Positions 1 through 64,000 of a DNA stretch of 64,000 bases are shown here, one piece after another. A program made the translations under genes and the position numbers. The stretch lies in NCBI RefSeq assembly GCF_003334255.1, contig NZ_QOWU01000002.1; one strand, 5' to 3'. Origin of the DNA: Escherichia coli. GTDB lineage: Bacteria > Pseudomonadota > Gammaproteobacteria > Enterobacterales > Enterobacteriaceae. Within the stretch, counting starts at the first letter, position 1. The number at the start of each line of letters is the position of its first letter. The notes below the pieces were generated by a model. That model was not told the origin of the DNA and ran no database searches. It worked only from the letters and a program-made list of their open reading frames with translations.

Positions 1-78
1 TTGACCGCCTGCGCCTGTGCTCGAAAACGCCAGAATGTACTGGCTGTACGCAATAATTGCAACTGCGATTGTTGTGCT

Positions 79-456
79 TCAGTGCTTTTCTTGCTTTTCA
101 TCAATCACCGGAATTCGCCACATATAGAAAAGCAAACAGGCGAGAATTACCAGCAACATGATGCGCACCCATGGCATCTGGACGAACCACAGAGAAATGG
201 CAAACGTGAGCAAAATAAGCAAAATCGCCCGCGGTTTGACGCCGCGCGGCATCGCATGATGTTTCTGCCAGAAACGTAGATAGCTGCCAAACCATGAGCG
301 GTACAGCAACCAGGCGTGAAAGCGCGGGGAAGAACGGGCAAAGCACCAGGCCGCCAGCAGGATAAACGGCGTCGTCGGTAATACCGGTAATACCACGCCC
401 AGCGTACCCAGCACTACCGCCAGCCAGCCAATGATGATTAAAATGATTCGTTGCAT
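79..456 (-). CDS. ybaN: YbaN, DUF454 inner-membrane protein
   Basis: 125-aa ORF; translation matches E. coli YbaN as recalled; divergent from priC as in K-12. Confidence 0.9.
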   Translation of the reverse strand: MQRIILIIIGWLAVVLGTLGVVLPVLPTTPFILLAAWCFARSSPRFHAWLLYRSWFGSYLRFWQKHHAMPRGVKPRAILLILLTFAISLWFVQMPWVRIMLLVILACLLFYMWRIPVIDEKQEKH

Positions 457-525
457 ATTGAGTGTTGTCAGCTTACAGAGTGGCTACTTTAGCATAACAA
501 TTATCATTTTCATTGAGGTCTTATC

Positions 526-1053
526 GTGAAAACCGCCCTGCTGCTGGAAAAACTGGAAGGACAGCTCGCTACGCTGCGTCAGCGTTGTGCCCCGGTGTCA
601 CAGTTCGCCACGCTAAGTGCTCGTTTCGACAGGCATCTTTTTCAGACTCGTGCGACAACACTACAGGCTTGTCTCGACGAGGCGGGCGATAATCTGGCTG
701 CGCTTCGTCATGCAGTTGAGCAGCAACAGCTGCCGCAAGTGGCCTGGCTGGCGGAACATCTGGCGGCACAACTGGAAGCCATCGCGCGTGAAGCCTCCGC
801 CTGGTCATTGCGCGAGTGGGACAGTGCACCACCGAAAATTGCCCGCTGGCAGCGTAAACGTATTCAGCATCAGGATTTTGAGCGGCGGCTACGTGAGATG
901 GTTGCCGAACGCAGAGCCCGTCTGGCGCGGGTGACCGATCTCGTGGAACAGCAAACGCTGCATCGTGAAGTGGAAGCCTATGAAGCGCGCCTGGCACGCT
1001 GCCGCCATGCGCTGGAAAAAATCGAAAACAGGTTAGCGCGTTTAACCCGCTAG
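526..1053 (+). CDS. priC: Primosomal replication protein N'' (PriC)
   Basis: 175-aa ORF with GTG start and GAGG Shine-Dalgarno about 9 nt upstream; translation matches PriC. Confidence 0.92.
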
Positions 1054-1066
1054 CAATGGAGAGAAT

Positions 1067-1228
1067 ATGTCACTGGAAAATGCCCCTGACGATGTCAAAC
1101 TGGCTGTCGATTTGATTGTGCTGCTGGAGGAAAATCAGATCCCTGCCAGTACCGTGCTGCGCGCGCTGGATATTGTAAAGCGTGATTATGAAAAGAAATT
1201 AACGCGCGATGATGAGGCGGAAAAGTGA
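1067..1228 (+). CDS. ybaM: Small protein YbaM (DUF2496), 53 aa
   Basis: ATG at 1067, TGA at 1226-1228; translated by hand as [53 protein letters not shown]; below the 60-aa cutoff of the ORF track; 13 nt after priC stop. Confidence 0.8.
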
Positions 1229-1281
1229 GAAATAAATGGGGTCGCTAAATGTCCCCTAAGGTTGCGGGCAAACGCAAAACT

Positions 1282-1380
1282 GCCTGATGCGCTACGCTTA
1301 TCAGGCCTACACCGCTCCTGCAATATATTGAATTCTTGCGGTTTCGTAGGCCGGATAAGGCGGTCACGCCGCATCCGGCA
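1282..1380. repeat. BIME-like pair of inverted REP palindromes
   Basis: GCCTGATGCGCTACGCTTATCAGGCCTAC (1282-1310) and GTAGGCCGGATAAGGCGGTCACGCCGCATCCGGCA (1346-1380) in the convergent ybaM/mscK gap. Confidence 0.8.
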
Positions 1381-1439
1381 TGAACAACGCGCACTTTGTT
1401 AGCAATCTCGGGGCAACTAAATGTTGCCCCCTTTCGTTT

Positions 1440-4400
1440 TTACCCTACCGCTGGCGTCGGGTCATCGCCTTTGTAGTCGCGTTTTACTTCCGTCACCTCA
1501 TCGCCCTTCTCGTTGTGCAGATGCACTTCAAGCTGGTTAAAGGCAATGTTGATGTCGTTTTCACGGCACAGCTGATCGATAGTACGGTTCAGCTCATCGA
1601 CAGTACGACTACGGTCACGCAGTTCACGCACATACAGACGCAGCTCATGATCCAACGTGCTGGCACCAAATGCCGTAAAGAAGACTTCCGGCATTGGTTC
1701 GTGCATCACCCTTGGGTGCTCAGTCGCCGCCTTCAGTAACACTTTACGCACTTTTTCCAGATCGGAGCCATAGGCCACGCCGAGACGGATCACCAGACGC
1801 GTAGTAGTGTCAGTCAACGACCAGTTGATCAGACGCTCGGTAACAAACGCTTTGTTCGGGATGATCACTTCTTTGCGATCGAAATCGGTAATCGTTGTCG
1901 CACGAATACGGATCTTACTTACCGTCCCCGAGAAGCTACCAATGGTTACCGTATCGCCAATACGCACCGGACGTTCGAACAGAATGATCAAACCGGAGAC
2001 GAAGTTACCGAAGATCTCCTGTAAGCCAAAACCAAGACCTACGGATAATGCTGCGGCCAGCCACTGGAGTTTATCCCAAGAGACGCCCAGCGATCCGAAC
2101 ACCGTCATCGCACCAACGGCAATAATGATGTAGTTAAGGATGGTAGTAATGGCATACGACGCGCCCTGGCGCATATTCAGTCGCGAGAGCACCAGCACTT
2201 CCAGCAAACCAGGCAGGTTGCGAATCAACGCCCAGGCCACCATTGAGGCGATAATCGCAAACAACAGGCTGCCCATGGTGACGTTTTTCACCACCGCAGC
2301 ACCAGCTTCAGTACCGTTGTAATGCCAGAGCGTAATGCTGTCGAGATAGCTGAACACGGTGATCAAATCGGACCAAATTGCCCAGAACATGACACCGAAC
2401 AGCGCAAACATCAGCAACATGGTAATACGCAGCGTCTGCTGGTTAACCTGTTCCAGTGCAATGGTGGGTTCTTCCGGCGGTTCGGCACCTTCTGCGCCCT
2501 CTTTCACCAGATTCTGCCGACGCGCCAGCGCACGACGCCAGGCGATACGCCGCGCCGCTACGCTTAAGCCACGCAGTACCGTCTGGTACAGCAGGTTCCA
2601 GATGATCACCAGATAAACGGTTTCAATCCAGCGTCCTGCCAGACGCAGCGTAGTGTAGAAGTAGCCTGTAGCAGTCAGCACCATCAGCGCAATCGGGATT
2701 ATCGACAGCACGGTAATGGTGACCAGTCGCATGGTGTGCGACTCTTTATCACGCCAGCTTTCGCGGCACATCGGCCATACCAGGAAGGCAATCAGCAGCA
2801 GGTTGAAGAAAATCATCGCTTGCCCCAGCACATCATCCATCAGATGCAGCGGGGAAAGTTCTGCCACCACAGACCAGAAATGGATAGGCAGCAATGCGAG
2901 ACTGATGCGGACAATTTGCCGACGCCAGTGGCTGGTCTGCTGTTCCGGCATGCCGAAGTGACGTACGGCAACGCCGTTTTTCTCCAGTACCTTCCAGCAC
3001 AGGCCAAACACCAGCCAGAATATCGCCAGTTTTTTGCTGAACGACCATAGCAGTTCGCTGATGTTGAGCTGCATGGTCAACAGAATCAGGCCAACCGCGA
3101 GAATAATCAGGCACACCGGCAGCGCACGGATCAGGTCGATAAGGATCGCTTTTGGTGTGTTGAGCTGGCTGTCGTTACGCAGGGAACCCACAGCGGAAGC
3201 CAGTTTTTGTTGATACGCTTTCAGCCAGCCCAGACGCCAGTGGATCAGCCCGGCAATCAACAGCAGCGGCAAACCAGCGAGGAAAGCGATAAAAACGGCG
3301 GGCCAGGCTTTTTGCCAGTTCACCGTGATTTTCATCGACTTAAATTCATCTTTCAGGCTTTGCGGGAACGCTTTGATCCAGTCCCAGTCCATTGGACGGT
3401 TACTGTTCACCCAAAAGATTTGCTGAGTCAGGATGGATTTCAGGTTTTTCGACACACTCATTAACTGCTGCTGGTTGATTTGCAGGTTAATGGCCATCAT
3501 CAGCTGGTTACCCAACTGTTTGTTGAGTTGATCCAGCAATTCGCGACGCATATCAACCACTTGCAATAACGCATCGTGAACTTCGCTGTTGACTTCGTTG
3601 GTGTGACCTTCTTCCAGTTTGTTGACGAACGCATCGCTCTGGAAGAGTGCATCACGCTGCTGGTTAACTTCAAACTGTTCGAGACGCAAATCCGCGATGC
3701 GGTTGGTCATGTTTTCCAGTTCATCCGCCGAGGGCAGCGTTTGTTGTTGCTGGTAAAGGATACGAGACAACAGCAGGCTGCCCTTCAGGACGGCAATCTG
3801 CTCTTTAATATTGCGTTCCGATTGCAGCGCCCGCTCCAGCCAGTTTTTGACTTTAATGTTTTGCTGCATCAACTGATTACCGTTTTCAGTCGCGGTAATC
3901 AGACGCTGACTTAACTGCTGGTTAATTTCCAGTTCCTGCTTCACCAGCGGATTAGCCTGAATACGCGCGGCTTCATCCGGGGAGACGGCTTCCTGCGCCG
4001 TTTTTTCGGTTAAAGTCAGGCGCTTGCTGTTTACCGCTTCTTGCAACAGTTGTAACTGGTGCTCCAGACGAGCGCTGTTCGCCGTCACGTAATCACGTTG
4101 CTTTTGCAAGGTATCCTGCAAGACGGTGTTCCCTTCCAGGCTTTTACGCTGCTGGTCAATCTCCGCATTCAGCAACGCCTGCTGGGCCTGCATTAACACT
4201 TTCTGGCTGGGACGTAAGGCTGTCTCGCCGACATCAGTCCCATCCAGACGACTGCGAATTTGTTGCAGCTGCTGCGAAGCGTTATACATCGCATTTTGCA
4301 CGCGTTCGGGCTGCGTCTGTAACGAAACCAGCTGGCTGTTATAAGACGCCAGATCGTTTTGTGCGTTTTGCAAATCGTCCAGCGCCTGGGCAACGCGAGT

Positions 4401-4802
4401 TTCCAGCTGGCGCAACGAAAGCGTGCTCAGAATTTTGCGCGTTTCTTCGTCGTTATCGACATCGCTAAGTGCTGTTAACGCCGCGGTCGCCTGGCGCATT
4501 TTTTCCGGCGCTTCAGCGACTTTTTGCCGTAGCTGAACTGTCTCTTCTTTTATGCGATCGATTTTATCGAGGGTGGCTAATGTATCTGTCAGATCCTGCT
4601 GCACCAGTTTGTCCTGAGCAGAAAGATCTTTTTGTTTATTTAGTGAGTCAAGTTGCGCCTGCAGGTCCGCTTTTGTCGGCAGATCACCATTCGATGACGC
4701 CCGCGCAAACGCCGTGTTCTGGCATAACAAGACAAAAACAAAAGCAATAAATGCTGAAAAAACAAAATGCCGTGATCGTTTGTAATACTGGAACATAGTC
4801 AT
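1440..4802 (-). CDS. mscK: Potassium-dependent mechanosensitive channel MscK (KefA)
   Basis: 1120-aa ORF; N-terminal signal sequence, long coiled-coil periplasmic region and C-terminal MscS-like domain; matches MscK. Confidence 0.95.
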   Translation of the reverse strand: MTMFQYYKRSRHFVFSAFIAFVFVLLCQNTAFARASSNGDLPTKADLQAQLDSLNKQKDLSAQDKLVQQDLTDTLATLDKIDRIKEETVQLRQKVAEAPEKMRQATAALTALSDVDNDEETRKILSTLSLRQLETRVAQALDDLQNAQNDLASYNSQLVSLQTQPERVQNAMYNASQQLQQIRSRLDGTDVGETALRPSQKVLMQAQQALLNAEIDQQRKSLEGNTVLQDTLQKQRDYVTANSARLEHQLQLLQEAVNSKRLTLTEKTAQEAVSPDEAARIQANPLVKQELEINQQLSQRLITATENGNQLMQQNIKVKNWLERALQSERNIKEQIAVLKGSLLLSRILYQQQQTLPSADELENMTNRIADLRLEQFEVNQQRDALFQSDAFVNKLEEGHTNEVNSEVHDALLQVVDMRRELLDQLNKQLGNQLMMAINLQINQQQLMSVSKNLKSILTQQIFWVNSNRPMDWDWIKAFPQSLKDEFKSMKITVNWQKAWPAVFIAFLAGLPLLLIAGLIHWRLGWLKAYQQKLASAVGSLRNDSQLNTPKAILIDLIRALPVCLIILAVGLILLTMQLNISELLWSFSKKLAIFWLVFGLCWKVLEKNGVAVRHFGMPEQQTSHWRRQIVRISLALLPIHFWSVVAELSPLHLMDDVLGQAMIFFNLLLIAFLVWPMCRESWRDKESHTMRLVTITVLSIIPIALMVLTATGYFYTTLRLAGRWIETVYLVIIWNLLYQTVLRGLSVAARRIAWRRALARRQNLVKEGAEGAEPPEEPTIALEQVNQQTLRITMLLMFALFGVMFWAIWSDLITVFSYLDSITLWHYNGTEAGAAVVKNVTMGSLLFAIIASMVAWALIRNLPGLLEVLVLSRLNMRQGASYAITTILNYIIIAVGAMTVFGSLGVSWDKLQWLAAALSVGLGFGLQEIFGNFVSGLIILFERPVRIGDTVTIGSFSGTVSKIRIRATTITDFDRKEVIIPNKAFVTERLINWSLTDTTTRLVIRLGVAYGSDLEKVRKVLLKAATEHPRVMHEPMPEVFFTAFGASTLDHELRLYVRELRDRSRTVDELNRTIDQLCRENDINIAFNQLEVHLHNEKGDEVTEVKRDYKGDDPTPAVG

Positions 4803-4929
4803 GATGAATGAAGGTTTCTGAACCTGAAGAACGACCTGAAAAAGTCAAACCGCAAGAATATCACGACGCAGTGAACCAGAATAGCAACGACGAAAATGTC
4901 CAGGAAAAATCCTGGAGTCAGATTCAGGG

Positions 4930-5577
4930 TTATTCGTTAGTGGCAGGATTACGAAGCGTGGGGCACAGGAGATACATCTCCAGTAAGATGGCAACGTAAT
5001 CGCGGGCTTCTTTTTTAAGATCAAAAGATTGCGGGGCAAAGAGCCAGTTTTCCATCAGGCCGGAAATATAGCCGCGCATAATAATTGCTGCGCGACGCGT
5101 CATTAAATCCGCAGGCAACATTTTCGCTTCAATACAATGTTTTAACGTTTGTTCTATACGGTCATAACTTTCCAGACAGAGATTACGTTGTGCCTGTTGC
5201 ACAACAGCCATTTCTCCGACAAATTCGCATTTGTGGAATATAATCTCCATCAATAATCGACGCCGTTCTTCTGTCACCGTGGATTCAAGAACATGAATTA
5301 ATATCTCTCTTAATACTGAGAGTGGATCGCCAGGGAATTTTGCCTGATACTCAAGCTCTAGTTCACCAATATTGGATTCTGACAGTTCCCAGATCTCACT
5401 GAACAAATCCGACTTGTCTTTAAAATGCCAGTAGATTGCACCGCGCGTAACGCCAGCTGCTTTTGCAATCTCGCCCAGCGAGGTGGATGATACCCCCTGC
5501 TGTGAGAAAAGACGTAGAGCCACATCGAGGATGTGTTGGCGCGTTTCTTGCGCTTCTTGTTTGGTTTTTCGTGCCAT
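4930..5577 (-). CDS. acrR: TetR-family repressor AcrR
   Basis: 215-aa ORF; translation matches AcrR; divergent from acrA with 141-bp gap. Confidence 0.95.
5558..5577 (-). promoter_or_regulatory. marbox-like site (MarA/SoxS/Rob) for acrAB activation
   Basis: Minus-strand sequence ATGGCACGAAAAACCAAACA fits the marbox consensus AYnGCACnnWnnRYYAAAYn; overlaps the acrR start codon. Confidence 0.55.
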
Positions 5578-5605
5578 ATGTTCGTGAATTTACAGGCGTT
5601 AGATT

Positions 5606-5629
5606 TACATACATTTGTGAATGTATGTA
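5606..5629. promoter_or_regulatory. AcrR operator, 24-bp perfect palindrome
   Basis: TACATACATTTGTGAATGTATGTA is a perfect inverted repeat in the acrR-acrA gap; candidate -35 TTTACA and -10 TACCAT overlap it. Confidence 0.85.
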
Positions 5630-5718
5630 CCATAGCACGACGATAATATAAACGCAGCAATGGGTTTATTAACTTTTGACCATTGACCAATTTGAAATCG
5701 GACACTCGAGGTTTACAT

Positions 5719-6912
5719 ATGAACAAAAACAGAGGGTTTACGCCTCTGGCGGTCGTTCTGATGCTCTCAGGCAGCTTAGCCCTAACAGGATGTGACGACA
5801 AACAGGCCCAACAAGGTGGCCAGCAGATGCCCGCCGTTGGCGTAGTAACAGTCAAAACTGAACCTCTGCAGATCACAACCGAGCTTCCGGGTCGCACCAG
5901 TGCCTACCGGATCGCAGAAGTTCGTCCTCAAGTTAGCGGGATTATCCTGAAGCGTAATTTCAAAGAAGGTAGCGACATCGAAGCAGGTGTCTCTCTCTAT
6001 CAGATTGATCCTGCGACCTATCAGGCGACATACGACAGTGCGAAAGGTGATCTGGCGAAAGCCCAGGCTGCAGCCAATATCGCGCAATTGACGGTGAATC
6101 GTTATCAGAAACTGCTCGGTACTCAGTACATCAGTAAGCAAGAGTACGATCAGGCTCTGGCTGATGCGCAACAGGCGAATGCTGCGGTAACTGCGGCGAA
6201 AGCTGCCGTTGAAACTGCGCGGATCAATCTGGCTTACACCAAAGTCACCTCTCCGATTAGCGGTCGCATTGGTAAGTCGAACGTGACGGAAGGCGCATTG
6301 GTACAGAACGGTCAGGCGACTGCGCTGGCAACCGTGCAGCAACTTGATCCGATCTACGTTGATGTGACCCAATCCAGCAACGACTTCCTGCGCCTGAAAC
6401 AGGAACTGGCGAATGGCACGCTGAAACAAGAGAACGGCAAAGCCAAAGTGTCACTGATCACCAGTGACGGCATTAAGTTCCCGCAGGACGGTACGCTGGA
6501 ATTCTCTGACGTTACCGTTGATCAGACCACTGGGTCTATCACCCTACGCGCTATCTTCCCGAACCCGGATCACACTCTGCTGCCGGGTATGTTCGTGCGC
6601 GCACGTCTGGAAGAAGGGCTTAATCCAAACGCTATTTTAGTCCCGCAACAGGGCGTAACCCGTACGCCGCGTGGCGATGCCACCGTACTGGTAGTTGGCG
6701 CGGATGACAAAGTGGAAACCCGTCCGATCGTTGCAAGCCAGGCTATTGGCGATAAGTGGCTGGTGACAGAAGGTCTGAAAGCAGGCGATCGCGTAGTAAT
6801 AAGTGGGCTGCAGAAAGTGCGTCCTGGTGTCCAGGTAAAAGCACAAGAAGTTACCGCTGATAATAACCAGCAAGCCGCAAGCGGTGCTCAGCCTGAACAG
6901 TCCAAGTCTTAA
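5719..6912 (+). CDS. acrA: Multidrug efflux periplasmic adaptor AcrA
   Basis: 397-aa protein starting MNKNRGFTPLAV with lipobox LTGC; ORF track extends 12 codons upstream but ATG 5719 follows a GAGG Shine-Dalgarno. Confidence 0.95.
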   Translation: MNKNRGFTPLAVVLMLSGSLALTGCDDKQAQQGGQQMPAVGVVTVKTEPLQITTELPGRTSAYRIAEVRPQVSGIILKRNFKEGSDIEAGVSLYQIDPATYQATYDSAKGDLAKAQAAANIAQLTVNRYQKLLGTQYISKQEYDQALADAQQANAAVTAAKAAVETARINLAYTKVTSPISGRIGKSNVTEGALVQNGQATALATVQQLDPIYVDVTQSSNDFLRLKQELANGTLKQENGKAKVSLITSDGIKFPQDGTLEFSDVTVDQTTGSITLRAIFPNPDHTLLPGMFVRARLEEGLNPNAILVPQQGVTRTPRGDATVLVVGADDKVETRPIVASQAIGDKWLVTEGLKAGDRVVISGLQKVRPGVQVKAQEVTADNNQQAASGAQPEQSKS

Positions 6913-6931
6913 CTTAAACAGGAGCCGTTAA

Positions 6932-10083
<3,152 letters not shown>

Positions 10084-10100
10084 TACAACGTGTAATCACT

Positions 10101-10126
10101 AAGGCCGCGTAAGCGGCCTTTTTTAT
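10101..10126 (+). terminator. Intrinsic terminator downstream of acrB
   Basis: Hairpin AAGGCCGCGTAAGCGGCCTT followed by TTTTTAT, about 20 nt after the acrB stop. Confidence 0.75.
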
Positions 10127-10628
10127 GCATAACCTACGAACATTAAGGAGTAATTGAACCACCAACTCAGGATCTCATACGAAAACCAGTATTAACCACG
10201 GATAAAATTCATAAAAAATACTGATTGTTAGTTAATTTATATTAAGTAGCGCTAATAGATTTAATAATCCATAATCATTTAGAGGCTATTCTTAATTATT
10301 TGCGGTAATTCTTTATTCATTCCTCGGTTATTACGTCATATTCAGAGCAATCCTGGTATTAGTGTCACCAATTTCATCTGGCGATAATCCTGAAATGTTA
10401 TGAATAGTTCGAGCAAACTGCTTTTACCTGCTGCGGGTTAGTGCTAGTATGAAAAAGTGAGTCCTGTCCCGCTTCCTTCCTAATTGTAATTTTTCGTAAT
10501 AATGCGATGAAAACCTGCAAAGAGTGGCTTATAGTTAAGCTAACAAACGAGAGGGCAAGTCCAGGTCAGTAAGTTTTTTCCATCCCGAAAGGTGTCCGTT
10601 AGTTCAACCGCTAAGAAGGGGACGCGTT

Positions 10629-11003
10629 ATGGATGAATACTCACCCAAAAGACATGATATCGCACAGCTTAAGTTTCTCTGTGAAACCCTGTATCATGAC
10701 TGCCTTGCAAACCTTGAAGAAAGCAATCATGGCTGGGTAAACGACCCAACCTCGGCGATCAACCTCCAGTTGAATGAACTGATTGAGCATATTGCGACCT
10801 TCGCACTTAATTACAAAATTAAGTATAATGAAGACAATAAGCTCATTGAGCAGATCGACGAATATCTGGATGACACCTTTATGTTGTTCAGTAGTTATGG
10901 TATTAATATGCAGGATCTTCAGAAATGGCGGAAGTCAGGTAATCGACTATTCCGTTGTTTTGTCAATGCGACGAAAGAGAATCCTGCGAGTTTATCTTGT
11001 TAG
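10629..11003 (+). CDS. tomB: Hha-associated antitoxin-like protein TomB (YbaJ)
   Basis: 124-aa ORF; translation matches TomB; immediately upstream of hha. Confidence 0.92.
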
Positions 11004-11028
11004 AATTATTACAACCATAGGTAGAAGT

Positions 11029-11247
11029 ATGTCCGAAAAACCTTTAACGAAAACCGATTATTTAATGCGTTTACGTCGTTGCCAGACAATTGACACGCTG
11101 GAGCGTGTTATCGAGAAAAATAAATACGAATTATCAGATAATGAACTGGCGGTATTTTACTCAGCCGCAGATCACCGCCTCGCCGAATTGACCATGAATA
11201 AACTGTACGACAAGATCCCTTCCTCAGTATGGAAATTTATTCGCTAA
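11029..11247 (+). CDS. hha: Haemolysin expression-modulating protein Hha
   Basis: 72-aa protein [27 protein letters not shown]...; lies inside a longer ORF-track entry (10783..11247); start chosen by match to Hha. Confidence 0.92.
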
Positions 11248-11418
11248 TAAATAATTCGCTTTCGGAGCTATAACCGGCTGTTTATTAAGAATTTTATACT
11301 TTTTCGCCATGAAGACATACCCTATGTGATCTTTATCACACAGATGTAATGGGAACGTTCTCTTCACTGACTTTTCGTCTTACTGTGTTGCCGCATTTTC
11401 AGCAACCGGAGGTCAGTA

Positions 11419-11970
11419 ATGAGCACAGAAAAAGAAAAGATGATTGCTGGTGAGTTGTATCGCTCGGCAGATGAGACGTTATCTCGCGATCGCCTGCGCG
11501 CTCGTCAGCTTATTCACCGATACAATCATTCCCTGGCGGAAGAGCACACATTACGCCAGCAAATTCTCGCTGATCTATTCGGTCAGGTGACAGAGGCTTA
11601 TATTGAGCCAACGTTTCGCTGTGACTATGGCTATAACATTTTTCTCGGTAATAATTTTTTCGCCAACTTCGATTGCGTGATGCTTGATGTCTGCCCTATT
11701 CGCATCGGTGATAACTGTATGTTGGCACCAGGCGTTCATATCTACACGGCAACACATCCCATCGACCCTGTAGCACGTAATAGCGGTGCTGAACTGGGGA
11801 AACCCGTCACCATCGGTAATAACGTCTGGATTGGCGGACGCGCGGTCATTAACCCTGGTGTGACCATTGGTGATAACGTCGTGGTAGCCTCAGGTGCAGT
11901 TGTCACAAAAGATGTCCCGGACAACGTTGTCGTGGGCGGTAATCCAGCCAGAATAATTAAAAAATTGTAA
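11419..11970 (+). CDS. maa: Maltose O-acetyltransferase (hexapeptide-repeat acyltransferase)
   Basis: 183-aa ORF; hexapeptide repeat region; matches Maa. Confidence 0.92.
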
Positions 11971-12085
11971 TCGGTTTTTCGCAACTGTTATGCAAAATTG
12001 TGGTAGATCTGTTACTTCCCCTCTACTATTCCCACGTTAAAATAGGGTGTTCCCTGGAAAGTTGCAGATACCACGAAGGCAAACG

Positions 12086-12556
12086 ATGACCGAAATACAA
12101 CGCCTGCTGACCGAAACGATTGAGTCTCTGAATACCCGCGAAAAACGCGACAACAAACCCCGCTTTAGTATCAGTTTTATCCGTAAACATCCGGGGCTGT
12201 TTATCGGTATGTACGTTGCTTTTTTTGCCACCCTGGCGGTGATGTTGCAGTCCGAAACGCTGTCAGGCTCTGTCTGGCTACTGGTTGTATTATTTATCCT
12301 GCTTAATGGTTTCTTCTTTTTCGATGTCTACCCACGCTACCGCTATGAAGATATCGACGTGCTGGATTTCCGCGTTTGCTATAACGGCGAATGGTACAAC
12401 ACGCGCTTTGTACCTGCCGCGCTGGTTGAAGCCATCTTGAACTCTCCGCGTGTCGCGGATGTTCATAAGGAACAACTGCAAAAAATGATCGTCCGTAAAG
12501 GTGAACTGTCTTTTTACGATATTTTTACCCTCGCTCGCGCCGAATCAACATCTTAA
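12086..12556 (+). CDS. ylaC: Inner-membrane protein YlaC (DUF1449)
   Basis: 156-aa protein starting [10 protein letters not shown]; ORF track extends 13 codons upstream. Confidence 0.85.
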
Positions 12557-12719
12557 GTTAGGGTTACATACCAGGCGTAAAGCTCTGCGCCTGGTCAAAT
12601 GACAATGATCGTTTCCACCCATCACTTCATGAAATACCAGCTCTACCTCCTTATCTCCAGCCAGCCTTTTTCCACAATCAGATATACTTTCCCTACACTG
12701 TGTTAATAAGGATATGCTG

Positions 12720-14270
12720 GTGAGAACACGACATCTGGTCGGCCTTATTTCGGGAGTACTGATTCTTTCAGTATTGCTGCCTGTCGGCTTAAGCATCTGG
12801 CTGGCCCATCAGCAGGTAGAAACATCGTTTATTGAAGAGCTGGATACCTATTCCTCCCGCGTCGCTATTCGAGCCAATAAGGTGGCGACACAAGGGAAAG
12901 ATGCGCTGCAGGAGCTGGAAAGATGGCAAGGCGCTGCCTGTAGCGAAGCCCATCTCATGGAAATGCGTCGGGTATCTTACAGTTATCGCTATATTCAGGA
13001 AGTGGCTTATATCGATAACAACGTTCCCCAGTGTTCGTCTCTGGAGCATGAAAGTCCGCCCGATACCTTCCCCGAGCCAGGTAAAATTTCGAAAGATGGT
13101 TATCGTGTCTGGTTAACATCGCATAACGATTTAGGCATTATCCGTTACATGGTCGCCATGGGAACGGCACATTATGTCGTCATGATCGACCCCGCTTCCT
13201 TTATTGATGTCATTCCCTATAGCTCATGGCAAATTGATGCCGCCATTATTGGCAATGCCCATAACGTTGTCATAACCAGCAGCGATGAAATTGCTCAGGG
13301 AATTATTACCAGGCTACAAAAAACACCCGGTGAGCATATCGAAAATAATGGAATCATTTACGATATCCTGCCCTTACCGGAGATGAATATTTCGATCATC
13401 ACATGGGCTTCAACGAAAATGTTGCAGAAAGGCTGGCATCGGCAAGTCTTTATTTGGTTACCGCTCGGGTTGGTGATTGGCCTGCTGGCAGCGATGTTTG
13501 TGCTGCGTATTTTGCGCCGTATTCAGTCACCGCATCATCGGCTGCAGGATGCTATCGAAAATCGTGATATTTGCGTGCACTATCAGCCGATTGTCTCCTT
13601 AGCCAATGGCAAAATTGTCGGTGCTGAGGCACTGGCGCGCTGGCCGCAGACAGACGGTAGTTGGTTGTCACCAGATAGTTTTATTCCGCTGGCACAGCAA
13701 ACGGGCCTTTCTGAGCCATTGACGCTACTGATTATAAGAAGCGTCTTTGAAGATATGGGCGACTGGCTGCGTCAGCATCCACAGCAGCATATTTCGATCA
13801 ATCTTGAATCCCCCGTGCTCACCTCGGAAAAAATCCCGCAATTGCTGCGTGACATGATCAATCACTATCAGGTTAATCCCAGACAGATCGCGCTTGAACT
13901 CACTGAACGCGAGTTTGCCGATCCGAAAACCAGCGCCCCGATAATTTCTCGCTACCGGGAGGCGGGCCATGAAATTTATCTTGATGATTTTGGTACGGGG
14001 TATTCAAGTTTAAGTTATTTACAGGATCTGGATGTCGACATTCTGAAGATCGATAAATCTTTCGTTGATGCGCTGGAATATAAAAATGTCACGCCGCATA
14101 TCATCGAAATGGCAAAAACACTGAAACTGAAAATGGTAGCGGAGGGAATCGAAACCAGTAAACAAGAAGAGTGGTTACGCCAGCATGGCGTGCACTACGG
14201 TCAGGGCTGGCTCTACAGCAAGGCATTACCGAAAGAAGATTTCTTACGCTGGGCCGAGCAACATTTGTGA
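12720..14270 (+). CDS. pdeB: c-di-GMP phosphodiesterase PdeB (YlaB), CSS-motif sensor with EAL domain
   Basis: Two N-terminal TM segments, periplasmic region and C-terminal EAL domain; GTG 12720 gives the 516-aa form, alternative ATG at 12714. Confidence 0.88.
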   Translation: MRTRHLVGLISGVLILSVLLPVGLSIWLAHQQVETSFIEELDTYSSRVAIRANKVATQGKDALQELERWQGAACSEAHLMEMRRVSYSYRYIQEVAYIDNNVPQCSSLEHESPPDTFPEPGKISKDGYRVWLTSHNDLGIIRYMVAMGTAHYVVMIDPASFIDVIPYSSWQIDAAIIGNAHNVVITSSDEIAQGIITRLQKTPGEHIENNGIIYDILPLPEMNISIITWASTKMLQKGWHRQVFIWLPLGLVIGLLAAMFVLRILRRIQSPHHRLQDAIENRDICVHYQPIVSLANGKIVGAEALARWPQTDGSWLSPDSFIPLAQQTGLSEPLTLLIIRSVFEDMGDWLRQHPQQHISINLESPVLTSEKIPQLLRDMINHYQVNPRQIALELTEREFADPKTSAPIISRYREAGHEIYLDDFGTGYSSLSYLQDLDVDILKIDKSFVDALEYKNVTPHIIEMAKTLKLKMVAEGIETSKQEEWLRQHGVHYGQGWLYSKALPKEDFLRWAEQHL

Positions 14271-14311
14271 ATTTTTGGGCTGACGGCACGCCGCACAGCC
14301 CGTCACGCTAC

Positions 14312-14665
14312 CTATTCGTCGATGATTGACTCGAATCCGCCATAGATCATTCGCTTGCCGTCAAACGGCATGGACTCGCCGAACTCTTTCATCCGTGGGT
14401 CCGACATCATCTTTTGATTAGCAGCGTCGCGGACCTCTTTTGAAGGGTATTCAATCCAGCTAAAGACAACCTCTTCATTCTCTTCCGCTTTCACCGCCAT
14501 ACGAAAATCGGTCACTTTGCCATCCGGTACATCGCTGGCCCAGCATTCGACAATACGAAGCGCGCCAAACTCTTTAAACAATGGCGCAGCCTTAGCGGCC
14601 ATTTCCCGATAGGCATCCTTTTTATCGGCAGGAACGGCAACCACAAAACCATCAACATACTTCAT
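14312..14665 (-). CDS. ybaA: DUF1428 protein YbaA
   Basis: 117-aa ORF; translation matches YbaA. Confidence 0.9.
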   Translation of the reverse strand: MKYVDGFVVAVPADKKDAYREMAAKAAPLFKEFGALRIVECWASDVPDGKVTDFRMAVKAEENEEVVFSWIEYPSKEVRDAANQKMMSDPRMKEFGESMPFDGKRMIYGGFESIIDE

Positions 14666-14775
14666 CAGACATACCTCCGAAGCGTACTGCGCAGCCAGAC
14701 AATTCTTGCGACGTCAGTTGTGGTTAAAGTTTAGCCATGTTGGGATTTTTTGACGAAACGGTGGGAGGCAGAAAT

Positions 14776-14889
14776 GGGTGGGGGCCCTGCCAGCTACATC
14801 CCGGCACACGCGTCATCTGCCTTGGCTGCTTCCTTCCGGACCTGACCTGGTAAACAGAGTAGCGTTGCGGGAGAACCAACAGAGCCCCC
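14776..14889 (-). ncRNA. ffs: 4.5S RNA, signal recognition particle RNA
   Basis: Minus strand reads GGGGGCTCTGTTGGTTCTCCCGCAACGC...GGCAGGGCCCCCACCC, 114 nt, matching E. coli 4.5S RNA including the conserved GGAA loop region. Confidence 0.95.
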
Positions 14890-14965
14890 ATTGAGAGCGT
14901 TGAGAACCAACGCGCAGGCGCATTATCACTGCTGCCCCGGCTAATTGCAACCCATCGCGTGCCAG

Positions 14966-15355
14966 ATGCTGGTTTCTTGCGCAATGCGACTTCACTCGGG
15001 CGTTTTTCCAGATTATGCTGAAAAATTACCTCAGGAAGAAAAGATGGAAAAAGAAGATTCATTTCCCCAACGCGTCTGGCAAATCGTCGCCGCTATTCCC
15101 GAAGGCTATGTCACCACTTACGGTGATGTGGCGAAACTGGCGGGATCGCCCCGCGCCGCGCGCCAGGTGGGCGGTGTGTTAAAGCGTCTCCCTGAAGGCA
15201 GCACCTTACCCTGGCACCGGGTGGTTAATCGCCACGGCACAATTTCGCTAACCGGACCGGATTTACAGCGTCAGCGACAGGCATTACTGGCAGAAGGTGT
15301 GATGGTATCGGGAAGCGGGCAAATCGACTTGCAGCGTTATCGCTGGAACTACTAA
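14966..15355 (+). CDS. atl: DNA base-flipping protein Atl (YbaZ), alkyltransferase-like
   Basis: 129-aa protein starting MLVSCAM; ORF track extends 7 codons upstream. Confidence 0.88.
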   Translation: MLVSCAMRLHSGVFPDYAEKLPQEEKMEKEDSFPQRVWQIVAAIPEGYVTTYGDVAKLAGSPRAARQVGGVLKRLPEGSTLPWHRVVNRHGTISLTGPDLQRQRQALLAEGVMVSGSGQIDLQRYRWNY

Positions 15356-15385
15356 CCCTCTCCGGGCGGAGAGGGTTAACGTCGC

Positions 15386-15958
15386 TTAATATTGCGTAGG
15401 AGCTGGAACTGCCGAAGACGGATTCACCTGAGTTGGTGAAGTCGAAGGTACGGTAGTCGTTGCGCCACCGCTGGCCTGAACCGGCACGGCGGTTTGCTGT
15501 ACCGGCACCAATGTCAGGTCGGCTTTAGTTCCGCCCTGGTTGATCACCGGCTGAACGGTATCGGTGATAAATACCAGTTTGTCATTCACGGTAATCGCCG
15601 CACTCAACAGAATACGCGCGTTCGGCTGAACATCTGCCGGGTTAAATGGCAGAACAAAGCTGAATGGTGACTGTTTACCTTCAGTACGCACCGCTTTCTG
15701 CGCCAGCACTTTTGACGGTGCATCGGCTAACGACGCGTCAGAAAGTGTCACGGTCAGCACAGCATCAGGCGGCAGTGCGACTTTCTGACGGATCCAGACG
15801 GTACCGGAGACATTCGGTTGCTGGATAGCTGGTTGTTGTGTTGCTGAAATAGACGTATTTGCAGCCGGTGCTGGCGTCTGAATATCCGCGCTTTTATCTG
15901 CGCAAGCCGCCAACGCAATCGCAACCGCTAAACCACTGGCCATGTGCACGAGTTTCAT
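15386..15958 (-). CDS. ybaY: Lipoprotein YbaY
   Basis: 190-aa ORF with lipoprotein signal peptide (LAACA); matches YbaY. Confidence 0.9.
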   Translation of the reverse strand: MKLVHMASGLAVAIALAACADKSADIQTPAPAANTSISATQQPAIQQPNVSGTVWIRQKVALPPDAVLTVTLSDASLADAPSKVLAQKAVRTEGKQSPFSFVLPFNPADVQPNARILLSAAITVNDKLVFITDTVQPVINQGGTKADLTLVPVQQTAVPVQASGGATTTVPSTSPTQVNPSSAVPAPTQY

Positions 15959-16175
15959 TCATTTCTCCTTATTATCAATGCACCAGCGGGCTAACTTTCC
16001 TCGCCGGAAGAGTGGTTAACAAAATAGTAACGTCAACAAGTGTGGCACACATCACGCATTTCTGCCTGTAATTAGCCCGTAATTCAGACCATTGCACCCA
16101 TCGGACCAGTAGCAAATTTGCGTTATACTCAACTCACTTTGGCTTGCTGCGGCAGCTTTGTTACTGGAGAGTTAT

Positions 16176-17036
16176 ATGAGTCAGGCGCTAAAAAATTTAC
16201 TGACATTGTTAAATCTGGAAAAAATTGAGGAAGGACTCTTTCGCGGCCAGAGTGAAGATTTAGGTTTACGCCAGGTGTTTGGCGGCCAGGTCGTGGGTCA
16301 GGCCTTGTATGCTGCAAAAGAGACCGTCCCTGAAGAGCGGCTGGTACATTCGTTTCACAGCTACTTTCTTCGCCCTGGCGATAGTAAGAAGCCGATTATT
16401 TATGATGTCGAAACGCTGCGTGACGGTAACAGCTTCAGCGCCCGCCGGGTTGCTGCTATTCAAAACGGCAAACCGATTTTTTATATGACTGCCTCTTTCC
16501 AGGCACCAGAAGCGGGTTTCGAACATCAAAAAACAATGCCGTCCGCGCCAGCGCCTGATGGCCTACCTTCGGAAACGCAAATCGCCCAATCGCTGGCGCA
16601 CCTGCTGCCGCCAGTGCTGAAAGATAAATTCATCTGCGATCGTCCGCTGGAAGTCCGTCCGGTGGAGTTTCATAACCCACTGAAAGGTCACGTCGCAGAA
16701 CCACATCGTCAGGTGTGGATCCGCGCAAATGGTAGCGTGCCGGATGACCTGCGCGTTCATCAGTATCTGCTCGGTTACGCTTCTGATCTTAACTTCCTGC
16801 CGGTAGCTCTACAGCCGCACGGCATCGGTTTTCTCGAACCGGGGATTCAGATTGCCACCATTGACCATTCCATGTGGTTCCATCGCCCGTTTAATTTGAA
16901 TGAATGGCTGCTGTATAGCGTGGAGAGCACCTCGGCGTCCAGCGCACGTGGCTTTGTGCGCGGTGAGTTTTATACCCAAGACGGCGTACTGGTTGCCTCG
17001 ACCGTTCAGGAAGGGGTGATGCGTAATCACAATTAA
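16176..17036 (+). CDS. tesB: Acyl-CoA thioesterase II
   Basis: 286-aa protein starting [16 protein letters not shown]; matches TesB. Confidence 0.93.
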
Positions 17037-17043
17037 AAAAATA

Positions 17044-17076
17044 GCCGGAGGTGAAAACCGTCCGGCTGTTTTTTGC
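17044..17076. terminator. Bidirectional intrinsic terminator between convergent tesB and amtB
   Basis: Hairpin GCCGGAGGTGAAAACCGTCCGGC flanked by an A-run upstream and T-run downstream, so it reads as hairpin plus U-tract on both strands. Confidence 0.75.
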
Positions 17077-17084
17077 AGTGCTTG

Positions 17085-18371
17085 TTACGCGTTATAGGCA
17101 TTCTCGCCGTGGCTGTTGACATCCAGCCCTTCTCGCTCCTGCTCTTCCGGTACACGCAGACCAACCGTCAGATCCGCCAATTTGTAGCCGATAAATGCCA
17201 CAACACCGGACCAGACGATCGTAATGGCGATGCTTTCCAGCTGTACCAGCAACTGATGGCCCATCGTCACACCTTCAGCGAAGCCCACGCCGCCCAGCGA
17301 GCTGGCGGCAAAAATCCCGGTCATGATACAGCCGACAATGCCACAAACGCCGTGCACACCGAAGACATCGCAGGGATCATCCACCCGCAGCAAGCGTTTG
17401 AGCATGGTAACGCCCCACAAGCCCGCCAGACCAGCTACCACGCCGATAATCAACGCGCCGCCAACCCCAATGTAGCCGCAGGCTGGCGTCACGCCGACCA
17501 GACCGGCAATCGCGCCAGAACACGCCCCCAGCAGTGAAGGCTTACCACGCAGCGCCCATTCACCGAAGATCCAGCCAAGAATTGCCGCCGCCGTTGCGAC
17601 CACAGTATTCACAAATGCCAGTGCCGCGATTTCATTCGCCGTGCCCGCTGACCCGGCGTTAAAGCCAAACCAACCGATATAGAGAATGGCAGTCCCGGTG
17701 AAGACCATCGGCAGGTTGTGCGGTTTAAACGCCTCTTTACCGAAGCCCACGCGTTTTCCTATCAGATACGCGCCCACCAGACCGGCGATTGCGGCGTTAA
17801 TGTGCACCACGGTGCCACCCGCGAAATCCAGCGCACCGTGAGAAGCCAGCAAACCACCGCCCCACACCATATGCGCAATCGGAATGTAAGAGAGCGTCAG
17901 CCATACCACCACGAAAATCAACACAGCTGAGAAGCGGATTCGTTCCGCCAGCGCCCCAACTATCAAGCCGACGGTAATGCAGGCAAACGATCCCTGAAAC
18001 GCCACGTGGATATACTGATAAATGCTGCCCATCACCGCCGTCAGTTCGATGTTTTTCAGCATCAACCAGTTAATGTTGCCGAAGAAGTTGTTGCCCTCAC
18101 CAAACGCCAGCGAGTAACCGTAAACCACCCAGAGAATACAGACCAGTGCAAATGTCACCGTCACCTGCGTCAGCATCGACAGCACGTTTTTGCCGCGAAT
18201 CAACCCACCGTAAAACAGGGCAATCCCCGGAATAGTCATAAACAGCACCAGCGCAGTACAAATCATCATAAACGCATTGTCGGCTTTATCGGCCACCGCA
18301 GGTGCAGCCATTACCAGTCCCGGAAGCATCGCCAGTGAAGCAAGCCCAGTTTTTATCGTCGCTATCTTCAT
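17085..18371 (-). CDS. amtB: Ammonium transporter AmtB
   Basis: 428-aa ORF; polytopic membrane protein matching AmtB. Confidence 0.95.
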   Translation of the reverse strand: MKIATIKTGLASLAMLPGLVMAAPAVADKADNAFMMICTALVLFMTIPGIALFYGGLIRGKNVLSMLTQVTVTFALVCILWVVYGYSLAFGEGNNFFGNINWLMLKNIELTAVMGSIYQYIHVAFQGSFACITVGLIVGALAERIRFSAVLIFVVVWLTLSYIPIAHMVWGGGLLASHGALDFAGGTVVHINAAIAGLVGAYLIGKRVGFGKEAFKPHNLPMVFTGTAILYIGWFGFNAGSAGTANEIAALAFVNTVVATAAAILGWIFGEWALRGKPSLLGACSGAIAGLVGVTPACGYIGVGGALIIGVVAGLAGLWGVTMLKRLLRVDDPCDVFGVHGVCGIVGCIMTGIFAASSLGGVGFAEGVTMGHQLLVQLESIAITIVWSGVVAFIGYKLADLTVGLRVPEEQEREGLDVNSHGENAYNA

Positions 18372-18400
18372 TTTTCGTTCCTGTTGCTGTGTGCCAGAGA

Positions 18401-18739
18401 TTACAGCGCCGCTTCGTCGGCTTCGCCGGTACGAATACGAATGACGCGTTGCAATTCAGCGACGAAGATTTTGCCGTCGCCAATTTTTCCGGTGTAAGCC
18501 GCCTTACTGACGATATCGATCACTTCATCGAGTTGGTCATCAGCAATCGCCACATCAATTTTTACTTTTGGCAGGAAATTGACGCTGTATTCCGCCCCCC
18601 GGTACAGCTCGGCATGCCCTTTCTGACGCCCGAAACCTTTCACTTCGGTGACGGTCAGGCCCTGAATACCAATGGAAGATAACGCTTCACGAACGTCTTC
18701 CAGCTTGAATGGTTTGATTATCACGGTCACCAGCTTCAT
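18401..18739 (-). CDS. glnK: Nitrogen regulatory protein P-II 2 (GlnK)
   Basis: 112-aa protein MKLVTVIIKPFKLEDVREAL...; ORF track extends 46 codons upstream; start fits the sigma-54 promoter position. Confidence 0.93.
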   Translation of the reverse strand: MKLVTVIIKPFKLEDVREALSSIGIQGLTVTEVKGFGRQKGHAELYRGAEYSVNFLPKVKIDVAIADDQLDEVIDIVSKAAYTGKIGDGKIFVAELQRVIRIRTGEADEAAL

Positions 18740-18790
18740 AGATCCCCTCCGGTCAGAATTCGGTAATGGTTCTGCTACACGAAGAAGGTA

Positions 18791-18808
18791 TTGCAAGCGG
18801 TGTGCCAG
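18791..18808 (-). promoter_or_regulatory. Sigma-54 (-24/-12) promoter of glnK-amtB
   Basis: Minus strand reads CTGGCACACCGCTTGCAAT, matching TGGCAC-N5-TTGCA, about 50 nt upstream of the glnK ATG. Confidence 0.8.
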
Positions 18809-18860
18809 AAATGAAAAACGAGAAAGAGAGCAGGAAGTTAAGAAGTTTGAAAATGAAAAC

Positions 18861-18877
18861 GCACTATGACAGTGCAC
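18861..18877. promoter_or_regulatory. NtrC-like binding palindrome upstream of the glnK promoter
   Basis: GCACTATGACAGTGCA has GCAC/GTGC half-sites at consensus NtrC spacing, about 60 bp upstream of the -24 element. Confidence 0.55.
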
Positions 18878-18919
18878 AGTGCGTTACATTTTTGCACCAA
18901 CGATGAAATATTGCGCTAT

Positions 18920-22466
<3,547 letters not shown>

Positions 22467-22495
22467 GCGTTGTGTCCTGACCTGATTCTGGATAT

Positions 22496-22954
22496 TTATT
22501 CGATGGGTAAAGAAGTGGTGTATTTAATCTGTTCCATCGCGAAGCTGGAAGTGACGTCCGACAGCCCCGGCACGCTGTTTACCAGACGCTTATAAAACTC
22601 GTCGTAGCGTTTCATGTCGGCAACCTGGACGCGCATCAGATAATCGTATTCACCAGCCATGCGCCAGAACCCCAGCACTTCTGGCATTTCGGTAACCACC
22701 GTGACAAAGCGGCAATACCATTCGCTGCTGTGATGTTGCGTTTTTATCAGCACAAAAGCGGTCAGGCCGAGGCCTATTTTTTCCGGATCCAGCAGGGCGA
22801 CTTTGCCGATAAGGATACCGTCGTCCTCCAGCCGTTTCAGGCGCTTCCAGCAAGGGGTGGTTGTCAGATTAACGGCTTCAGCCAGTGCCTGCAAAGAGAG
22901 GGTGCAATCCTGCTGCAGTAAGGCCAGCAGCTTACGGTCAATTTTATCTAACAT
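22496..22954 (-). CDS. decR: Lrp/AsnC-family regulator DecR (YbaO)
   Basis: 152-aa protein starting [16 protein letters not shown]; ORF track extends 76 codons upstream. Confidence 0.88.
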
Positions 22955-23106
22955 AGCCCTTCCACAGAGAATTTTTTTCTCTTTTAATTTTATTTTAAAG
23001 GTGAAATCACGACAATTTATTCTGTGCGGTTTAAACACCACGGCACAAAATGACAAATTCAACGCAAAAAAAACCGGGCAATTGCCCGGTGCTGGAAGGG
23101 ATCTCG

Positions 23107-23925
23107 TTATTCGGGGGAATAAGGTAGATGTGGATAGTCCAGCCAGTGCGTCAAATAGTGAGAGACAGCCTGATTTCGGCAATGTCCAATCACCGGTAAA
23201 TGCGGGAGCTCCGCGCGCAGTTGCGGCATCGCATTGCCCATAATAAATCCGCTACCGACGCTGACTAACATTTCGCGATCGTTCATCGCATCACCAAAGG
23301 CCATGCAATCGCGCAACGATAAACCTAAATGTTGGGTCAGCACCGTCAATGCAGCGCCTTTATTGCAGCCCACCGGCAGCACTTCGAGGCAATCCGTGGC
23401 GGAAAAACACAAATGTGCACGCTCGCCTAATGCTTCGTATAGCTGGATCTGCAAGCGTGTAAGATCGTCGTGATCGCCACAGAAGCAGATCTTGGTGACG
23501 CTGCCGAGTGGCATTTTTTTGACATCGATTATCTGATAACGAAAACCGCTATAGACAAATGCCTGCAACAACGCAGGGATCTCTTTCCCGGTAAACCAAC
23601 CGTCGTCATTGAAGATATGCATGCTGGCTCGGGTATCCCATTGCTGATACAGCACCAGCTCCGCGACATCCGCAGGTAAATCATCACGATGTAAAAGTTC
23701 ACCTTCCAGAGAATGCACGCGCGTTCCGTTGCCGGTAATCAAATACGCATCCAGCGATAGCGCCCCGAGAATATGCTGCATCTCCAGCGCATGACGCCCC
23801 GTGGCAAAAGTGAGGGTAATGTCGCGTTCACGCAGTCGCGCCAAAGTAGAGAGGGTTTTCTCACCTAAATGATGGTCAGGCATCAATAAAGTGCCATCCA
23901 TATCAAATGCTGCCAGACGAGCCAT
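23107..23925 (-). CDS. cof: HMP-PP phosphatase Cof (HAD superfamily)
   Basis: 272-aa protein starting [14 protein letters not shown] with HAD motif I DxDGT. Confidence 0.9.
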
Positions 23926-24024
23926 TTCTTTCTCCACTCTGTGACACGGTTAATGGTGATTGAGTATCACCTGATATATACGGAAGTAATAGTGAATAGT
24001 TAAATAATATTGTTCCGGGTTTAT

Positions 24025-25725
24025 ATGCGATTGCTCAACCGTCTTAACCAGTATCAACGTCTGTGGCAACCTTCCGCCGGAAAGCCGCAAACCGTCACCG
24101 TCAGCGAACTGGCCGAACGCTGTTTTTGCAGCGAACGCCATGTTCGTACGCTGTTGCGTCAGGCACAGGAGGCGGGATGGCTGGAGTGGCAGGCGCAGTC
24201 AGGACGCGGAAAGCGCGGACAATTACGCTTTCTGGTCACGCCGGAATCGCTACGCAATGCGATGATGGAACAGGCACTGGAAACCGGAAAGCAGCAAGAT
24301 GTGCTGGAGCTGGCGCAACTGGCCCCAGGTGAGCTGCGCACTCTGTTACAGCCGTTTATGGGCGGACAATGGCAAAACGATACACCCACGTTGCGTATTC
24401 CCTACTATCGCCCGCTCGAACCGCTACAACCAGGCTTTTTGCCCGGCCGTGCCGAGCAGCATCTCGCCGGGCAGATATTTTCCGGCCTGACCCGCTTCGA
24501 TAATAATACTCAGCGCCCGATTGGCGATTTAGCGCATCACTGGGAAACCTCTACTGACGGGTTACGCTGGGACTTTTATCTTCGTTCAACCCTACACTGG
24601 CATAACGGCGATGCAGTAAAAGCCTCACACTTACACCAGCGATTATTGATGCTGTTACAACTGCCAGCACTGGATCAATTATTTATTAGCGTGAAGCGTA
24701 TTGAAGTCACCCATCCGCAGTGTCTGACCTTCTTTTTACATCGCCCTGATTACTGGCTTGCGCACCGGCTGGCGAGCTATTGCAGCCATCTGGCGCATCC
24801 GCAATTCCCACTGATCGGCACGGGTCCTTTTCGCTTAACACAATTCACAGCAGAGCTGGTGCGCCTGGAAAGCCATGATTATTACCATTTACGTCATCCG
24901 CTGCTTAAAGCGGTTGAGTACTGGATAACTCCGCCGCTTTTCGAAAAAGATTTGGGAACCAGTTGTCGGCATCCCGTGCAAATCACCATCGGCAAACCGG
25001 AGGAGCTGCAACGGGTCAGCCAGGTCAGTAGCGGCATCAGTTTAGGTTTTTGCTATTTGACGTTGCGCAAAAGTCCCCGACTCTCCCTCTGGCAGGCGCG
25101 AAAAGTGATCTCCATTATTCATCAATCCGGTTTATTACAAACGTTAGAAGTCGGAGAAAACCTGATCACCGCCAGTCATGCATTACTGCCAGGCTGGACT
25201 ATTCCGCATTGGCAGGTACCGGATGAAGTCAAACTACCGAAAACCTTGACGCTGGTTTATCACCTACCGATAGAACTTCATACCATGGCAGAACGCCTAC
25301 AGGCGACACTGGCAGCGGAAGGCTGTGAACTCACAATTATTTTTCATAACGCAAAAAACTGGGACGACACGACCCTACAGGCACACGCAGACCTCATGAT
25401 GGGCGACAGATTAATTGGCGAAGCACCGGAATATACTCTGGAGCAATGGCTGCGCTGCGATCCGCTGTGGCCACATGTTTTCGACGCTCCAGCATACGCA
25501 CATCTACAATCGACACTGGATGCCGTGCAAATAATGCCTGATGAAGAAAACCGATTTAATGCCCTGAAAGCGGTTTTTAGCCAGTTAATGACAGATGCGA
25601 CGCTGACGCCGCTGTTCAACTATCACTATCGCATTAGTGCCCCTCCCGGCGTGAACGGTGTGCGACTGACACCGCGCGGCTGGTTTGAATTTACCGAAGC
25701 CTGGCTTCCCGCGCCATCGCAATGA
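24025..25725 (+). CDS. ybaE: Uncharacterized protein YbaE (solute-binding-protein-like)
   Basis: 566-aa protein starting MRLLNRLNQYQRL; ORF track extends 5 codons upstream. Confidence 0.85.
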   Translation: MRLLNRLNQYQRLWQPSAGKPQTVTVSELAERCFCSERHVRTLLRQAQEAGWLEWQAQSGRGKRGQLRFLVTPESLRNAMMEQALETGKQQDVLELAQLAPGELRTLLQPFMGGQWQNDTPTLRIPYYRPLEPLQPGFLPGRAEQHLAGQIFSGLTRFDNNTQRPIGDLAHHWETSTDGLRWDFYLRSTLHWHNGDAVKASHLHQRLLMLLQLPALDQLFISVKRIEVTHPQCLTFFLHRPDYWLAHRLASYCSHLAHPQFPLIGTGPFRLTQFTAELVRLESHDYYHLRHPLLKAVEYWITPPLFEKDLGTSCRHPVQITIGKPEELQRVSQVSSGISLGFCYLTLRKSPRLSLWQARKVISIIHQSGLLQTLEVGENLITASHALLPGWTIPHWQVPDEVKLPKTLTLVYHLPIELHTMAERLQATLAAEGCELTIIFHNAKNWDDTTLQAHADLMMGDRLIGEAPEYTLEQWLRCDPLWPHVFDAPAYAHLQSTLDAVQIMPDEENRFNALKAVFSQLMTDATLTPLFNYHYRISAPPGVNGVRLTPRGWFEFTEAWLPAPSQ

Positions 25726-25789
25726 ATAGCTGGTCCGGGTTAATCGCAGGCGTTACCATAACGCTTTTATTGTTCAAGCAGGATTATCT

Positions 25790-26485
25790 ATGAAACGTGC
25801 TGTCGTTGTGTTCAGTGGAGGTCAGGATTCCACCACCTGTCTGGTGCAGGCATTACAACAATATGATGAAGTCCATTGCGTGACGTTCGATTACGGTCAG
25901 CGGCATCGCGCAGAAATCGACGTGGCACGCGAACTGGCGCTGAAACTGGGGGCACGCGCGCATAAGGTGCTGGATGTCACCCTGCTCAACGAGCTGGCGG
26001 TCAGTAGCCTGACGCGTGACAGCATTCCGGTGCCTGATTATGAACCTGAAGCCGATGGTATCCCGAATACGTTTGTCCCAGGGCGTAATATTTTGTTCCT
26101 GACGCTGGCGGCAATATATGCGTATCAGGTAAAAGCAGAAGCCGTAATTACTGGCGTCTGCGAAACGGATTTCTCCGGCTACCCGGATTGCCGCGATGAG
26201 TTTGTGAAAGCACTAAACCATGCCGTCAGTTTGGGCATGGCGAAAGATATTCGTTTTGAAACGCCGCTGATGTGGATTGATAAAGCGGAAACCTGGGCGC
26301 TGGCAGATTATTACGGCAAACTGGATTTAGTCCGTAACGAAACGTTGACCTGCTATAACGGCTTTAAAGGCGACGGTTGCGGTCATTGTGCGGCATGTAA
26401 TTTACGCGCCAACGGTTTGAATCATTATCTGGCCGATAAACCGACGGTGATGGCAGCGATGAAGCAGAAAACCGGGTTGAGGTAA
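25790..26485 (+). CDS. queC: 7-cyano-7-deazaguanine synthase QueC
   Basis: 231-aa ORF; PP-loop SGGQDS and C-terminal Cys cluster CxxC; matches QueC. Confidence 0.93.
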
Positions 26486-26499
26486 TTATTCCGGGTGTC

Positions 26500-26526
26500 G
26501 CCGGATGCGGCTTGAGCATCCGGCAC
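26500..26526. repeat. REP-like palindrome between convergent queC and fadM
   Basis: GCCGGATGCGGCTTGAGCATCCGGCAC inverted repeat; may act as a bidirectional transcript-end hairpin. Confidence 0.65.
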
Positions 26527-26536
26527 CACAAAACGT

Positions 26537-26935
26537 TTACTTAACCATCTGCTCCAGCTTTTCGCGCAATTCCCCTTCCAGAGCTAATGCTTTCTGCGTT
26601 TTAAGATCAATACAAACAAACGTAATAAGCGCATCCGCTACCACCTGCCCTTCCGGCTCCAGTGTAATGACCTGGCTTAAGATGCCGCTTTTACCGTTTA
26701 ATTGCTGCAACTGACTGGTAATAGTTAACAGGTCACTTAATACCGCTGGGCGACGATAGTTAATATTGATATTGACCACGACGAAGGCGATGTTATGGGC
26801 CGTCATCCACTGAAAACTGTCGCTATTTTCCAACCCATCCCAGCGGGCTTCTTCGAGAAATTCAAGGTAGCGGGCGTTGTTGACGTGCTGGTAAACGTCG
26901 AGATGATATCCACGAACTTTGATTTGTGTTTGCAT
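26537..26935 (-). CDS. fadM: Long-chain acyl-CoA thioesterase FadM (YbaW)
   Basis: 132-aa ORF; hotdog-fold thioesterase; matches FadM. Confidence 0.9.
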   Translation of the reverse strand: MQTQIKVRGYHLDVYQHVNNARYLEFLEEARWDGLENSDSFQWMTAHNIAFVVVNININYRRPAVLSDLLTITSQLQQLNGKSGILSQVITLEPEGQVVADALITFVCIDLKTQKALALEGELREKLEQMVK

Positions 26936-26976
26936 AGCGCAATAACCTTACGTTGTTGTTATAAGTACAGAGGTCA

Positions 26977-29422
<2,446 letters not shown>

Positions 29423-29552
29423 GGTGTAACAACACTCCGCTGTAGATGACTGTGTACCTCACGCAACGTATCGATGCGCGCAAAGGCCTATTGTGACAAG
29501 AAACGGGGGCAATTGTCAGCCCACAAGACGCAGAAAGTCACCGAATACAAAT

Positions 29553-29580
29553 AAAAAAGGCACATCAGTAGATGCGCCCT
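29553..29580 (-). terminator. Intrinsic terminator downstream of hupB
   Basis: Minus strand GGGCGCATCTACTGATGTGCC hairpin followed by TTTTTTATTTG. Confidence 0.7.
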
Positions 29581-29613
29581 TGAACTTCGTCACATCCCCA
29601 CTGGGGACAACGC

Positions 29614-29886
29614 TTAGTTTACCGCGTCTTTCAGTGCTTTACCTGCACGGAAGCTCGGTACTTTAGCAGCAGCGATGGTGATCTCTTTACCGGTCTGCGG
29701 GTTGCGGCCAGTACGGGCAGCACGCTCTTTAACGGCAAAAGTACCAAAACCTACCAGTGCTACATCATCCCCTTCTTTCAGAGATTCAGTTACGGAAGCA
29801 ATAATAGCATCTAACGCACGGCCAGCCGCAGCTTTAGAGATATCAGCCCCTGCAGCAATCTTGTCGATCAATTGAGATTTATTCAC
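29614..29886 (-). CDS. hupB: DNA-binding protein HU-beta
   Basis: 90-aa ORF; matches HU-beta. Confidence 0.97.
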
Positions 29887-30023
29887 TCTTCTCTTCCTCT
29901 TTATAATTTATATCGCACTTGAATCCTTCAAGGTACGAACGCGCAGCAGTTATATCAGGCCAGCCATCCCCTTACAACACCCCTTAATAAGGGCAAGCCC
30001 GATCCGCCATCTAACTTAGCGAG

Positions 30024-30073
30024 ACAAAAAAAGGCTGGCAAGCCCGAATTAGCCTGCCAGCCCTGTTTTTATT
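30024..30073. terminator. Intrinsic terminator downstream of lon (bidirectional-looking)
   Basis: Hairpin GGCTGGCAAGCCCGAATTAGCCTGCCAGCC flanked by an A7 run (T-run on minus strand) and by CTGTTTTTATT on the plus strand. Confidence 0.75.
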
Positions 30074-30094
30074 AGTGCATTTTGCGCGAGGTCA

Positions 30095-32449
30095 CTATTT
30101 TGCAGTCACAACCTGCATACCAGACGGTTCATTTTGCAGCGCCAGAGTCAGAACTTCCTCAATGCGCTTCACAGGATGAATGTCCAGATCGGCAATTACG
30201 TTGTCAGGAATCTCTTCCAGATCGCGTTTATTTTCGAACGGAATTAGCACTGTTTTAATCCCGCCGCGATGCGCTGCCAGGAGTTTTTCTTTCAAACCAC
30301 CGATCGGCAGTACCTGACCACGCAGAGTGATCTCACCGGTCATTGCCACATCGGCACGAACCGGGTTACCGGTCAGGCAAGAAACCAGCGCGGTGCACAT
30401 AGCAATACCGGCACTCGGACCATCTTTCGGCGTCGCACCTTCCGGTACGTGGACGTGGATGTCACGTTTTTCGTAAAAATCAGGGTTGATCCCCAGTTTT
30501 TCCGCACGCGCACGAACCACCGTTAACGCCGCCTGAATGGACTCCTGCATCACTTCGCCGAGCGAACCGGTATAGGTCAGTTTGCCTTTACCCGGAACAC
30601 ATGCGGTTTCAATGGTCAGCAAGTCACCGCCCACTTCCGTCCACGCCAGACCGGTTACCTGACCGACACGGTTTTCGTTATCCGCGCGACCATAGTCGAA
30701 ACGCTGAACACCGAGATAGTCATGCAGGTTATCGCCGTTAATTTCGATATGTTTTAATGACTTATCGAGCAGTAACTGCTTAACCGCTTTGCGACACAGT
30801 TTGGAGATTTCACGCTCCAGACCACGCACGCCCGCCTCACGGGTGTAGTAACGAATAATGCCGATAATGGCGCTATCGTCGACGGTCAGCTCACCTTTTT
30901 TCAGTGCATTACGTTCAATCTGCTTCGGCAGCAGGTGACGTTTGGCGATGTTCAGTTTTTCATCTTCGGTATAACCGGAGAGGCGAATCACTTCCATACG
31001 ATCCAGCAGCGGTGCCGGAATGTTCATGGAGTTCGACGTCGCGACAAACATCACGTCGCTGAGATCGTAATCCACTTCCAGGTAGTGGTCGCTGAACGCT
31101 ACGTTCTGCTCTGGATCCAGCACTTCAAGCAGTGCAGAGGCCGGATCGCCACGCATGTCAGAAGACATTTTGTCGATCTCATCGAGCAGGAACAGCGGGT
31201 TTTTCACGCCCACTTTCGCCATTTTCTGGATCAGTTTACCCGGCATAGAACCGATGTAAGTACGGCGGTGACCACGGATTTCCGCTTCATCACGCACGCC
31301 GCCCAGCGCCATACGGACATATTTACGCCCGGTGGCTTTGGCAATGGACTGACCAAGAGAGGTTTTACCTACCCCCGGCGGCCCTACCAGGCAGAGGATC
31401 GGTCCCTTGATTTTGTTGACACGGCTTTGAACCGCAAGATACTCAAGGATTCGATCTTTCACGCGCTCCAGACCATAATGGTCGGTATCAAGGATTTCCT
31501 GCGCCTGACGCAGGTCTTTTTTGACCTTGCTACGCGCATTCCACGGCACCTGTACCATCCAGTCGATATAACCACGCACTACGGTCGCTTCTGCCGACAT
31601 CGGAGACATCATTTTCAGCTTCTGCAACTCTGCTTCCGCTTTCTCTTTTGCCTCTTTCGGCATCTTCGCCGCGTCGATTTTGCGCTTCAGGGCTTCGTTT
31701 TCGTCCGGCGCGTCGTCCATTTCACCGAGTTCTTTCTGAATAGCTTTCATTTGCTCGTTCAGATAGTACTCACGCTGGGATTTCTCCATCTGCTTTTTAA
31801 CGCGGTTGCGAATGCGTTTCTCAACCTGCAGCAGATCGATTTCCGATTCCATCATTGCCATCAGATATTCCAGACGTTCGTTAACGTCGGACATCTCCAG
31901 AACAGACTGTTTGTCAGCCAGTTTCAGCGGCATATGTGCAGCAATGGTATCCGCCAGACGCGCCGGATCGTCGATGCTATTCAGCGACGTCAGCACTTCT
32001 GGTGGGATTTTTTTGTTCAGCTTGATGTAGCCTTCGAACTGGCTGATTGCAGTACGCACCAGCACTTCCTGTTCCCGCTCATCAATGGTCGGCGACTCCA
32101 GATACTCCGCCTTCGCAGAAAAGTGTTCGCCATTGTCAGAGAGCGCAGAAATACGCGCGCGCTGTAACCCCTCGACCAGCACTTTGACGGTGCCGTCAGG
32201 CAGTTTCAGCATCTGCAATATAGAGGCCACGGTCCCGACGGTGAAAAGATCGTTTACACCCGGCTCATCCGTTGAAGCTTCTTTCTGCGCGACCAGCATA
32301 ATTTTTTTATCATGGTCCATCGCCGCTTCCAGACAACGGATAGATTTTTCCCGCCCGACAAATAAGGGGATGACCATGTGCGGATAAACCACCACATCGC
32401 GCAGCGGCAATACGGGGATTTCAATGCGTTCAGAACGCTCAGGATTCAT
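30095..32449 (-). CDS. lon: ATP-dependent protease Lon
   Basis: 784-aa protein starting [18 protein letters not shown]; Walker A GPPGVGKT; catalytic Ser in PKDGPSAG; ORF track extends 15 codons upstream. Confidence 0.96.
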
Positions 32450-32532
32450 AGAGCTCTCTCTTAGTTTAATTTCCGCCAGGTAATCAGATGACACGACTGT
32501 GCTTCACGCCATCTATTAACATGTACGTCAGT

Positions 32533-32559
32533 ATATGGGGATGTTTCCCCCACATTCAA
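32533..32559 (-). promoter_or_regulatory. Sigma-32 heat-shock promoter of lon
   Basis: Minus strand TTGAAT (-35) - 13 nt - CCCCATAT (-10), fitting the sigma-32 consensus; about 85 nt upstream of the lon ATG. Confidence 0.75.
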
Positions 32560-32582
32560 CGCCGAGAATAGAGGAAAAATTA

Positions 32583-32612
32583 AAGGGGAGATAAAATCCC
32601 CCCTTTTTGGTT
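32583..32612 (-). terminator. Intrinsic terminator downstream of clpX
   Basis: Minus strand GGGGGGATTTTATCTCCCC hairpin followed by TTTAATTTTT, between the clpX stop and the lon promoter. Confidence 0.65.
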
Positions 32613-32636
32613 AACTAATTGTATGGGAATGGTTAA

Positions 32637-33911
32637 TTATTCACCAGATGCCTGTTGCGCTTCCGGCTTGCCATAAATCAGCAACGGTTTGCTTTGACCA
32701 TCAATTACCGACTCGTCGATAACCACTTTTTCGACGTCTTCCATGGACGGCAGATCGTACATGGTATCGAGCAGTGCGGCTTCTACGATGGAACGCAGGC
32801 CACGGGCACCGGTTTTACGCGCCATCGCTTTCTTAGCGATAGCATCCAGCGCCTCGTCACGGAATTCCAGATCCACGCCTTCCAGATTAAACAGCGCCTG
32901 ATACTGCTTGGTCAGGGCGTTTTTCGGCTCTTTGAGGATCTGAATCAGAGCTTCTTCGCTCAGTTCATTCAACGTTGCGACAACCGGCAGACGACCAATA
33001 AACTCAGGGATAAGACCAAACTTGATCAGATCTTCCGGTTCAACCTGCGCCAGCAGCTCGCCTTCGCTTGCTTTGTCGGACTTCGCTTTTACCGTCGCGC
33101 CAAAACCAATGCCGGAGCCGGTTTCTACACGGTGGGAAATCACTTTATCCAGACCGGCAAACGCACCGCCACAAATAAACAGGATCTTAGAGGTATCAAC
33201 CTGCAAGAATTCCTGCTGCGGATGTTTACGCCCACCTTGCGGTGGAACAGCAGCTACCGTACCTTCGATCAGTTTCAACAGTGCCTGCTGTACGCCTTCA
33301 CCGGAAACGTCTCGGGTAATGGACGGGTTGTCTGACTTACGAGAAATCTTGTCGATTTCATCGATGTAGACAATACCACGCTGTGCTTTCTGGACATCGT
33401 AGTCGCATTTCTGCAACAGCTTCTGAATGATGTTTTCAACGTCTTCACCCACATAACCGGCTTCGGTCAGTGTAGTCGCGTCGGCCATGGTGAACGGAAC
33501 ATCCAGCAGGCGCGCCAGCGTTTCAGCCAGCAGCGTTTTACCGGAACCGGTCGGACCGATCAGCAGAATGTTACTTTTGCCCAACTCGACGCCATTGCTG
33601 GTATCGCCGTTGCGCAGACGTTTGTAATGGTTGTATACCGCGACCGCCAGCACTTTTTTCGCCTGTTCCTGGCCGATAACGTAATCGTCCAGGTGGTTGC
33701 GAATTTCATGCGGCGTCGGTAGCGCACTGCGTTCACGATGCGGTGCAACTTCTTTAATCTCTTCGCGAATGATGTCGTTACATAAATCAACACATTCGTC
33801 GCAGATATACACGGATGGACCGGCAATCAGCTTGCGCACTTCATGCTGGCTTTTGCCGCAAAAAGAGCAATACAGCAATTTGCCTGAGCCATCTTTGCGT
33901 TTATCTGTCAT
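32637..33911 (-). CDS. clpX: ATP-dependent Clp protease ATPase subunit ClpX
   Basis: 424-aa ORF; N-terminal zinc-binding CxxC...CxxC; Walker A GPTGSGKT. Confidence 0.97.
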
Positions 33912-34036
33912 GGGTCAAAACCTCTTCTTTGTTCTTTGTGCCGCACACGACGACGCAAATGCCATTCTCAGGCGCAAGCCGCTTACAGCGTTGTGCCGCC
34001 CTGGATAAGTATAGCGGCACAGTTGCGCCTCTGGCA

Positions 34037-34660
34037 TCAATTACGATGGGTCAGAATCGAATCGACCAGACCGTATTCCACCGCTTCAGGGGCGGAAAGG
34101 AAGCGATCGCGCTCGGTATCACGTTCAATCTGTTCTAATGATTGACCCGTATGAAGCGCCATAAGTTCATTCATGCGCCCTTTAACTTTCAGAATTTCAC
34201 GGGCATGAATTTCGATATCGGTCGCCTGGCCCTGGTAGCCGCCCAACGGTTGGTGAATCATCACGCGCGAATTCGGCAGGCAAAAACGTTTACCTTTTGC
34301 CCCTGCGGTCAGCAAGAAAGCGCCCATCGAGGCCGCCTGGCCCATACAGATGGTGCTGACATCAGGCTTGATAAACTGCATGGTGTCATAGATAGACATC
34401 CCGGCAGTGATCACCCCGCCTGGGGAGTTAATGTACAGATAGATATCTTTTTCTGGGTTTTCCGCTTCCAGGAACAGCATCTGCGCCACAATCAGGTTAG
34501 CCATGTGGTCTTCAACCTGGCCAGTCAGAAAAATGACGCGTTCCTTAAGTAGACGAGAATAGATATCAAAAGAGCGCTCACCGCGTGAGGTCTGTTCAAT
34601 GACCATCGGCACCAGCGCCATATGGGGTGCAAAGTTATCTCGTTCGCCGCTGTATGACAT
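34037..34660 (-). CDS. clpP: ATP-dependent Clp protease proteolytic subunit ClpP
   Basis: 207-aa ORF; translation matches ClpP. Confidence 0.97.
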
Positions 34661-34738
34661 TTCCGTCTCCTGGATAAAATTGAAAAAACCTGCTGTACCG
34701 ATTGTAACCTTATGGACGGATTATCAGCTAGTCCCTGT

Positions 34739-34768
34739 GTTATGGGTACGGCATCACCATATTTCAAG
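34739..34768 (-). promoter_or_regulatory. Candidate sigma-32 promoter of clpP
   Basis: Minus strand CTTGAAA (-35) - 15 nt - CCCATAAC (-10-like), about 80-110 nt upstream of the clpP ATG. Confidence 0.45.
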
Positions 34769-34839
34769 CATAACAATCTTTTGTTGTTACGCTAACACCG
34801 AAAGAGGCTTTTCGCACGGTTCCATGCAAAATTCATGAC

Positions 34840-34871
34840 AAAAAAAAGCCCACCACCTGGCGGTGACGGGC
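34840..34871 (-). terminator. Intrinsic terminator downstream of tig
   Basis: Minus strand GCCCGTCACCGCCAGGTGGTGGGC hairpin followed by TTTTTTTT, about 35 nt after the tig stop. Confidence 0.8.
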
Positions 34872-34905
34872 CTTTGTGCGAATTTAGCGCGTTATGCTGC
34901 GTAAA

Positions 34906-36213
<1,308 letters not shown>

Positions 36214-36460
36214 TCAAAAAATCACAGTGCTCGGTCAACTCTTACCCCGCAAGCACAGGTTGTTGGCTTCGCGGAACCGGGATGTTCTTATAATCAATCA
36301 CATTCCCTGTTACCAGAATCATCCCGAAAGCATTCAAATAGGACGCGGCATTATAGCGGCATCACTTTTATGAGTCGAGAACGGTTATTGCGCGCTGTCG
36401 CGTATTTTTTCACAATTCCCGGGCAATTTTCGTCTGAATGCTGGGCAAAAAGCGCAAAAT

Positions 36461-36495
36461 CCAGACAAAACAAAACGGCCCGCAGGCCGTTTTTC
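36461..36495 (-). terminator. Intrinsic terminator downstream of bolA
   Basis: Hairpin ACGGCCCGCAGGCCGT with a T-rich tract on the minus strand, about 55 nt after the bolA stop. Confidence 0.65.
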
Positions 36496-36547
36496 ATAAA
36501 AACTTTAGCAACATACTGGAAAAGCGCCGACAGTTGCAAATGCGTTT

Positions 36548-36865
36548 TTACGCGATGCTTCCTGCTCCACGACAGGGAGGAGAGGCAAAGACGGTGTCCT
36601 GCAACCCTTCCCACTCCTTAATAGTGTAAGTATGCAGAGCCAGCGCATGAACGGTAGTAGAGAGTTCCTCCGCTAAAGTACTGTAAATCATTCGATGACG
36701 ATTCAGAAAACGTTCACCCGTAAAACGATCGCTGACCAGCACAACTTTAAAATGGCTTTCAGAGCCGGCTGGGACATTGTGACGATAGCTTTCATCCACT
36801 ACTTCGAGGAATACGGGTTGGAACGCCGCCCTTAATTTTTCTTCTATCCGCTCACGTATCATCAT
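36548..36865 (-). CDS. bolA: Stress/morphogene regulator BolA
   Basis: 105-aa protein starting [15 protein letters not shown]; ORF track extends 11 codons upstream. Confidence 0.9.
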
Positions 36866-37169
36866 GAAATATCTCCTCCGACAACGCTGAGATGTCATCC
36901 ATCCCTTTAAATACTAGCCGCTTTTACCGTTTCCATTGCAGCTTAACAACAAATATTTAGGTTTCGTCCTGGTTTTTCCGTCAAGCGTATGAAGTTTACT
37001 GATTTAAAGATTGAAACACAGGCCTCGCATCAGTGTTTCTTTTACCAGGGGCGATTATTTCGTCAACATGATGAATTTACATGCCTTACCCACTTCCCCT
37101 CGCCGTTGGCAATGTTATGATGGCGGGAATTTTTACCAAACACGCTTAAGAGTCTCTGAGAGCCCGAAC

Positions 37170-37748
37170 ATGTTCAAAAAAATCCTCTTCCCGTTAGTTG
37201 CTCTGTTTATGCTTGCAGGATGCGCAAAACCGCCAACAACTATTGAAGTTTCCCCGACGATTACACTGCCACAGCAGGATCCAAGCCTGATGGGCGTCAC
37301 CGTAAGCATTAATGGTGCCGATCAGCGTACCGATCAGGCGCTGGCAAAAGTCACCCGCGATAATCAAATCGTTACCCTGACCGCCTCCCGCGATCTGCGT
37401 TTCCTGCTGCAAGAAGTGCTGGAAAAACAGATGACCGCGCGTGGTTACATGGTTGGTCCGAATGGCCCGGTTAATCTGCAAATCATCGTTAGCCAACTGT
37501 ATGCTGACGTGTCCCAGGGCAACGTGCGCTACAACATCGCGACCAAAGCGGATATCGCCATCATCGCTACCGCGCAGAATGGCAACAAAATGACCAAAAA
37601 CTATCGTGCCAGCTACAACGTTGAAGGTGCGTTCCAGGCCTCCAACAAAAATATCGCCGATGCGGTTAACAGTGTGCTGACCGATACCATCGCTGATATG
37701 TCTCAGGACACCAGCATCCACGAATTCATCAAGCAGAACGCGCGTTAA
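37170..37748 (+). CDS. yajG: Lipoprotein YajG
   Basis: 192-aa protein starting MFKKILFPLVALFMLAGC (lipobox); ORF track extends 53 codons upstream. Confidence 0.88.
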   Translation: MFKKILFPLVALFMLAGCAKPPTTIEVSPTITLPQQDPSLMGVTVSINGADQRTDQALAKVTRDNQIVTLTASRDLRFLLQEVLEKQMTARGYMVGPNGPVNLQIIVSQLYADVSQGNVRYNIATKADIAIIATAQNGNKMTKNYRASYNVEGAFQASNKNIADAVNSVLTDTIADMSQDTSIHEFIKQNAR

Positions 37749-37791
37749 TTTCTGCCCTCTGGCCCGGTGCAAGCCGGGCCTGTAGACGCCC

Positions 37792-39267
37792 ATGTCCAGT
37801 CAATATTTACGTATTTTTCAACAGCCGCGTTCAGCCATATTGCTGATCCTGGGTTTTGCTTCCGGGCTACCGCTCGCCCTGACATCCGGTACCTTACAGG
37901 CCTGGATGACGGTCGAGAATATTGATCTCAAAACCATTGGTTTCTTCTCTCTGGTAGGCCAGGCTTACGTTTTTAAATTCCTCTGGTCACCGCTGATGGA
38001 CCGCTACACGCCTCCATTTTTTGGGCGGCGACGCGGTTGGCTGCTCGCCACGCAAATCCTGTTATTAGTCGCCATTGCGGCGATGGGTTTTCTCGAACCA
38101 GGCACCCAACTCCGCTGGATGGCGGCGCTGGCGGTGGTGATCGCTTTTTGCTCTGCCTCCCAGGATATTGTCTTCGATGCGTGGAAAACCGATGTGCTCC
38201 CGGCAGAAGAACGTGGTGCGGGCGCGGCAATCAGCGTTCTGGGTTACCGTTTAGGGATGCTGGTTTCCGGCGGCCTAGCCCTGTGGCTGGCAGATAAATG
38301 GCTGGGCTGGCAGGGCATGTACTGGTTGATGGCGGCGCTGTTGATCCCCTGTATTATCGCGACGTTGCTTGCACCAGAACCGACCGACACCATTCCTGTG
38401 CCAAAAACGCTGGAACAAGCGGTTGTTGCACCTCTGCGAGATTTCTTTGGTCGCAATAATGCCTGGCTTATTTTGCTTCTTATCGTGCTGTATAAGCTGG
38501 GCGACGCATTCGCCATGAGCCTGACAACCACGTTTTTGATTCGCGGCGTCGGGTTTGATGCGGGTGAAGTAGGCGTGGTTAACAAAACGCTTGGCTTACT
38601 AGCGACCATTGTTGGCGCATTGTACGGTGGGATTTTGATGCAGCGCCTGTCACTGTTCCGGGCACTGCTGATTTTCGGCATTTTACAAGGTGCGTCTAAC
38701 GCCGGTTACTGGCTGCTGTCGATTACTGATAAGCATCTCTACAGCATGGGCGCAGCCGTCTTTTTCGAAAACCTCTGTGGCGGGATGGGCACATCAGCCT
38801 TTGTCGCGCTGTTAATGACGCTATGTAATAAGTCATTTTCCGCTACTCAATTTGCCCTGCTCTCAGCGCTTTCTGCTGTAGGGCGAGTTTATGTCGGCCC
38901 CGTGGCGGGTTGGTTTGTTGAAGCACACGGCTGGTCGACATTCTATCTATTCTCCGTCGCCGCTGCCGTACCAGGGCTTATTTTGCTGCTGGTTTGCCGC
39001 CAGACGCTTGAATATACACGAGTAAATGACAACTTTATCTCCCGTACCGCATATCCGGCAGGTTATGCCTTTGCCATGTGGACACTGGCGGCGGGCGTCA
39101 GCCTGTTGGCCGTGTGGTTACTGCTATTGACGATGGACGCGCTGGATTTGACGCACTTCTCTTTCCTGCCTGCTCTGCTGGAAGTCGGGGTTTTAGTCGC
39201 CCTTTCTGGCGTCGTGCTTGGTGGTTTGCTGGATTATCTGGCGCTACGAAAAACGCATCTGACGTAA
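37792..39267 (+). CDS. ampG: Muropeptide permease AmpG (MFS)
   Basis: 491-aa ORF; polytopic membrane protein matching AmpG. Confidence 0.93.
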   Translation: MSSQYLRIFQQPRSAILLILGFASGLPLALTSGTLQAWMTVENIDLKTIGFFSLVGQAYVFKFLWSPLMDRYTPPFFGRRRGWLLATQILLLVAIAAMGFLEPGTQLRWMAALAVVIAFCSASQDIVFDAWKTDVLPAEERGAGAAISVLGYRLGMLVSGGLALWLADKWLGWQGMYWLMAALLIPCIIATLLAPEPTDTIPVPKTLEQAVVAPLRDFFGRNNAWLILLLIVLYKLGDAFAMSLTTTFLIRGVGFDAGEVGVVNKTLGLLATIVGALYGGILMQRLSLFRALLIFGILQGASNAGYWLLSITDKHLYSMGAAVFFENLCGGMGTSAFVALLMTLCNKSFSATQFALLSALSAVGRVYVGPVAGWFVEAHGWSTFYLFSVAAAVPGLILLLVCRQTLEYTRVNDNFISRTAYPAGYAFAMWTLAAGVSLLAVWLLLLTMDALDLTHFSFLPALLEVGVLVALSGVVLGGLLDYLALRKTHLT

Positions 39268-39723
39268 TCTGTAAATATTATTTAGCTGTAGTAATCACTC
39301 GCCGTAATTATTACGGCTAAATAAACATCAGTATCGCTTATTAATATTTGTTCTTTTGTGCGGCTTAGCGTTTGGAAATTATTGGCGCCATTTATAAATT
39401 CTATTTTTCTTACACGATTCAGCTAATGAGTCTTTATTTTCTCATCACCCAGTTGTCACTCTAATGATAATTATTTGTTAAATAATTGTTTTATTTCACA
39501 TTGGTTATACCAATTGCCCGCCCAGACTCCTTCAGCACTCCCCTTTTGTTATAACGCCCTTTTGCAACAGCTTCTTAAAATCAACCTGATATGTTTTGCA
39601 ACATATGTGACCTGGCAGCCAAATCCAAGTAACAGGAATTTAATCATGTTTACAGTAATGTAACCTTCCCGTAAAATGCCCACACACTTTAAACGCCACC
39701 AGATCCCGTGGAATTGAGGTCGT

Positions 39724-40674
<951 letters not shown>

Positions 40675-40683
40675 AGGGGTTGA

Positions 40684-43620
<2,937 letters not shown>

Positions 43621-43631
43621 GAGCGGCGGTT

Positions 43632-44522
43632 ATGATGTTTAAGCAATACCTGCAAGTAACGAAACCAGGCATCATCTTTGGCAACCTGATCTCGGTGATT
43701 GGGGGATTCCTGCTGGCCTCAAAGGGCAGCATTGATTATCCCTTGTTTATCTACACGCTGGTTGGGGTGTCACTGGTTGTGGCGTCGGGTTGTGTGTTTA
43801 ACAACTACATCGACAGGGATATCGACAGAAAGATGGAAAGGACGAAGAATCGGGTGCTGGTTAAAGGCCTGATCTCTCCTGCTGTCTCGCTGGTGTACGC
43901 CACCTTGCTGGGTATTGCTGGCTTTATGCTGCTGTGGTTTGGCGCGAATCCGCTGGCCTGCTGGCTGGGGGTGATGGGCTTTGTGGTTTATGTCGGCGTC
44001 TATAGCCTGTACATGAAACGCCACTCAGTCTACGGCACATTGATTGGTTCGCTCTCCGGCGCTGCGCCGCCGGTGATTGGCTACTGTGCAGTAACCGGCG
44101 AGTTCGATAGCGGCGCAGCGATCCTGCTGGCTATCTTCAGCCTGTGGCAGATGCCTCACTCCTATGCCATCGCCATTTTCCGCTTTAAGGATTACCAGGC
44201 GGCAAACATTCCGGTATTGCCAGTGGTAAAAGGCATTTCGGTGGCGAAGAATCACATCACGCTGTATATCATCGCCTTTGCCGTTGCCACGCTGATGCTC
44301 TCTCTTGGCGGTTACGCTGGATATAAATATCTGGTGGTCGCCGCGGCGGTTAGCGTCTGGTGGTTAGGTATGGCTCTGCGCGGTTATAAAGTTGCTGATG
44401 ACAGAATCTGGGCGCGCAAGCTGTTCGGCTTCTCTATCATCGCCATCACTGCCCTCTCGGTGATGATGTCCGTTGATTTTATGGTACCGGACTCGCATAC
44501 GCTGCTGGCTGCTGTGTGGTAA
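43632..44522 (+). CDS. cyoE: Protohaem IX farnesyltransferase (haem O synthase)
   Basis: 296-aa protein starting [18 protein letters not shown]; ORF track extends 15 codons upstream. Confidence 0.93.
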
Positions 44523-44537
44523 CAAAACCTCTCAGTT

Positions 44538-44563
44538 AAAAAGGTGCTACGGCACCTTTTTTC
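44538..44563 (+). terminator. Intrinsic terminator of the cyoABCDE operon
   Basis: AAAAAGGTGCTACGGCACCTTTTTT: GC hairpin plus T6, about 20 nt after the cyoE stop. Confidence 0.8.
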
Positions 44564-44670
44564 TTAGCATTAGAAACATATCCCTCTCGAAATATTTACT
44601 AAAAAATCCGCATGTTTACCCCATTCGTTTGCCGCTTTACACTAGTCGCGAATTTAAAACAGAGGTGGTA

Positions 44671-46035
44671 ATGAACGATTATAAAATGACGCCAGGTGAG
44701 CGGCGCGCGACCTGGGGTTTAGGAACCGTTTTCTCGTTGCGCATGCTGGGCATGTTTATGGTTCTGCCGGTTCTGACCACGTATGGCATGGCTCTGCAAG
44801 GTGCCAGCGAAGCATTAATCGGTATTGCCATTGGTATTTATGGTCTGACTCAGGCCGTTTTTCAGATTCCGTTTGGCCTGCTTTCCGACCGCATTGGTCG
44901 CAAACCATTAATTGTCGGTGGGCTGGCGGTGTTTGCCGCCGGTAGCGTTATCGCTGCGCTTTCTGACTCCATCTGGGGAATTATTCTGGGCCGGGCGCTA
45001 CAAGGCTCCGGTGCGATTGCCGCTGCCGTTATGGCGCTGCTTTCCGATCTCACGCGCGAACAAAACCGCACCAAAGCAATGGCGTTTATCGGCGTGAGCT
45101 TTGGCATTACCTTTGCCATTGCGATGGTGCTTGGCCCGATCATCACTCACAAACTTGGGCTGCACGCGCTGTTCTGGATGATCGCTATTCTGGCAACGAC
45201 CGGCATTGCGTTGACCATTTGGGTTGTGCCCAACAGTAGCACTCACGTACTTAATCGTGAGTCCGGAATGGTGAAAGGCAGTTTCAGTAAAGTGCTGGCG
45301 GAACCGCGGCTGCTGAAACTCAACTTTGGCATTATGTGTCTGCATATTTTGCTGATGTCGACGTTTGTTGCCCTGCCCGGACAACTGGCTGATGCAGGGT
45401 TCCCGGCGGCTGAACACTGGAAGGTCTATCTGGCGACAATGCTAATCGCCTTTGGCTCGGTCGTGCCTTTCATTATCTACGCTGAAGTTAAGCGCAAAAT
45501 GAAGCAAGTCTTTGTCTTCTGCGTCGGGTTGATCGTGGTTGCGGAAATTGTGTTGTGGAACGCGCAAACGCAGTTCTGGCAACTGGTGGTCGGCGTGCAG
45601 CTTTTCTTTGTGGCGTTTAATTTGATGGAAGCCCTCCTGCCCTCACTTATCAGTAAAGAGTCGCCAGCAGGTTACAAAGGTACGGCGATGGGTGTTTACT
45701 CCACCAGCCAGTTTCTTGGCGTGGCGATTGGCGGTTCGCTGGGCGGCTGGATTGACGGCATGTTTGACGGTCAGGGGGTATTTCTCGCTGGCGCAATGCT
45801 GGCCGCAGTGTGGCTGACAGTCGCCAGTACCATGAAAGAACCGCCGTATGTCAGCAGTTTGCGCATTGAAATCCCGGCGAACATTGCCGCAAACGAGGCG
45901 TTAAAAGTGCGTTTGCTAGAAACTGAAGGCATCAAAGAAGTGTTGATTGCAGAAGAAGAACATTCAGCTTATGTGAAAATCGACAGCAAAGTGACGAATC
46001 GCTTTGAGATAGAACAGGCAATTCGTCAGGCATAA
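44671..46035 (+). CDS. yajR: MFS transporter YajR
   Basis: 454-aa protein starting MNDYKMTPGERRATWGLG; ORF track extends 66 codons upstream. Confidence 0.9.
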   Translation: MNDYKMTPGERRATWGLGTVFSLRMLGMFMVLPVLTTYGMALQGASEALIGIAIGIYGLTQAVFQIPFGLLSDRIGRKPLIVGGLAVFAAGSVIAALSDSIWGIILGRALQGSGAIAAAVMALLSDLTREQNRTKAMAFIGVSFGITFAIAMVLGPIITHKLGLHALFWMIAILATTGIALTIWVVPNSSTHVLNRESGMVKGSFSKVLAEPRLLKLNFGIMCLHILLMSTFVALPGQLADAGFPAAEHWKVYLATMLIAFGSVVPFIIYAEVKRKMKQVFVFCVGLIVVAEIVLWNAQTQFWQLVVGVQLFFVAFNLMEALLPSLISKESPAGYKGTAMGVYSTSQFLGVAIGGSLGGWIDGMFDGQGVFLAGAMLAAVWLTVASTMKEPPYVSSLRIEIPANIAANEALKVRLLETEGIKEVLIAEEEHSAYVKIDSKVTNRFEIEQAIRQA

Positions 46036-46050
46036 AAAACGCGGCGAATT

Positions 46051-46137
46051 GCCTGCTGCGCTACGCTTATCAGGCCTACAAAGTTTCTGAATTACAAACC
46101 TTTGTAGGCCGAATCAGGCGTTCATGCCGCATCTGAC
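46051..46137. repeat. BIME-like pair of REP palindromes between convergent yajR and yajQ
   Basis: GCCTGCTGCGCTACGCTTATCAGGCCTAC and GTAGGCCGAATCAGGCGTTCATGCCGCATCTGAC. Confidence 0.8.
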
Positions 46138-46162
46138 ATGAACAAAACGCACATAGTCGCGA

Positions 46163-46654
46163 TTAATCGCGGAAGTTTTTGAACTGGAACGGCTGACCGA
46201 GATCGCCACCACGTACCATCGCCATGACAGCCTGCAAATCATCACGAGATTTGCCCGTTACGCGGATTTCATCGCCCTGAATTTGCGCCTGCACTTTCAG
46301 TTTGCTGTCTTTGATCATCTTGACGATTTTCTTCTGGGTCGCGCTCTCAATGCCCTGTTTCAGTTTCGCTTCCACAAACCAGGTTTTACCGCTATGAACG
46401 ATATTTTCCGGTACATCCAGTGAACTGCCTTCAATGCCGCGCTTCAGCAGCTTGGCACGCAAAATATCCAGCAACTGATTGACCTGGAAATCGGACTCGC
46501 TCAACACTTTGATGGTTTTGCTGGCGTCATTCAGCTCAAATGAGGCTTCAACGTTACGGAAGTCAAAACGGGACTCCACTTCGCGGCTCGCGTTATCGAC
46601 CGCGTTACGTGCTTCCTGAAGATCAACTTCAGAGACAATATCGAAAGATGGCAT
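46163..46654 (-). CDS. yajQ: Nucleotide-binding protein YajQ (UPF0234)
   Basis: 163-aa protein starting [17 protein letters not shown]; ORF track extends 56 codons upstream. Confidence 0.9.
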
Positions 46655-60860: not shown

Positions 60861-61832
60861 TTACGGCAGAATTGACGGCTGATCCGCCCCTTCTTTTTCC
60901 ACTTTCTGCTGCAACATGTGTTCGCGCTTCATACCCAGTTTCAGAGCCAACGCAGATGCCACATAGATGGAAGATGCAGTACCGATGGAAACACCGATAA
61001 GCATGGTCAGCGAGAAGCCTTCCAGTACCGGACCACCGAAGAGGTACAGCATCAGGATAACCATCAAGGTAGTACCGGATGTGATCAAGGTACGGTGCAG
61101 CGTCTGGGTCAAGGACACGTTAAAGATTTCGTAAGGCGTACCGCGACGGATCTTGCGGAAGTTTTCACGAATACGGTCCGATACCACGATACTGTCGTTA
61201 AGCGAGTAACCGATAACCGACATCAACGATGCCACAATGGTCAGGTCAATCTCGATATGGAATAACGACAAAATACCCAGCGTAATGATAACGTCGTGCG
61301 CCAGCGCAATAACCACCCCTGCCGCCAGTCGCCACTCAAAGCGGAAACCTACGTACACGAGGATAGACAGCAGCGCTGCCATCAACGCCATCGCACCGGT
61401 TTGCGCAAGGTCTGCCCCCACGCTCGGACCGACGAACTCAATACGCTTCACTGCTGCATTCTGATTGGTGGATTCGTTAATCACCTTCAGAACCTGGCTG
61501 CCCAACACCTGACCGCCGGTTTCGCCTTCAGCAGGCGGCATACGGACCATGATGTCATGGCTGCTACCAAAGTTTTGCAGCATCGGCTCTTCAAAACCGG
61601 CTTTTTGCAATGCATCACGCATTACGTCAATTTCAGCCGGTTTTTCGAGCGTAATTTCAATAACCGTACCACCGGTGAAATCCAGCCCCCAGTTAAAGCC
61701 GCGCACGCCCATAATAACGATAGCAGCGATTAACAGCAGACCAGAGATGCCGAAAGCCCAGTAGTCCCAGCGCATAAAGTCATAGACTTTACGGCCGTGG
61801 TTTAGTTGTTCAACAGTATATTCCTGTGCCAC
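60861..61832 (-). CDS. secF: Protein translocase subunit SecF
   Basis: 323-aa protein; GTG start at 61832 ([15 protein letters not shown]); ORF track extends 15 codons upstream; 10-nt gap after secD. Confidence 0.93.
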
Positions 61833-61842
61833 ATCGCACTCC

Positions 61843-63690
61843 TCAGATTGACAGCTTCTTGACGCGCTTGCCGCCATATAGCAGGTTTACGATGGCACGC
61901 GTACCGACAATCGCGGTAAACATCGACGTCGCCACACCGATACCGGTAGTAATCGCGAACCCTTTAATTGCCCCGGTACCCACTGCGTACAGGATGATGA
62001 CTTTAATCAGCGTGGTGATGTTCGCATCGAAGATAGAACTGAATGCGCCACGATAACCTTCATCAATTGCCTGTTGAACAGTACGTCCGTTGCTCAACTC
62101 TTCTTTAATACGTTCGTTGATCAGTACGTTCGCATCGACCGCCACCGCAAGGGTTAAGACGATACCCGCGATACCTGGCATACTCAGCGTTGCGCCTGGC
62201 AACAGCGACATAATGCCGACGATTAAGATCAAGTTGGCAATCAGAGCACTGGTCGCAATCAGACCAAACTTCTTATAGAAGATGATCATGAACAGAATAG
62301 AAACCAGCAGACCGGCAAGGCAAGCCTCCAGCCCCTGTTCAATGTTCTGCATACCCAGGGTTGGGCCAATGGTACGTTCTTCAACAATCTGAATCGGCGC
62401 GATCAACGCACCGGCACGCAGCAGCAGTGACAGCTGACGGGCTTCGTTCGGGTTGTTGATGCCGGTGATACGGAAGCTGTTACCCAGACGAGACTGGATG
62501 TTGGCGATGTTAATCACCTCTTCCTGTTTCACCAGAACCGCACGACCATTTGCATCTTTCTTACCGCTGTCTTTGTACTCCACAAACAGGGTTGCCATCG
62601 GTTTGCCGATGTTGTCCTTAGTGAAGTTAGACATGATGTTACCACCAGCGCTATCGAGCGAGATGTTAACCTGCGGTTGGTTGTATTCGTCCTGGCTGGA
62701 AGTGGAGTCGGTGATATGGTCACCGGTCAGAATTACGCGTTTGTACAGCACAACTGGCTGACCTTCGCGGGTCTGTTTCACTTCAGAGTCGCCCGGTACG
62801 CGACCGGATGCCGCAGCGGCCTGGTCAACGTTGGTGTTTACCAGACGGAATTCCAGCGTTGCCGTCGCACCCAGAATCTCTTTCGCACGCGCAGTGTCCT
62901 GAATACCTGGCAGTTCAACAACGATACGGTCAGCACCCTGACGCTGAACCACCGGCTCCGCCACGCCAAGTTGGTTTACACGGTTACGCAGGATATTAAT
63001 GTTCTGCTGCACCGCATATTCACGCGCTTCACTCAGACGAGCATCGCTCATTACCGCACGCAGCTGGTTGCTGCCCTGGCTGCTAATCACCAGGTCCGGA
63101 TGGCGCTTGCTCAGATACGCAATGGCTTCATCACGAGCTTTAGCATCGCGGAAAGTGATGCTCAGGCCGTAGTTGTTTTCTTTACGAACAGTGGTATACG
63201 GGATGCCCTTTTCGCGCAGGTCACTGCGTAGGCTATCGATATTTTGTTCCTGGAGTTTGCCAAGCGCGGTGTCCATATCCACTTCCATCAGGAAGTGAAC
63301 GCCGCCACGCAGGTCAAGGCCGAGCTTCATCGGCTCAGCGTGAATAGCTGCCAGCCAGCGCGGCGTTGCCGGGGCAAGGTTAAGCGCCACGACGTATTTG
63401 TCACCCATAACGCCCATTAATGCTTCACGAGCGCGCAACTGGGTGTCAGTGGAGTCGAAGCGCGCAAGAATAGCGCCCTCTTCCAGTGCCACAGACTTAG
63501 CAGTTATTTTTTCTTCTTGTAACGTTTTCTGGACCTGGATCAGCGTTTGCTCACTGGCGGCGACTCCGCGCGCACCAGTGATCTGAACAGCCGGATCCTC
63601 ACCAAACAGGTTGGGAAGCGCATACAGCAGACCGATGACAATCACCACGATCAGCATGACGTACTTCCACAAAGGATAACGGTTTAACAC
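61843..63690 (-). CDS. secD: Protein translocase subunit SecD
   Basis: 615-aa ORF; matches SecD. Confidence 0.96.
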
Positions 63691-63717
63691 GGCAATTCCC
63701 TTAGGGAAAAATTTTAA

Positions 63718-64000
63718 TTACAGCGCCTTCATGGTGCCTTTCGGCAGGACGGCAGCTACGAAGTCACGTTTAATAACTACTTCAGTGGTGTCATTCAGCG
63801 CGATAGCAATGTAGCCGTTTTCCGCTACTTTGGTTACGCGACCAACCAGGCCACCGTTCGTCAGAACTTCATCACCTTTGGCAATGGAGTCCATCAGCTT
63901 TTTGTGTTCTTTGGTGCGCTTCTGCTGTGGACGCAGGATCATGAAATAGAAAATCAGACCGAATACCACCAGCATCAAAATCAAAGACATCGGGCTACCT
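63718..64000 (-). CDS. yajC: Sec translocon accessory protein YajC (5' end cut by window edge)
   Basis: Translation ...GSPMSLILMLVVFGLIFYFMILRPQQKRTK... matches the C-terminal part of YajC; the N-terminal codons lie beyond position 64000. Confidence 0.9.
   Translation of the reverse strand, partial: GSPMSLILMLVVFGLIFYFMILRPQQKRTKEHKKLMDSIAKGDEVLTNGGLVGRVTKVAENGYIAIALNDTTEVVIKRDFVAAVLPKGTMKAL

Follow-up and report, generated by a model that had tools for sequence, protein, structure and literature searches.

rsmS (ybaM) as second gene of the priC-rsmS operon of Escherichia coli, with a candidate CsrA-adaptor role for its product

The 53-codon frame at positions 1067-1228 of the analysed stretch of DNA (64,000 nucleotides of an Escherichia coli contig, hereafter the window) is, practically beyond doubt, rsmS (ybaM), a core enterobacterial gene that encodes a 53-aa cytoplasmic protein, carries its own Shine-Dalgarno sequence and forms the second gene of the priC-rsmS operon. 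This is a known gene with a name of its own, an annotation in nearly every complete E. coli genome and a part in the Rsm/Csr pathway that is documented in the literature. The finding is ordinary and adds nothing new, and its use is that of a control, indicating that the reader behind the original prediction can detect real genes of fewer than 60 codons. What interest it retains lies in how a 53-aa protein under such strong constraint and conservation modulates the global regulator CsrA, and in why its linkage to priC is so old. The best overall explanation, which we consider moderately probable, combines the identity of the gene as rsmS with an action of its product as a CsrA adaptor.

Reading frame, identity and conservation

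The gene order at the start of the window is ybaN (79-456, - strand), priC (526-1053, + strand), rsmS (1067-1228, + strand) and mscK (1440-4802, - strand). The first gene of the operon, priC, encodes primosomal replication protein N'', starts with GTG and ends with a TAG stop at 1051-1053; it is present in the ORF list and in the RefSeq annotation, and matches NCBIfam NF007500 with 335 bits (cutoff 249). It is separated from rsmS by a spacer of 13 nt (1054-1066, + strand), which holds the Shine-Dalgarno sequence GGAGAG of rsmS at 1058-1063, the GGAG ending 5 nt ahead of the ATG. Direct reading and the ORF list agree on a frame from ATG 1067-1069 to TGA 1226-1228, and the start, the stop, the 13-nt distance from the priC stop codon and the length of 53 codons given in the original prediction all proved correct. 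Position 1067 is the first start codon following the previous in-frame stop, which excludes a longer form. The frame is absent from the ORF track because it falls below 60 aa, the default cutoff of the ORF tool.

Assignment of this frame to ybaM and the DUF2496 family was confirmed by profile searches. Pfam PF10689 (DUF2496) matches the window protein with E=8.5e-24 over model positions 1-43 of 43 (residues 2-44), and the NCBIfam equivalog profile for RsmS, NF008266, aligns over positions 1-45 of its 46 with E=6.1e-27, its score of 93.2 bits exceeding the curated cutoff of 76; RefSeq annotates the gene as rsmS. All 62 aligned relatives match PF10689 DUF2496 and no other family. The window protein, which forms row 1 of this alignment, carries the LAVDLIxLLE motif and every family-invariant residue (A13, L20, E21, A33 and D40, the only invariant positions among the 62 sequences). 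The earlier description of its function as unknown is outdated: the gene was renamed rsmS in 2019, its product is annotated as 'pleiotropic regulatory protein RsmS', and genetics links it to the Rsm/Csr pathway.

Within E. coli the gene is nearly universal. Several RefSeq chromosomes are 100% identical to a 1.1-kb query around rsmS, with ybaN, priC, rsmS and mscK annotated. Of 5426 complete E. coli genomes, 5421 contain a 196-nt stretch that covers rsmS in exactly one copy, and each of the matches listed coincides with rsmS and priC annotations. Plasmid-labelled records, which may be mislabelled or misassembled replicons, account for two of the 5421 matches.

A scan with one genome per species returned at least 589 genomes with an rsmS relative, the best 80 of which were analysed. 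These 80 loci are all apparently from Enterobacterales, except for a 320-bp contig labelled Pseudomonas yangonensis (L039). The rsmS frame is intact in 81 of 81 loci (the 80 relatives plus the RefSeq E. coli locus L001), with lengths of 48-64 codons and one of 103. Over the 45 core codons, the median dN/dS of the relatives in the best 80 species against the window allele is 0.14. The share of sequences departing from the majority base amounts to 0.14, 0.08 and 0.39 at codon positions 1, 2 and 3, with the third position being the most variable, and a Shine-Dalgarno-like motif precedes the start in 76 of 80 loci. Judged by this pattern of substitution, rsmS is under purifying selection. The family as a whole is small: in a set of 1.84 billion representative proteins it accounts for 181 clusters at 50% identity.

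These data also bear on a reading of the frame as a chance ORF, or one without function, in the 3' part of the priC transcript. Its shortness would fit such a reading, as would the unannotated frames of like size that are common within the 64-kb window. However, the protein scores above the curated thresholds of the family profiles, the frame is preserved at every locus with its low dN/dS and conserved Shine-Dalgarno sequence, and published work describes phenotypes of deletion, complementation and overexpression. We assign practically no probability to a chance ORF, which the conservation statistics and the published genetics refute.

Linkage to priC and other neighbours

The original prediction had suggested co-transcription with priC and named conservation of the pairing as a way to check it. 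This check, once run, gave a positive outcome: at 78 of 80 loci (the remaining two contigs end just upstream of rsmS), that is, at all 78 informative ones, priC precedes rsmS on the same strand. The gap between the genes is 11-19 nt in Enterobacteriaceae, and in Vibrionaceae the junction consists of a 1-nt gap (a Vibrio genome) or an 8-nt overlap (Aliivibrio). The presence of the pair in Vibrionaceae indicates that it is older than the split between Enterobacterales and Vibrionales.

A terminator scan revealed no terminator-like site on the + strand between priC and rsmS; the first one downstream lies at 1410-1430 and is followed by a T-rich tail. A promoter scan found no consensus sigma-70 promoter on the + strand upstream of or inside priC, a result that is uninformative on an internal rsmS promoter. 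In Pectobacterium, a terminator-carrying transposon in priC is polar on rsmS and gives an rsmS phenotype, which is complemented by rsmS and not by priC (PMC6418279). [quoted passage not shown] With support from synteny, from the terminator-free spacer and from published polarity and complementation, priC and rsmS form an operon, and the predicted co-transcription was sound.

In Erwiniaceae the distance between priC and rsmS is about 300 nt; in Pantoea agglomerans (L055, 2747-2992), next to which the other loci of the family have gaps of about 290-340 nt, this interval holds an 81-aa hydrophobic ORF, which presumably resembles a GlsB/YeaQ/YmgE-type membrane protein. Owing to this inserted ORF, Erwiniaceae are an exception to the published rule that places rsmS directly 3' of priC in every case. 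In two Vibrionaceae loci (L082, 556-4180; L084, 489-4204), genes for a DinG-like helicase (Helicase_C_2, DEAD_2) and a TauE-family membrane protein precede priC-rsmS on the same strand. The same TauE-priC order is displayed by a Rheinheimera-like contig (L088), where a helicase gene ends at the left edge. As far as gene order can tell, the arrangement in Vibrionaceae and L088 points to an older and larger conserved neighbourhood around priC.

On Rheinheimera- and Psychrosphaera-like contigs, rsmS (DUF2496) abuts or overlaps a ComFB-family gene (PF10719), the two genes being 1 nt apart at one extreme and overlapping by 59 nt at the other. The comFB-rsmS pairs are located at 2568-3021 in L086, 3664-4210 in L088, 3005-3558 in L089, 3099-3652 in L090, 174-643 in L091 and 1077-1515 in L093. 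Such pairs occur in five sampled non-enterobacterial lineages, in which the neighbouring proteins bear Rheinheimera and Psychrosphaera names. Wherever the contig extends that far, priC is found 1-2.5 kb upstream of the pair, the order being priC, a histone-deacetylase-like gene, sometimes a Trp dioxygenase gene, and comFB-rsmS. ComFB has recently been defined as a family of c-di-NMP receptors (PMC12448109), and the searchable literature yielded no mention of its pairing with rsmS. In one more lineage, rsmS is preceded by ~400 nt that are apparently non-coding, with neither priC nor comFB in view.

The overlapping comFB-rsmS pairs would be in line with a scenario in which RsmS is an ancient, portable two-helix adaptor with a ComFB-type cyclic-dinucleotide receptor as its original partner. 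Enterobacterales and Vibrionaceae would then have kept it beside priC, where it would couple another input, be it second-messenger or replication/growth status, to CsrA. We regard this scenario as speculative and rather unlikely; if true, RsmS would represent a protein-level input into the Csr system that is separate from the CsrB/C small RNAs.

Protein architecture and proposed action on CsrA

The AlphaFold2 (AF2) model of RsmS, built from the 62-sequence alignment, consists of two helices (residues 8-22 and 27-52) connected by a short turn, with a mean pLDDT of 91 and lower values in the C-terminal tail. The conserved DUF2496 core (residues 2-44) includes L3, A6, the LAVDLIxLLE motif (12-21), A33-L34, D40 and K44, while the acidic tail past K44 is variable. 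The protein as a whole is acidic, with a pI of 4.46 in E. coli and a family median of 4.62. A dimer was modelled in tethered form as RsmS-(GGGGS)4-RsmS, with each homologue paired with itself in the alignment. This model reached a pTM of 0.71, with pLDDT of 93-96 in the helices and a disordered linker (<50), bearing in mind that tethering biases AF2 toward helix packing. As halves that are not confidently placed would be expected to give a pTM of at most ~0.4, the value is consistent with a four-helix-bundle homodimer, and we infer the dimeric state from this modelling. Any likeness to Rop-like hairpin-dimer four-helix bundles is that of the same tethered model, with its pTM of 0.71 and its packing bias; no specific structural relative was found. 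NblA and the Rop-type hairpin dimers, as small helical-hairpin adaptors or regulators, can be counted among the systems closest to RsmS.

The tail (residues 45-53, window 1199-1228) varies within E. coli by substitutions and a 1-nt indel. It reads TRDDEAEK in the window, TRDDEAQSEK in strain E69 (the 1-nt indel) and QSDETSQNE in ST131, and TRDDEAQSENKWGR in E. albertii. At position 28 the window protein has a serine, where the close homologues inspected have an arginine.

The functional understanding of RsmS stems from genetics. The Pectobacterium orthologue came to light as a suppressor of an rsmB mutation in the work of Monson et al. (2019), who named it rsmS and explicitly designated E. coli ybaM as its homologue (PMC6418279). 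Deletion of rsmS in Pectobacterium raised exoenzyme and OHHL production as well as virulence and partly bypassed the loss of the decoy sRNA RsmB; overexpression also raised the protease output (PMC6418279). Loss of rsmS, in the published genetics, partly phenocopies loss of rsmA and suppresses the rsmB mutant. In Serratia (2021), cas expression is up in the rsmS mutant and rsmA is epistatic to rsmS, whose action is independent of rsmB and adds to that of pigX/csrD (PMC8450108). Genetics thus assigns RsmS to the CsrA/RsmA pathway rather than to replication restart. Operationally, rsmS is defined by the suppression of rsmB/csrB-null phenotypes on its loss, as shown for the Pectobacterium and Serratia orthologues only.

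The RsmS proteins of Pectobacterium atrosepticum/P. carotovorum (ECA1172) and Serratia sp. ATCC 39006 have the family (PF10689, NF008266), the size and the position 3' of priC in common with window rsmS. Their C-terminal tails, in contrast, are unlike that of window RsmS, and the spacing between priC and rsmS is 13 nt in the window compared with 37 nt in Pectobacterium (PMC6418279). Whereas functional work was done in these plant pathogens and in Serratia, the evidence accessible for E. coli is indirect and comes from envelope stress, a curli screen and a two-hybrid assay. Monson et al. cite three observations on E. coli: YbaM and CsrA interact in a yeast two-hybrid assay, ybaM mRNA has a shorter half-life in the csrA51 background, and loss of ybaM puts cells at a competitive disadvantage under envelope stress (PMC6418279). 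A Congo-red screen for curli has the Keio ybaM mutant among its hits (PMC5745457), and a gut-evolved compensatory mutant clone of E. coli carries YbaM A13V (PMC11406977). Since A13 (codon 13, window 1103-1105) is one of the five invariant positions in the alignment, this substitution is probably not neutral. We infer that the phenotypes seen in Pectobacterium and Serratia carry over to E. coli.

Taken with the models, these genetic data make us lean slightly toward a mechanism in which RsmS, an acidic two-helix hairpin and probable four-helix-bundle homodimer, serves as a CsrA-binding stoichiometric cofactor or adaptor that raises the efficacy of CsrA independently of CsrB/RsmB. An RsmS dimer would bind a dimer of the RNA-binding regulator CsrA (RsmA) and, as stoichiometric cofactor or adaptor, would improve the action of CsrA on its mRNA targets. 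This effect would not depend on the CsrB/RsmB decoy small RNAs, and RsmS in excess would titrate its partners apart. The observation that deletion and overexpression of rsmS shift outputs in the same direction fits a bridging adaptor of this kind, which separates its partners when present in excess. Direct binding of RsmS to CsrA is a hypothesis, for which one yeast two-hybrid report is the sole evidence of physical contact. The statement in the 2021 paper that RsmS 'directly interacts' with RsmA (PMC8450108) traces solely to the two-hybrid citation in PMC6418279. Searches of the available literature returned no biochemical demonstration of RsmS-CsrA binding, no E. coli Csr-reporter study in a ybaM mutant and no mechanistic work on RsmS later than the 2019 and 2021 papers.

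The distribution of RsmS is much narrower than that of CsrA and closer to that of PriC, indicating that CsrA works without RsmS in most bacteria. Small proteins that bind the CsrA dimer and alter its activity independently of decoy sRNAs are known in FliW (Bacillus, Campylobacter) and CesT (EPEC), both of which antagonise CsrA. The mode of action proposed for RsmS is similar; however, according to the genetics RsmS supports CsrA at native dose, whereas FliW and CesT antagonise it. Neither by sequence nor by fold was any similarity of RsmS to a solved protein found, and RsmS is hence not a member of the FliW or CesT family.

RsmS might instead act on something else, for example a protein involved in signalling, transcription control or RNA decay, and alter Rsm-controlled outputs in parallel to CsrA without binding it. 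Monson et al. themselves allow for an 'undiscovered pathway' (PMC6418279), the contact with CsrA is backed solely by a high-throughput two-hybrid result, and the overlapping or abutting ComFB-family gene in the five sampled non-enterobacterial lineages hints at a signalling protein as ancestral partner. A parallel target is nevertheless at odds with the epistasis of rsmA over rsmS in Serratia (PMC8450108) and with phenotypes that follow RsmA targets across three genera. In addition, tblastn detected no ComFB homologue beside rsmS in any of the Enterobacterales or Vibrionaceae loci analysed. We consider this explanation possible but doubtful.

The linkage to priC raises another alternative, namely that RsmS is a partner of PriC in replication restart and that the Rsm phenotypes are indirect. 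The linkage is indeed very old, spanning Enterobacteriaceae, Morganellaceae and Vibrionaceae, and its near-zero or overlapping spacing is suggestive of translational coupling; priC still lies within 1-2.5 kb in the Rheinheimera- and Psychrosphaera-like contigs, and DUF2496 has a taxonomic range like that of PriC. The evolutionary rates of the two proteins, however, are uncoupled: at 75 of 78 loci RsmS shows the higher conservation (median identity 74% versus 57% for PriC), and in Morganella PriC is 36% identical compared with 74% for RsmS. An inserted gene separates the pair in Erwiniaceae, and in other lineages rsmS is coupled to comFB instead. Complementation separates the two genes in both directions, as the phenotype of the Pectobacterium priC insertion is complemented by rsmS and not by priC (PMC6418279), while the synthetic lethality of priC303::kan with dnaA508 in E. 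coli is complemented by priC alone (PMC539235). A role as restart partner is quite unlikely, and the CsrA-adaptor mechanism is the reading that we prefer.

A feedback of CsrA on the rsmS leader was considered and rejected. GGA is present in the Shine-Dalgarno region in 78 of 80 loci and at codons 3-4 in 50 of 80, which is explained by the Shine-Dalgarno sequence itself and by conserved Leu-Glu codons.

The region between rsmS and mscK

Just past the rsmS stop, repeat search and RNA folding reveal a weak GGGG...CCCC hairpin (1238-1256, + strand), the first 15 nt of which form a direct repeat, 80% identical, with the sequence that opens the terminator stem at 1410. The rsmS 3' UTR further contains a BIME made up of two inverted REP copies (1281-1380, + strand), recognised from inverted repeats, a sub-threshold Rfam match and strain alignment, which could affect mRNA stability. 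The terminator scan and RNA folding place an intrinsic-terminator-like hairpin (8 bp, 6 GC), followed by CTTTCGTTTT, at 1410-1440 on the + strand. This hairpin, which directly adjoins the stop codon of mscK on the opposite, convergent strand, is likely to form the end of the priC-rsmS transcript, as predicted from its sequence.

An Rfam search of positions 1-2000 gave just sub-threshold, REP-derived matches 3' of rsmS and no RNA feature inside rsmS. The match to naRNA4 (RF02564) at 1349-1385 coincides with the second REP copy and stays below threshold, at 35.4 bits against a gathering score of 59.5. We rejected it as a separate sRNA gene, such a match being expected of REP-derived sequence.

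In 1367 of 5426 complete E. coli genomes, about a quarter, the arrangement of the window is not matched over at least 80% of the 400-1500 query. The rsmS-mscK intergenic region (window 1229-1440; L087 1693-1730; L002 about 2890-3140) is polymorphic in E. coli. In ST131 it is 38 nt long and comprises a single hairpin and no BIME. The window and E. albertii share the two-REP BIME, placed between the partial hairpin copies GGGGTCGCTAAATGT (1238) and GGGGCAACTAAATGT (1410). Strain E69 carries, in place of the BIME, another GC-rich repeat element, which we take to be boxC-like.

What the first reader, a model, noticed from the sequence alone, without database searches (positions are those of the whole stretch)
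5558..5640. acrR-acrA control region: perfect 24-bp AcrR operator and a marbox overlapping the acrR start
The 141-bp divergent gap holds a perfect palindrome, TACATACATTTGTGAATGTATGTA (5606-5629), the expected AcrR operator, overlapped by plausible acrA -35/-10 hexamers. A 20-bp marbox-consensus match (ATGGCACGAAAAACCAAACA, minus strand, 5558-5577) overlaps the acrR initiation codon. Local repression by AcrR and global activation by MarA/SoxS/Rob therefore look intact, which makes the downstream acrB frameshift more striking because the regulation is preserved while the pump gene is broken.
Basis: partly seen in the sequence, partly recalled or inferred. Interest (0 to 1): 0.35.

Follow-up and report, generated by a model that had tools for sequence, protein, structure and literature searches.

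The report
Known acrAB promoter: AcrR operator, marbox
This is the ordinary, already well-characterised control region of the E. coli acrAB drug-efflux operon, with the AcrR repressor site on the promoter and the MarA/SoxS/Rob activator site inside the first codons of acrR; it is identical to that of about 97% of sequenced E. coli, so it is correct but not new.

Summary
The sequences and coordinates are exact. The window is E. coli chromosome; acrR is 4930-5577 (-), acrA 5719-6912 (+), and the gap is 141 bp.

One detail is wrong. The "perfect 24-bp palindrome" is two perfect 10-bp inverted arms around a non-palindromic 4-bp spacer (TGTG). That is exactly the published AcrR site.

ATGGCACGAAAAACCAAACA (5558-5577, minus) matches the marbox consensus with 0 mismatches. 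It is the only such match in 64 kb (0.07 expected). It is the published acrAB marbox, reported as the first 20 nt of acrR and mapped as the RamA site at -161..-142 in Salmonella.

The 96-nt core is identical in 5248 of 5424 complete E. coli genomes. In 80 other Enterobacterales species:
- the marbox codons 2-6 show almost no synonymous change (the median elsewhere in acrR is 45% minor codons);
- the operator arms are conserved while the spacer varies;
- the spacing between the elements is fixed.

The geometry fits a class I activator site at about -71.5 and a repressor site at -33..-10.

The acrB frameshift is real in the sequence (G6 to G5 at 7001-7005). It is the only indel against the nearest genome in 64 kb, so intact regulation beside it is expected rather than striking.

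Verdict: already known, low interest.

The parts
4930..5577 (-). acrR, TetR-family local repressor, intact, 215 aa
   Evidence: ORF list and translation. NCBIfam equivalog NF007949 AcrR scores 419 bits against a 271-bit cut-off. PDB 2qop matches residues 1-215 at 471.7 bits. The nearest genome annotates the gene as WP_000101737.1.
5558..5577 (-). marbox (MarA/SoxS/Rob; RamA in other genera), ATGGCACGAAAAACCAAACA. It covers acrR codons 1-7 and is in reverse orientation relative to acrA, at about -81..-62 of the acrA promoter (class I).
   Evidence: 0 mismatches to AYNGCACNNWNNRYYAAAYN, unique in the window, 0.07 expected. Also 0 mismatches to the refined consensus. Nt 1-18 are the same in all 81 Enterobacterales sequences apart from C15 to T in three. 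Literature: PMC11642870, PMC2527123, PMC10268841, PMC11633057, PMC8811837.
5604..5609 (+). acrA promoter -35 hexamer TTTACA (predicted)
   Evidence: Promoter scan: TTTACA, 18 nt, TACCAT, 9 of 12 matches. Its columns are 90-100% conserved across 81 species.
5606..5629 (.). AcrR operator: arms 5606-5615 (TACATACATT) and 5620-5629 (AATGTATGTA), spacer 5616-5619 (TGTG); about -33..-10 of the acrA promoter
   Evidence: Inverted repeat I1, 10 nt arms, 100% complementary, 4 nt between. Identical to the published 24-bp site. Arms are perfect in 66 of 80 other species and carry one mismatch in 14, while the spacer varies.
5628..5633 (+). acrA promoter -10 hexamer TACCAT (predicted)
   Evidence: its columns are 90-100% conserved.
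5639..5640 (+). acrA transcription start (inferred, not measured here)
   Evidence: It lies 6-7 nt downstream of the -10 hexamer. PMC8811837 places the RamA site at about -71.5 using the EcoCyc E. coli start site. The marbox centre at 5567.5 plus 71.5 gives 5639.
5640..5718 (+). acrA 5' leader, with the secondary CsrA motif TCGGAC (5698-5703) and Shine-Dalgarno GAGG (5708-5711)
   Evidence: Sequence read. High conservation across 81 species. CsrA binds the acrAB leader at AAGGA and TCGGA in Salmonella (PMC5727465). Only the TCGGA(C) motif is present here.
5719..6912 (+). acrA, periplasmic adaptor, intact
   Evidence: NCBIfam equivalog NF011604 scores 885 bits against a 765-bit cut-off.
6935..10083 (+). 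acrB interrupted by a 1-nt deletion in a G run (five G at 7001-7005 instead of six); the reading frame from the ATG stops after 42 codons
   Evidence: The remaining ORF matches AcrB profile positions 23-1049. Only 2 of 5423 complete E. coli genomes carry the same five-G allele, and both are annotated 'frameshifted'.

Best explanation
This is the canonical divergent acrR-acrAB control region of E. coli.

The acrA sigma-70 promoter is TTTACA, 18 nt, TACCAT, with a start at about 5639-5640. It is covered from about -33 to -10 by the AcrR operator, which is two 10-bp inverted arms separated by a 4-bp spacer. AcrR, encoded next door and intact here, is thought to bind this site as a dimer of dimers and so exclude RNA polymerase. 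Ligand binding releases it.

Twenty-six base pairs upstream of the -35 hexamer lies a single asymmetric marbox. It occupies the first 20 nt of the acrR reading frame and is in reverse orientation relative to acrA. A monomer of MarA, SoxS or Rob (RamA in Salmonella and Klebsiella) binds there, centred near -71.5, and activates as a class I factor through the polymerase alpha C-terminal domain.

Shown here: exact sequence identity to the published sites, intact acrR, geometry, and strong DNA-level conservation. Taken from the literature: binding and function. Inferred: the transcription start and the steric-occlusion mechanism.
For: **Identity to published sites**
- The AcrR site is 5'-TACATACATTTGTGAATGTATGTA, described as two 10-bp inverted repeats plus a 4-bp spacer with a dimer-of-dimers binding model (PMC9769551 and PMC10597343).
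- The marbox is reported as the first 20 nt of acrR. Keeping only the first 21 nt of acrR restores the resistance phenotype of an acrR deletion, and that resistance needs one of MarA, SoxS or Rob (PMC11642870).
- The identical 20-mer is the RamA EMSA site at -161..-142 from the Salmonella acrA ATG (PMC2527123). Here 5719-161 = 5558 and 5719-142 = 5577.
- There is a MarA/RamA/SoxS ChIP-seq peak with motif GCACGAAAAACCAAA (PMC10268841).
- MarA shifts E. coli acrAB marbox fragments in EMSA (PMC11633057).
- A RamA class I cryo-EM complex places the site at about -71.5 (PMC8811837).

**Tool results**
- The inverted repeat is 10+4+10.
- The marbox is unique in the window, with 0.07 expected.
- A promoter pair overlaps the operator.
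- The 96-nt core is identical in 5248 of 5424 E. coli genomes.
- AcrR and AcrA reach equivalog scores.

**80 species with AcrR 60-99% identical**
- The marbox has 0 mismatches in 74 species and 1 in 6.
- The operator arms have 0 mismatches in 66 species and 1 in 14.
- The spacer varies: TGTG, TATG, TTTG, CGCG, TGCG, CGGG.
- The distance from the acrR ATG to the operator is 29 nt in 74 species (range 28-30).
- Codons 2-6 use GCA, CGA, AAA, ACC (ACT in three sequences) and AAA in 81 of 81 sequences, whereas the median minor-codon fraction over codons 7-200 is 0.45.
- The -35 and -10 hexamers are about 100% conserved.
Against: - No binding or transcription experiment exists for this strain.
- The transcription start is inferred, not measured.
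- The -10 hexamer TACCAT and an 18-nt spacer make a weak core promoter.
- In E. coli itself, a MarA ChIP-seq and a bioinformatic screen did not recover acrR<>acrA (Table S3 of PMC12052159). The authors say ChIP-seq finds only about 20% of known MarA targets.
- Part of the synonymous-site conservation in codons 2-6 could come from constraints on translation initiation of acrR rather than from the marbox.
- The trans-acting genes marA, soxS and rob are not in the window.
Confidence: 0.95

Rival explanations
1. The marbox match is only a by-product of encoding the conserved AcrR N-terminus (MARKTKQ) and has no regulatory role.
For: The 20-mer lies entirely within codons 1-7 and the peptide MARKTK is invariant in 81 sequences. 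Marbox-like sequences are low in information: with 2 mismatches or fewer they are no more common than chance.
Against: The synonymous third positions of codons 2-6 are fixed in 81 of 81 sequences, including the rare CGA codon, while every other degenerate codon varies. Protein coding cannot explain this. There is direct genetics for the 21-nt element in E. coli (PMC11642870), EMSA mapping of the identical sequence (PMC2527123) and ChIP-seq (PMC10268841).
Confidence: 0.02
2. The absolute synonymous conservation of acrR codons 2-6 reflects selection on the acrR mRNA (translation-initiation region, an A-rich unstructured start) rather than, or in addition to, activator binding to DNA.
For: Positions 9, 11 and 12 of the marbox are unconstrained in the strict consensus yet are also invariant. 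5' coding regions are commonly under such selection (general knowledge).
Against: The conserved block ends sharply at marbox position 18-19. Codon 7 already shows CAA 57 and CAG 17. That matches the extent of the marbox rather than a gradual 5' effect. The only change tolerated inside the block (C15 to T) is one the consensus allows (Y).
Confidence: 0.15
3. The inverted repeat serves mainly another protein, such as the paralogous repressor EnvR/AcrS, or is a chance hairpin, rather than being the AcrR operator.
For: Perfect 10-nt inverted repeats occur at 7 places in the window. A paper titled 'EnvR is a potent repressor of acrAB transcription in Salmonella' came up in the search (PMC9780535; not read).
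Against: The site is letter-for-letter identical to the one used for AcrR EMSA. The arms are conserved and the spacer is free in 80 species, which is the pattern of a dimeric helix-turn-helix operator. It sits on the core promoter next to an intact acrR. EnvR binding would add to AcrR binding, not replace it.
Confidence: 0.03
4. The acrB 'frameshift' that the finding contrasts with the intact regulation is an assembly or sequencing error in a homopolymer, so the pump is in fact intact.
For: It is the only indel against strain G1/2 in 64 kb and lies in a G run. The same five-G allele appears in two unrelated assemblies. One of them, NCTC9040, has a second single-base deletion in an A run of the same gene.
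Against: The rest of the window has no other homopolymer indels, so the assembly is not generally error-prone. G runs are also true slippage hot spots.
Confidence: 0.45

Closest known systems
E. coli K-12 acrAB promoter / AcrR operator (the site attributed to Su, Rutherford and Yu 2007, as cited in PMC10597343)
   Same: The 24 nt are identical, with the same 10+4+10 architecture, the same position between acrR and acrA, and the same repressor protein. The 96-nt core is identical to a 4,631,469-bp laboratory-strain genome that encodes the same AcrR and AcrA protein accessions as the nearest genome.
   Different: Nothing in the element differs. Only the strain background differs: it is closest to strain G1/2, at 3 SNPs in 64 kb.
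acrAB marbox of the mar/sox/rob regulon; RamA-binding site of Salmonella and Klebsiella acrA (class I)
   Same: The 20 nt are identical to the Salmonella RamA site and lie at the same distance from the acrA ATG, -161..-142. Orientation is reverse and the centre is near -71.5, inside the class I range of -56..-85.
   Different: [quoted passage not shown]
TetR-family operators of related efflux repressors (TtgR, MtrR), which have repressor-DNA crystal structures
   Same: AcrR is homologous to them (E 1e-44 to 1e-32). The palindromic operator overlaps the pump promoter, and the repressor gene is divergent.
   Different: No AcrR-DNA complex was found among the solved structures, so the dimer-of-dimers mode for AcrR remains a model.

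Membership tests
AcrR (TetR-family) operator of acrAB | Two 10-bp inverted arms separated by 4 bp, with the published sequence TACATACATT-N4-AATGTATGTA | tested here: met
   One search gives arms that are 100% complementary with a 4-nt gap. One search shows the site is unique in the window. It is identical to the site printed in PMC9769551 and PMC10597343.
AcrR (TetR-family) operator of acrAB | Overlaps the core promoter of the regulated operon | tested here: met
   The predicted TTTACA (5604-5609), 18 nt, TACCAT (5628-5633) pair brackets the site. Both hexamers are conserved in 81 species. The transcription start is inferred, not measured.
AcrR (TetR-family) operator of acrAB | Cognate repressor gene adjacent, divergent and intact | tested here: met
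   acrR at 4930-5577 (-) encodes 215 aa and scores 419 bits on the NCBIfam AcrR equivalog against a 271-bit cut-off.
AcrR (TetR-family) operator of acrAB | Evolutionary pattern of a dimeric HTH operator: arms conserved, spacer free, position fixed | tested here: met
   Among 80 species the arms are perfect in 66 and carry one mismatch in 14. There are six spacer variants. The distance from the acrR ATG is 28-30 nt.
AcrR (TetR-family) operator of acrAB | Physical binding of AcrR and derepression by ligands | not testable with these tools
   Literature only (EMSA in PMC10597343).
marbox (MarA/SoxS/Rob/RamA binding site), class I | Match to the 20-bp asymmetric consensus AYNGCACNNWNNRYYAAAYN | tested here: met
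   0 mismatches and the only match in 64 kb, with 0.07 expected. The refined consensus quoted in PMC2453137 also matches with 0 mismatches.
marbox (MarA/SoxS/Rob/RamA binding site), class I | Reverse orientation relative to the promoter, centred between -56 and -85 | tested here: met
   The site is on the minus strand while acrA is on the plus strand. Its centre at 5567.5 is about -71.5 from the inferred start at 5639. The definition comes from PMC12052159 and the position from PMC8811837. This depends on the inferred start.
marbox (MarA/SoxS/Rob/RamA binding site), class I | DNA-level selection beyond what the overlapping coding sequence requires | tested here: met
   The minor-codon fractions of codons 2-6 are 0, 0, 0, 0.04 and 0, against a median of 0.45 for codons 7-200. 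This is the lowest 5-codon window in the gene.
marbox (MarA/SoxS/Rob/RamA binding site), class I | Binding by, and activation through, MarA, SoxS or Rob | not testable with these tools
   Literature on the identical sequence. Negative in E. coli ChIP-seq.

The most novel reading that the evidence does not exclude
The control region itself holds nothing new. The most novel reading left open comes from the comparative set. Besides the marbox, acrR contains a second stretch with almost no synonymous change in 81 Enterobacterales: codons 76-81 and 84-85, window 5323-5352. The invariant blocks are GAGTATC and GATCCAC. Read on the acrA strand they become TGGATC, 17 nt, GATACT. This could be an undescribed cis element inside acrR, for example an antisense or upstream promoter directed toward acrA, or a binding site for a further regulator. 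Such an element would matter for interpreting acrR deletion and truncation mutants.
Probability: 0.3. Interest if true: 0.4.

Novelty: already known. Interest (0 to 1): 0.08.

Why it matters
This locus controls the main multidrug efflux pump of enteric bacteria, but both elements, their sequences and their roles are already published, and the window carries the majority E. coli allele.

The work has three practical uses:
1. It corrects the 'perfect palindrome' wording.
2. It shows that intact regulation next to the acrB frameshift carries no information, because the change is either too recent or an artefact.
3. It shows how strictly the marbox is preserved at synonymous sites across the order. 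That supports the recent warning that acrR deletions which remove the first 20 nt are not equivalent to acrR point mutants.

Tried and rejected
- **Other marboxes near acrR.** I looked for a second marbox near the conserved acrR block and across the window. At 2 mismatches or fewer, hits are at chance level (11 against 17.5 expected). Only 5559-5577 and 23040-23058 stand out.
- **RNA hairpin in the second conserved block.** I tested whether the block at codons 76-85 forms a hairpin (CAGG/CCTG against CGGG/CCCG). The two positions do not covary (G/T 20, A/C 18, G/C 17, A/T 16), so this was rejected.
- **Promoter in the second block.** The promoter scanner does not report TGGATC-17-GATACT, which matches only 7 of 12 positions. 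The promoter reading of that block is weak.
- **Known RNA families.** Rfam found nothing in 4800-5800 at E up to 1.
- **Papers not held.** I could not open the primary papers Su et al. 2007 (PMC2104644, PubMed 17644067), Martin and Rosner 2011 (PMC3019838) or Thomason et al. 2015 (PMC4288677). The operator stoichiometry and affinity, the original class I assignment for E. coli acrAB and genome-wide start-site maps therefore rest on secondary citations.
- **Source strain.** I checked whether the window comes from one of the two complete genomes that share the five-G acrB allele. It does not: there are 7 and 102 mismatches over 7 kb.

Full report
**What is in the sequence**

The window is E. coli chromosome, running from priC and mscK through acrR, acrA, acrB, tomB and hha to tgt. 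It differs from the complete genome of strain G1/2 (NZ_CP060083.1) by three SNPs and one single-base deletion over all 64 kb.
- acrR is 4930-5577 on the minus strand, 215 aa. It scores 419 bits on the NCBIfam AcrR equivalog against a 271-bit cut-off.
- acrA is 5719-6912 on the plus strand (885 bits against 765).
- The acrB remnant matches the AcrB profile from position 23 to 1049.

**Checking the observation**

Both sequences are at the stated coordinates.

The 24-mer is not a perfect palindrome. It has two perfectly complementary 10-nt arms, 5606-5615 TACATACATT and 5620-5629 AATGTATGTA, around a 4-nt spacer, TGTG, that is not self-complementary. This is exactly how the literature describes the site: two 10-bp inverted repeats connected by a 4-bp spacer (PMC10597343).

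The 20-mer ATGGCACGAAAAACCAAACA matches the marbox consensus AYNGCACNNWNNRYYAAAYN without mismatch. It is the only such match in the window, against 0.07 expected from shuffles. It also fits the refined consensus quoted in PMC2453137. Loosened to two mismatches, the consensus finds no more than chance (11 against 17.5 expected), so only the exact match is informative. Perfect 10-nt inverted repeats with short spacers occur at seven places in the window. The repeat is therefore convincing because of its identity and context, not its mere existence.

**What it is**

- The 24-mer is letter for letter the known AcrR-binding site of the acrAB promoter (PMC9769551, PMC10597343).
- The 20-mer is the known acrAB marbox. 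[quoted passage not shown] It also shows that an acrR deletion keeping only the first 21 nt behaves like an acrR point mutant, and that one of the three activators is needed.
- In Salmonella the identical 20-mer was mapped by deletion EMSA as the RamA site at -161 to -142 from the acrA ATG (PMC2527123). In the window those positions are 5558 and 5577, the same spacing.
- ChIP-seq in Salmonella gives a MarA/RamA/SoxS peak with motif GCACGAAAAACCAAA (PMC10268841).
- MarA shifts E. coli acrAB marbox fragments (PMC11633057).
- A cryo-EM class I complex places RamA at about -71.5 on the Klebsiella acrA promoter, using the start site annotated for E. coli (PMC8811837).

**Geometry and mechanism**

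The promoter scan finds TTTACA (5604-5609), 18 nt, TACCAT (5628-5633) on the plus strand. A start 6-7 nt downstream, at 5639-5640, puts the marbox centre (5567.5) at about -71.5, in agreement with PMC8811837. The marbox is on the strand opposite to acrA. That is the reverse orientation that defines class I sites, together with a centre between -56 and -85 (PMC12052159).

The operator then spans about -33 to -10. It covers four bases of the -35 hexamer, the whole spacer and two bases of the -10 hexamer. The simplest mechanism is therefore steric exclusion of RNA polymerase by AcrR, relieved by ligand. Independent class I activation comes from a monomeric MarA-type activator 26 bp upstream of the -35 hexamer, acting through the alpha C-terminal domain. 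The start site and the occlusion step are inferred. Binding is taken from the literature.

**Population and comparative evidence**

The 96 nt at 5550-5645 are identical in 5248 of 5424 complete E. coli genomes. Twenty-two more differ only by TATG in the operator spacer.

A scan of one genome per species returned 80 loci with AcrR 60-99% identical, from Escherichia to Serratia and Erwinia. In these loci:
- The marbox has no consensus mismatch in 74 species and one in 6. That one mismatch is position 19, where Gln7 becomes Glu.
- The operator arms are perfect in 66 species and carry one mismatch in 14.
- The spacer takes six forms.
- The distance from the acrR ATG to the operator is 29 nt in 74 species (range 28-30).
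- The gap to acrA is 139-149 bp.
- The -35 and -10 hexamers are essentially invariant.

The clearest result is at synonymous sites. Codons 2-6 are GCA CGA AAA ACC AAA in all 81 sequences, with ACT in three, a change the consensus allows. Every other degenerate codon varies freely, with a median minor-codon fraction of 0.45. Variation begins at codon 7, just past the marbox core. The search patterns were degenerate peptide patterns, and a region used as a pattern (IYWHFKDK) shows normal synonymous variation, so this is not a selection artefact. Protein coding alone cannot explain the conservation. Selection on the DNA site can. Selection on the acrR translation-initiation region may contribute.

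**Caveats**

- No experiment exists for this strain.
- The start site is inferred.
- E. coli MarA ChIP-seq and a recent bioinformatic screen did not recover acrR<>acrA (PMC12052159 Table S3). The authors stress that ChIP-seq recovers only about 20% of known targets.
- marA, soxS and rob are outside the window.

**The acrB frameshift**

The G run at 7001-7005 has five G where other E. coli have six. The reading frame from the ATG at 6935 ends after 42 codons.

Only 2 of 5423 complete genomes share the allele (NCTC9040 and MS20645), and both are annotated as frameshifted. They differ from the window by 7 and 102 substitutions in 7 kb, so the change has arisen, or been miscalled, independently. 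NCTC9040 has another single-base deletion in an A run of the same gene.

The window differs from its nearest relative by about one change per 16 kb, so an unchanged 83-bp control region is what one expects whether the frameshift is real or an error. The region also contains the acrR start codon and drives acrA. From general knowledge, AcrA also serves other RND pumps such as AcrD.

**Verdict**

This is a correct identification of a well-known regulatory region carrying the majority allele. It is already known and of low interest. The only open lead is a second block of synonymous constraint inside acrR, listed under things noticed in passing.

Noticed in passing
window 5323-5352 (acrR codons 76-85, minus strand): This is a second stretch of acrR with almost no synonymous variation in 81 Enterobacterales: GAG 80/81, TAT 81/81, GCA 71/72, GAT 73/73, CCA 80/81. 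It is the second-lowest 5-codon window in the gene after the marbox. The invariant blocks are GAGTATC and GATCCAC. On the acrA strand they read TGGATC, 17 nt, GATACT, which is weakly promoter-like at 7 of 12 and is not called by the scanner. A hairpin was rejected because there is no covariation, and Rfam found nothing. The cause is unknown.
   Followed up: partly
window 7001-7005 (acrB codons 23-24): A G6 to G5 deletion truncates AcrB after 42 codons. It is the only indel against strain G1/2 in 64 kb. The same allele occurs in only 2 of 5423 complete E. coli genomes, on unrelated backgrounds, so it is either a recurrent slippage or a recurrent homopolymer miscall.
   Followed up: partly
window 23040-23058 (+), 86-104 bp upstream of decR/ybaO (decR-mdlAB on the minus strand): This is the second-best marbox in the window, ACGGCACAAAATGACAAAT, with 1 mismatch to the refined consensus and reverse orientation relative to decR. 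It corresponds to the SoxS ChIP-seq site '0452<>ybaO GCACAAAATGATAAA' in Salmonella.
   Followed up: partly
window 5640-5718 (acrA 5' leader): The whole leader is about 90-100% conserved across 81 species. It contains TCGGAC (5698-5703), the secondary CsrA site described for Salmonella acrAB mRNA. The primary AAGGA motif of Salmonella is absent from this E. coli sequence.
   Followed up: partly
window 5569-5577 and 5632-5640: There is an imperfect inverted repeat, TCGTGCCAT / ATAGCACGA (8 of 9 complementary). It pairs the GCAC end of the marbox with a second, highly conserved GCAC at the inferred acrA start site. The downstream half does not continue into a full marbox.
   Followed up: no
E. 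coli genomes H4-H15 aligned to window 4900-7100: Twelve of the 15 top-ranked hits carry an insertion sequence (IS1, IS3, IS4, IS5, IS30, IS481 families) in or next to acrR. This shows that acrR is inactivated in a range of sequenced E. coli isolates. Whether these insertions spare the marbox was not examined.
   Followed up: no
window 5645-5672 (-): Candidate acrR promoter hexamers TTAATA, 16 or 18 nt, TATATT or TATTAT lie back-to-back with the acrA promoter. The -10-like part is conserved across species, while the -35-like part is not (consensus GTCCAC on that strand). If this promoter is used, the AcrR operator lies in the acrR leader, which fits autoregulation.
   Followed up: no

Follow-up and report, generated by a model that had tools for sequence, protein, structure and literature searches.

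In the Escherichia coli DNA analysed here (64,000 nt in total, hereafter the window), acrB ends with its stop codon at 10083 and tomB begins with an ATG at 10629, leaving a gap of 545 bp at 10084–10628 as judged from ORFs and the K-12 annotation. K-12-like chromosomes contain the same gap with 100% identity at 480709–481253 on the reverse strand (complete E. coli genomes), so that any position can be converted as K-12 coordinate = 491337 − window coordinate. The gene order in RefSeq K-12 is acrB, the unannotated gap, tomB, hha, maa and ylaC, and the neighbour genes of the gap in the window agree with this annotation. Neither an ORF of ≥60 aa nor an annotated feature is present in the gap (ORF scan and K-12 RefSeq annotation). 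Complete E. coli genomes have it almost without exception (5424 of 5426), and its interpretation as a repeat family is ruled out by a median of one place per E. coli genome.

The initial annotation had described a long and markedly AT-rich stretch upstream of tomB, the largest gene-free one in the window, lying beyond an acrB terminator hairpin, and this description holds. GC content is 37.8% in the gap compared to 51.5% in the window, and the segment at 10202–10301 (19% GC) is the lowest of any 100 nt in the 64 kb. By the K-12 RefSeq annotation the gap is the longest unannotated stretch of the window, the runner-up being the cyoA–ampG spacer with 459 bp, and a terminator-like hairpin followed by a T run precedes the body of the gap. 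The features discussed below are, in window coordinates:

10084–10628, + strand: acrB–tomB intergenic spacer, 545 bp, 37.8% GC
10101–10126, + strand: acrB intrinsic terminator from the terminator scan, with an 8-bp GC-rich stem, a 4-nt loop and a T run
10134–10200, + strand: Escherichia-only insertion of ~65 nt, gapped in 96% of non-Escherichia species (alignment)
10202–10301, no strand assigned: AT-rich core, 19% GC, with the partly conserved blocks CTGATTGT (10221–10228), TTTATAT (10236–10242) and AATAAT (10263–10268)
10342–10355, no strand assigned: RcsB/RcsAB-box-like palindrome, TCAGAGCAATCCTG in E. coli and TA(A/G)GAATATTC(C/T)T(A/G) in most other genera
10357–10373, no strand assigned: PdhR box TATTAGTGTCACCAATT, 12 of 14 specified bases
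10486–10500, + strand: CpxR box GTAATTTTTCGTAAT, centred near −49, the published tomB(ybaJ) site
10507–10535, + strand: sigma-70 promoter with −35 ATGAAA (10507–10512), a 17-nt spacer and −10 TATAGT (10530–10535), from the promoter scan and published RpoD SELEX
10542–10628, + strand: tomB 5′UTR, 87 nt, from the SMRT-Cappable-seq start at 10542
10580–10621, + strand: possible Shine-Dalgarno-masking fold, CCAUCCC (10580–10586) with GGGG (10618–10621), enclosing a small hairpin (10599–10614)

Conservation of the spacer across species

tomB loci were taken from 80 species-representative genomes, in 76 of which acrB lies upstream on the same strand. Across 76 other Enterobacteriaceae species the spacer measures 435–559 bp with a GC content of 35–40%, length and composition being kept and sequence mostly not. 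The acrB–tomB spacer of Mangrovibacter has 846 nt. Against a background that is indel-rich and poorly conserved, islands of conservation are formed by the acrB terminator, the AT-rich blocks at ~10221–10268, the palindrome at 10342–10355, a motif near 10395–10406, and the region 10481–10545, which is almost invariant in the 77 sequences. The part between 10360 and 10480 is indel-rich and only 19–39% conserved across genera, a pattern that goes against a long transcribed leader, multiple promoters or an undescribed regulatory RNA. Aligned at ~10392–10410, a motif CTAACnnnATGAAnnnTAAGGA is shared by non-Escherichia genera and absent from E. coli, and no conserved ORF follows it.

Erwinia and Pantoea show neither acrB–tomB adjacency nor a long spacer. 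The CpxR-like repeat, the promoter and a leader of ~100 nt are present in both genera all the same, indicating that the functional core is only ~150 bp long and old. The long AT-rich extension is, judging from the genomes aligned, specific to Enterobacteriaceae. An unannotated ORF of 117 aa ends at the CpxR-like box of Erwinia and Pantoea, 143 nt upstream of tomB.

The first conserved element, the acrB terminator, is a hairpin with arms AAGGCCGCG and GCGGCCTT around TAA and a T run behind it (terminator scan); six of the eight stem pairs are GC, and the 4-nt loop and stem are followed by TTTTTTAT, giving the hairpin and U-run of an intrinsic terminator. The stem is kept across genera by compensatory changes (GGCCGC/GCGGCC versus GGTCGC/GCGACC and GGGCCGC/GCGGCCC). 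The curated Term-seq tables (PMC7815308) list no 3′ end at this terminator and have no entry at K-12 4812xx. In the Escherichia-only insertion that follows, C exceeds G (C/G 1.7). A Rho-termination region has been reported at K-12 481133, equal to window 10204, with a Rho score of 2.08 that is not assignable to the gap because its 800-nt windows take in tomB–hha (PMC7815308). This position is the end of the Escherichia-only insertion, just past the acrB terminator. We infer a link between the Rho region and this insertion, and it could be that a back-up terminator for acrAB read-through is located here.

The tomB–hha promoter and its transcript

The core promoter has been located twice, independently, by the present scan and by published RpoD SELEX. 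ATGAAA-17-TATAGT agrees with the TTGACA/TATAAT consensus at 9 of 12 positions (promoter scan), its hexamers being spaced within the 16–18 nt of a sigma-70 promoter, and SELEX with the RpoD holoenzyme gives identical hexamers as the 'constitutive' promoter of tomB–hha (PMC3946193). The sole start listed for the tomB–hha operon by SMRT-Cappable-seq is K-12 480795 on the reverse strand, or window 10542 (PMC6131387 supplement). This position, an A, lies 7 nt past the end of the −10 element at T10535, in the expected range of 6–8 nt. The tomB leader is therefore 87 nt long and not 545, and the word 'leader', which had been applied to the entire gap, is wrong for 458 of its 545 bases. Equivalent tomB UTRs in other species measure 81–101 nt. 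No second start inside the gap appears in the published SMRT-Cappable-seq operon table, which records operon-length transcripts, so that short RNAs and weak secondary starts may escape it; since Yersinia ymoBA has two starts, a weak second tomB start is possible in E. coli.

Conservation and published reporter data point to the same promoter. The −10 TATAGT is identical in all 77 species, 74 of which have RTGAAA as −35 and 76 a 17-nt spacer (alignment). A GFP fusion containing only positions −198 to −1 (window 10430–10628) is active and Hha-repressed (PMC2408971). Of three promoters predicted within 1 kb upstream of Salmonella tomB, the proximal alone is active, and TomB shifts the proximal-promoter fragment in EMSA (PMC5133643).

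The initial annotation had also seen several sigma-70-like hexamers in the gap and had raised the prospect of multiple promoters. Promoter-like sites in 9900–11500 occur at chance level (four compared to 4.5±1.9 in shuffles), with only one of them in the gap on the + strand, while the single listed operon start and the activity of the proximal Salmonella promoter alone argue against more than one promoter. The hexamers chosen as an example, TAGTAT with an upstream TTTACC, are both present and separated by a 16-nt spacer, but TAGTAT had been placed one base off and truly lies at 10445–10450, with TTTACC at 10423–10428. As a promoter the pair (10423–10450, + strand) was rejected: it matches the consensus at 8 of 12 positions, which is below the scan threshold, is confined to K-12-like E. 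coli and not conserved even in other Escherichia species, and has no start reported 3′ of it by SMRT-Cappable-seq. Nor is it needed, as the reporter fragment beginning at 10430, and thus lacking TTTACC, keeps its promoter activity (PMC2408971). An upstream promoter composed of the conserved TTGTTT and TATAAT-like blocks (10236–10268) was discarded as well, since Salmonella and C. amalonaticus keep the two at least ~22 nt apart; a 16-nt spacer was seen only in Klebsiella oxytoca, which has a deletion (alignment read by eye).

Two further published signals carry the tomB or hha name and lie outside the gap. SMRT-Cappable-seq lists a 'novel' hha–maa transcript with a start inside tomB (window 10913, K-12 480424), so some hha mRNA may arise without tomB. 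A sigma-S ChIP-seq peak labelled 'tomB' (K-12 479920–480115, window 11222–11417; PMC4447067) is uninformative on the gap because it maps to the hha–maa spacer, beside the maa start at K-12 479944.

The CpxR box is separated from the −35 element by 6 bp, and GTAATTTTTCGTAAT is found verbatim as the known tomB(ybaJ) CpxR site (PMC9600279 supplement 1). With GTAAT-N5-GTAAT at 10486–10500, it forms a tandem box with two mismatches to GTAAA-N5-GTAAA. The direct repeat is exact in 64 of the 77 species and one base off in another 11, at a constant distance of 6 nt from the −35; taken by itself, the CpxR pattern is no rarity, the window having 59 matches for 46.6 expected. Both the CpxR iModulon and the Cpx regulon of RegulonDB include tomB, which is absent from the direct CpxR targets of ChIP-exo in the condition tested (PMC7657598). 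The ymoB–ymoA promoter of Yersinia pseudotuberculosis is activated by CpxR~P, whose binding there gave a positive EMSA (PMC13353760).

The closest known system is the E. coli K-12 tomB–hha (ybaJ–hha) promoter itself, as held in RegulonDB/EcoCyc-type records: the locus is the same and the core is without any difference, sharing with the published description the hexamers, the start at 480795, the CpxR site GTAATTTTTCGTAAT, the status of PdhR target, the H-NS flag and Hha autorepression. The ymoB–ymoA operon of Y. pseudotuberculosis is orthologous, with a CpxR motif ~56 bp upstream of its start and a leader of ~106 nt, but differs in having a second start 188 nt upstream of ymoB (PMC13353760).

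Natural alleles lacking an intact promoter were seen in individual E. coli strains. The native tomB promoter of FAM21845 is split by IS1, which has inserted into the spacer separating −35 from −10 and duplicated 9 bp of its target (10520–10528). In TUM13773, IS1 takes the place of 10191–10570; the PdhR box, the CpxR box, the promoter and the start site are gone, and just 58 nt remain ahead of tomB.

The 87-nt leader may fold in such a way that the Shine-Dalgarno sequence is partly masked. The minimum free energy of the E. coli 5′UTR is no better than that of shuffles (z = −0.15), and RNAalifold retains only a 4-bp UCCC:GGGG helix with a covariation term of −0.28. In a hand-drawn two-helix model, 92.8% of positions are paired compared to 44–69% when the partner is slid, and two pairs are changed on both sides, with a UA-to-GC exchange at one pair. 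Because it was derived from the very sequences it is scored on, the model lends weak support to Shine-Dalgarno masking. A 6-bp register, CAUCCC/GGGAUG, was rejected since 18 of 72 sequences disrupt it with no compensating change, whereas the 4-bp UCCC/GGGG is always kept.

Undescribed regulatory RNA had been suggested as another possible content of the gap. A search of 9700–11500 against Rfam with permissive E-values gave a best E of 1.3, far below gathering scores and at chance level, and the Term-seq data place no 3′ end inside the gap (PMC7815308); both results speak against the suggestion. Besides the acrB terminator, the scan found no terminator-like site in the gap. No conserved small ORF was detected there either. 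An ORF of 21 aa (10507–10572, + strand) begins upstream of the start at 10542 and meets a stop after six codons in Salmonella, and minus-strand ORFs of 24 aa (10342–10416) and 40 aa (10398–10520) fall in the least conserved, indel-rich part; all three were rejected. Beyond the gap, a strong Term-seq 3′ end is reported 72 nt into tomB (window 10701, K-12 480636) in all three growth conditions (PMC7815308), with a Rho score of 1.66 and an intrinsic-terminator score of 2.7. Such an end implies that the leader and the first 24 tomB codons form a stable RNA of ~160 nt.

AT-rich DNA and candidate far-upstream protein sites

The proposal that the gap is an H-NS-type regulatory region is backed by published binding data. 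Genomic SELEX flagged the tomB/acrB spacer in vitro with an H-NS site as well as an RpoD-holoenzyme site (PMC3946193), and Hha occupies and represses, in vivo, the promoter from which it is itself expressed (PMC2408971). The composition is that of an H-NS-bound, silenced region (37.8% versus 51.5% GC, with a core of 19% GC), and we regard the AT-rich core at 10202–10301 as a candidate H-NS nucleation platform. High-affinity nucleation by H-NS occurs at a motif with the consensus TCGATAAATT. This motif is not enriched in the gap, where it has one match with two mismatches, about the frequency seen elsewhere in the window. The initial annotation had named a single start near tomB, on DNA free of bound protein, as the picture that would contradict it; the start is indeed single and close by, but protein occupancy is well documented.

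Approximately 195 bp upstream of the E. coli start, and ~195–230 bp upstream of it in most Enterobacteriaceae, lies a palindrome resembling the binding sites of RcsB. The RcsB homodimer box has been published as TN(G/A)GAN4TC(T/C)NA (PMC7913699), and an Rcs paper gives TaAGaatatTCctA as the RcsAB-box consensus; the form of the palindrome in other genera, TA(A/G)GAATATTC(C/T)T(A/G), fits both. Of the 77 species, 76 have its RGA-N4-TCY core at one constant position, compared to 5% of background windows, and 38 have the strict RcsB box there, compared to 1 of 2641 background windows. With two mismatches or fewer allowed at the fixed position, the RcsAB consensus TAAGAATATTCCTA was matched in 53 of 77 spacers and in 6 of 385 shuffled ones. 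Further to that, the variable positions of the palindrome are exactly the degenerate positions of the published RcsB box. The E. coli copy, TCAGAGCAATCCTG, agrees with 9 of the 10 specified positions of the RcsB box, missing the last A, and has five mismatches to the RcsAB consensus: it has preserved the core but neither the AT-rich centre nor the last base. Both the E. coli and the Salmonella copies end in G, not A. The nearest parallels are H-NS-silenced, Cpx- or Rcs-responsive promoters whose RcsB boxes lie far upstream. Salmonella RcsB boxes at osmB −215 and ytfK −161 work from such distances (PMC7913699), and the tomB palindrome resembles them in form, TN(G/A)GAN4TC(T/C)NA, and in its distance of 160–230 bp from the start.

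The literature searched contained no RcsB–tomB link, binding or Rcs-dependent tomB–hha expression, and no description of an Rcs input to this operon. From the alignment, we tentatively suggest that the palindrome may be a conserved RcsB/RcsAB-type operator which is decaying in Escherichia, the adjacent PdhR box having arisen there; we consider this possible rather than probable. If such an operator is functional, the Rcs envelope-stress phosphorelay would have a direct input to tomB–hha beside Cpx. This candidate is the sole lead from the locus that may be new.

The PdhR box adjoins the palindrome immediately downstream. With the operator consensus AATTGGTnnnACCAATT, only two sites with two or fewer mismatches were found in the 64 kb (10357–10373 and 39499–39515), compared to 0.25 expected by chance. 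The second is a near-perfect box (13 of 14 positions), CATTGGTTATACCAATT, in the cyoA–ampG spacer at the cyoA promoter, which fits with cyoABCDE being a known PdhR target. The box at 10357–10373 is found in Escherichia only and is not conserved beyond it (alignment), and its place ~177 bp upstream of the start is unusual for a repressor. tomB–hha has been published as a direct PdhR target, the PdhR SELEX-chip peak at the operon being weak. The PdhR sequence printed for this peak (PMC7660256) was rejected as the site in the gap, since it matches at 8 of 14 positions and maps inside acrB at 9613–9629. We found no report, in the literature searched, of the exact position of the 12/14 PdhR box, of the RcsB-like palindrome or of invariance across species.

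Regulatory reading of the tomB–hha upstream region

Taken together, the gap is very probably regulatory DNA of the tomB–hha operon, for the most part untranscribed, with one promoter and a short leader in place of a long one. Read 5′ to 3′, it begins with the acrB intrinsic terminator (10101–10126) and continues as ~350 bp of AT-rich, fast-evolving DNA that may act as an H-NS/Hha binding platform, a role of the far-upstream DNA that we infer, and within which far-upstream protein sites would be embedded, namely the RcsB-like palindrome (10342–10355), with its putative Rcs input, and the PdhR box (10357–10373). A compact and ancient core follows, comprising the CpxR box (10486–10500) and the single sigma-70 promoter, from which transcription proceeds at 10542 into an 87-nt 5′UTR whose predicted fold perhaps masks part of the Shine-Dalgarno sequence. 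RNA polymerase can use the tomB promoter with no help from an activator; under envelope stress, CpxR~P would raise tomB–hha transcription, and H-NS together with Hha, spreading over the AT-rich DNA, would repress it, amounting to negative autoregulation. The start site, the hexamers, the CpxR box, in vitro H-NS binding and Hha autorepression are all published, and are mapped here onto the window.

It could be argued instead that transcription covers all 545 bp as one long leader, or that several promoters give rise to long structured 5′ regions. The gap has a considerable and conserved length (435–559 bp), Yersinia ymoBA has starts 188 and 106 nt upstream of ymoB (PMC13353760), the TATAAT-like block at 10263–10268 is conserved and stands 16 nt from TTGTTT in Klebsiella oxytoca, and the Rho-termination region at 10204 implies some transcription entering the gap. 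Nevertheless, with 10542 as the sole listed operon start and the proximal promoter as the only active one in Salmonella (PMC5133643), such an arrangement is very unlikely: the candidate hexamers match at 8 of 12 positions and are K-12-specific, promoter-like sites are no commoner than in shuffles, the upstream blocks of Salmonella and C. amalonaticus stand too far apart (~22 nt or more) to fit one promoter, and the interior of the gap is indel-rich. We give even less credence to an unannotated, independent small RNA or small protein encoded in the gap. The gap is the longest unannotated stretch of the window, ORFs of 21 aa (+), 24 aa (−) and 40 aa (−) do exist, and non-Escherichia genera share CTAACnnnATGAAnnnTAAGGA near 10392–10410; set against this are the lack of any Rfam match at E < 1, the lack of a Term-seq 3′ end or a further terminator-like site in the gap, and the state of the ORFs, of which the 21-aa one starts before the transcription start and is stopped after six codons in Salmonella while those on the minus strand fall where conservation is lowest and indels abound. 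Nor does the current RefSeq record of K-12 annotate anything here.

A more serious alternative is that only the proximal ~150 bp (10481–10628) are functional, the upstream 400 bp being neutral AT-rich filler left behind acrB and the RcsB- and PdhR-like matches having no regulatory effect in E. coli. Agreeing with this, Erwinia and Pantoea retain the CpxR-like box, the promoter and the leader without a long spacer, an ORF ending at the box; a 198-bp fragment suffices for promoter activity and Hha repression (PMC2408971); 10360–10480 is poorly conserved; and of the two far-upstream sites in E. coli, the RcsB-like one is without its AT-rich centre and last base and the PdhR box is Escherichia-only. 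We still hold it to be rather unlikely, given that 76 species maintain the length and the AT content of the spacer, that RGA-N4-TCY is fixed in 76 of 77 species compared to 5% of background windows, that H-NS binds the spacer in vitro (PMC3946193), and that, with no more than two mismatches, the 64 kb contain just one PdhR match besides this box, which belongs to a known target.

The regulatory content of the acrB–tomB gap is thus largely known already, and the scan adds no element of a new kind. What the present analysis adds is a map of the known elements in window coordinates, the invariance of the core promoter in 77 species, a testable candidate for Rcs input, and natural IS1 alleles that destroy the native promoter. 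The minor new observations are the RcsB-like palindrome, the 12/14 PdhR box, the weakly supported Shine-Dalgarno fold, and the rare IS1 insertions breaking the promoter. Hha, together with H-NS, silences virulence genes and horizontally acquired genes, and TomB–Hha affects biofilm formation and persistence. Given these roles, the switching of tomB–hha is of practical interest.

Follow-up and report, generated by a model that had tools for sequence, protein, structure and literature searches.

The classic enhancer of the transcriptional activator NtrC is that of glnAp2, the sigma-54 promoter of glnALG. In E. coli K-12 it contains two strong dyads, 32 bp apart and each with one mismatch to the consensus, which lie 83 and 115 bp from the GG doublet of the promoter and are accompanied by low-affinity governor sites. 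To oligomerize, NtrC is usually considered to require at least two adjacent dimer sites.

A second well-described system is glnKp, which drives the E. coli glnK-amtB operon under nitrogen control. It is described as exclusively dependent on NtrC phosphorylation and serves as a pure NtrC-activation reporter, with an NtrC-specific activity that rises 400-fold on passing from ammonium-rich to ammonium-starved conditions (PMC3870243). It was also proposed that glnK, together with nac, fires only above a threshold of NtrC (PMC3870243). In NtrC ChIP-seq of nitrogen-starved cells, glnK-amtB is peak 1, with 39.7-fold enrichment, and glnK mRNA, which is hard to detect once glnG has been deleted, returns on complementation (PMC4066584). 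In vitro, gSELEX placed both an RpoN holoenzyme peak and an NtrC peak in the spacer between mdlB and glnK (PMC8743547), and in synthetic circuits glnKp drives NtrC-dependent reporter expression (bioRxiv 10.1101/086108). Occupancy of the region by sigma-54 and NtrC and the dependence of glnK mRNA on glnG are thereby established in the literature.

The same promoter has a further published property. In transcripts that read through it from upstream, the gene that follows is silenced in an rpoN-independent manner. The effect is due to CT-rich anti-Shine-Dalgarno segments, chiefly a heptamer with its centre at -4 of glnKp, and was relieved when this heptamer was mutated (Levy, Amit and colleagues, bioRxiv 10.1101/086108).

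Among the glnK promoters of other Proteobacteria, the Pseudomonas glnK-amtB loci compared here likewise have NtrC-type dyads and a sigma-54 element in front of the operon. They differ from the E. coli locus in that the -24/-12 element is ~200-225 nt from the ATG, two dyads are present, 33 bp apart, and the upstream gene is not mdlB.

The locus considered here lies in a window of 64,000 nucleotides of E. coli DNA, the window being the whole stretch that was analysed. Its segment 18300-19100 corresponds to NC_000913.3 472300-473100 of E. coli K-12 MG1655 on the reverse strand, with 0 mismatches in 801 bp; coordinates were converted by subtracting the window coordinate from 491337 to obtain that of K-12. 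The mdlB-glnK spacer therefore shows no difference from that of K-12 glnKp. A comparison over 50 kb shows 103 differences between the window and MG1655, and the source strain is thus a very close relative of MG1655, not necessarily MG1655 itself. Of the 5426 complete E. coli genomes compared, 5424 contain the spacer at an identity of at least 95%.

All genes of the locus are on the minus strand. The end of mdlB, with a stop codon at 18920..18922 (annotation and ORF list) that also closes the upstream mdlAB operon, is followed by a 180-bp spacer, glnK, a 29-bp spacer and amtB, and the RefSeq annotation of the locus names the same three genes. The glnK coding sequence (18401..18739, b0450) encodes PII-2, a protein of 112 residues. 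The ammonium transporter gene amtB (17085..18371, b0451) is co-transcribed with glnK, and its product matches the NCBIfam equivalog NF007947 with 880 bits.

The feature upstream of glnK is almost certainly glnKp, and no observation contradicts this assignment. The promoter is already known and well studied, and the elements that the initial annotation had picked out are the published ones. Nitrogen-limitation control of glnK-amtB, which the annotation had expected, is supported by the published sigma-54 and NtrC ChIP-seq, by gSELEX and by the glnG-dependent mRNA. The assignment has little weight as a discovery, glnKp being the standard E. coli reporter of NtrC activity. Its value is that of a positive control, in which the letters of the DNA sufficed to pick out a genuine sigma-54 promoter together with its enhancer and the correct start codon.

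The core promoter for sigma-54 (RpoN) is the 17-mer CTGGCACACCGCTTGCA on the minus strand (18792..18808), recognized by its consensus match, its conservation and a published ChIP-seq motif. The motif of sigma-54 ChIP-seq peak OS03 is CTGGCACACCGCTTGCA, and its centre at U00096.2 471761 corresponds to window position 18800, the centre of the 17-mer (PMC4591121). The 16-mer TGGCACACCGCTTGCA at 18807..18792 reads TGGCAC-N5-TTGCA without mismatch, which confirms the annotated -24/-12 element. Its doublets, one helical turn plus two bases apart as is the rule for sigma-54 promoters, are GG at 18806-18805 (-25/-24) and GC at 18794-18793 (-13/-12). From the final base of TTGCA (18792) to the glnK ATG downstream the distance is 53 nt. 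In the 64-kb window glnKp is the only exact match to TGGCAC-N5-TTGCW (1 found, 0.11 expected); with one mismatch allowed, the number is no higher than chance (3 found, 3.66 expected).

Transcription is predicted to start (+1) at 18781 on the minus strand, 42 nt upstream of the ATG, as judged from the -12 GC, sigma-54 transcripts being expected to begin about 12 nt downstream of this doublet. The position equals that in Table 1 of PMC4591121, where the glnK start is itself a prediction, with a distance of 42, set 19 bp downstream of the motif centre; according to the same table, the promoter is marked 'Predicted' in EcoCyc. The glnKp literature consulted on this point yielded no rpoN-dependence data for native glnK.

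The conservation of these elements was followed in loci collected by a GlnK protein scan with one genome per species, which gave 79 loci, most of them retaining the glnK-amtB pairing. A sigma-54 element with at most one mismatch is present within 400 nt upstream in 35 of the 79 glnK-relative loci versus none of 78 control segments of the same size, and an NtrC dyad with at most one mismatch in 36 of 79 versus 1 of 78. The comparison within the Enterobacterales comprised 14 other loci with mdlB-glnK-amtB synteny (15 with E. coli), and the alignment nine Enterobacteriaceae. The sigma-54 element and an NtrC-type dyad further upstream are both present in all 14 other loci, the former with zero or one mismatch, in the same orientation and at -59 to -104 from the ATG.

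It might be supposed that the sigma-54 motif is non-productive or a chance match, like many intragenic sites in E. coli, and that glnK is driven by another promoter. Many E. coli sigma-54 sites are indeed bound yet transcriptionally inactive (PMC4591121), and the start site of glnK is predicted, not mapped. However, a sigma-70 promoter scan of 18300-19100, which includes the spacer, revealed no sigma-70-like promoter. The requirement of glnK mRNA for glnG also points to glnKp, as NtrC is stated to activate sigma-54 promoters only, and so does the NtrC-dependent reporter expression from glnKp in synthetic circuits. Moreover, the position and orientation of the element are kept in all Enterobacterales examined. 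A non-productive motif is therefore extremely improbable.

The palindrome upstream of the core promoter is a strong dimer site for NtrC (NRI), identified by its near-consensus sequence, its conservation and its helical phasing. It is formed by the 17-mer TGCACTGTCATAGTGCG (18860..18876, centre at about -87), within which the core GCAC-N7-GTGC occupies 18875..18861. The initial annotation had rightly taken it for an NtrC-type site, but had counted a spacer of N8, its single error, which is corrected here to N7. The NtrC consensus TGCACY-N5-RGTGCA itself places N7 between GCAC and GTGC, and TGCACTGTCATAGTGCG differs from it at one base, which makes it as close a match as either of the two high-affinity glnAp2 dyads of the same genome. 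The distance from the dyad centre at 18868 to the first G of the GG doublet (18806) is 62 bp, not far from the approximately 60 bp that had been noted. With its centre at -87 the dyad is nearer to the promoter than the published typical enhancer distance of roughly 100-150 nt, but falls in the wider range of roughly 80-150 bp expected of NtrC enhancers, which keep to one helical face when they are close to the promoter. The 180-bp spacer contains no other NtrC-like site of the class with at most one mismatch.

In the 64-kb window the minimal GCAC-N7-GTGC is at chance level (2 found, 1.71 expected) and the 17-mer with at most one mismatch is weakly unusual (2 found, 0.66 expected). From the counts of the exact sigma-54 match and of the NtrC 17-mer, the co-occurrence of an exact sigma-54 element with an NtrC 17-mer within ~120 bp upstream is estimated at ~1e-4 chance cases per window. 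The case for the dyad thus rests on position and conservation, not on motif count. The published NtrC ChIP-seq interval (U00096.2 471741-471821, window 18820-18740; PMC4066584) lies over the core promoter and not over the dyad, an offset that is within the resolution of ChIP-seq, and does not pinpoint the dyad.

In the alignment, the half-sites TGCAC and GTGCG are invariant in all nine Enterobacteriaceae, and the five central bases vary. Fixed half-sites around a variable centre are the pattern expected of a protein-binding site. Within E. coli, the -24/-12 element is unchanged in the five most divergent spacers sampled, as are the dyad and the hairpin described below. The polymorphisms of these spacers lie in the T-/CT-rich stretch that separates the two elements, in the part upstream of the conserved block, and at a single base of the anti-Shine-Dalgarno segment.

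Measured from the dyad centre to the leading G of the GG doublet, the spacing takes discrete values among the Enterobacterales. E. coli and E. albertii have 62 bp, the shortest version seen, two Citrobacter have 72 bp, Superficieibacter has 93 bp, a Klebsiella-labelled genome and Photorhabdus have 105-106 bp, and the remaining seven have 115-117 bp. These values step by ~10.5-11 bp, with a best period of ~10.9 bp. The Rayleigh test, carried out on the eight distinct values, gives p ~0.005 at 10.5 bp, which is indicative rather than exact since the species are related.

The two strong dyads of K-12 glnAp2 are in the same phase as the glnK dyad, and the glnK enhancer therefore keeps the helical face of the classic NtrC enhancer. 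Together with sequence match and conservation, this phasing is established in the present analysis. The comparative addition to what is known of glnKp is that the enhancer stays on one face of the helix while its distance shifts by whole turns across the Enterobacterales. This whole-turn quantization goes beyond the published findings located and is a modest addition.

The likeness of glnKp to glnAp2 extends to the same consensus elements, NtrC dyads with one mismatch and the same helical face. The two differ in the arrangement of the enhancer: glnKp has a single strong dyad and at most a weak neighbour, in place of the two strong dyads and governor sites of glnAp2, and this dyad is nearer to its promoter (62 bp) than either dyad of glnAp2 (83 and 115 bp). 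One strong dyad at glnK versus two at glnAp2 fits the published threshold proposal for glnK and nac. Experiments by Atkinson et al. in 2002 are said to support this proposal for glnK.

Upstream of the dyad, the alignment revealed a conserved block, TGGTGCAAAAATGTAACGCA (18880..18899), in which TGGTGCA and AACGCA are kept in eight of the nine Enterobacteriaceae. TGGTGCA (18899..18893) is a perfect NtrC consensus half-site. The block includes a candidate second dyad, TGCAAAAATGTAACGCA (TGCAA-N7-ACGCA, 18896..18880), with a centre at about -107, 20 bp from that of the strong dyad, and three mismatches to the consensus, which make it a poor match. Judged by its letters, the block may be a weak second site for NtrC oligomerization; alternatively, it could represent the A-tract and the 5' arm of the hairpin described below.

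The mechanism proposed for glnKp, the best supported one, is that of the textbooks. The complex of RNA polymerase and sigma-54 would sit at 18808..18792 as a closed complex that is unable to open alone. Under nitrogen limitation NtrB would phosphorylate NtrC, and NtrC-P would bind the 17-bp dyad at 18876..18860 (about -87), probably aided by the flanking block at 18899..18880, and form an ATPase oligomer. The oligomer would reach the polymerase by looping of ~60 bp of T-/CT-rich DNA, and ATP hydrolysis would open the promoter. Transcription starting near 18781 would produce an mRNA that has a leader of 42 nt, leaves the Shine-Dalgarno sequence of glnK (ATG at 18739) unmasked and continues into amtB. 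In this scheme we infer where exactly transcription starts, what the second site does and how the DNA loops. The IHF consensus WATCAA-N4-TTR, with at most one mismatch, is absent from 18808-18860, between the NtrC site and the promoter, and IHF-assisted looping is therefore not proposed.

The palindrome region can also be read as RNA. A terminator scan, folding and conservation all point to a hairpin, AACGCACTGTG-CACTGT-CATAGTGCGTT (18885..18858), directly followed by the T-run TTCATTTTCA, the whole spanning 18847..18885 on the minus strand. The stem has 11 bp, five of them G-C pairs, and begins 35 nt past the mdlB stop codon. The predicted fold of the 86-nt segment has an energy of -23 kcal/mol (z = -2.9 versus shuffled sequence), with -14.8 kcal/mol for the hairpin alone, and an A-run upstream is able to pair with the U-run. 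The hairpin is distinct from the NtrC dyad, as its 5' arm uses an additional GCAC at 18882..18879 and the two axes are 3.5 bp apart.

All nine Enterobacteriaceae have the dyad inside a hairpin of -13 to -19 kcal/mol that is followed by a T-run with 7-9 T in 10 positions. The remaining six Enterobacterales (Yersinia, Rahnella, Acerihabitans, Photorhabdus) retain the dyad but lack the T-run. In the hairpin alignment 92% of the pair cells are paired, and one pair is compensatory, from C-G to U-A, which is probably a single evolutionary event; its 3' change also shifts the NtrC site towards the consensus. The idea that Yersinia has an mdlB terminator of its own, directly behind the stop codon, was dropped, as the terminator scan found none in loci L011 or L013. 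An Rfam scan of 17000-21000 at a permissive threshold detected no known RNA family; the one sub-threshold match, Thr_leader, is outside the region.

These properties suggest that the palindrome region might have a dual use, acting both as the NtrC enhancer and as the intrinsic terminator of mdlAB, which would release polymerase before it reaches glnK. Such a reading adds to the explanation of the locus by glnKp and does not compete with it. It is favoured by the terminator scan match at 18885..18858 with its tail TTCATTTTCA, by a stable fold that is better than that of shuffled sequence, by the start of the hairpin 35 nt after the mdlB stop, by the second GCAC outside the dyad, by the capacity of the A-run to pair with the U-run, and by the retention of hairpin and T-run throughout the nine Enterobacteriaceae with the pairing described above. 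Each of the conserved parts could, however, serve the enhancer instead: the 5' arm and the A-run as the weak second NtrC site, and the T-run in DNA bending for looping. The compensatory change, probably one event, improves the NtrC match as well, and the six other Enterobacterales keep the dyad without the T-run. Neither mdlB nor glnK is listed in the Term-seq supplement of PMC7815308. Dual use is thus a serious possibility, although still a doubtful one.

The opposite view would be that the palindrome is a terminator of mdlB and nothing else, its likeness to an NtrC site being due to chance and NtrC acting from elsewhere. The chance frequency of the minimal GCAC-N7-GTGC in the window and a ChIP-seq interval that does not resolve the dyad are compatible with it. 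A hairpin, however, would tolerate compensated changes, whereas TGCAC and GTGCG are invariant in the nine Enterobacteriaceae, and in Yersinia, Rahnella, Acerihabitans and Photorhabdus the dyad has been kept in spite of the missing T-run. The dyad is also helically phased with the promoter, and the search of the 180-bp spacer for sites with at most one mismatch showed no other NtrC-like site. This view is therefore very unlikely.

Between the -12 element and +1, the pyrimidine-rich segment CCTTCTTC (18781..18788, minus strand) is a predicted anti-Shine-Dalgarno, as suggested by folding and by the published mutagenesis. The CT-rich insulator of Levy, Amit and colleagues (bioRxiv 10.1101/086108) belongs to the same promoter, and in the native sequence its heptamer is CCTTCTT(C), at 18788..18781. 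Folding gives the glnK Shine-Dalgarno (18750..18744) a predicted probability of being unpaired of 0.37-0.46 in RNA that begins at 18781 versus 0.01-0.03 in read-through RNA. CCTTCTTC is therefore predicted to mask the glnK Shine-Dalgarno only in transcripts that read through from upstream. For 13 of the 15 Enterobacterales spacers the prediction goes in the same direction, although the effect is often weak. While the insulator study tested synthetic reporter constructs, the present calculation concerns the native glnK Shine-Dalgarno in mdlB read-through RNA and is a folding prediction. It provides in silico support for the published insulator mechanism and is not new.

Taken with this segment, the hairpin leads to a more tentative proposal than dual use as such. 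In the Enterobacteriaceae, an element of ~45 bp would work as NtrC enhancer in the DNA and as mdlAB terminator in the RNA, and would form a two-layer barrier together with the anti-Shine-Dalgarno. If true, the barrier would keep a tightly nitrogen-gated operon silent even with its promoter only ~115 bp from the upstream gene. NtrC, when bound, and the terminator may also affect one another. That the enhancer overlaps a conserved terminator-like hairpin in the Enterobacteriaceae goes beyond the published findings located and is a modest addition; if confirmed, the overlap would illustrate in a small space how regulatory DNA can be shared.

The Shine-Dalgarno sequence of glnK itself, GGAGGGG at 18744..18750 on the minus strand, was recognized by reading of the sequence 4 nt upstream of the ATG (18739..18737) and is conserved across the spacers of the Enterobacteriaceae. 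The ORF list contains a longer frame of 158 residues from a GTG at 18877, which adjoins the NtrC site and is upstream of the sigma-54 promoter. The choice of the shorter start at 18739 in the initial annotation was right, as PII homology, gene annotation and the Shine-Dalgarno all agree. The homology begins at residue 47 of the long frame: the NCBIfam equivalog NF007946 (GlnK) matches with 235 bits versus a cut-off of 181, its profile positions 1-112 corresponding to residues 47-158, and residues 1-112 of the E. coli GlnK structures (112 aa, PDB codes 1gnk and 2gnk) align to the same stretch. The GTG at 18877 is thereby ruled out as the glnK start. The GlnK protein encoded from 18739 is identical in sequence to that of PDB 1gnk.

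By published ChIP-seq, the site upstream of clpP is a second sigma-54-bound site within the window, besides glnKp, the sigma-54 promoter of glnK-amtB. The motif of the sigma-54 ChIP-seq peak OS02, TTGTCATGAATTTTGCA, reported 154 nt upstream of clpP (PMC4591121), is present as an exact match on the minus strand at 34825-34841, and was missed by the scan with the sigma-54 consensus because it carries GT, not GG, at -24. Two motifs with one mismatch to the consensus lie on the plus strand, in sense orientation within genes: TGGCACGTTGTTTGAA (51876-51891) in dxs and TGGCACCACCCTTACA (58770-58785) in yajI. The number of such one-mismatch motifs in the window is at the level expected by chance.

The spacer between glnK and amtB contains on the minus strand, 4 nt past the glnK stop codon, the 9-mer CTGGCACAC (18389-18397), which is identical to the -24 half of glnKp. 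The TTGC is absent from the -12 position downstream of it, where AACAG is found instead, and thus CTGGCACAC is ruled out as a sigma-54 promoter. Among the fetched glnK loci, TGGCACACAG of the same spacer is retained in E. albertii, Citrobacter and Superficieibacter, and is degraded in the other Enterobacterales.

The region between the convergent genes amtB and tesB gave a weak match to the Rfam family Thr_leader on the plus strand (17000-17075), with a score of 24.6 bits versus the gathering score of 55 and an E value of 0.16. The match is no genuine leader, and probably originates from a terminator-like hairpin between the two genes.

The 17-mer TGCACCCACTAAATGCA (56782-56798), located at the 3' end of ribD immediately upstream of ribE, is besides the glnK dyad the sole match in the window to the NtrC consensus with at most one mismatch. 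An in vitro NtrC gSELEX peak has been reported in the ribD>ribE spacer (PMC8743547), and the distance between TGCACCCACTAAATGCA and this peak is ~100 bp. No sigma-54 element was seen adjoining TGCACCCACTAAATGCA.

In the glnK loci of Pseudomonas and Stutzerimonas (L018-L046; about -200 to -350 relative to the ATG), the sigma-54 element is placed ~200-225 nt upstream of glnK, which implies a long leader. These loci contain two NtrC dyads 33 bp apart, and the architecture is nearer to that of glnAp2 than to that of E. coli glnKp.

The mechanical ORF of mdlB (18920-20815, minus strand), 631 aa long from a GTG, is over-extended in the same way as the longer ORF of glnK. The annotated MdlB has 593 aa and starts with MRSFSQLW at K-12 position 470636 (20701 in the window), with an 8-nt overlap with the end of mdlA.

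An IS1 in the glnK 5' leader was found in one of 5424 E. coli genomes, that of the isolate NZ_OZ040756.1 (L090, positions 1769/1770 and 2530 of the locus). Its insertion point corresponds to ~18754 in the window, between glnKp and the glnK Shine-Dalgarno sequence, with CGAATTCTG repeated on either side, and in this isolate glnK-amtB should be uncoupled from glnKp. In E. coli DH1Ec169 (NZ_CP012127.1, 471075-471760; match H13 of the spacer search), the 183-bp mdlB-glnK spacer matches as two pieces across 686 bp, and therefore ~500 bp are inserted in it.

Follow-up and report, generated by a model that had tools for sequence, protein, structure and literature searches.

The interval between clpX and lon in the Escherichia coli DNA analysed here (a stretch of 64,000 nt, hereafter the window) is very probably the wild-type control region of lon, in which a Rho-independent terminator is followed by a single compact lon promoter that is served by two sigma factors and holds an empty target for the insertion sequence IS186. 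The heat-shock promoter of lon, the IS186 hot spot and the promoter lesion of B strains have stood in the textbooks for decades. The interval is an ordinary, already known example of the E. coli lon control region, and it adds no new biology. What the analysis offers instead is a set of useful corrections, namely that the intact state of the promoter is almost uninformative on lineage, that the promoter belongs to sigma-70 as well as to sigma-32, and that an antisense small RNA (sRNA) placed in the same interval is thinly supported.

The gap between the two genes, read on the minus strand, spans exactly 32450-32636 (187 bp), since the clpX ORF runs to 32637 when its stop codon is counted and the ATG of lon lies at 32449-32447; the size given in an earlier note on this DNA, made from the letters alone, is thereby confirmed. 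The upstream gene, clpX (32637-33911, minus strand; 424 aa), was taken from the list of ORFs, encodes a protein equal to K-12 ClpX, and is annotated as clpX in the matching genomes. The downstream gene, lon (30095-32449, minus strand; 784 aa), is intact; relative to K-12, its coding sequence shows 0 nt differences and the protein is identical. A longer, GTG-initiated lon ORF (30095-32494) was set aside as a mechanical extension; the ATG at 32449 is the start annotated in all matching genomes. Alignment with the K-12 lon promoter, proposed as a check in the earlier note, was run and returned 187 of 187 bp identical to MG1655 (NC_000913.3 458701-458887), without rearrangement. Thus, relative to the lon heat-shock promoter of K-12, the entire interval, the flanking genes, and both the Lon and ClpX proteins are the same, whereas the surrounding 64 kb differs by 123 SNPs. 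Additionally, 5425 of the 5426 complete E. coli genomes contain a match to the 501 bp that surround the gap, and the neighbours there are annotated as clpX and lon.

The core of the lon promoter consists of TTGAAT (32559-32554), a 13-nt spacer GTGGGGGAAACAT (32553-32541), and CCCCATAT (32540-32533), all on the minus strand. The -35 element TTGAAT is conserved at a level of at least 98 % among 105 sequences and is usable by sigma-70 as well as by sigma-32, for which the consensus is CTTGAA; read as GTTGAA(T) at 32560-32555, it agrees with that consensus at five of six positions. The sigma-32 -10 element, CCCCATATA (32532-32540, minus strand), starts 14 nt after TTGAA, i.e. at the consensus spacing, conforms to CCCCATnT(a), and does not vary in any of the 119 other species. 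Overlapping it is a -10 element of the sigma-70 type, TATACT (32530-32535, minus strand), which is separated from TTGAAT by an 18-nt spacer and which the promoter scan returned with 9 of 12 matches. The sigma-32 consensus is quoted in PMC10216364, in which dnaK P1, the reference sigma-32 promoter and the one in the sigma-32 open-complex structure, reads CTTGAA-14 nt-CCCCATTTA. The lon and dnaK P1 promoters have TTGAA and CCCCAT at the same 14-nt spacing, and their -10 elements agree at eight of nine positions; however, the base 5' of TTGAA is G in lon and C in dnaK P1, and lon, unlike dnaK P1, carries the overlapping TATACT and is bound by RpoD too.

A search of the 64 kb for the strict pattern TTGAA-N12-16-CCCCAT gave a single match where 0.17 would be expected, and at least one match arose in 14 of 100 shuffles, so that the motif count in the window alone is not significant. 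The chance count was dropped as sole evidence for a promoter, and a phylogenetic footprint was used in its place; the reality of the promoter rests on its position, its conservation across species, and published data on transcription start sites (TSSs) and chromatin immunoprecipitation (ChIP). Based on its sequence, its footprint and RpoH ChIP-chip in K-12, the sigma-32-type promoter that the earlier note had read as TTGAAT-13 nt-CCCCATAT is borne out.

For the footprint, lon loci were gathered from one genome per species by means of a degenerate pattern for the first 15 codons of lon, and because this pattern is anchored on lon codons, the selection of loci is independent of the promoter. The search yielded 120 loci across the Enterobacterales, in most of which the clpX-lon gap measures 176-195 bp. 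A perfect TTGAA-14 nt-CCCCAT, constant in spacing, lies within 260 bp of the ATG in 118 of the 119 species other than that of the window for which the upstream sequence was long enough. The exception, Enterobacter sp. R1(2018) (locus L031), was considered as a species without the motif, its best match within 260 bp being 9/11; this was ruled out by a motif at -301, ahead of a leader insertion of approximately 190 bp, so that the promoter motif is kept in 119 of 119 other species once this one is included. The combination of [G/A]TTGAAT and CCCCATATA is invariant from Escherichia to Yersinia, Providencia, Xenorhabdus, Pantoea and Edwardsiella, whereas the 13-nt spacer takes 53 forms in the 105 distinct sequences. 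In the column profile of these 105 sequences, TTGAAT and TCCCCATATA are at least 98 % conserved and the CT that follows at least 90 %, and immediately 3' of the -10 element and its CT conservation falls sharply. Two fixed boxes at a fixed spacing, with a spacer that is free to vary, imply that the promoter is under selection, and on this comparison the lon promoter is functionally constrained.

Evidence on the holoenzymes that use the promoter comes from the starts of transcription and from occupancy in K-12. The primary mapping of the lon heat-shock promoter is reportedly due to Gayda 1985, Chin 1988 and Nonaka 2006, and Goff 1984 and Phillips 1984 are also said to count among the classical mapping papers. 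More recently published starts from K-12 can be transferred to the window by way of the identical sequence, and they fall on two adenines, 32522 and 32524 (minus strand), at the right distance from the -10 elements. One survey (Kim 2012; PMC3415461, supplement) gives the primary lon TSS as 458039, with a 73-nt 5'UTR, which corresponds to the A at window position 32522, and the same work reports the equivalent A as the lon TSS of Klebsiella pneumoniae, with a 71-nt UTR. Another (Cho 2014; PMC3923258, Table S6) places a TSS, supported by 1744 reads, at 458037, which corresponds to the A at 32524. For that start, the same table lists both sigma binding and binding plus motif as 'DH', i.e. RpoD and RpoH, by ChIP-chip in K-12; hence, sigma-32 occupies the promoter in vivo in K-12, with RpoD as co-occupant. 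In keeping with this, Lon is numbered among the RpoH-dependent heat-shock proteins (PMC5493296; PMC3486835). Since RpoD and RpoH both bind in K-12 on an identical sequence, and as the overlapping TATACT is conserved, the lon promoter is a dual one that serves sigma-70 as well as sigma-32 and does not belong purely to sigma-32.

The start at 32524 falls 7 nt after the sigma-32 -10 element, and the start at 32522 falls 9 nt after that element and 7 nt after TATACT. A distance of 9 nt is long for sigma-32, and so the 32522 start is better matched to the sigma-70-type TATACT. The two starts may reasonably be taken to reflect the two holoenzymes, possibly with sigma-32 initiating at 32524 and sigma-70 at 32522. 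The same observations could be pressed further, to the view that the promoter of lon works in essence with sigma-70 (TTGAAT-18 nt-TATACT), that CCCCAT is incidental and that sigma-32 plays no real role. The 9/12 match in the scan would suit that view, as would the Kim 2012 start at 32522, located an ideal 7 nt from TATACT, the binding of RpoD at the lon promoter in K-12, and the fact that the strict sigma-32 pattern is statistically unsurprising in 64 kb. However, the four C residues at 32540-32537 lie outside of the sigma-70 hexamer and yet are invariant in 119 of 119 other species, the lon TSS is credited with an RpoH ChIP signal as well as an RpoH motif, and Lon is an established RpoH-dependent heat-shock protein; moreover, an 18-nt spacer coupled with a -35 element matching at 4/6 positions would by itself make a weak sigma-70 promoter. 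A promoter for sigma-70 only is, consequently, highly improbable, and the dual promoter is retained as the basis for what follows.

Downstream of the starts, the 5'UTR of lon (32450-32521, minus strand) begins with a part that is variable and continues, according to the profile over the 105 sequences, into near-invariant blocks. These blocks are CTGGCGGAAAT (32479-32469) and AAGAGAGAGCTCT (32462-32450), the latter including GAGAGAG (32460-32454), which resembles a Shine-Dalgarno sequence. When extended through the ATG, the second block, AAGAGAGAGCTCTATG (32462-32447), is almost invariant over the 105 Enterobacterales sequences, whereas the rest of the leader varies. The conservation of CTGGCGGAAAT and AAGAGAGAGCTCTATG suggests a translational or regulatory element that may go beyond a plain Shine-Dalgarno sequence. 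A sigma-E-like combination, GGAAATT...TCTAT, was considered as the cause of the leader block and was rejected upon inspection, as its start would fall inside the lon coding sequence. Several loci (L031, L051, L081, L116 and L124) carry leader insertions of approximately 120-190 bp between the promoter and the block preceding the ATG; in these species, the promoter motif sits at -238 to -301, and in L031 the region of the insertion extends from about -270 to -60 relative to the ATG.

Upstream of the promoter lies the other element of the interval, the intrinsic terminator of clpX (32572-32606, minus strand), which was identified by terminator scan, folding and comparison. It is made up of a stem-loop, AAAGGGGGGAT-ttt-ATCTCCCCTTT (32606-32582), and a T-tract, AATTTTTCCT (32581-32572). 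The scan describes the stem as 11 pairs, five of them G-C, closed by a 3-nt loop, and the hairpin folds at -15.5 kcal/mol (z -1.89). In the RNA, the U-tract TTTAATTTTT comes directly after the stem-loop, giving the combination of a G+C-rich stem and a U-tract. Among the 105 Enterobacterales sequences, the median stem is 12 bp long, at least five T residues occur in the 8 nt after the stem in 79, and the two arms of the stem vary in a compensatory manner, as in GGGGGGAT/ATCTCCCC and TGGGGGAT/ATCCCCCA, as well as in GGGGAAA/TTTCCCC and TGAGGGA/TCCCTCA. From the terminator scan, the fold and the stem variants together, the clpX terminator hairpin that had been noticed earlier in the gap is confirmed at 32606-32572.

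The direction in which this hairpin operates can be judged from one pair of the stem, which is G.U in the sense of clpX and becomes an A.C mismatch on the plus strand, where the scan sees a stem of only five pairs. On this ground, the element is best read as the terminator of clpX, at which transcripts would be predicted from the sequence to end. A bidirectional terminator that also serves the sRNA gene sraA was considered but is poorly supported, as a 5' A-tract (at least five of eight) is found in only 14 of the 105 sequences and as G.U pairs favour the clpX direction. Termination need not be complete. Cho 2014 (PMC3923258) assigned to the lon unit two weak TSSs located inside clpX, at K-12 positions 457701 and 457517 (166 and 82 reads), from which some read-through of the clpX terminator would follow. 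In the window, these weak starts correspond to about 32860 and 33044 (minus strand).

On the opposite strand, the same sequence matches, over its full length, the Rfam family sraA (RF02029; psrA3/t15) at 32521-32616 (plus strand), thereby overlapping both the lon promoter and the clpX terminator. This match, which is known here from the sequence model, went unmentioned in the earlier note. The covariance-model score is 106.7 bits, above the gathering score of 56, and the model also matches in 12 of 15 diverse species. The other Rfam matches in the interval, DapZ (21 bits) and the L20 leader (19 bits), are far below the gathering score and were dismissed as chance. In the literature, SraA figures in a review among the sRNAs, placed between clpX and lon (PMC3384567), and the design of a lon deletion took care to spare sraA (PMC11251521). 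Based on the strength and breadth of the Rfam match as well as these two reports, it might be argued that the conservation of the interval comes from a functional antisense sRNA, in place of or in addition to the lon promoter, and that transcription of SraA modulates lon or clpX. However, both of the sraA helices mirror elements of the minus strand. Helix 1 corresponds, in reverse complement, to the lon -10 element pairing with the spacer and the -35 element, and helix 2 is the clpX terminator; these elements can, therefore, explain the conservation of sraA. Where helix 1 touches the variable spacer, its five informative pairs are paired in 77.5 % of cases in register, vs 74 % at a shift of -2 and 64 % at a shift of -1, and no independent support from covariation was found.

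The evidence for expression of sraA points in the same direction. The stretch in which a promoter for it would be expected (32480-32520) is poorly conserved in the 105-sequence profile, and the promoter scan found no promoter for sraA on the plus strand. No TSS for sraA appears by any of the five methods compiled in Kim 2012 (PMC3415461), and the current RefSeq annotation of MG1655 has no sraA in this region, although it includes other non-coding RNAs, e.g. ffs. Furthermore, the hairpin is weaker in the plus direction because of the A.C mismatch. Support for sraA that is independent of the promoter and the terminator is thin, and since those two elements adequately explain the conservation, a functional SraA as its cause is considered unlikely. 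The terminator and the dual promoter of lon are thus kept as the elements that account for the interval.

Situated within the promoter spacer is GGGGGAAACATCCCC (32537-32551), an unoccupied IS186 target. It contains the GGGG-N-CCCC signature of the hot spot, it coincides with the junctions in BL21(DE3), strain B-1109 and pEcFELIX533.1, and the insertions in 56 records fall exactly there. The core that is duplicated upon insertion in BL21 and B-1109 is GGGAAACATCC (32549-32539). The earlier note had found no transposase or IS-like ends in the gap, and for IS186 the absence extends well beyond it, in that no IS186 terminal inverted repeat, with up to three mismatches allowed, is located anywhere in the 64-kb window. 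The accompanying claim, that IS186 disrupts this promoter in B strains, was verified directly in BL21(DE3). There, the gap is 1537 bp and consists of the 187 bp plus a 1339-bp IS186 and an 11-bp duplication, with the element placed between ...TTGAATGTGGGGGAAACATCC and GGGAAACATCCCCATAT..., so that the -35 and -10 elements of lon are 1.35 kb apart. The lon::IS186 allele of E. coli B, BL21 and REL606 has the same flanks as the window on both sides of the insertion point; the difference is that B strains have the 1339-bp IS186 and the 11-bp duplication of GGGAAACATCC between the -35 and -10 elements, whereas the window has the empty, 187-bp site. The insertion is the accepted cause of the Lon deficiency of B strains, according to saiSree 2001 as cited in PMC7377907 and PMC11251521.

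Occupied alleles are also encountered outside of the B lineage. The lone shortened match to the 501-bp query led to a junction with an IS4-like (IS186/IS421) transposase adjoining lon, and that junction was used as a query for IS186-lon alleles among the complete E. coli genomes. It retrieved IS186 at lon in one orientation in seven genomes, and 49 further records, which match from the terminal inverted repeat on, represent the opposite orientation; these records agree with the 55 genomes in which no uninterrupted gap is present. Included in the set are two derivatives of MG1655 as well as strains that bear the names JM109 and HB101 (H31, H37, H68, H78), and hence some widely used 'K-12' laboratory stocks may be promoter-level lon mutants. 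Clinical and environmental carriers include FAHZZU7007, H32, NDM6, DX6, XH2172 and B-1109. IS186 has landed independently in B strains, in K-12 derivatives and in unrelated clinical isolates, amounting to about 1 % of complete genomes. Spontaneous insertion at lon in K-12 derivatives, in either orientation, has been described previously (PMC3045373; PMC11251521). The clinical isolate B-1109 (L005; NZ_CP117971.1) has IS186 at 12550-13888, in the position and orientation seen in BL21, yet it differs from the window by only three mismatches and one gap opening over 25 kb. Thus, the state of the insertion site can differ between near-identical backgrounds. A further occurrence is in pEcFELIX533.1 (L002; NZ_CP137697.1), a 128.8-kb sequence deposited as a plasmid, which reads ybdK-hokE-IS186-lon-hupB-ppiD at 2489-6456. 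It looks like the junction of a circle or duplication between the IS186 adjacent to hokE and an IS186 in the lon promoter, and could be either a genuine segment that was excised or amplified or else an artefact of assembly.

The spacer of the window also has a run of five G residues (32547-32551), and a G-run of at least four, which makes the GGGG-N-CCCC target complete within a promoter that is otherwise deeply conserved, is present in only the window and Escherichia albertii among the sampled species. Salmonella, Citrobacter, Enterobacter and relatives read GTGTGGGAAACATCCCC at that location, and close relatives read GTGTGGG. One may speculate that the intact site is an Escherichia-specific 'armed' mutational switch, and, in connection with this, that the sraA family for the most part merely mirrors the conserved promoter and terminator and is no independent gene; this combined reading is entertained as a possibility, but a rather doubtful one.

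Taken together, the elements suggest the following working of the region. Transcripts of clpPX would end at the Rho-independent terminator formed by the hairpin (32606-32582) and its U-tract, and lon would be transcribed from one compact promoter in which the -35 element TTGAAT is common to the two overlapping -10 elements. The sigma-70 holoenzyme would provide the basal level of Lon, and in this strain the sigma-32 holoenzyme would presumably raise that level after heat shock or protein misfolding. Initiation at the A at 32524 or the A at 32522 would give a leader of 73-75 nt, the last part of which is the highly conserved Shine-Dalgarno block that precedes the ATG (32449). With the IS186 target GGGGGAAACATCCCC unoccupied, the -35 and -10 elements would remain in register and Lon would be made normally. 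From the intact promoter and an ORF identical to that of K-12, the strain may be inferred to be Lon-proficient. Lon would then be expected at its normal level, which bears on protein stability, the regulation of capsule, the turnover of SulA, and MarA-dependent drug tolerance. The strain would also keep, in its empty hot spot, a route to Lon-deficient and often more drug-tolerant variants.

In the earlier note, the intact promoter had been called consistent with a K-12-like background. This is literally true, as the gap and lon are those of MG1655, and it is nearly uninformative, as 5370 of the 5426 complete genomes, which cover all lineages of E. coli, have an uninterrupted gap (about 99 %) and insertions occur in K-12 derivatives. 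The stronger proposition, that an intact promoter is a diagnostic marker of a K-12-lineage strain, could appeal to the identity of the gap and the lon coding sequence with MG1655 as well as to the collinearity of the whole window with K-12 427,337-491,337 (in reverse orientation), which are 99.81 % identical over 64 kb, with 123 mismatches and one gap. However, besides the presence of the intact state in all lineages and the ability of K-12 derivatives to bear the IS186 insertion, the 123 differences from K-12 MG1655 are clustered, with 99 SNPs in 36-52 kb (36001-52000), 21 in 1-8 kb (1-8000), and zero in 24-36 kb and 52-64 kb. Moreover, the best matches over 25 kb come from wild isolates of human and environmental origin, and K-12 is not among them. 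As a diagnostic of K-12, the intact promoter is already refuted, with scarcely any probability left to it. The clustering of SNPs is the pattern expected of recombination patches in a K-12-like backbone and, as judged from these comparisons, the source of the window is a close relative of K-12 with such patches, rather than K-12 itself.
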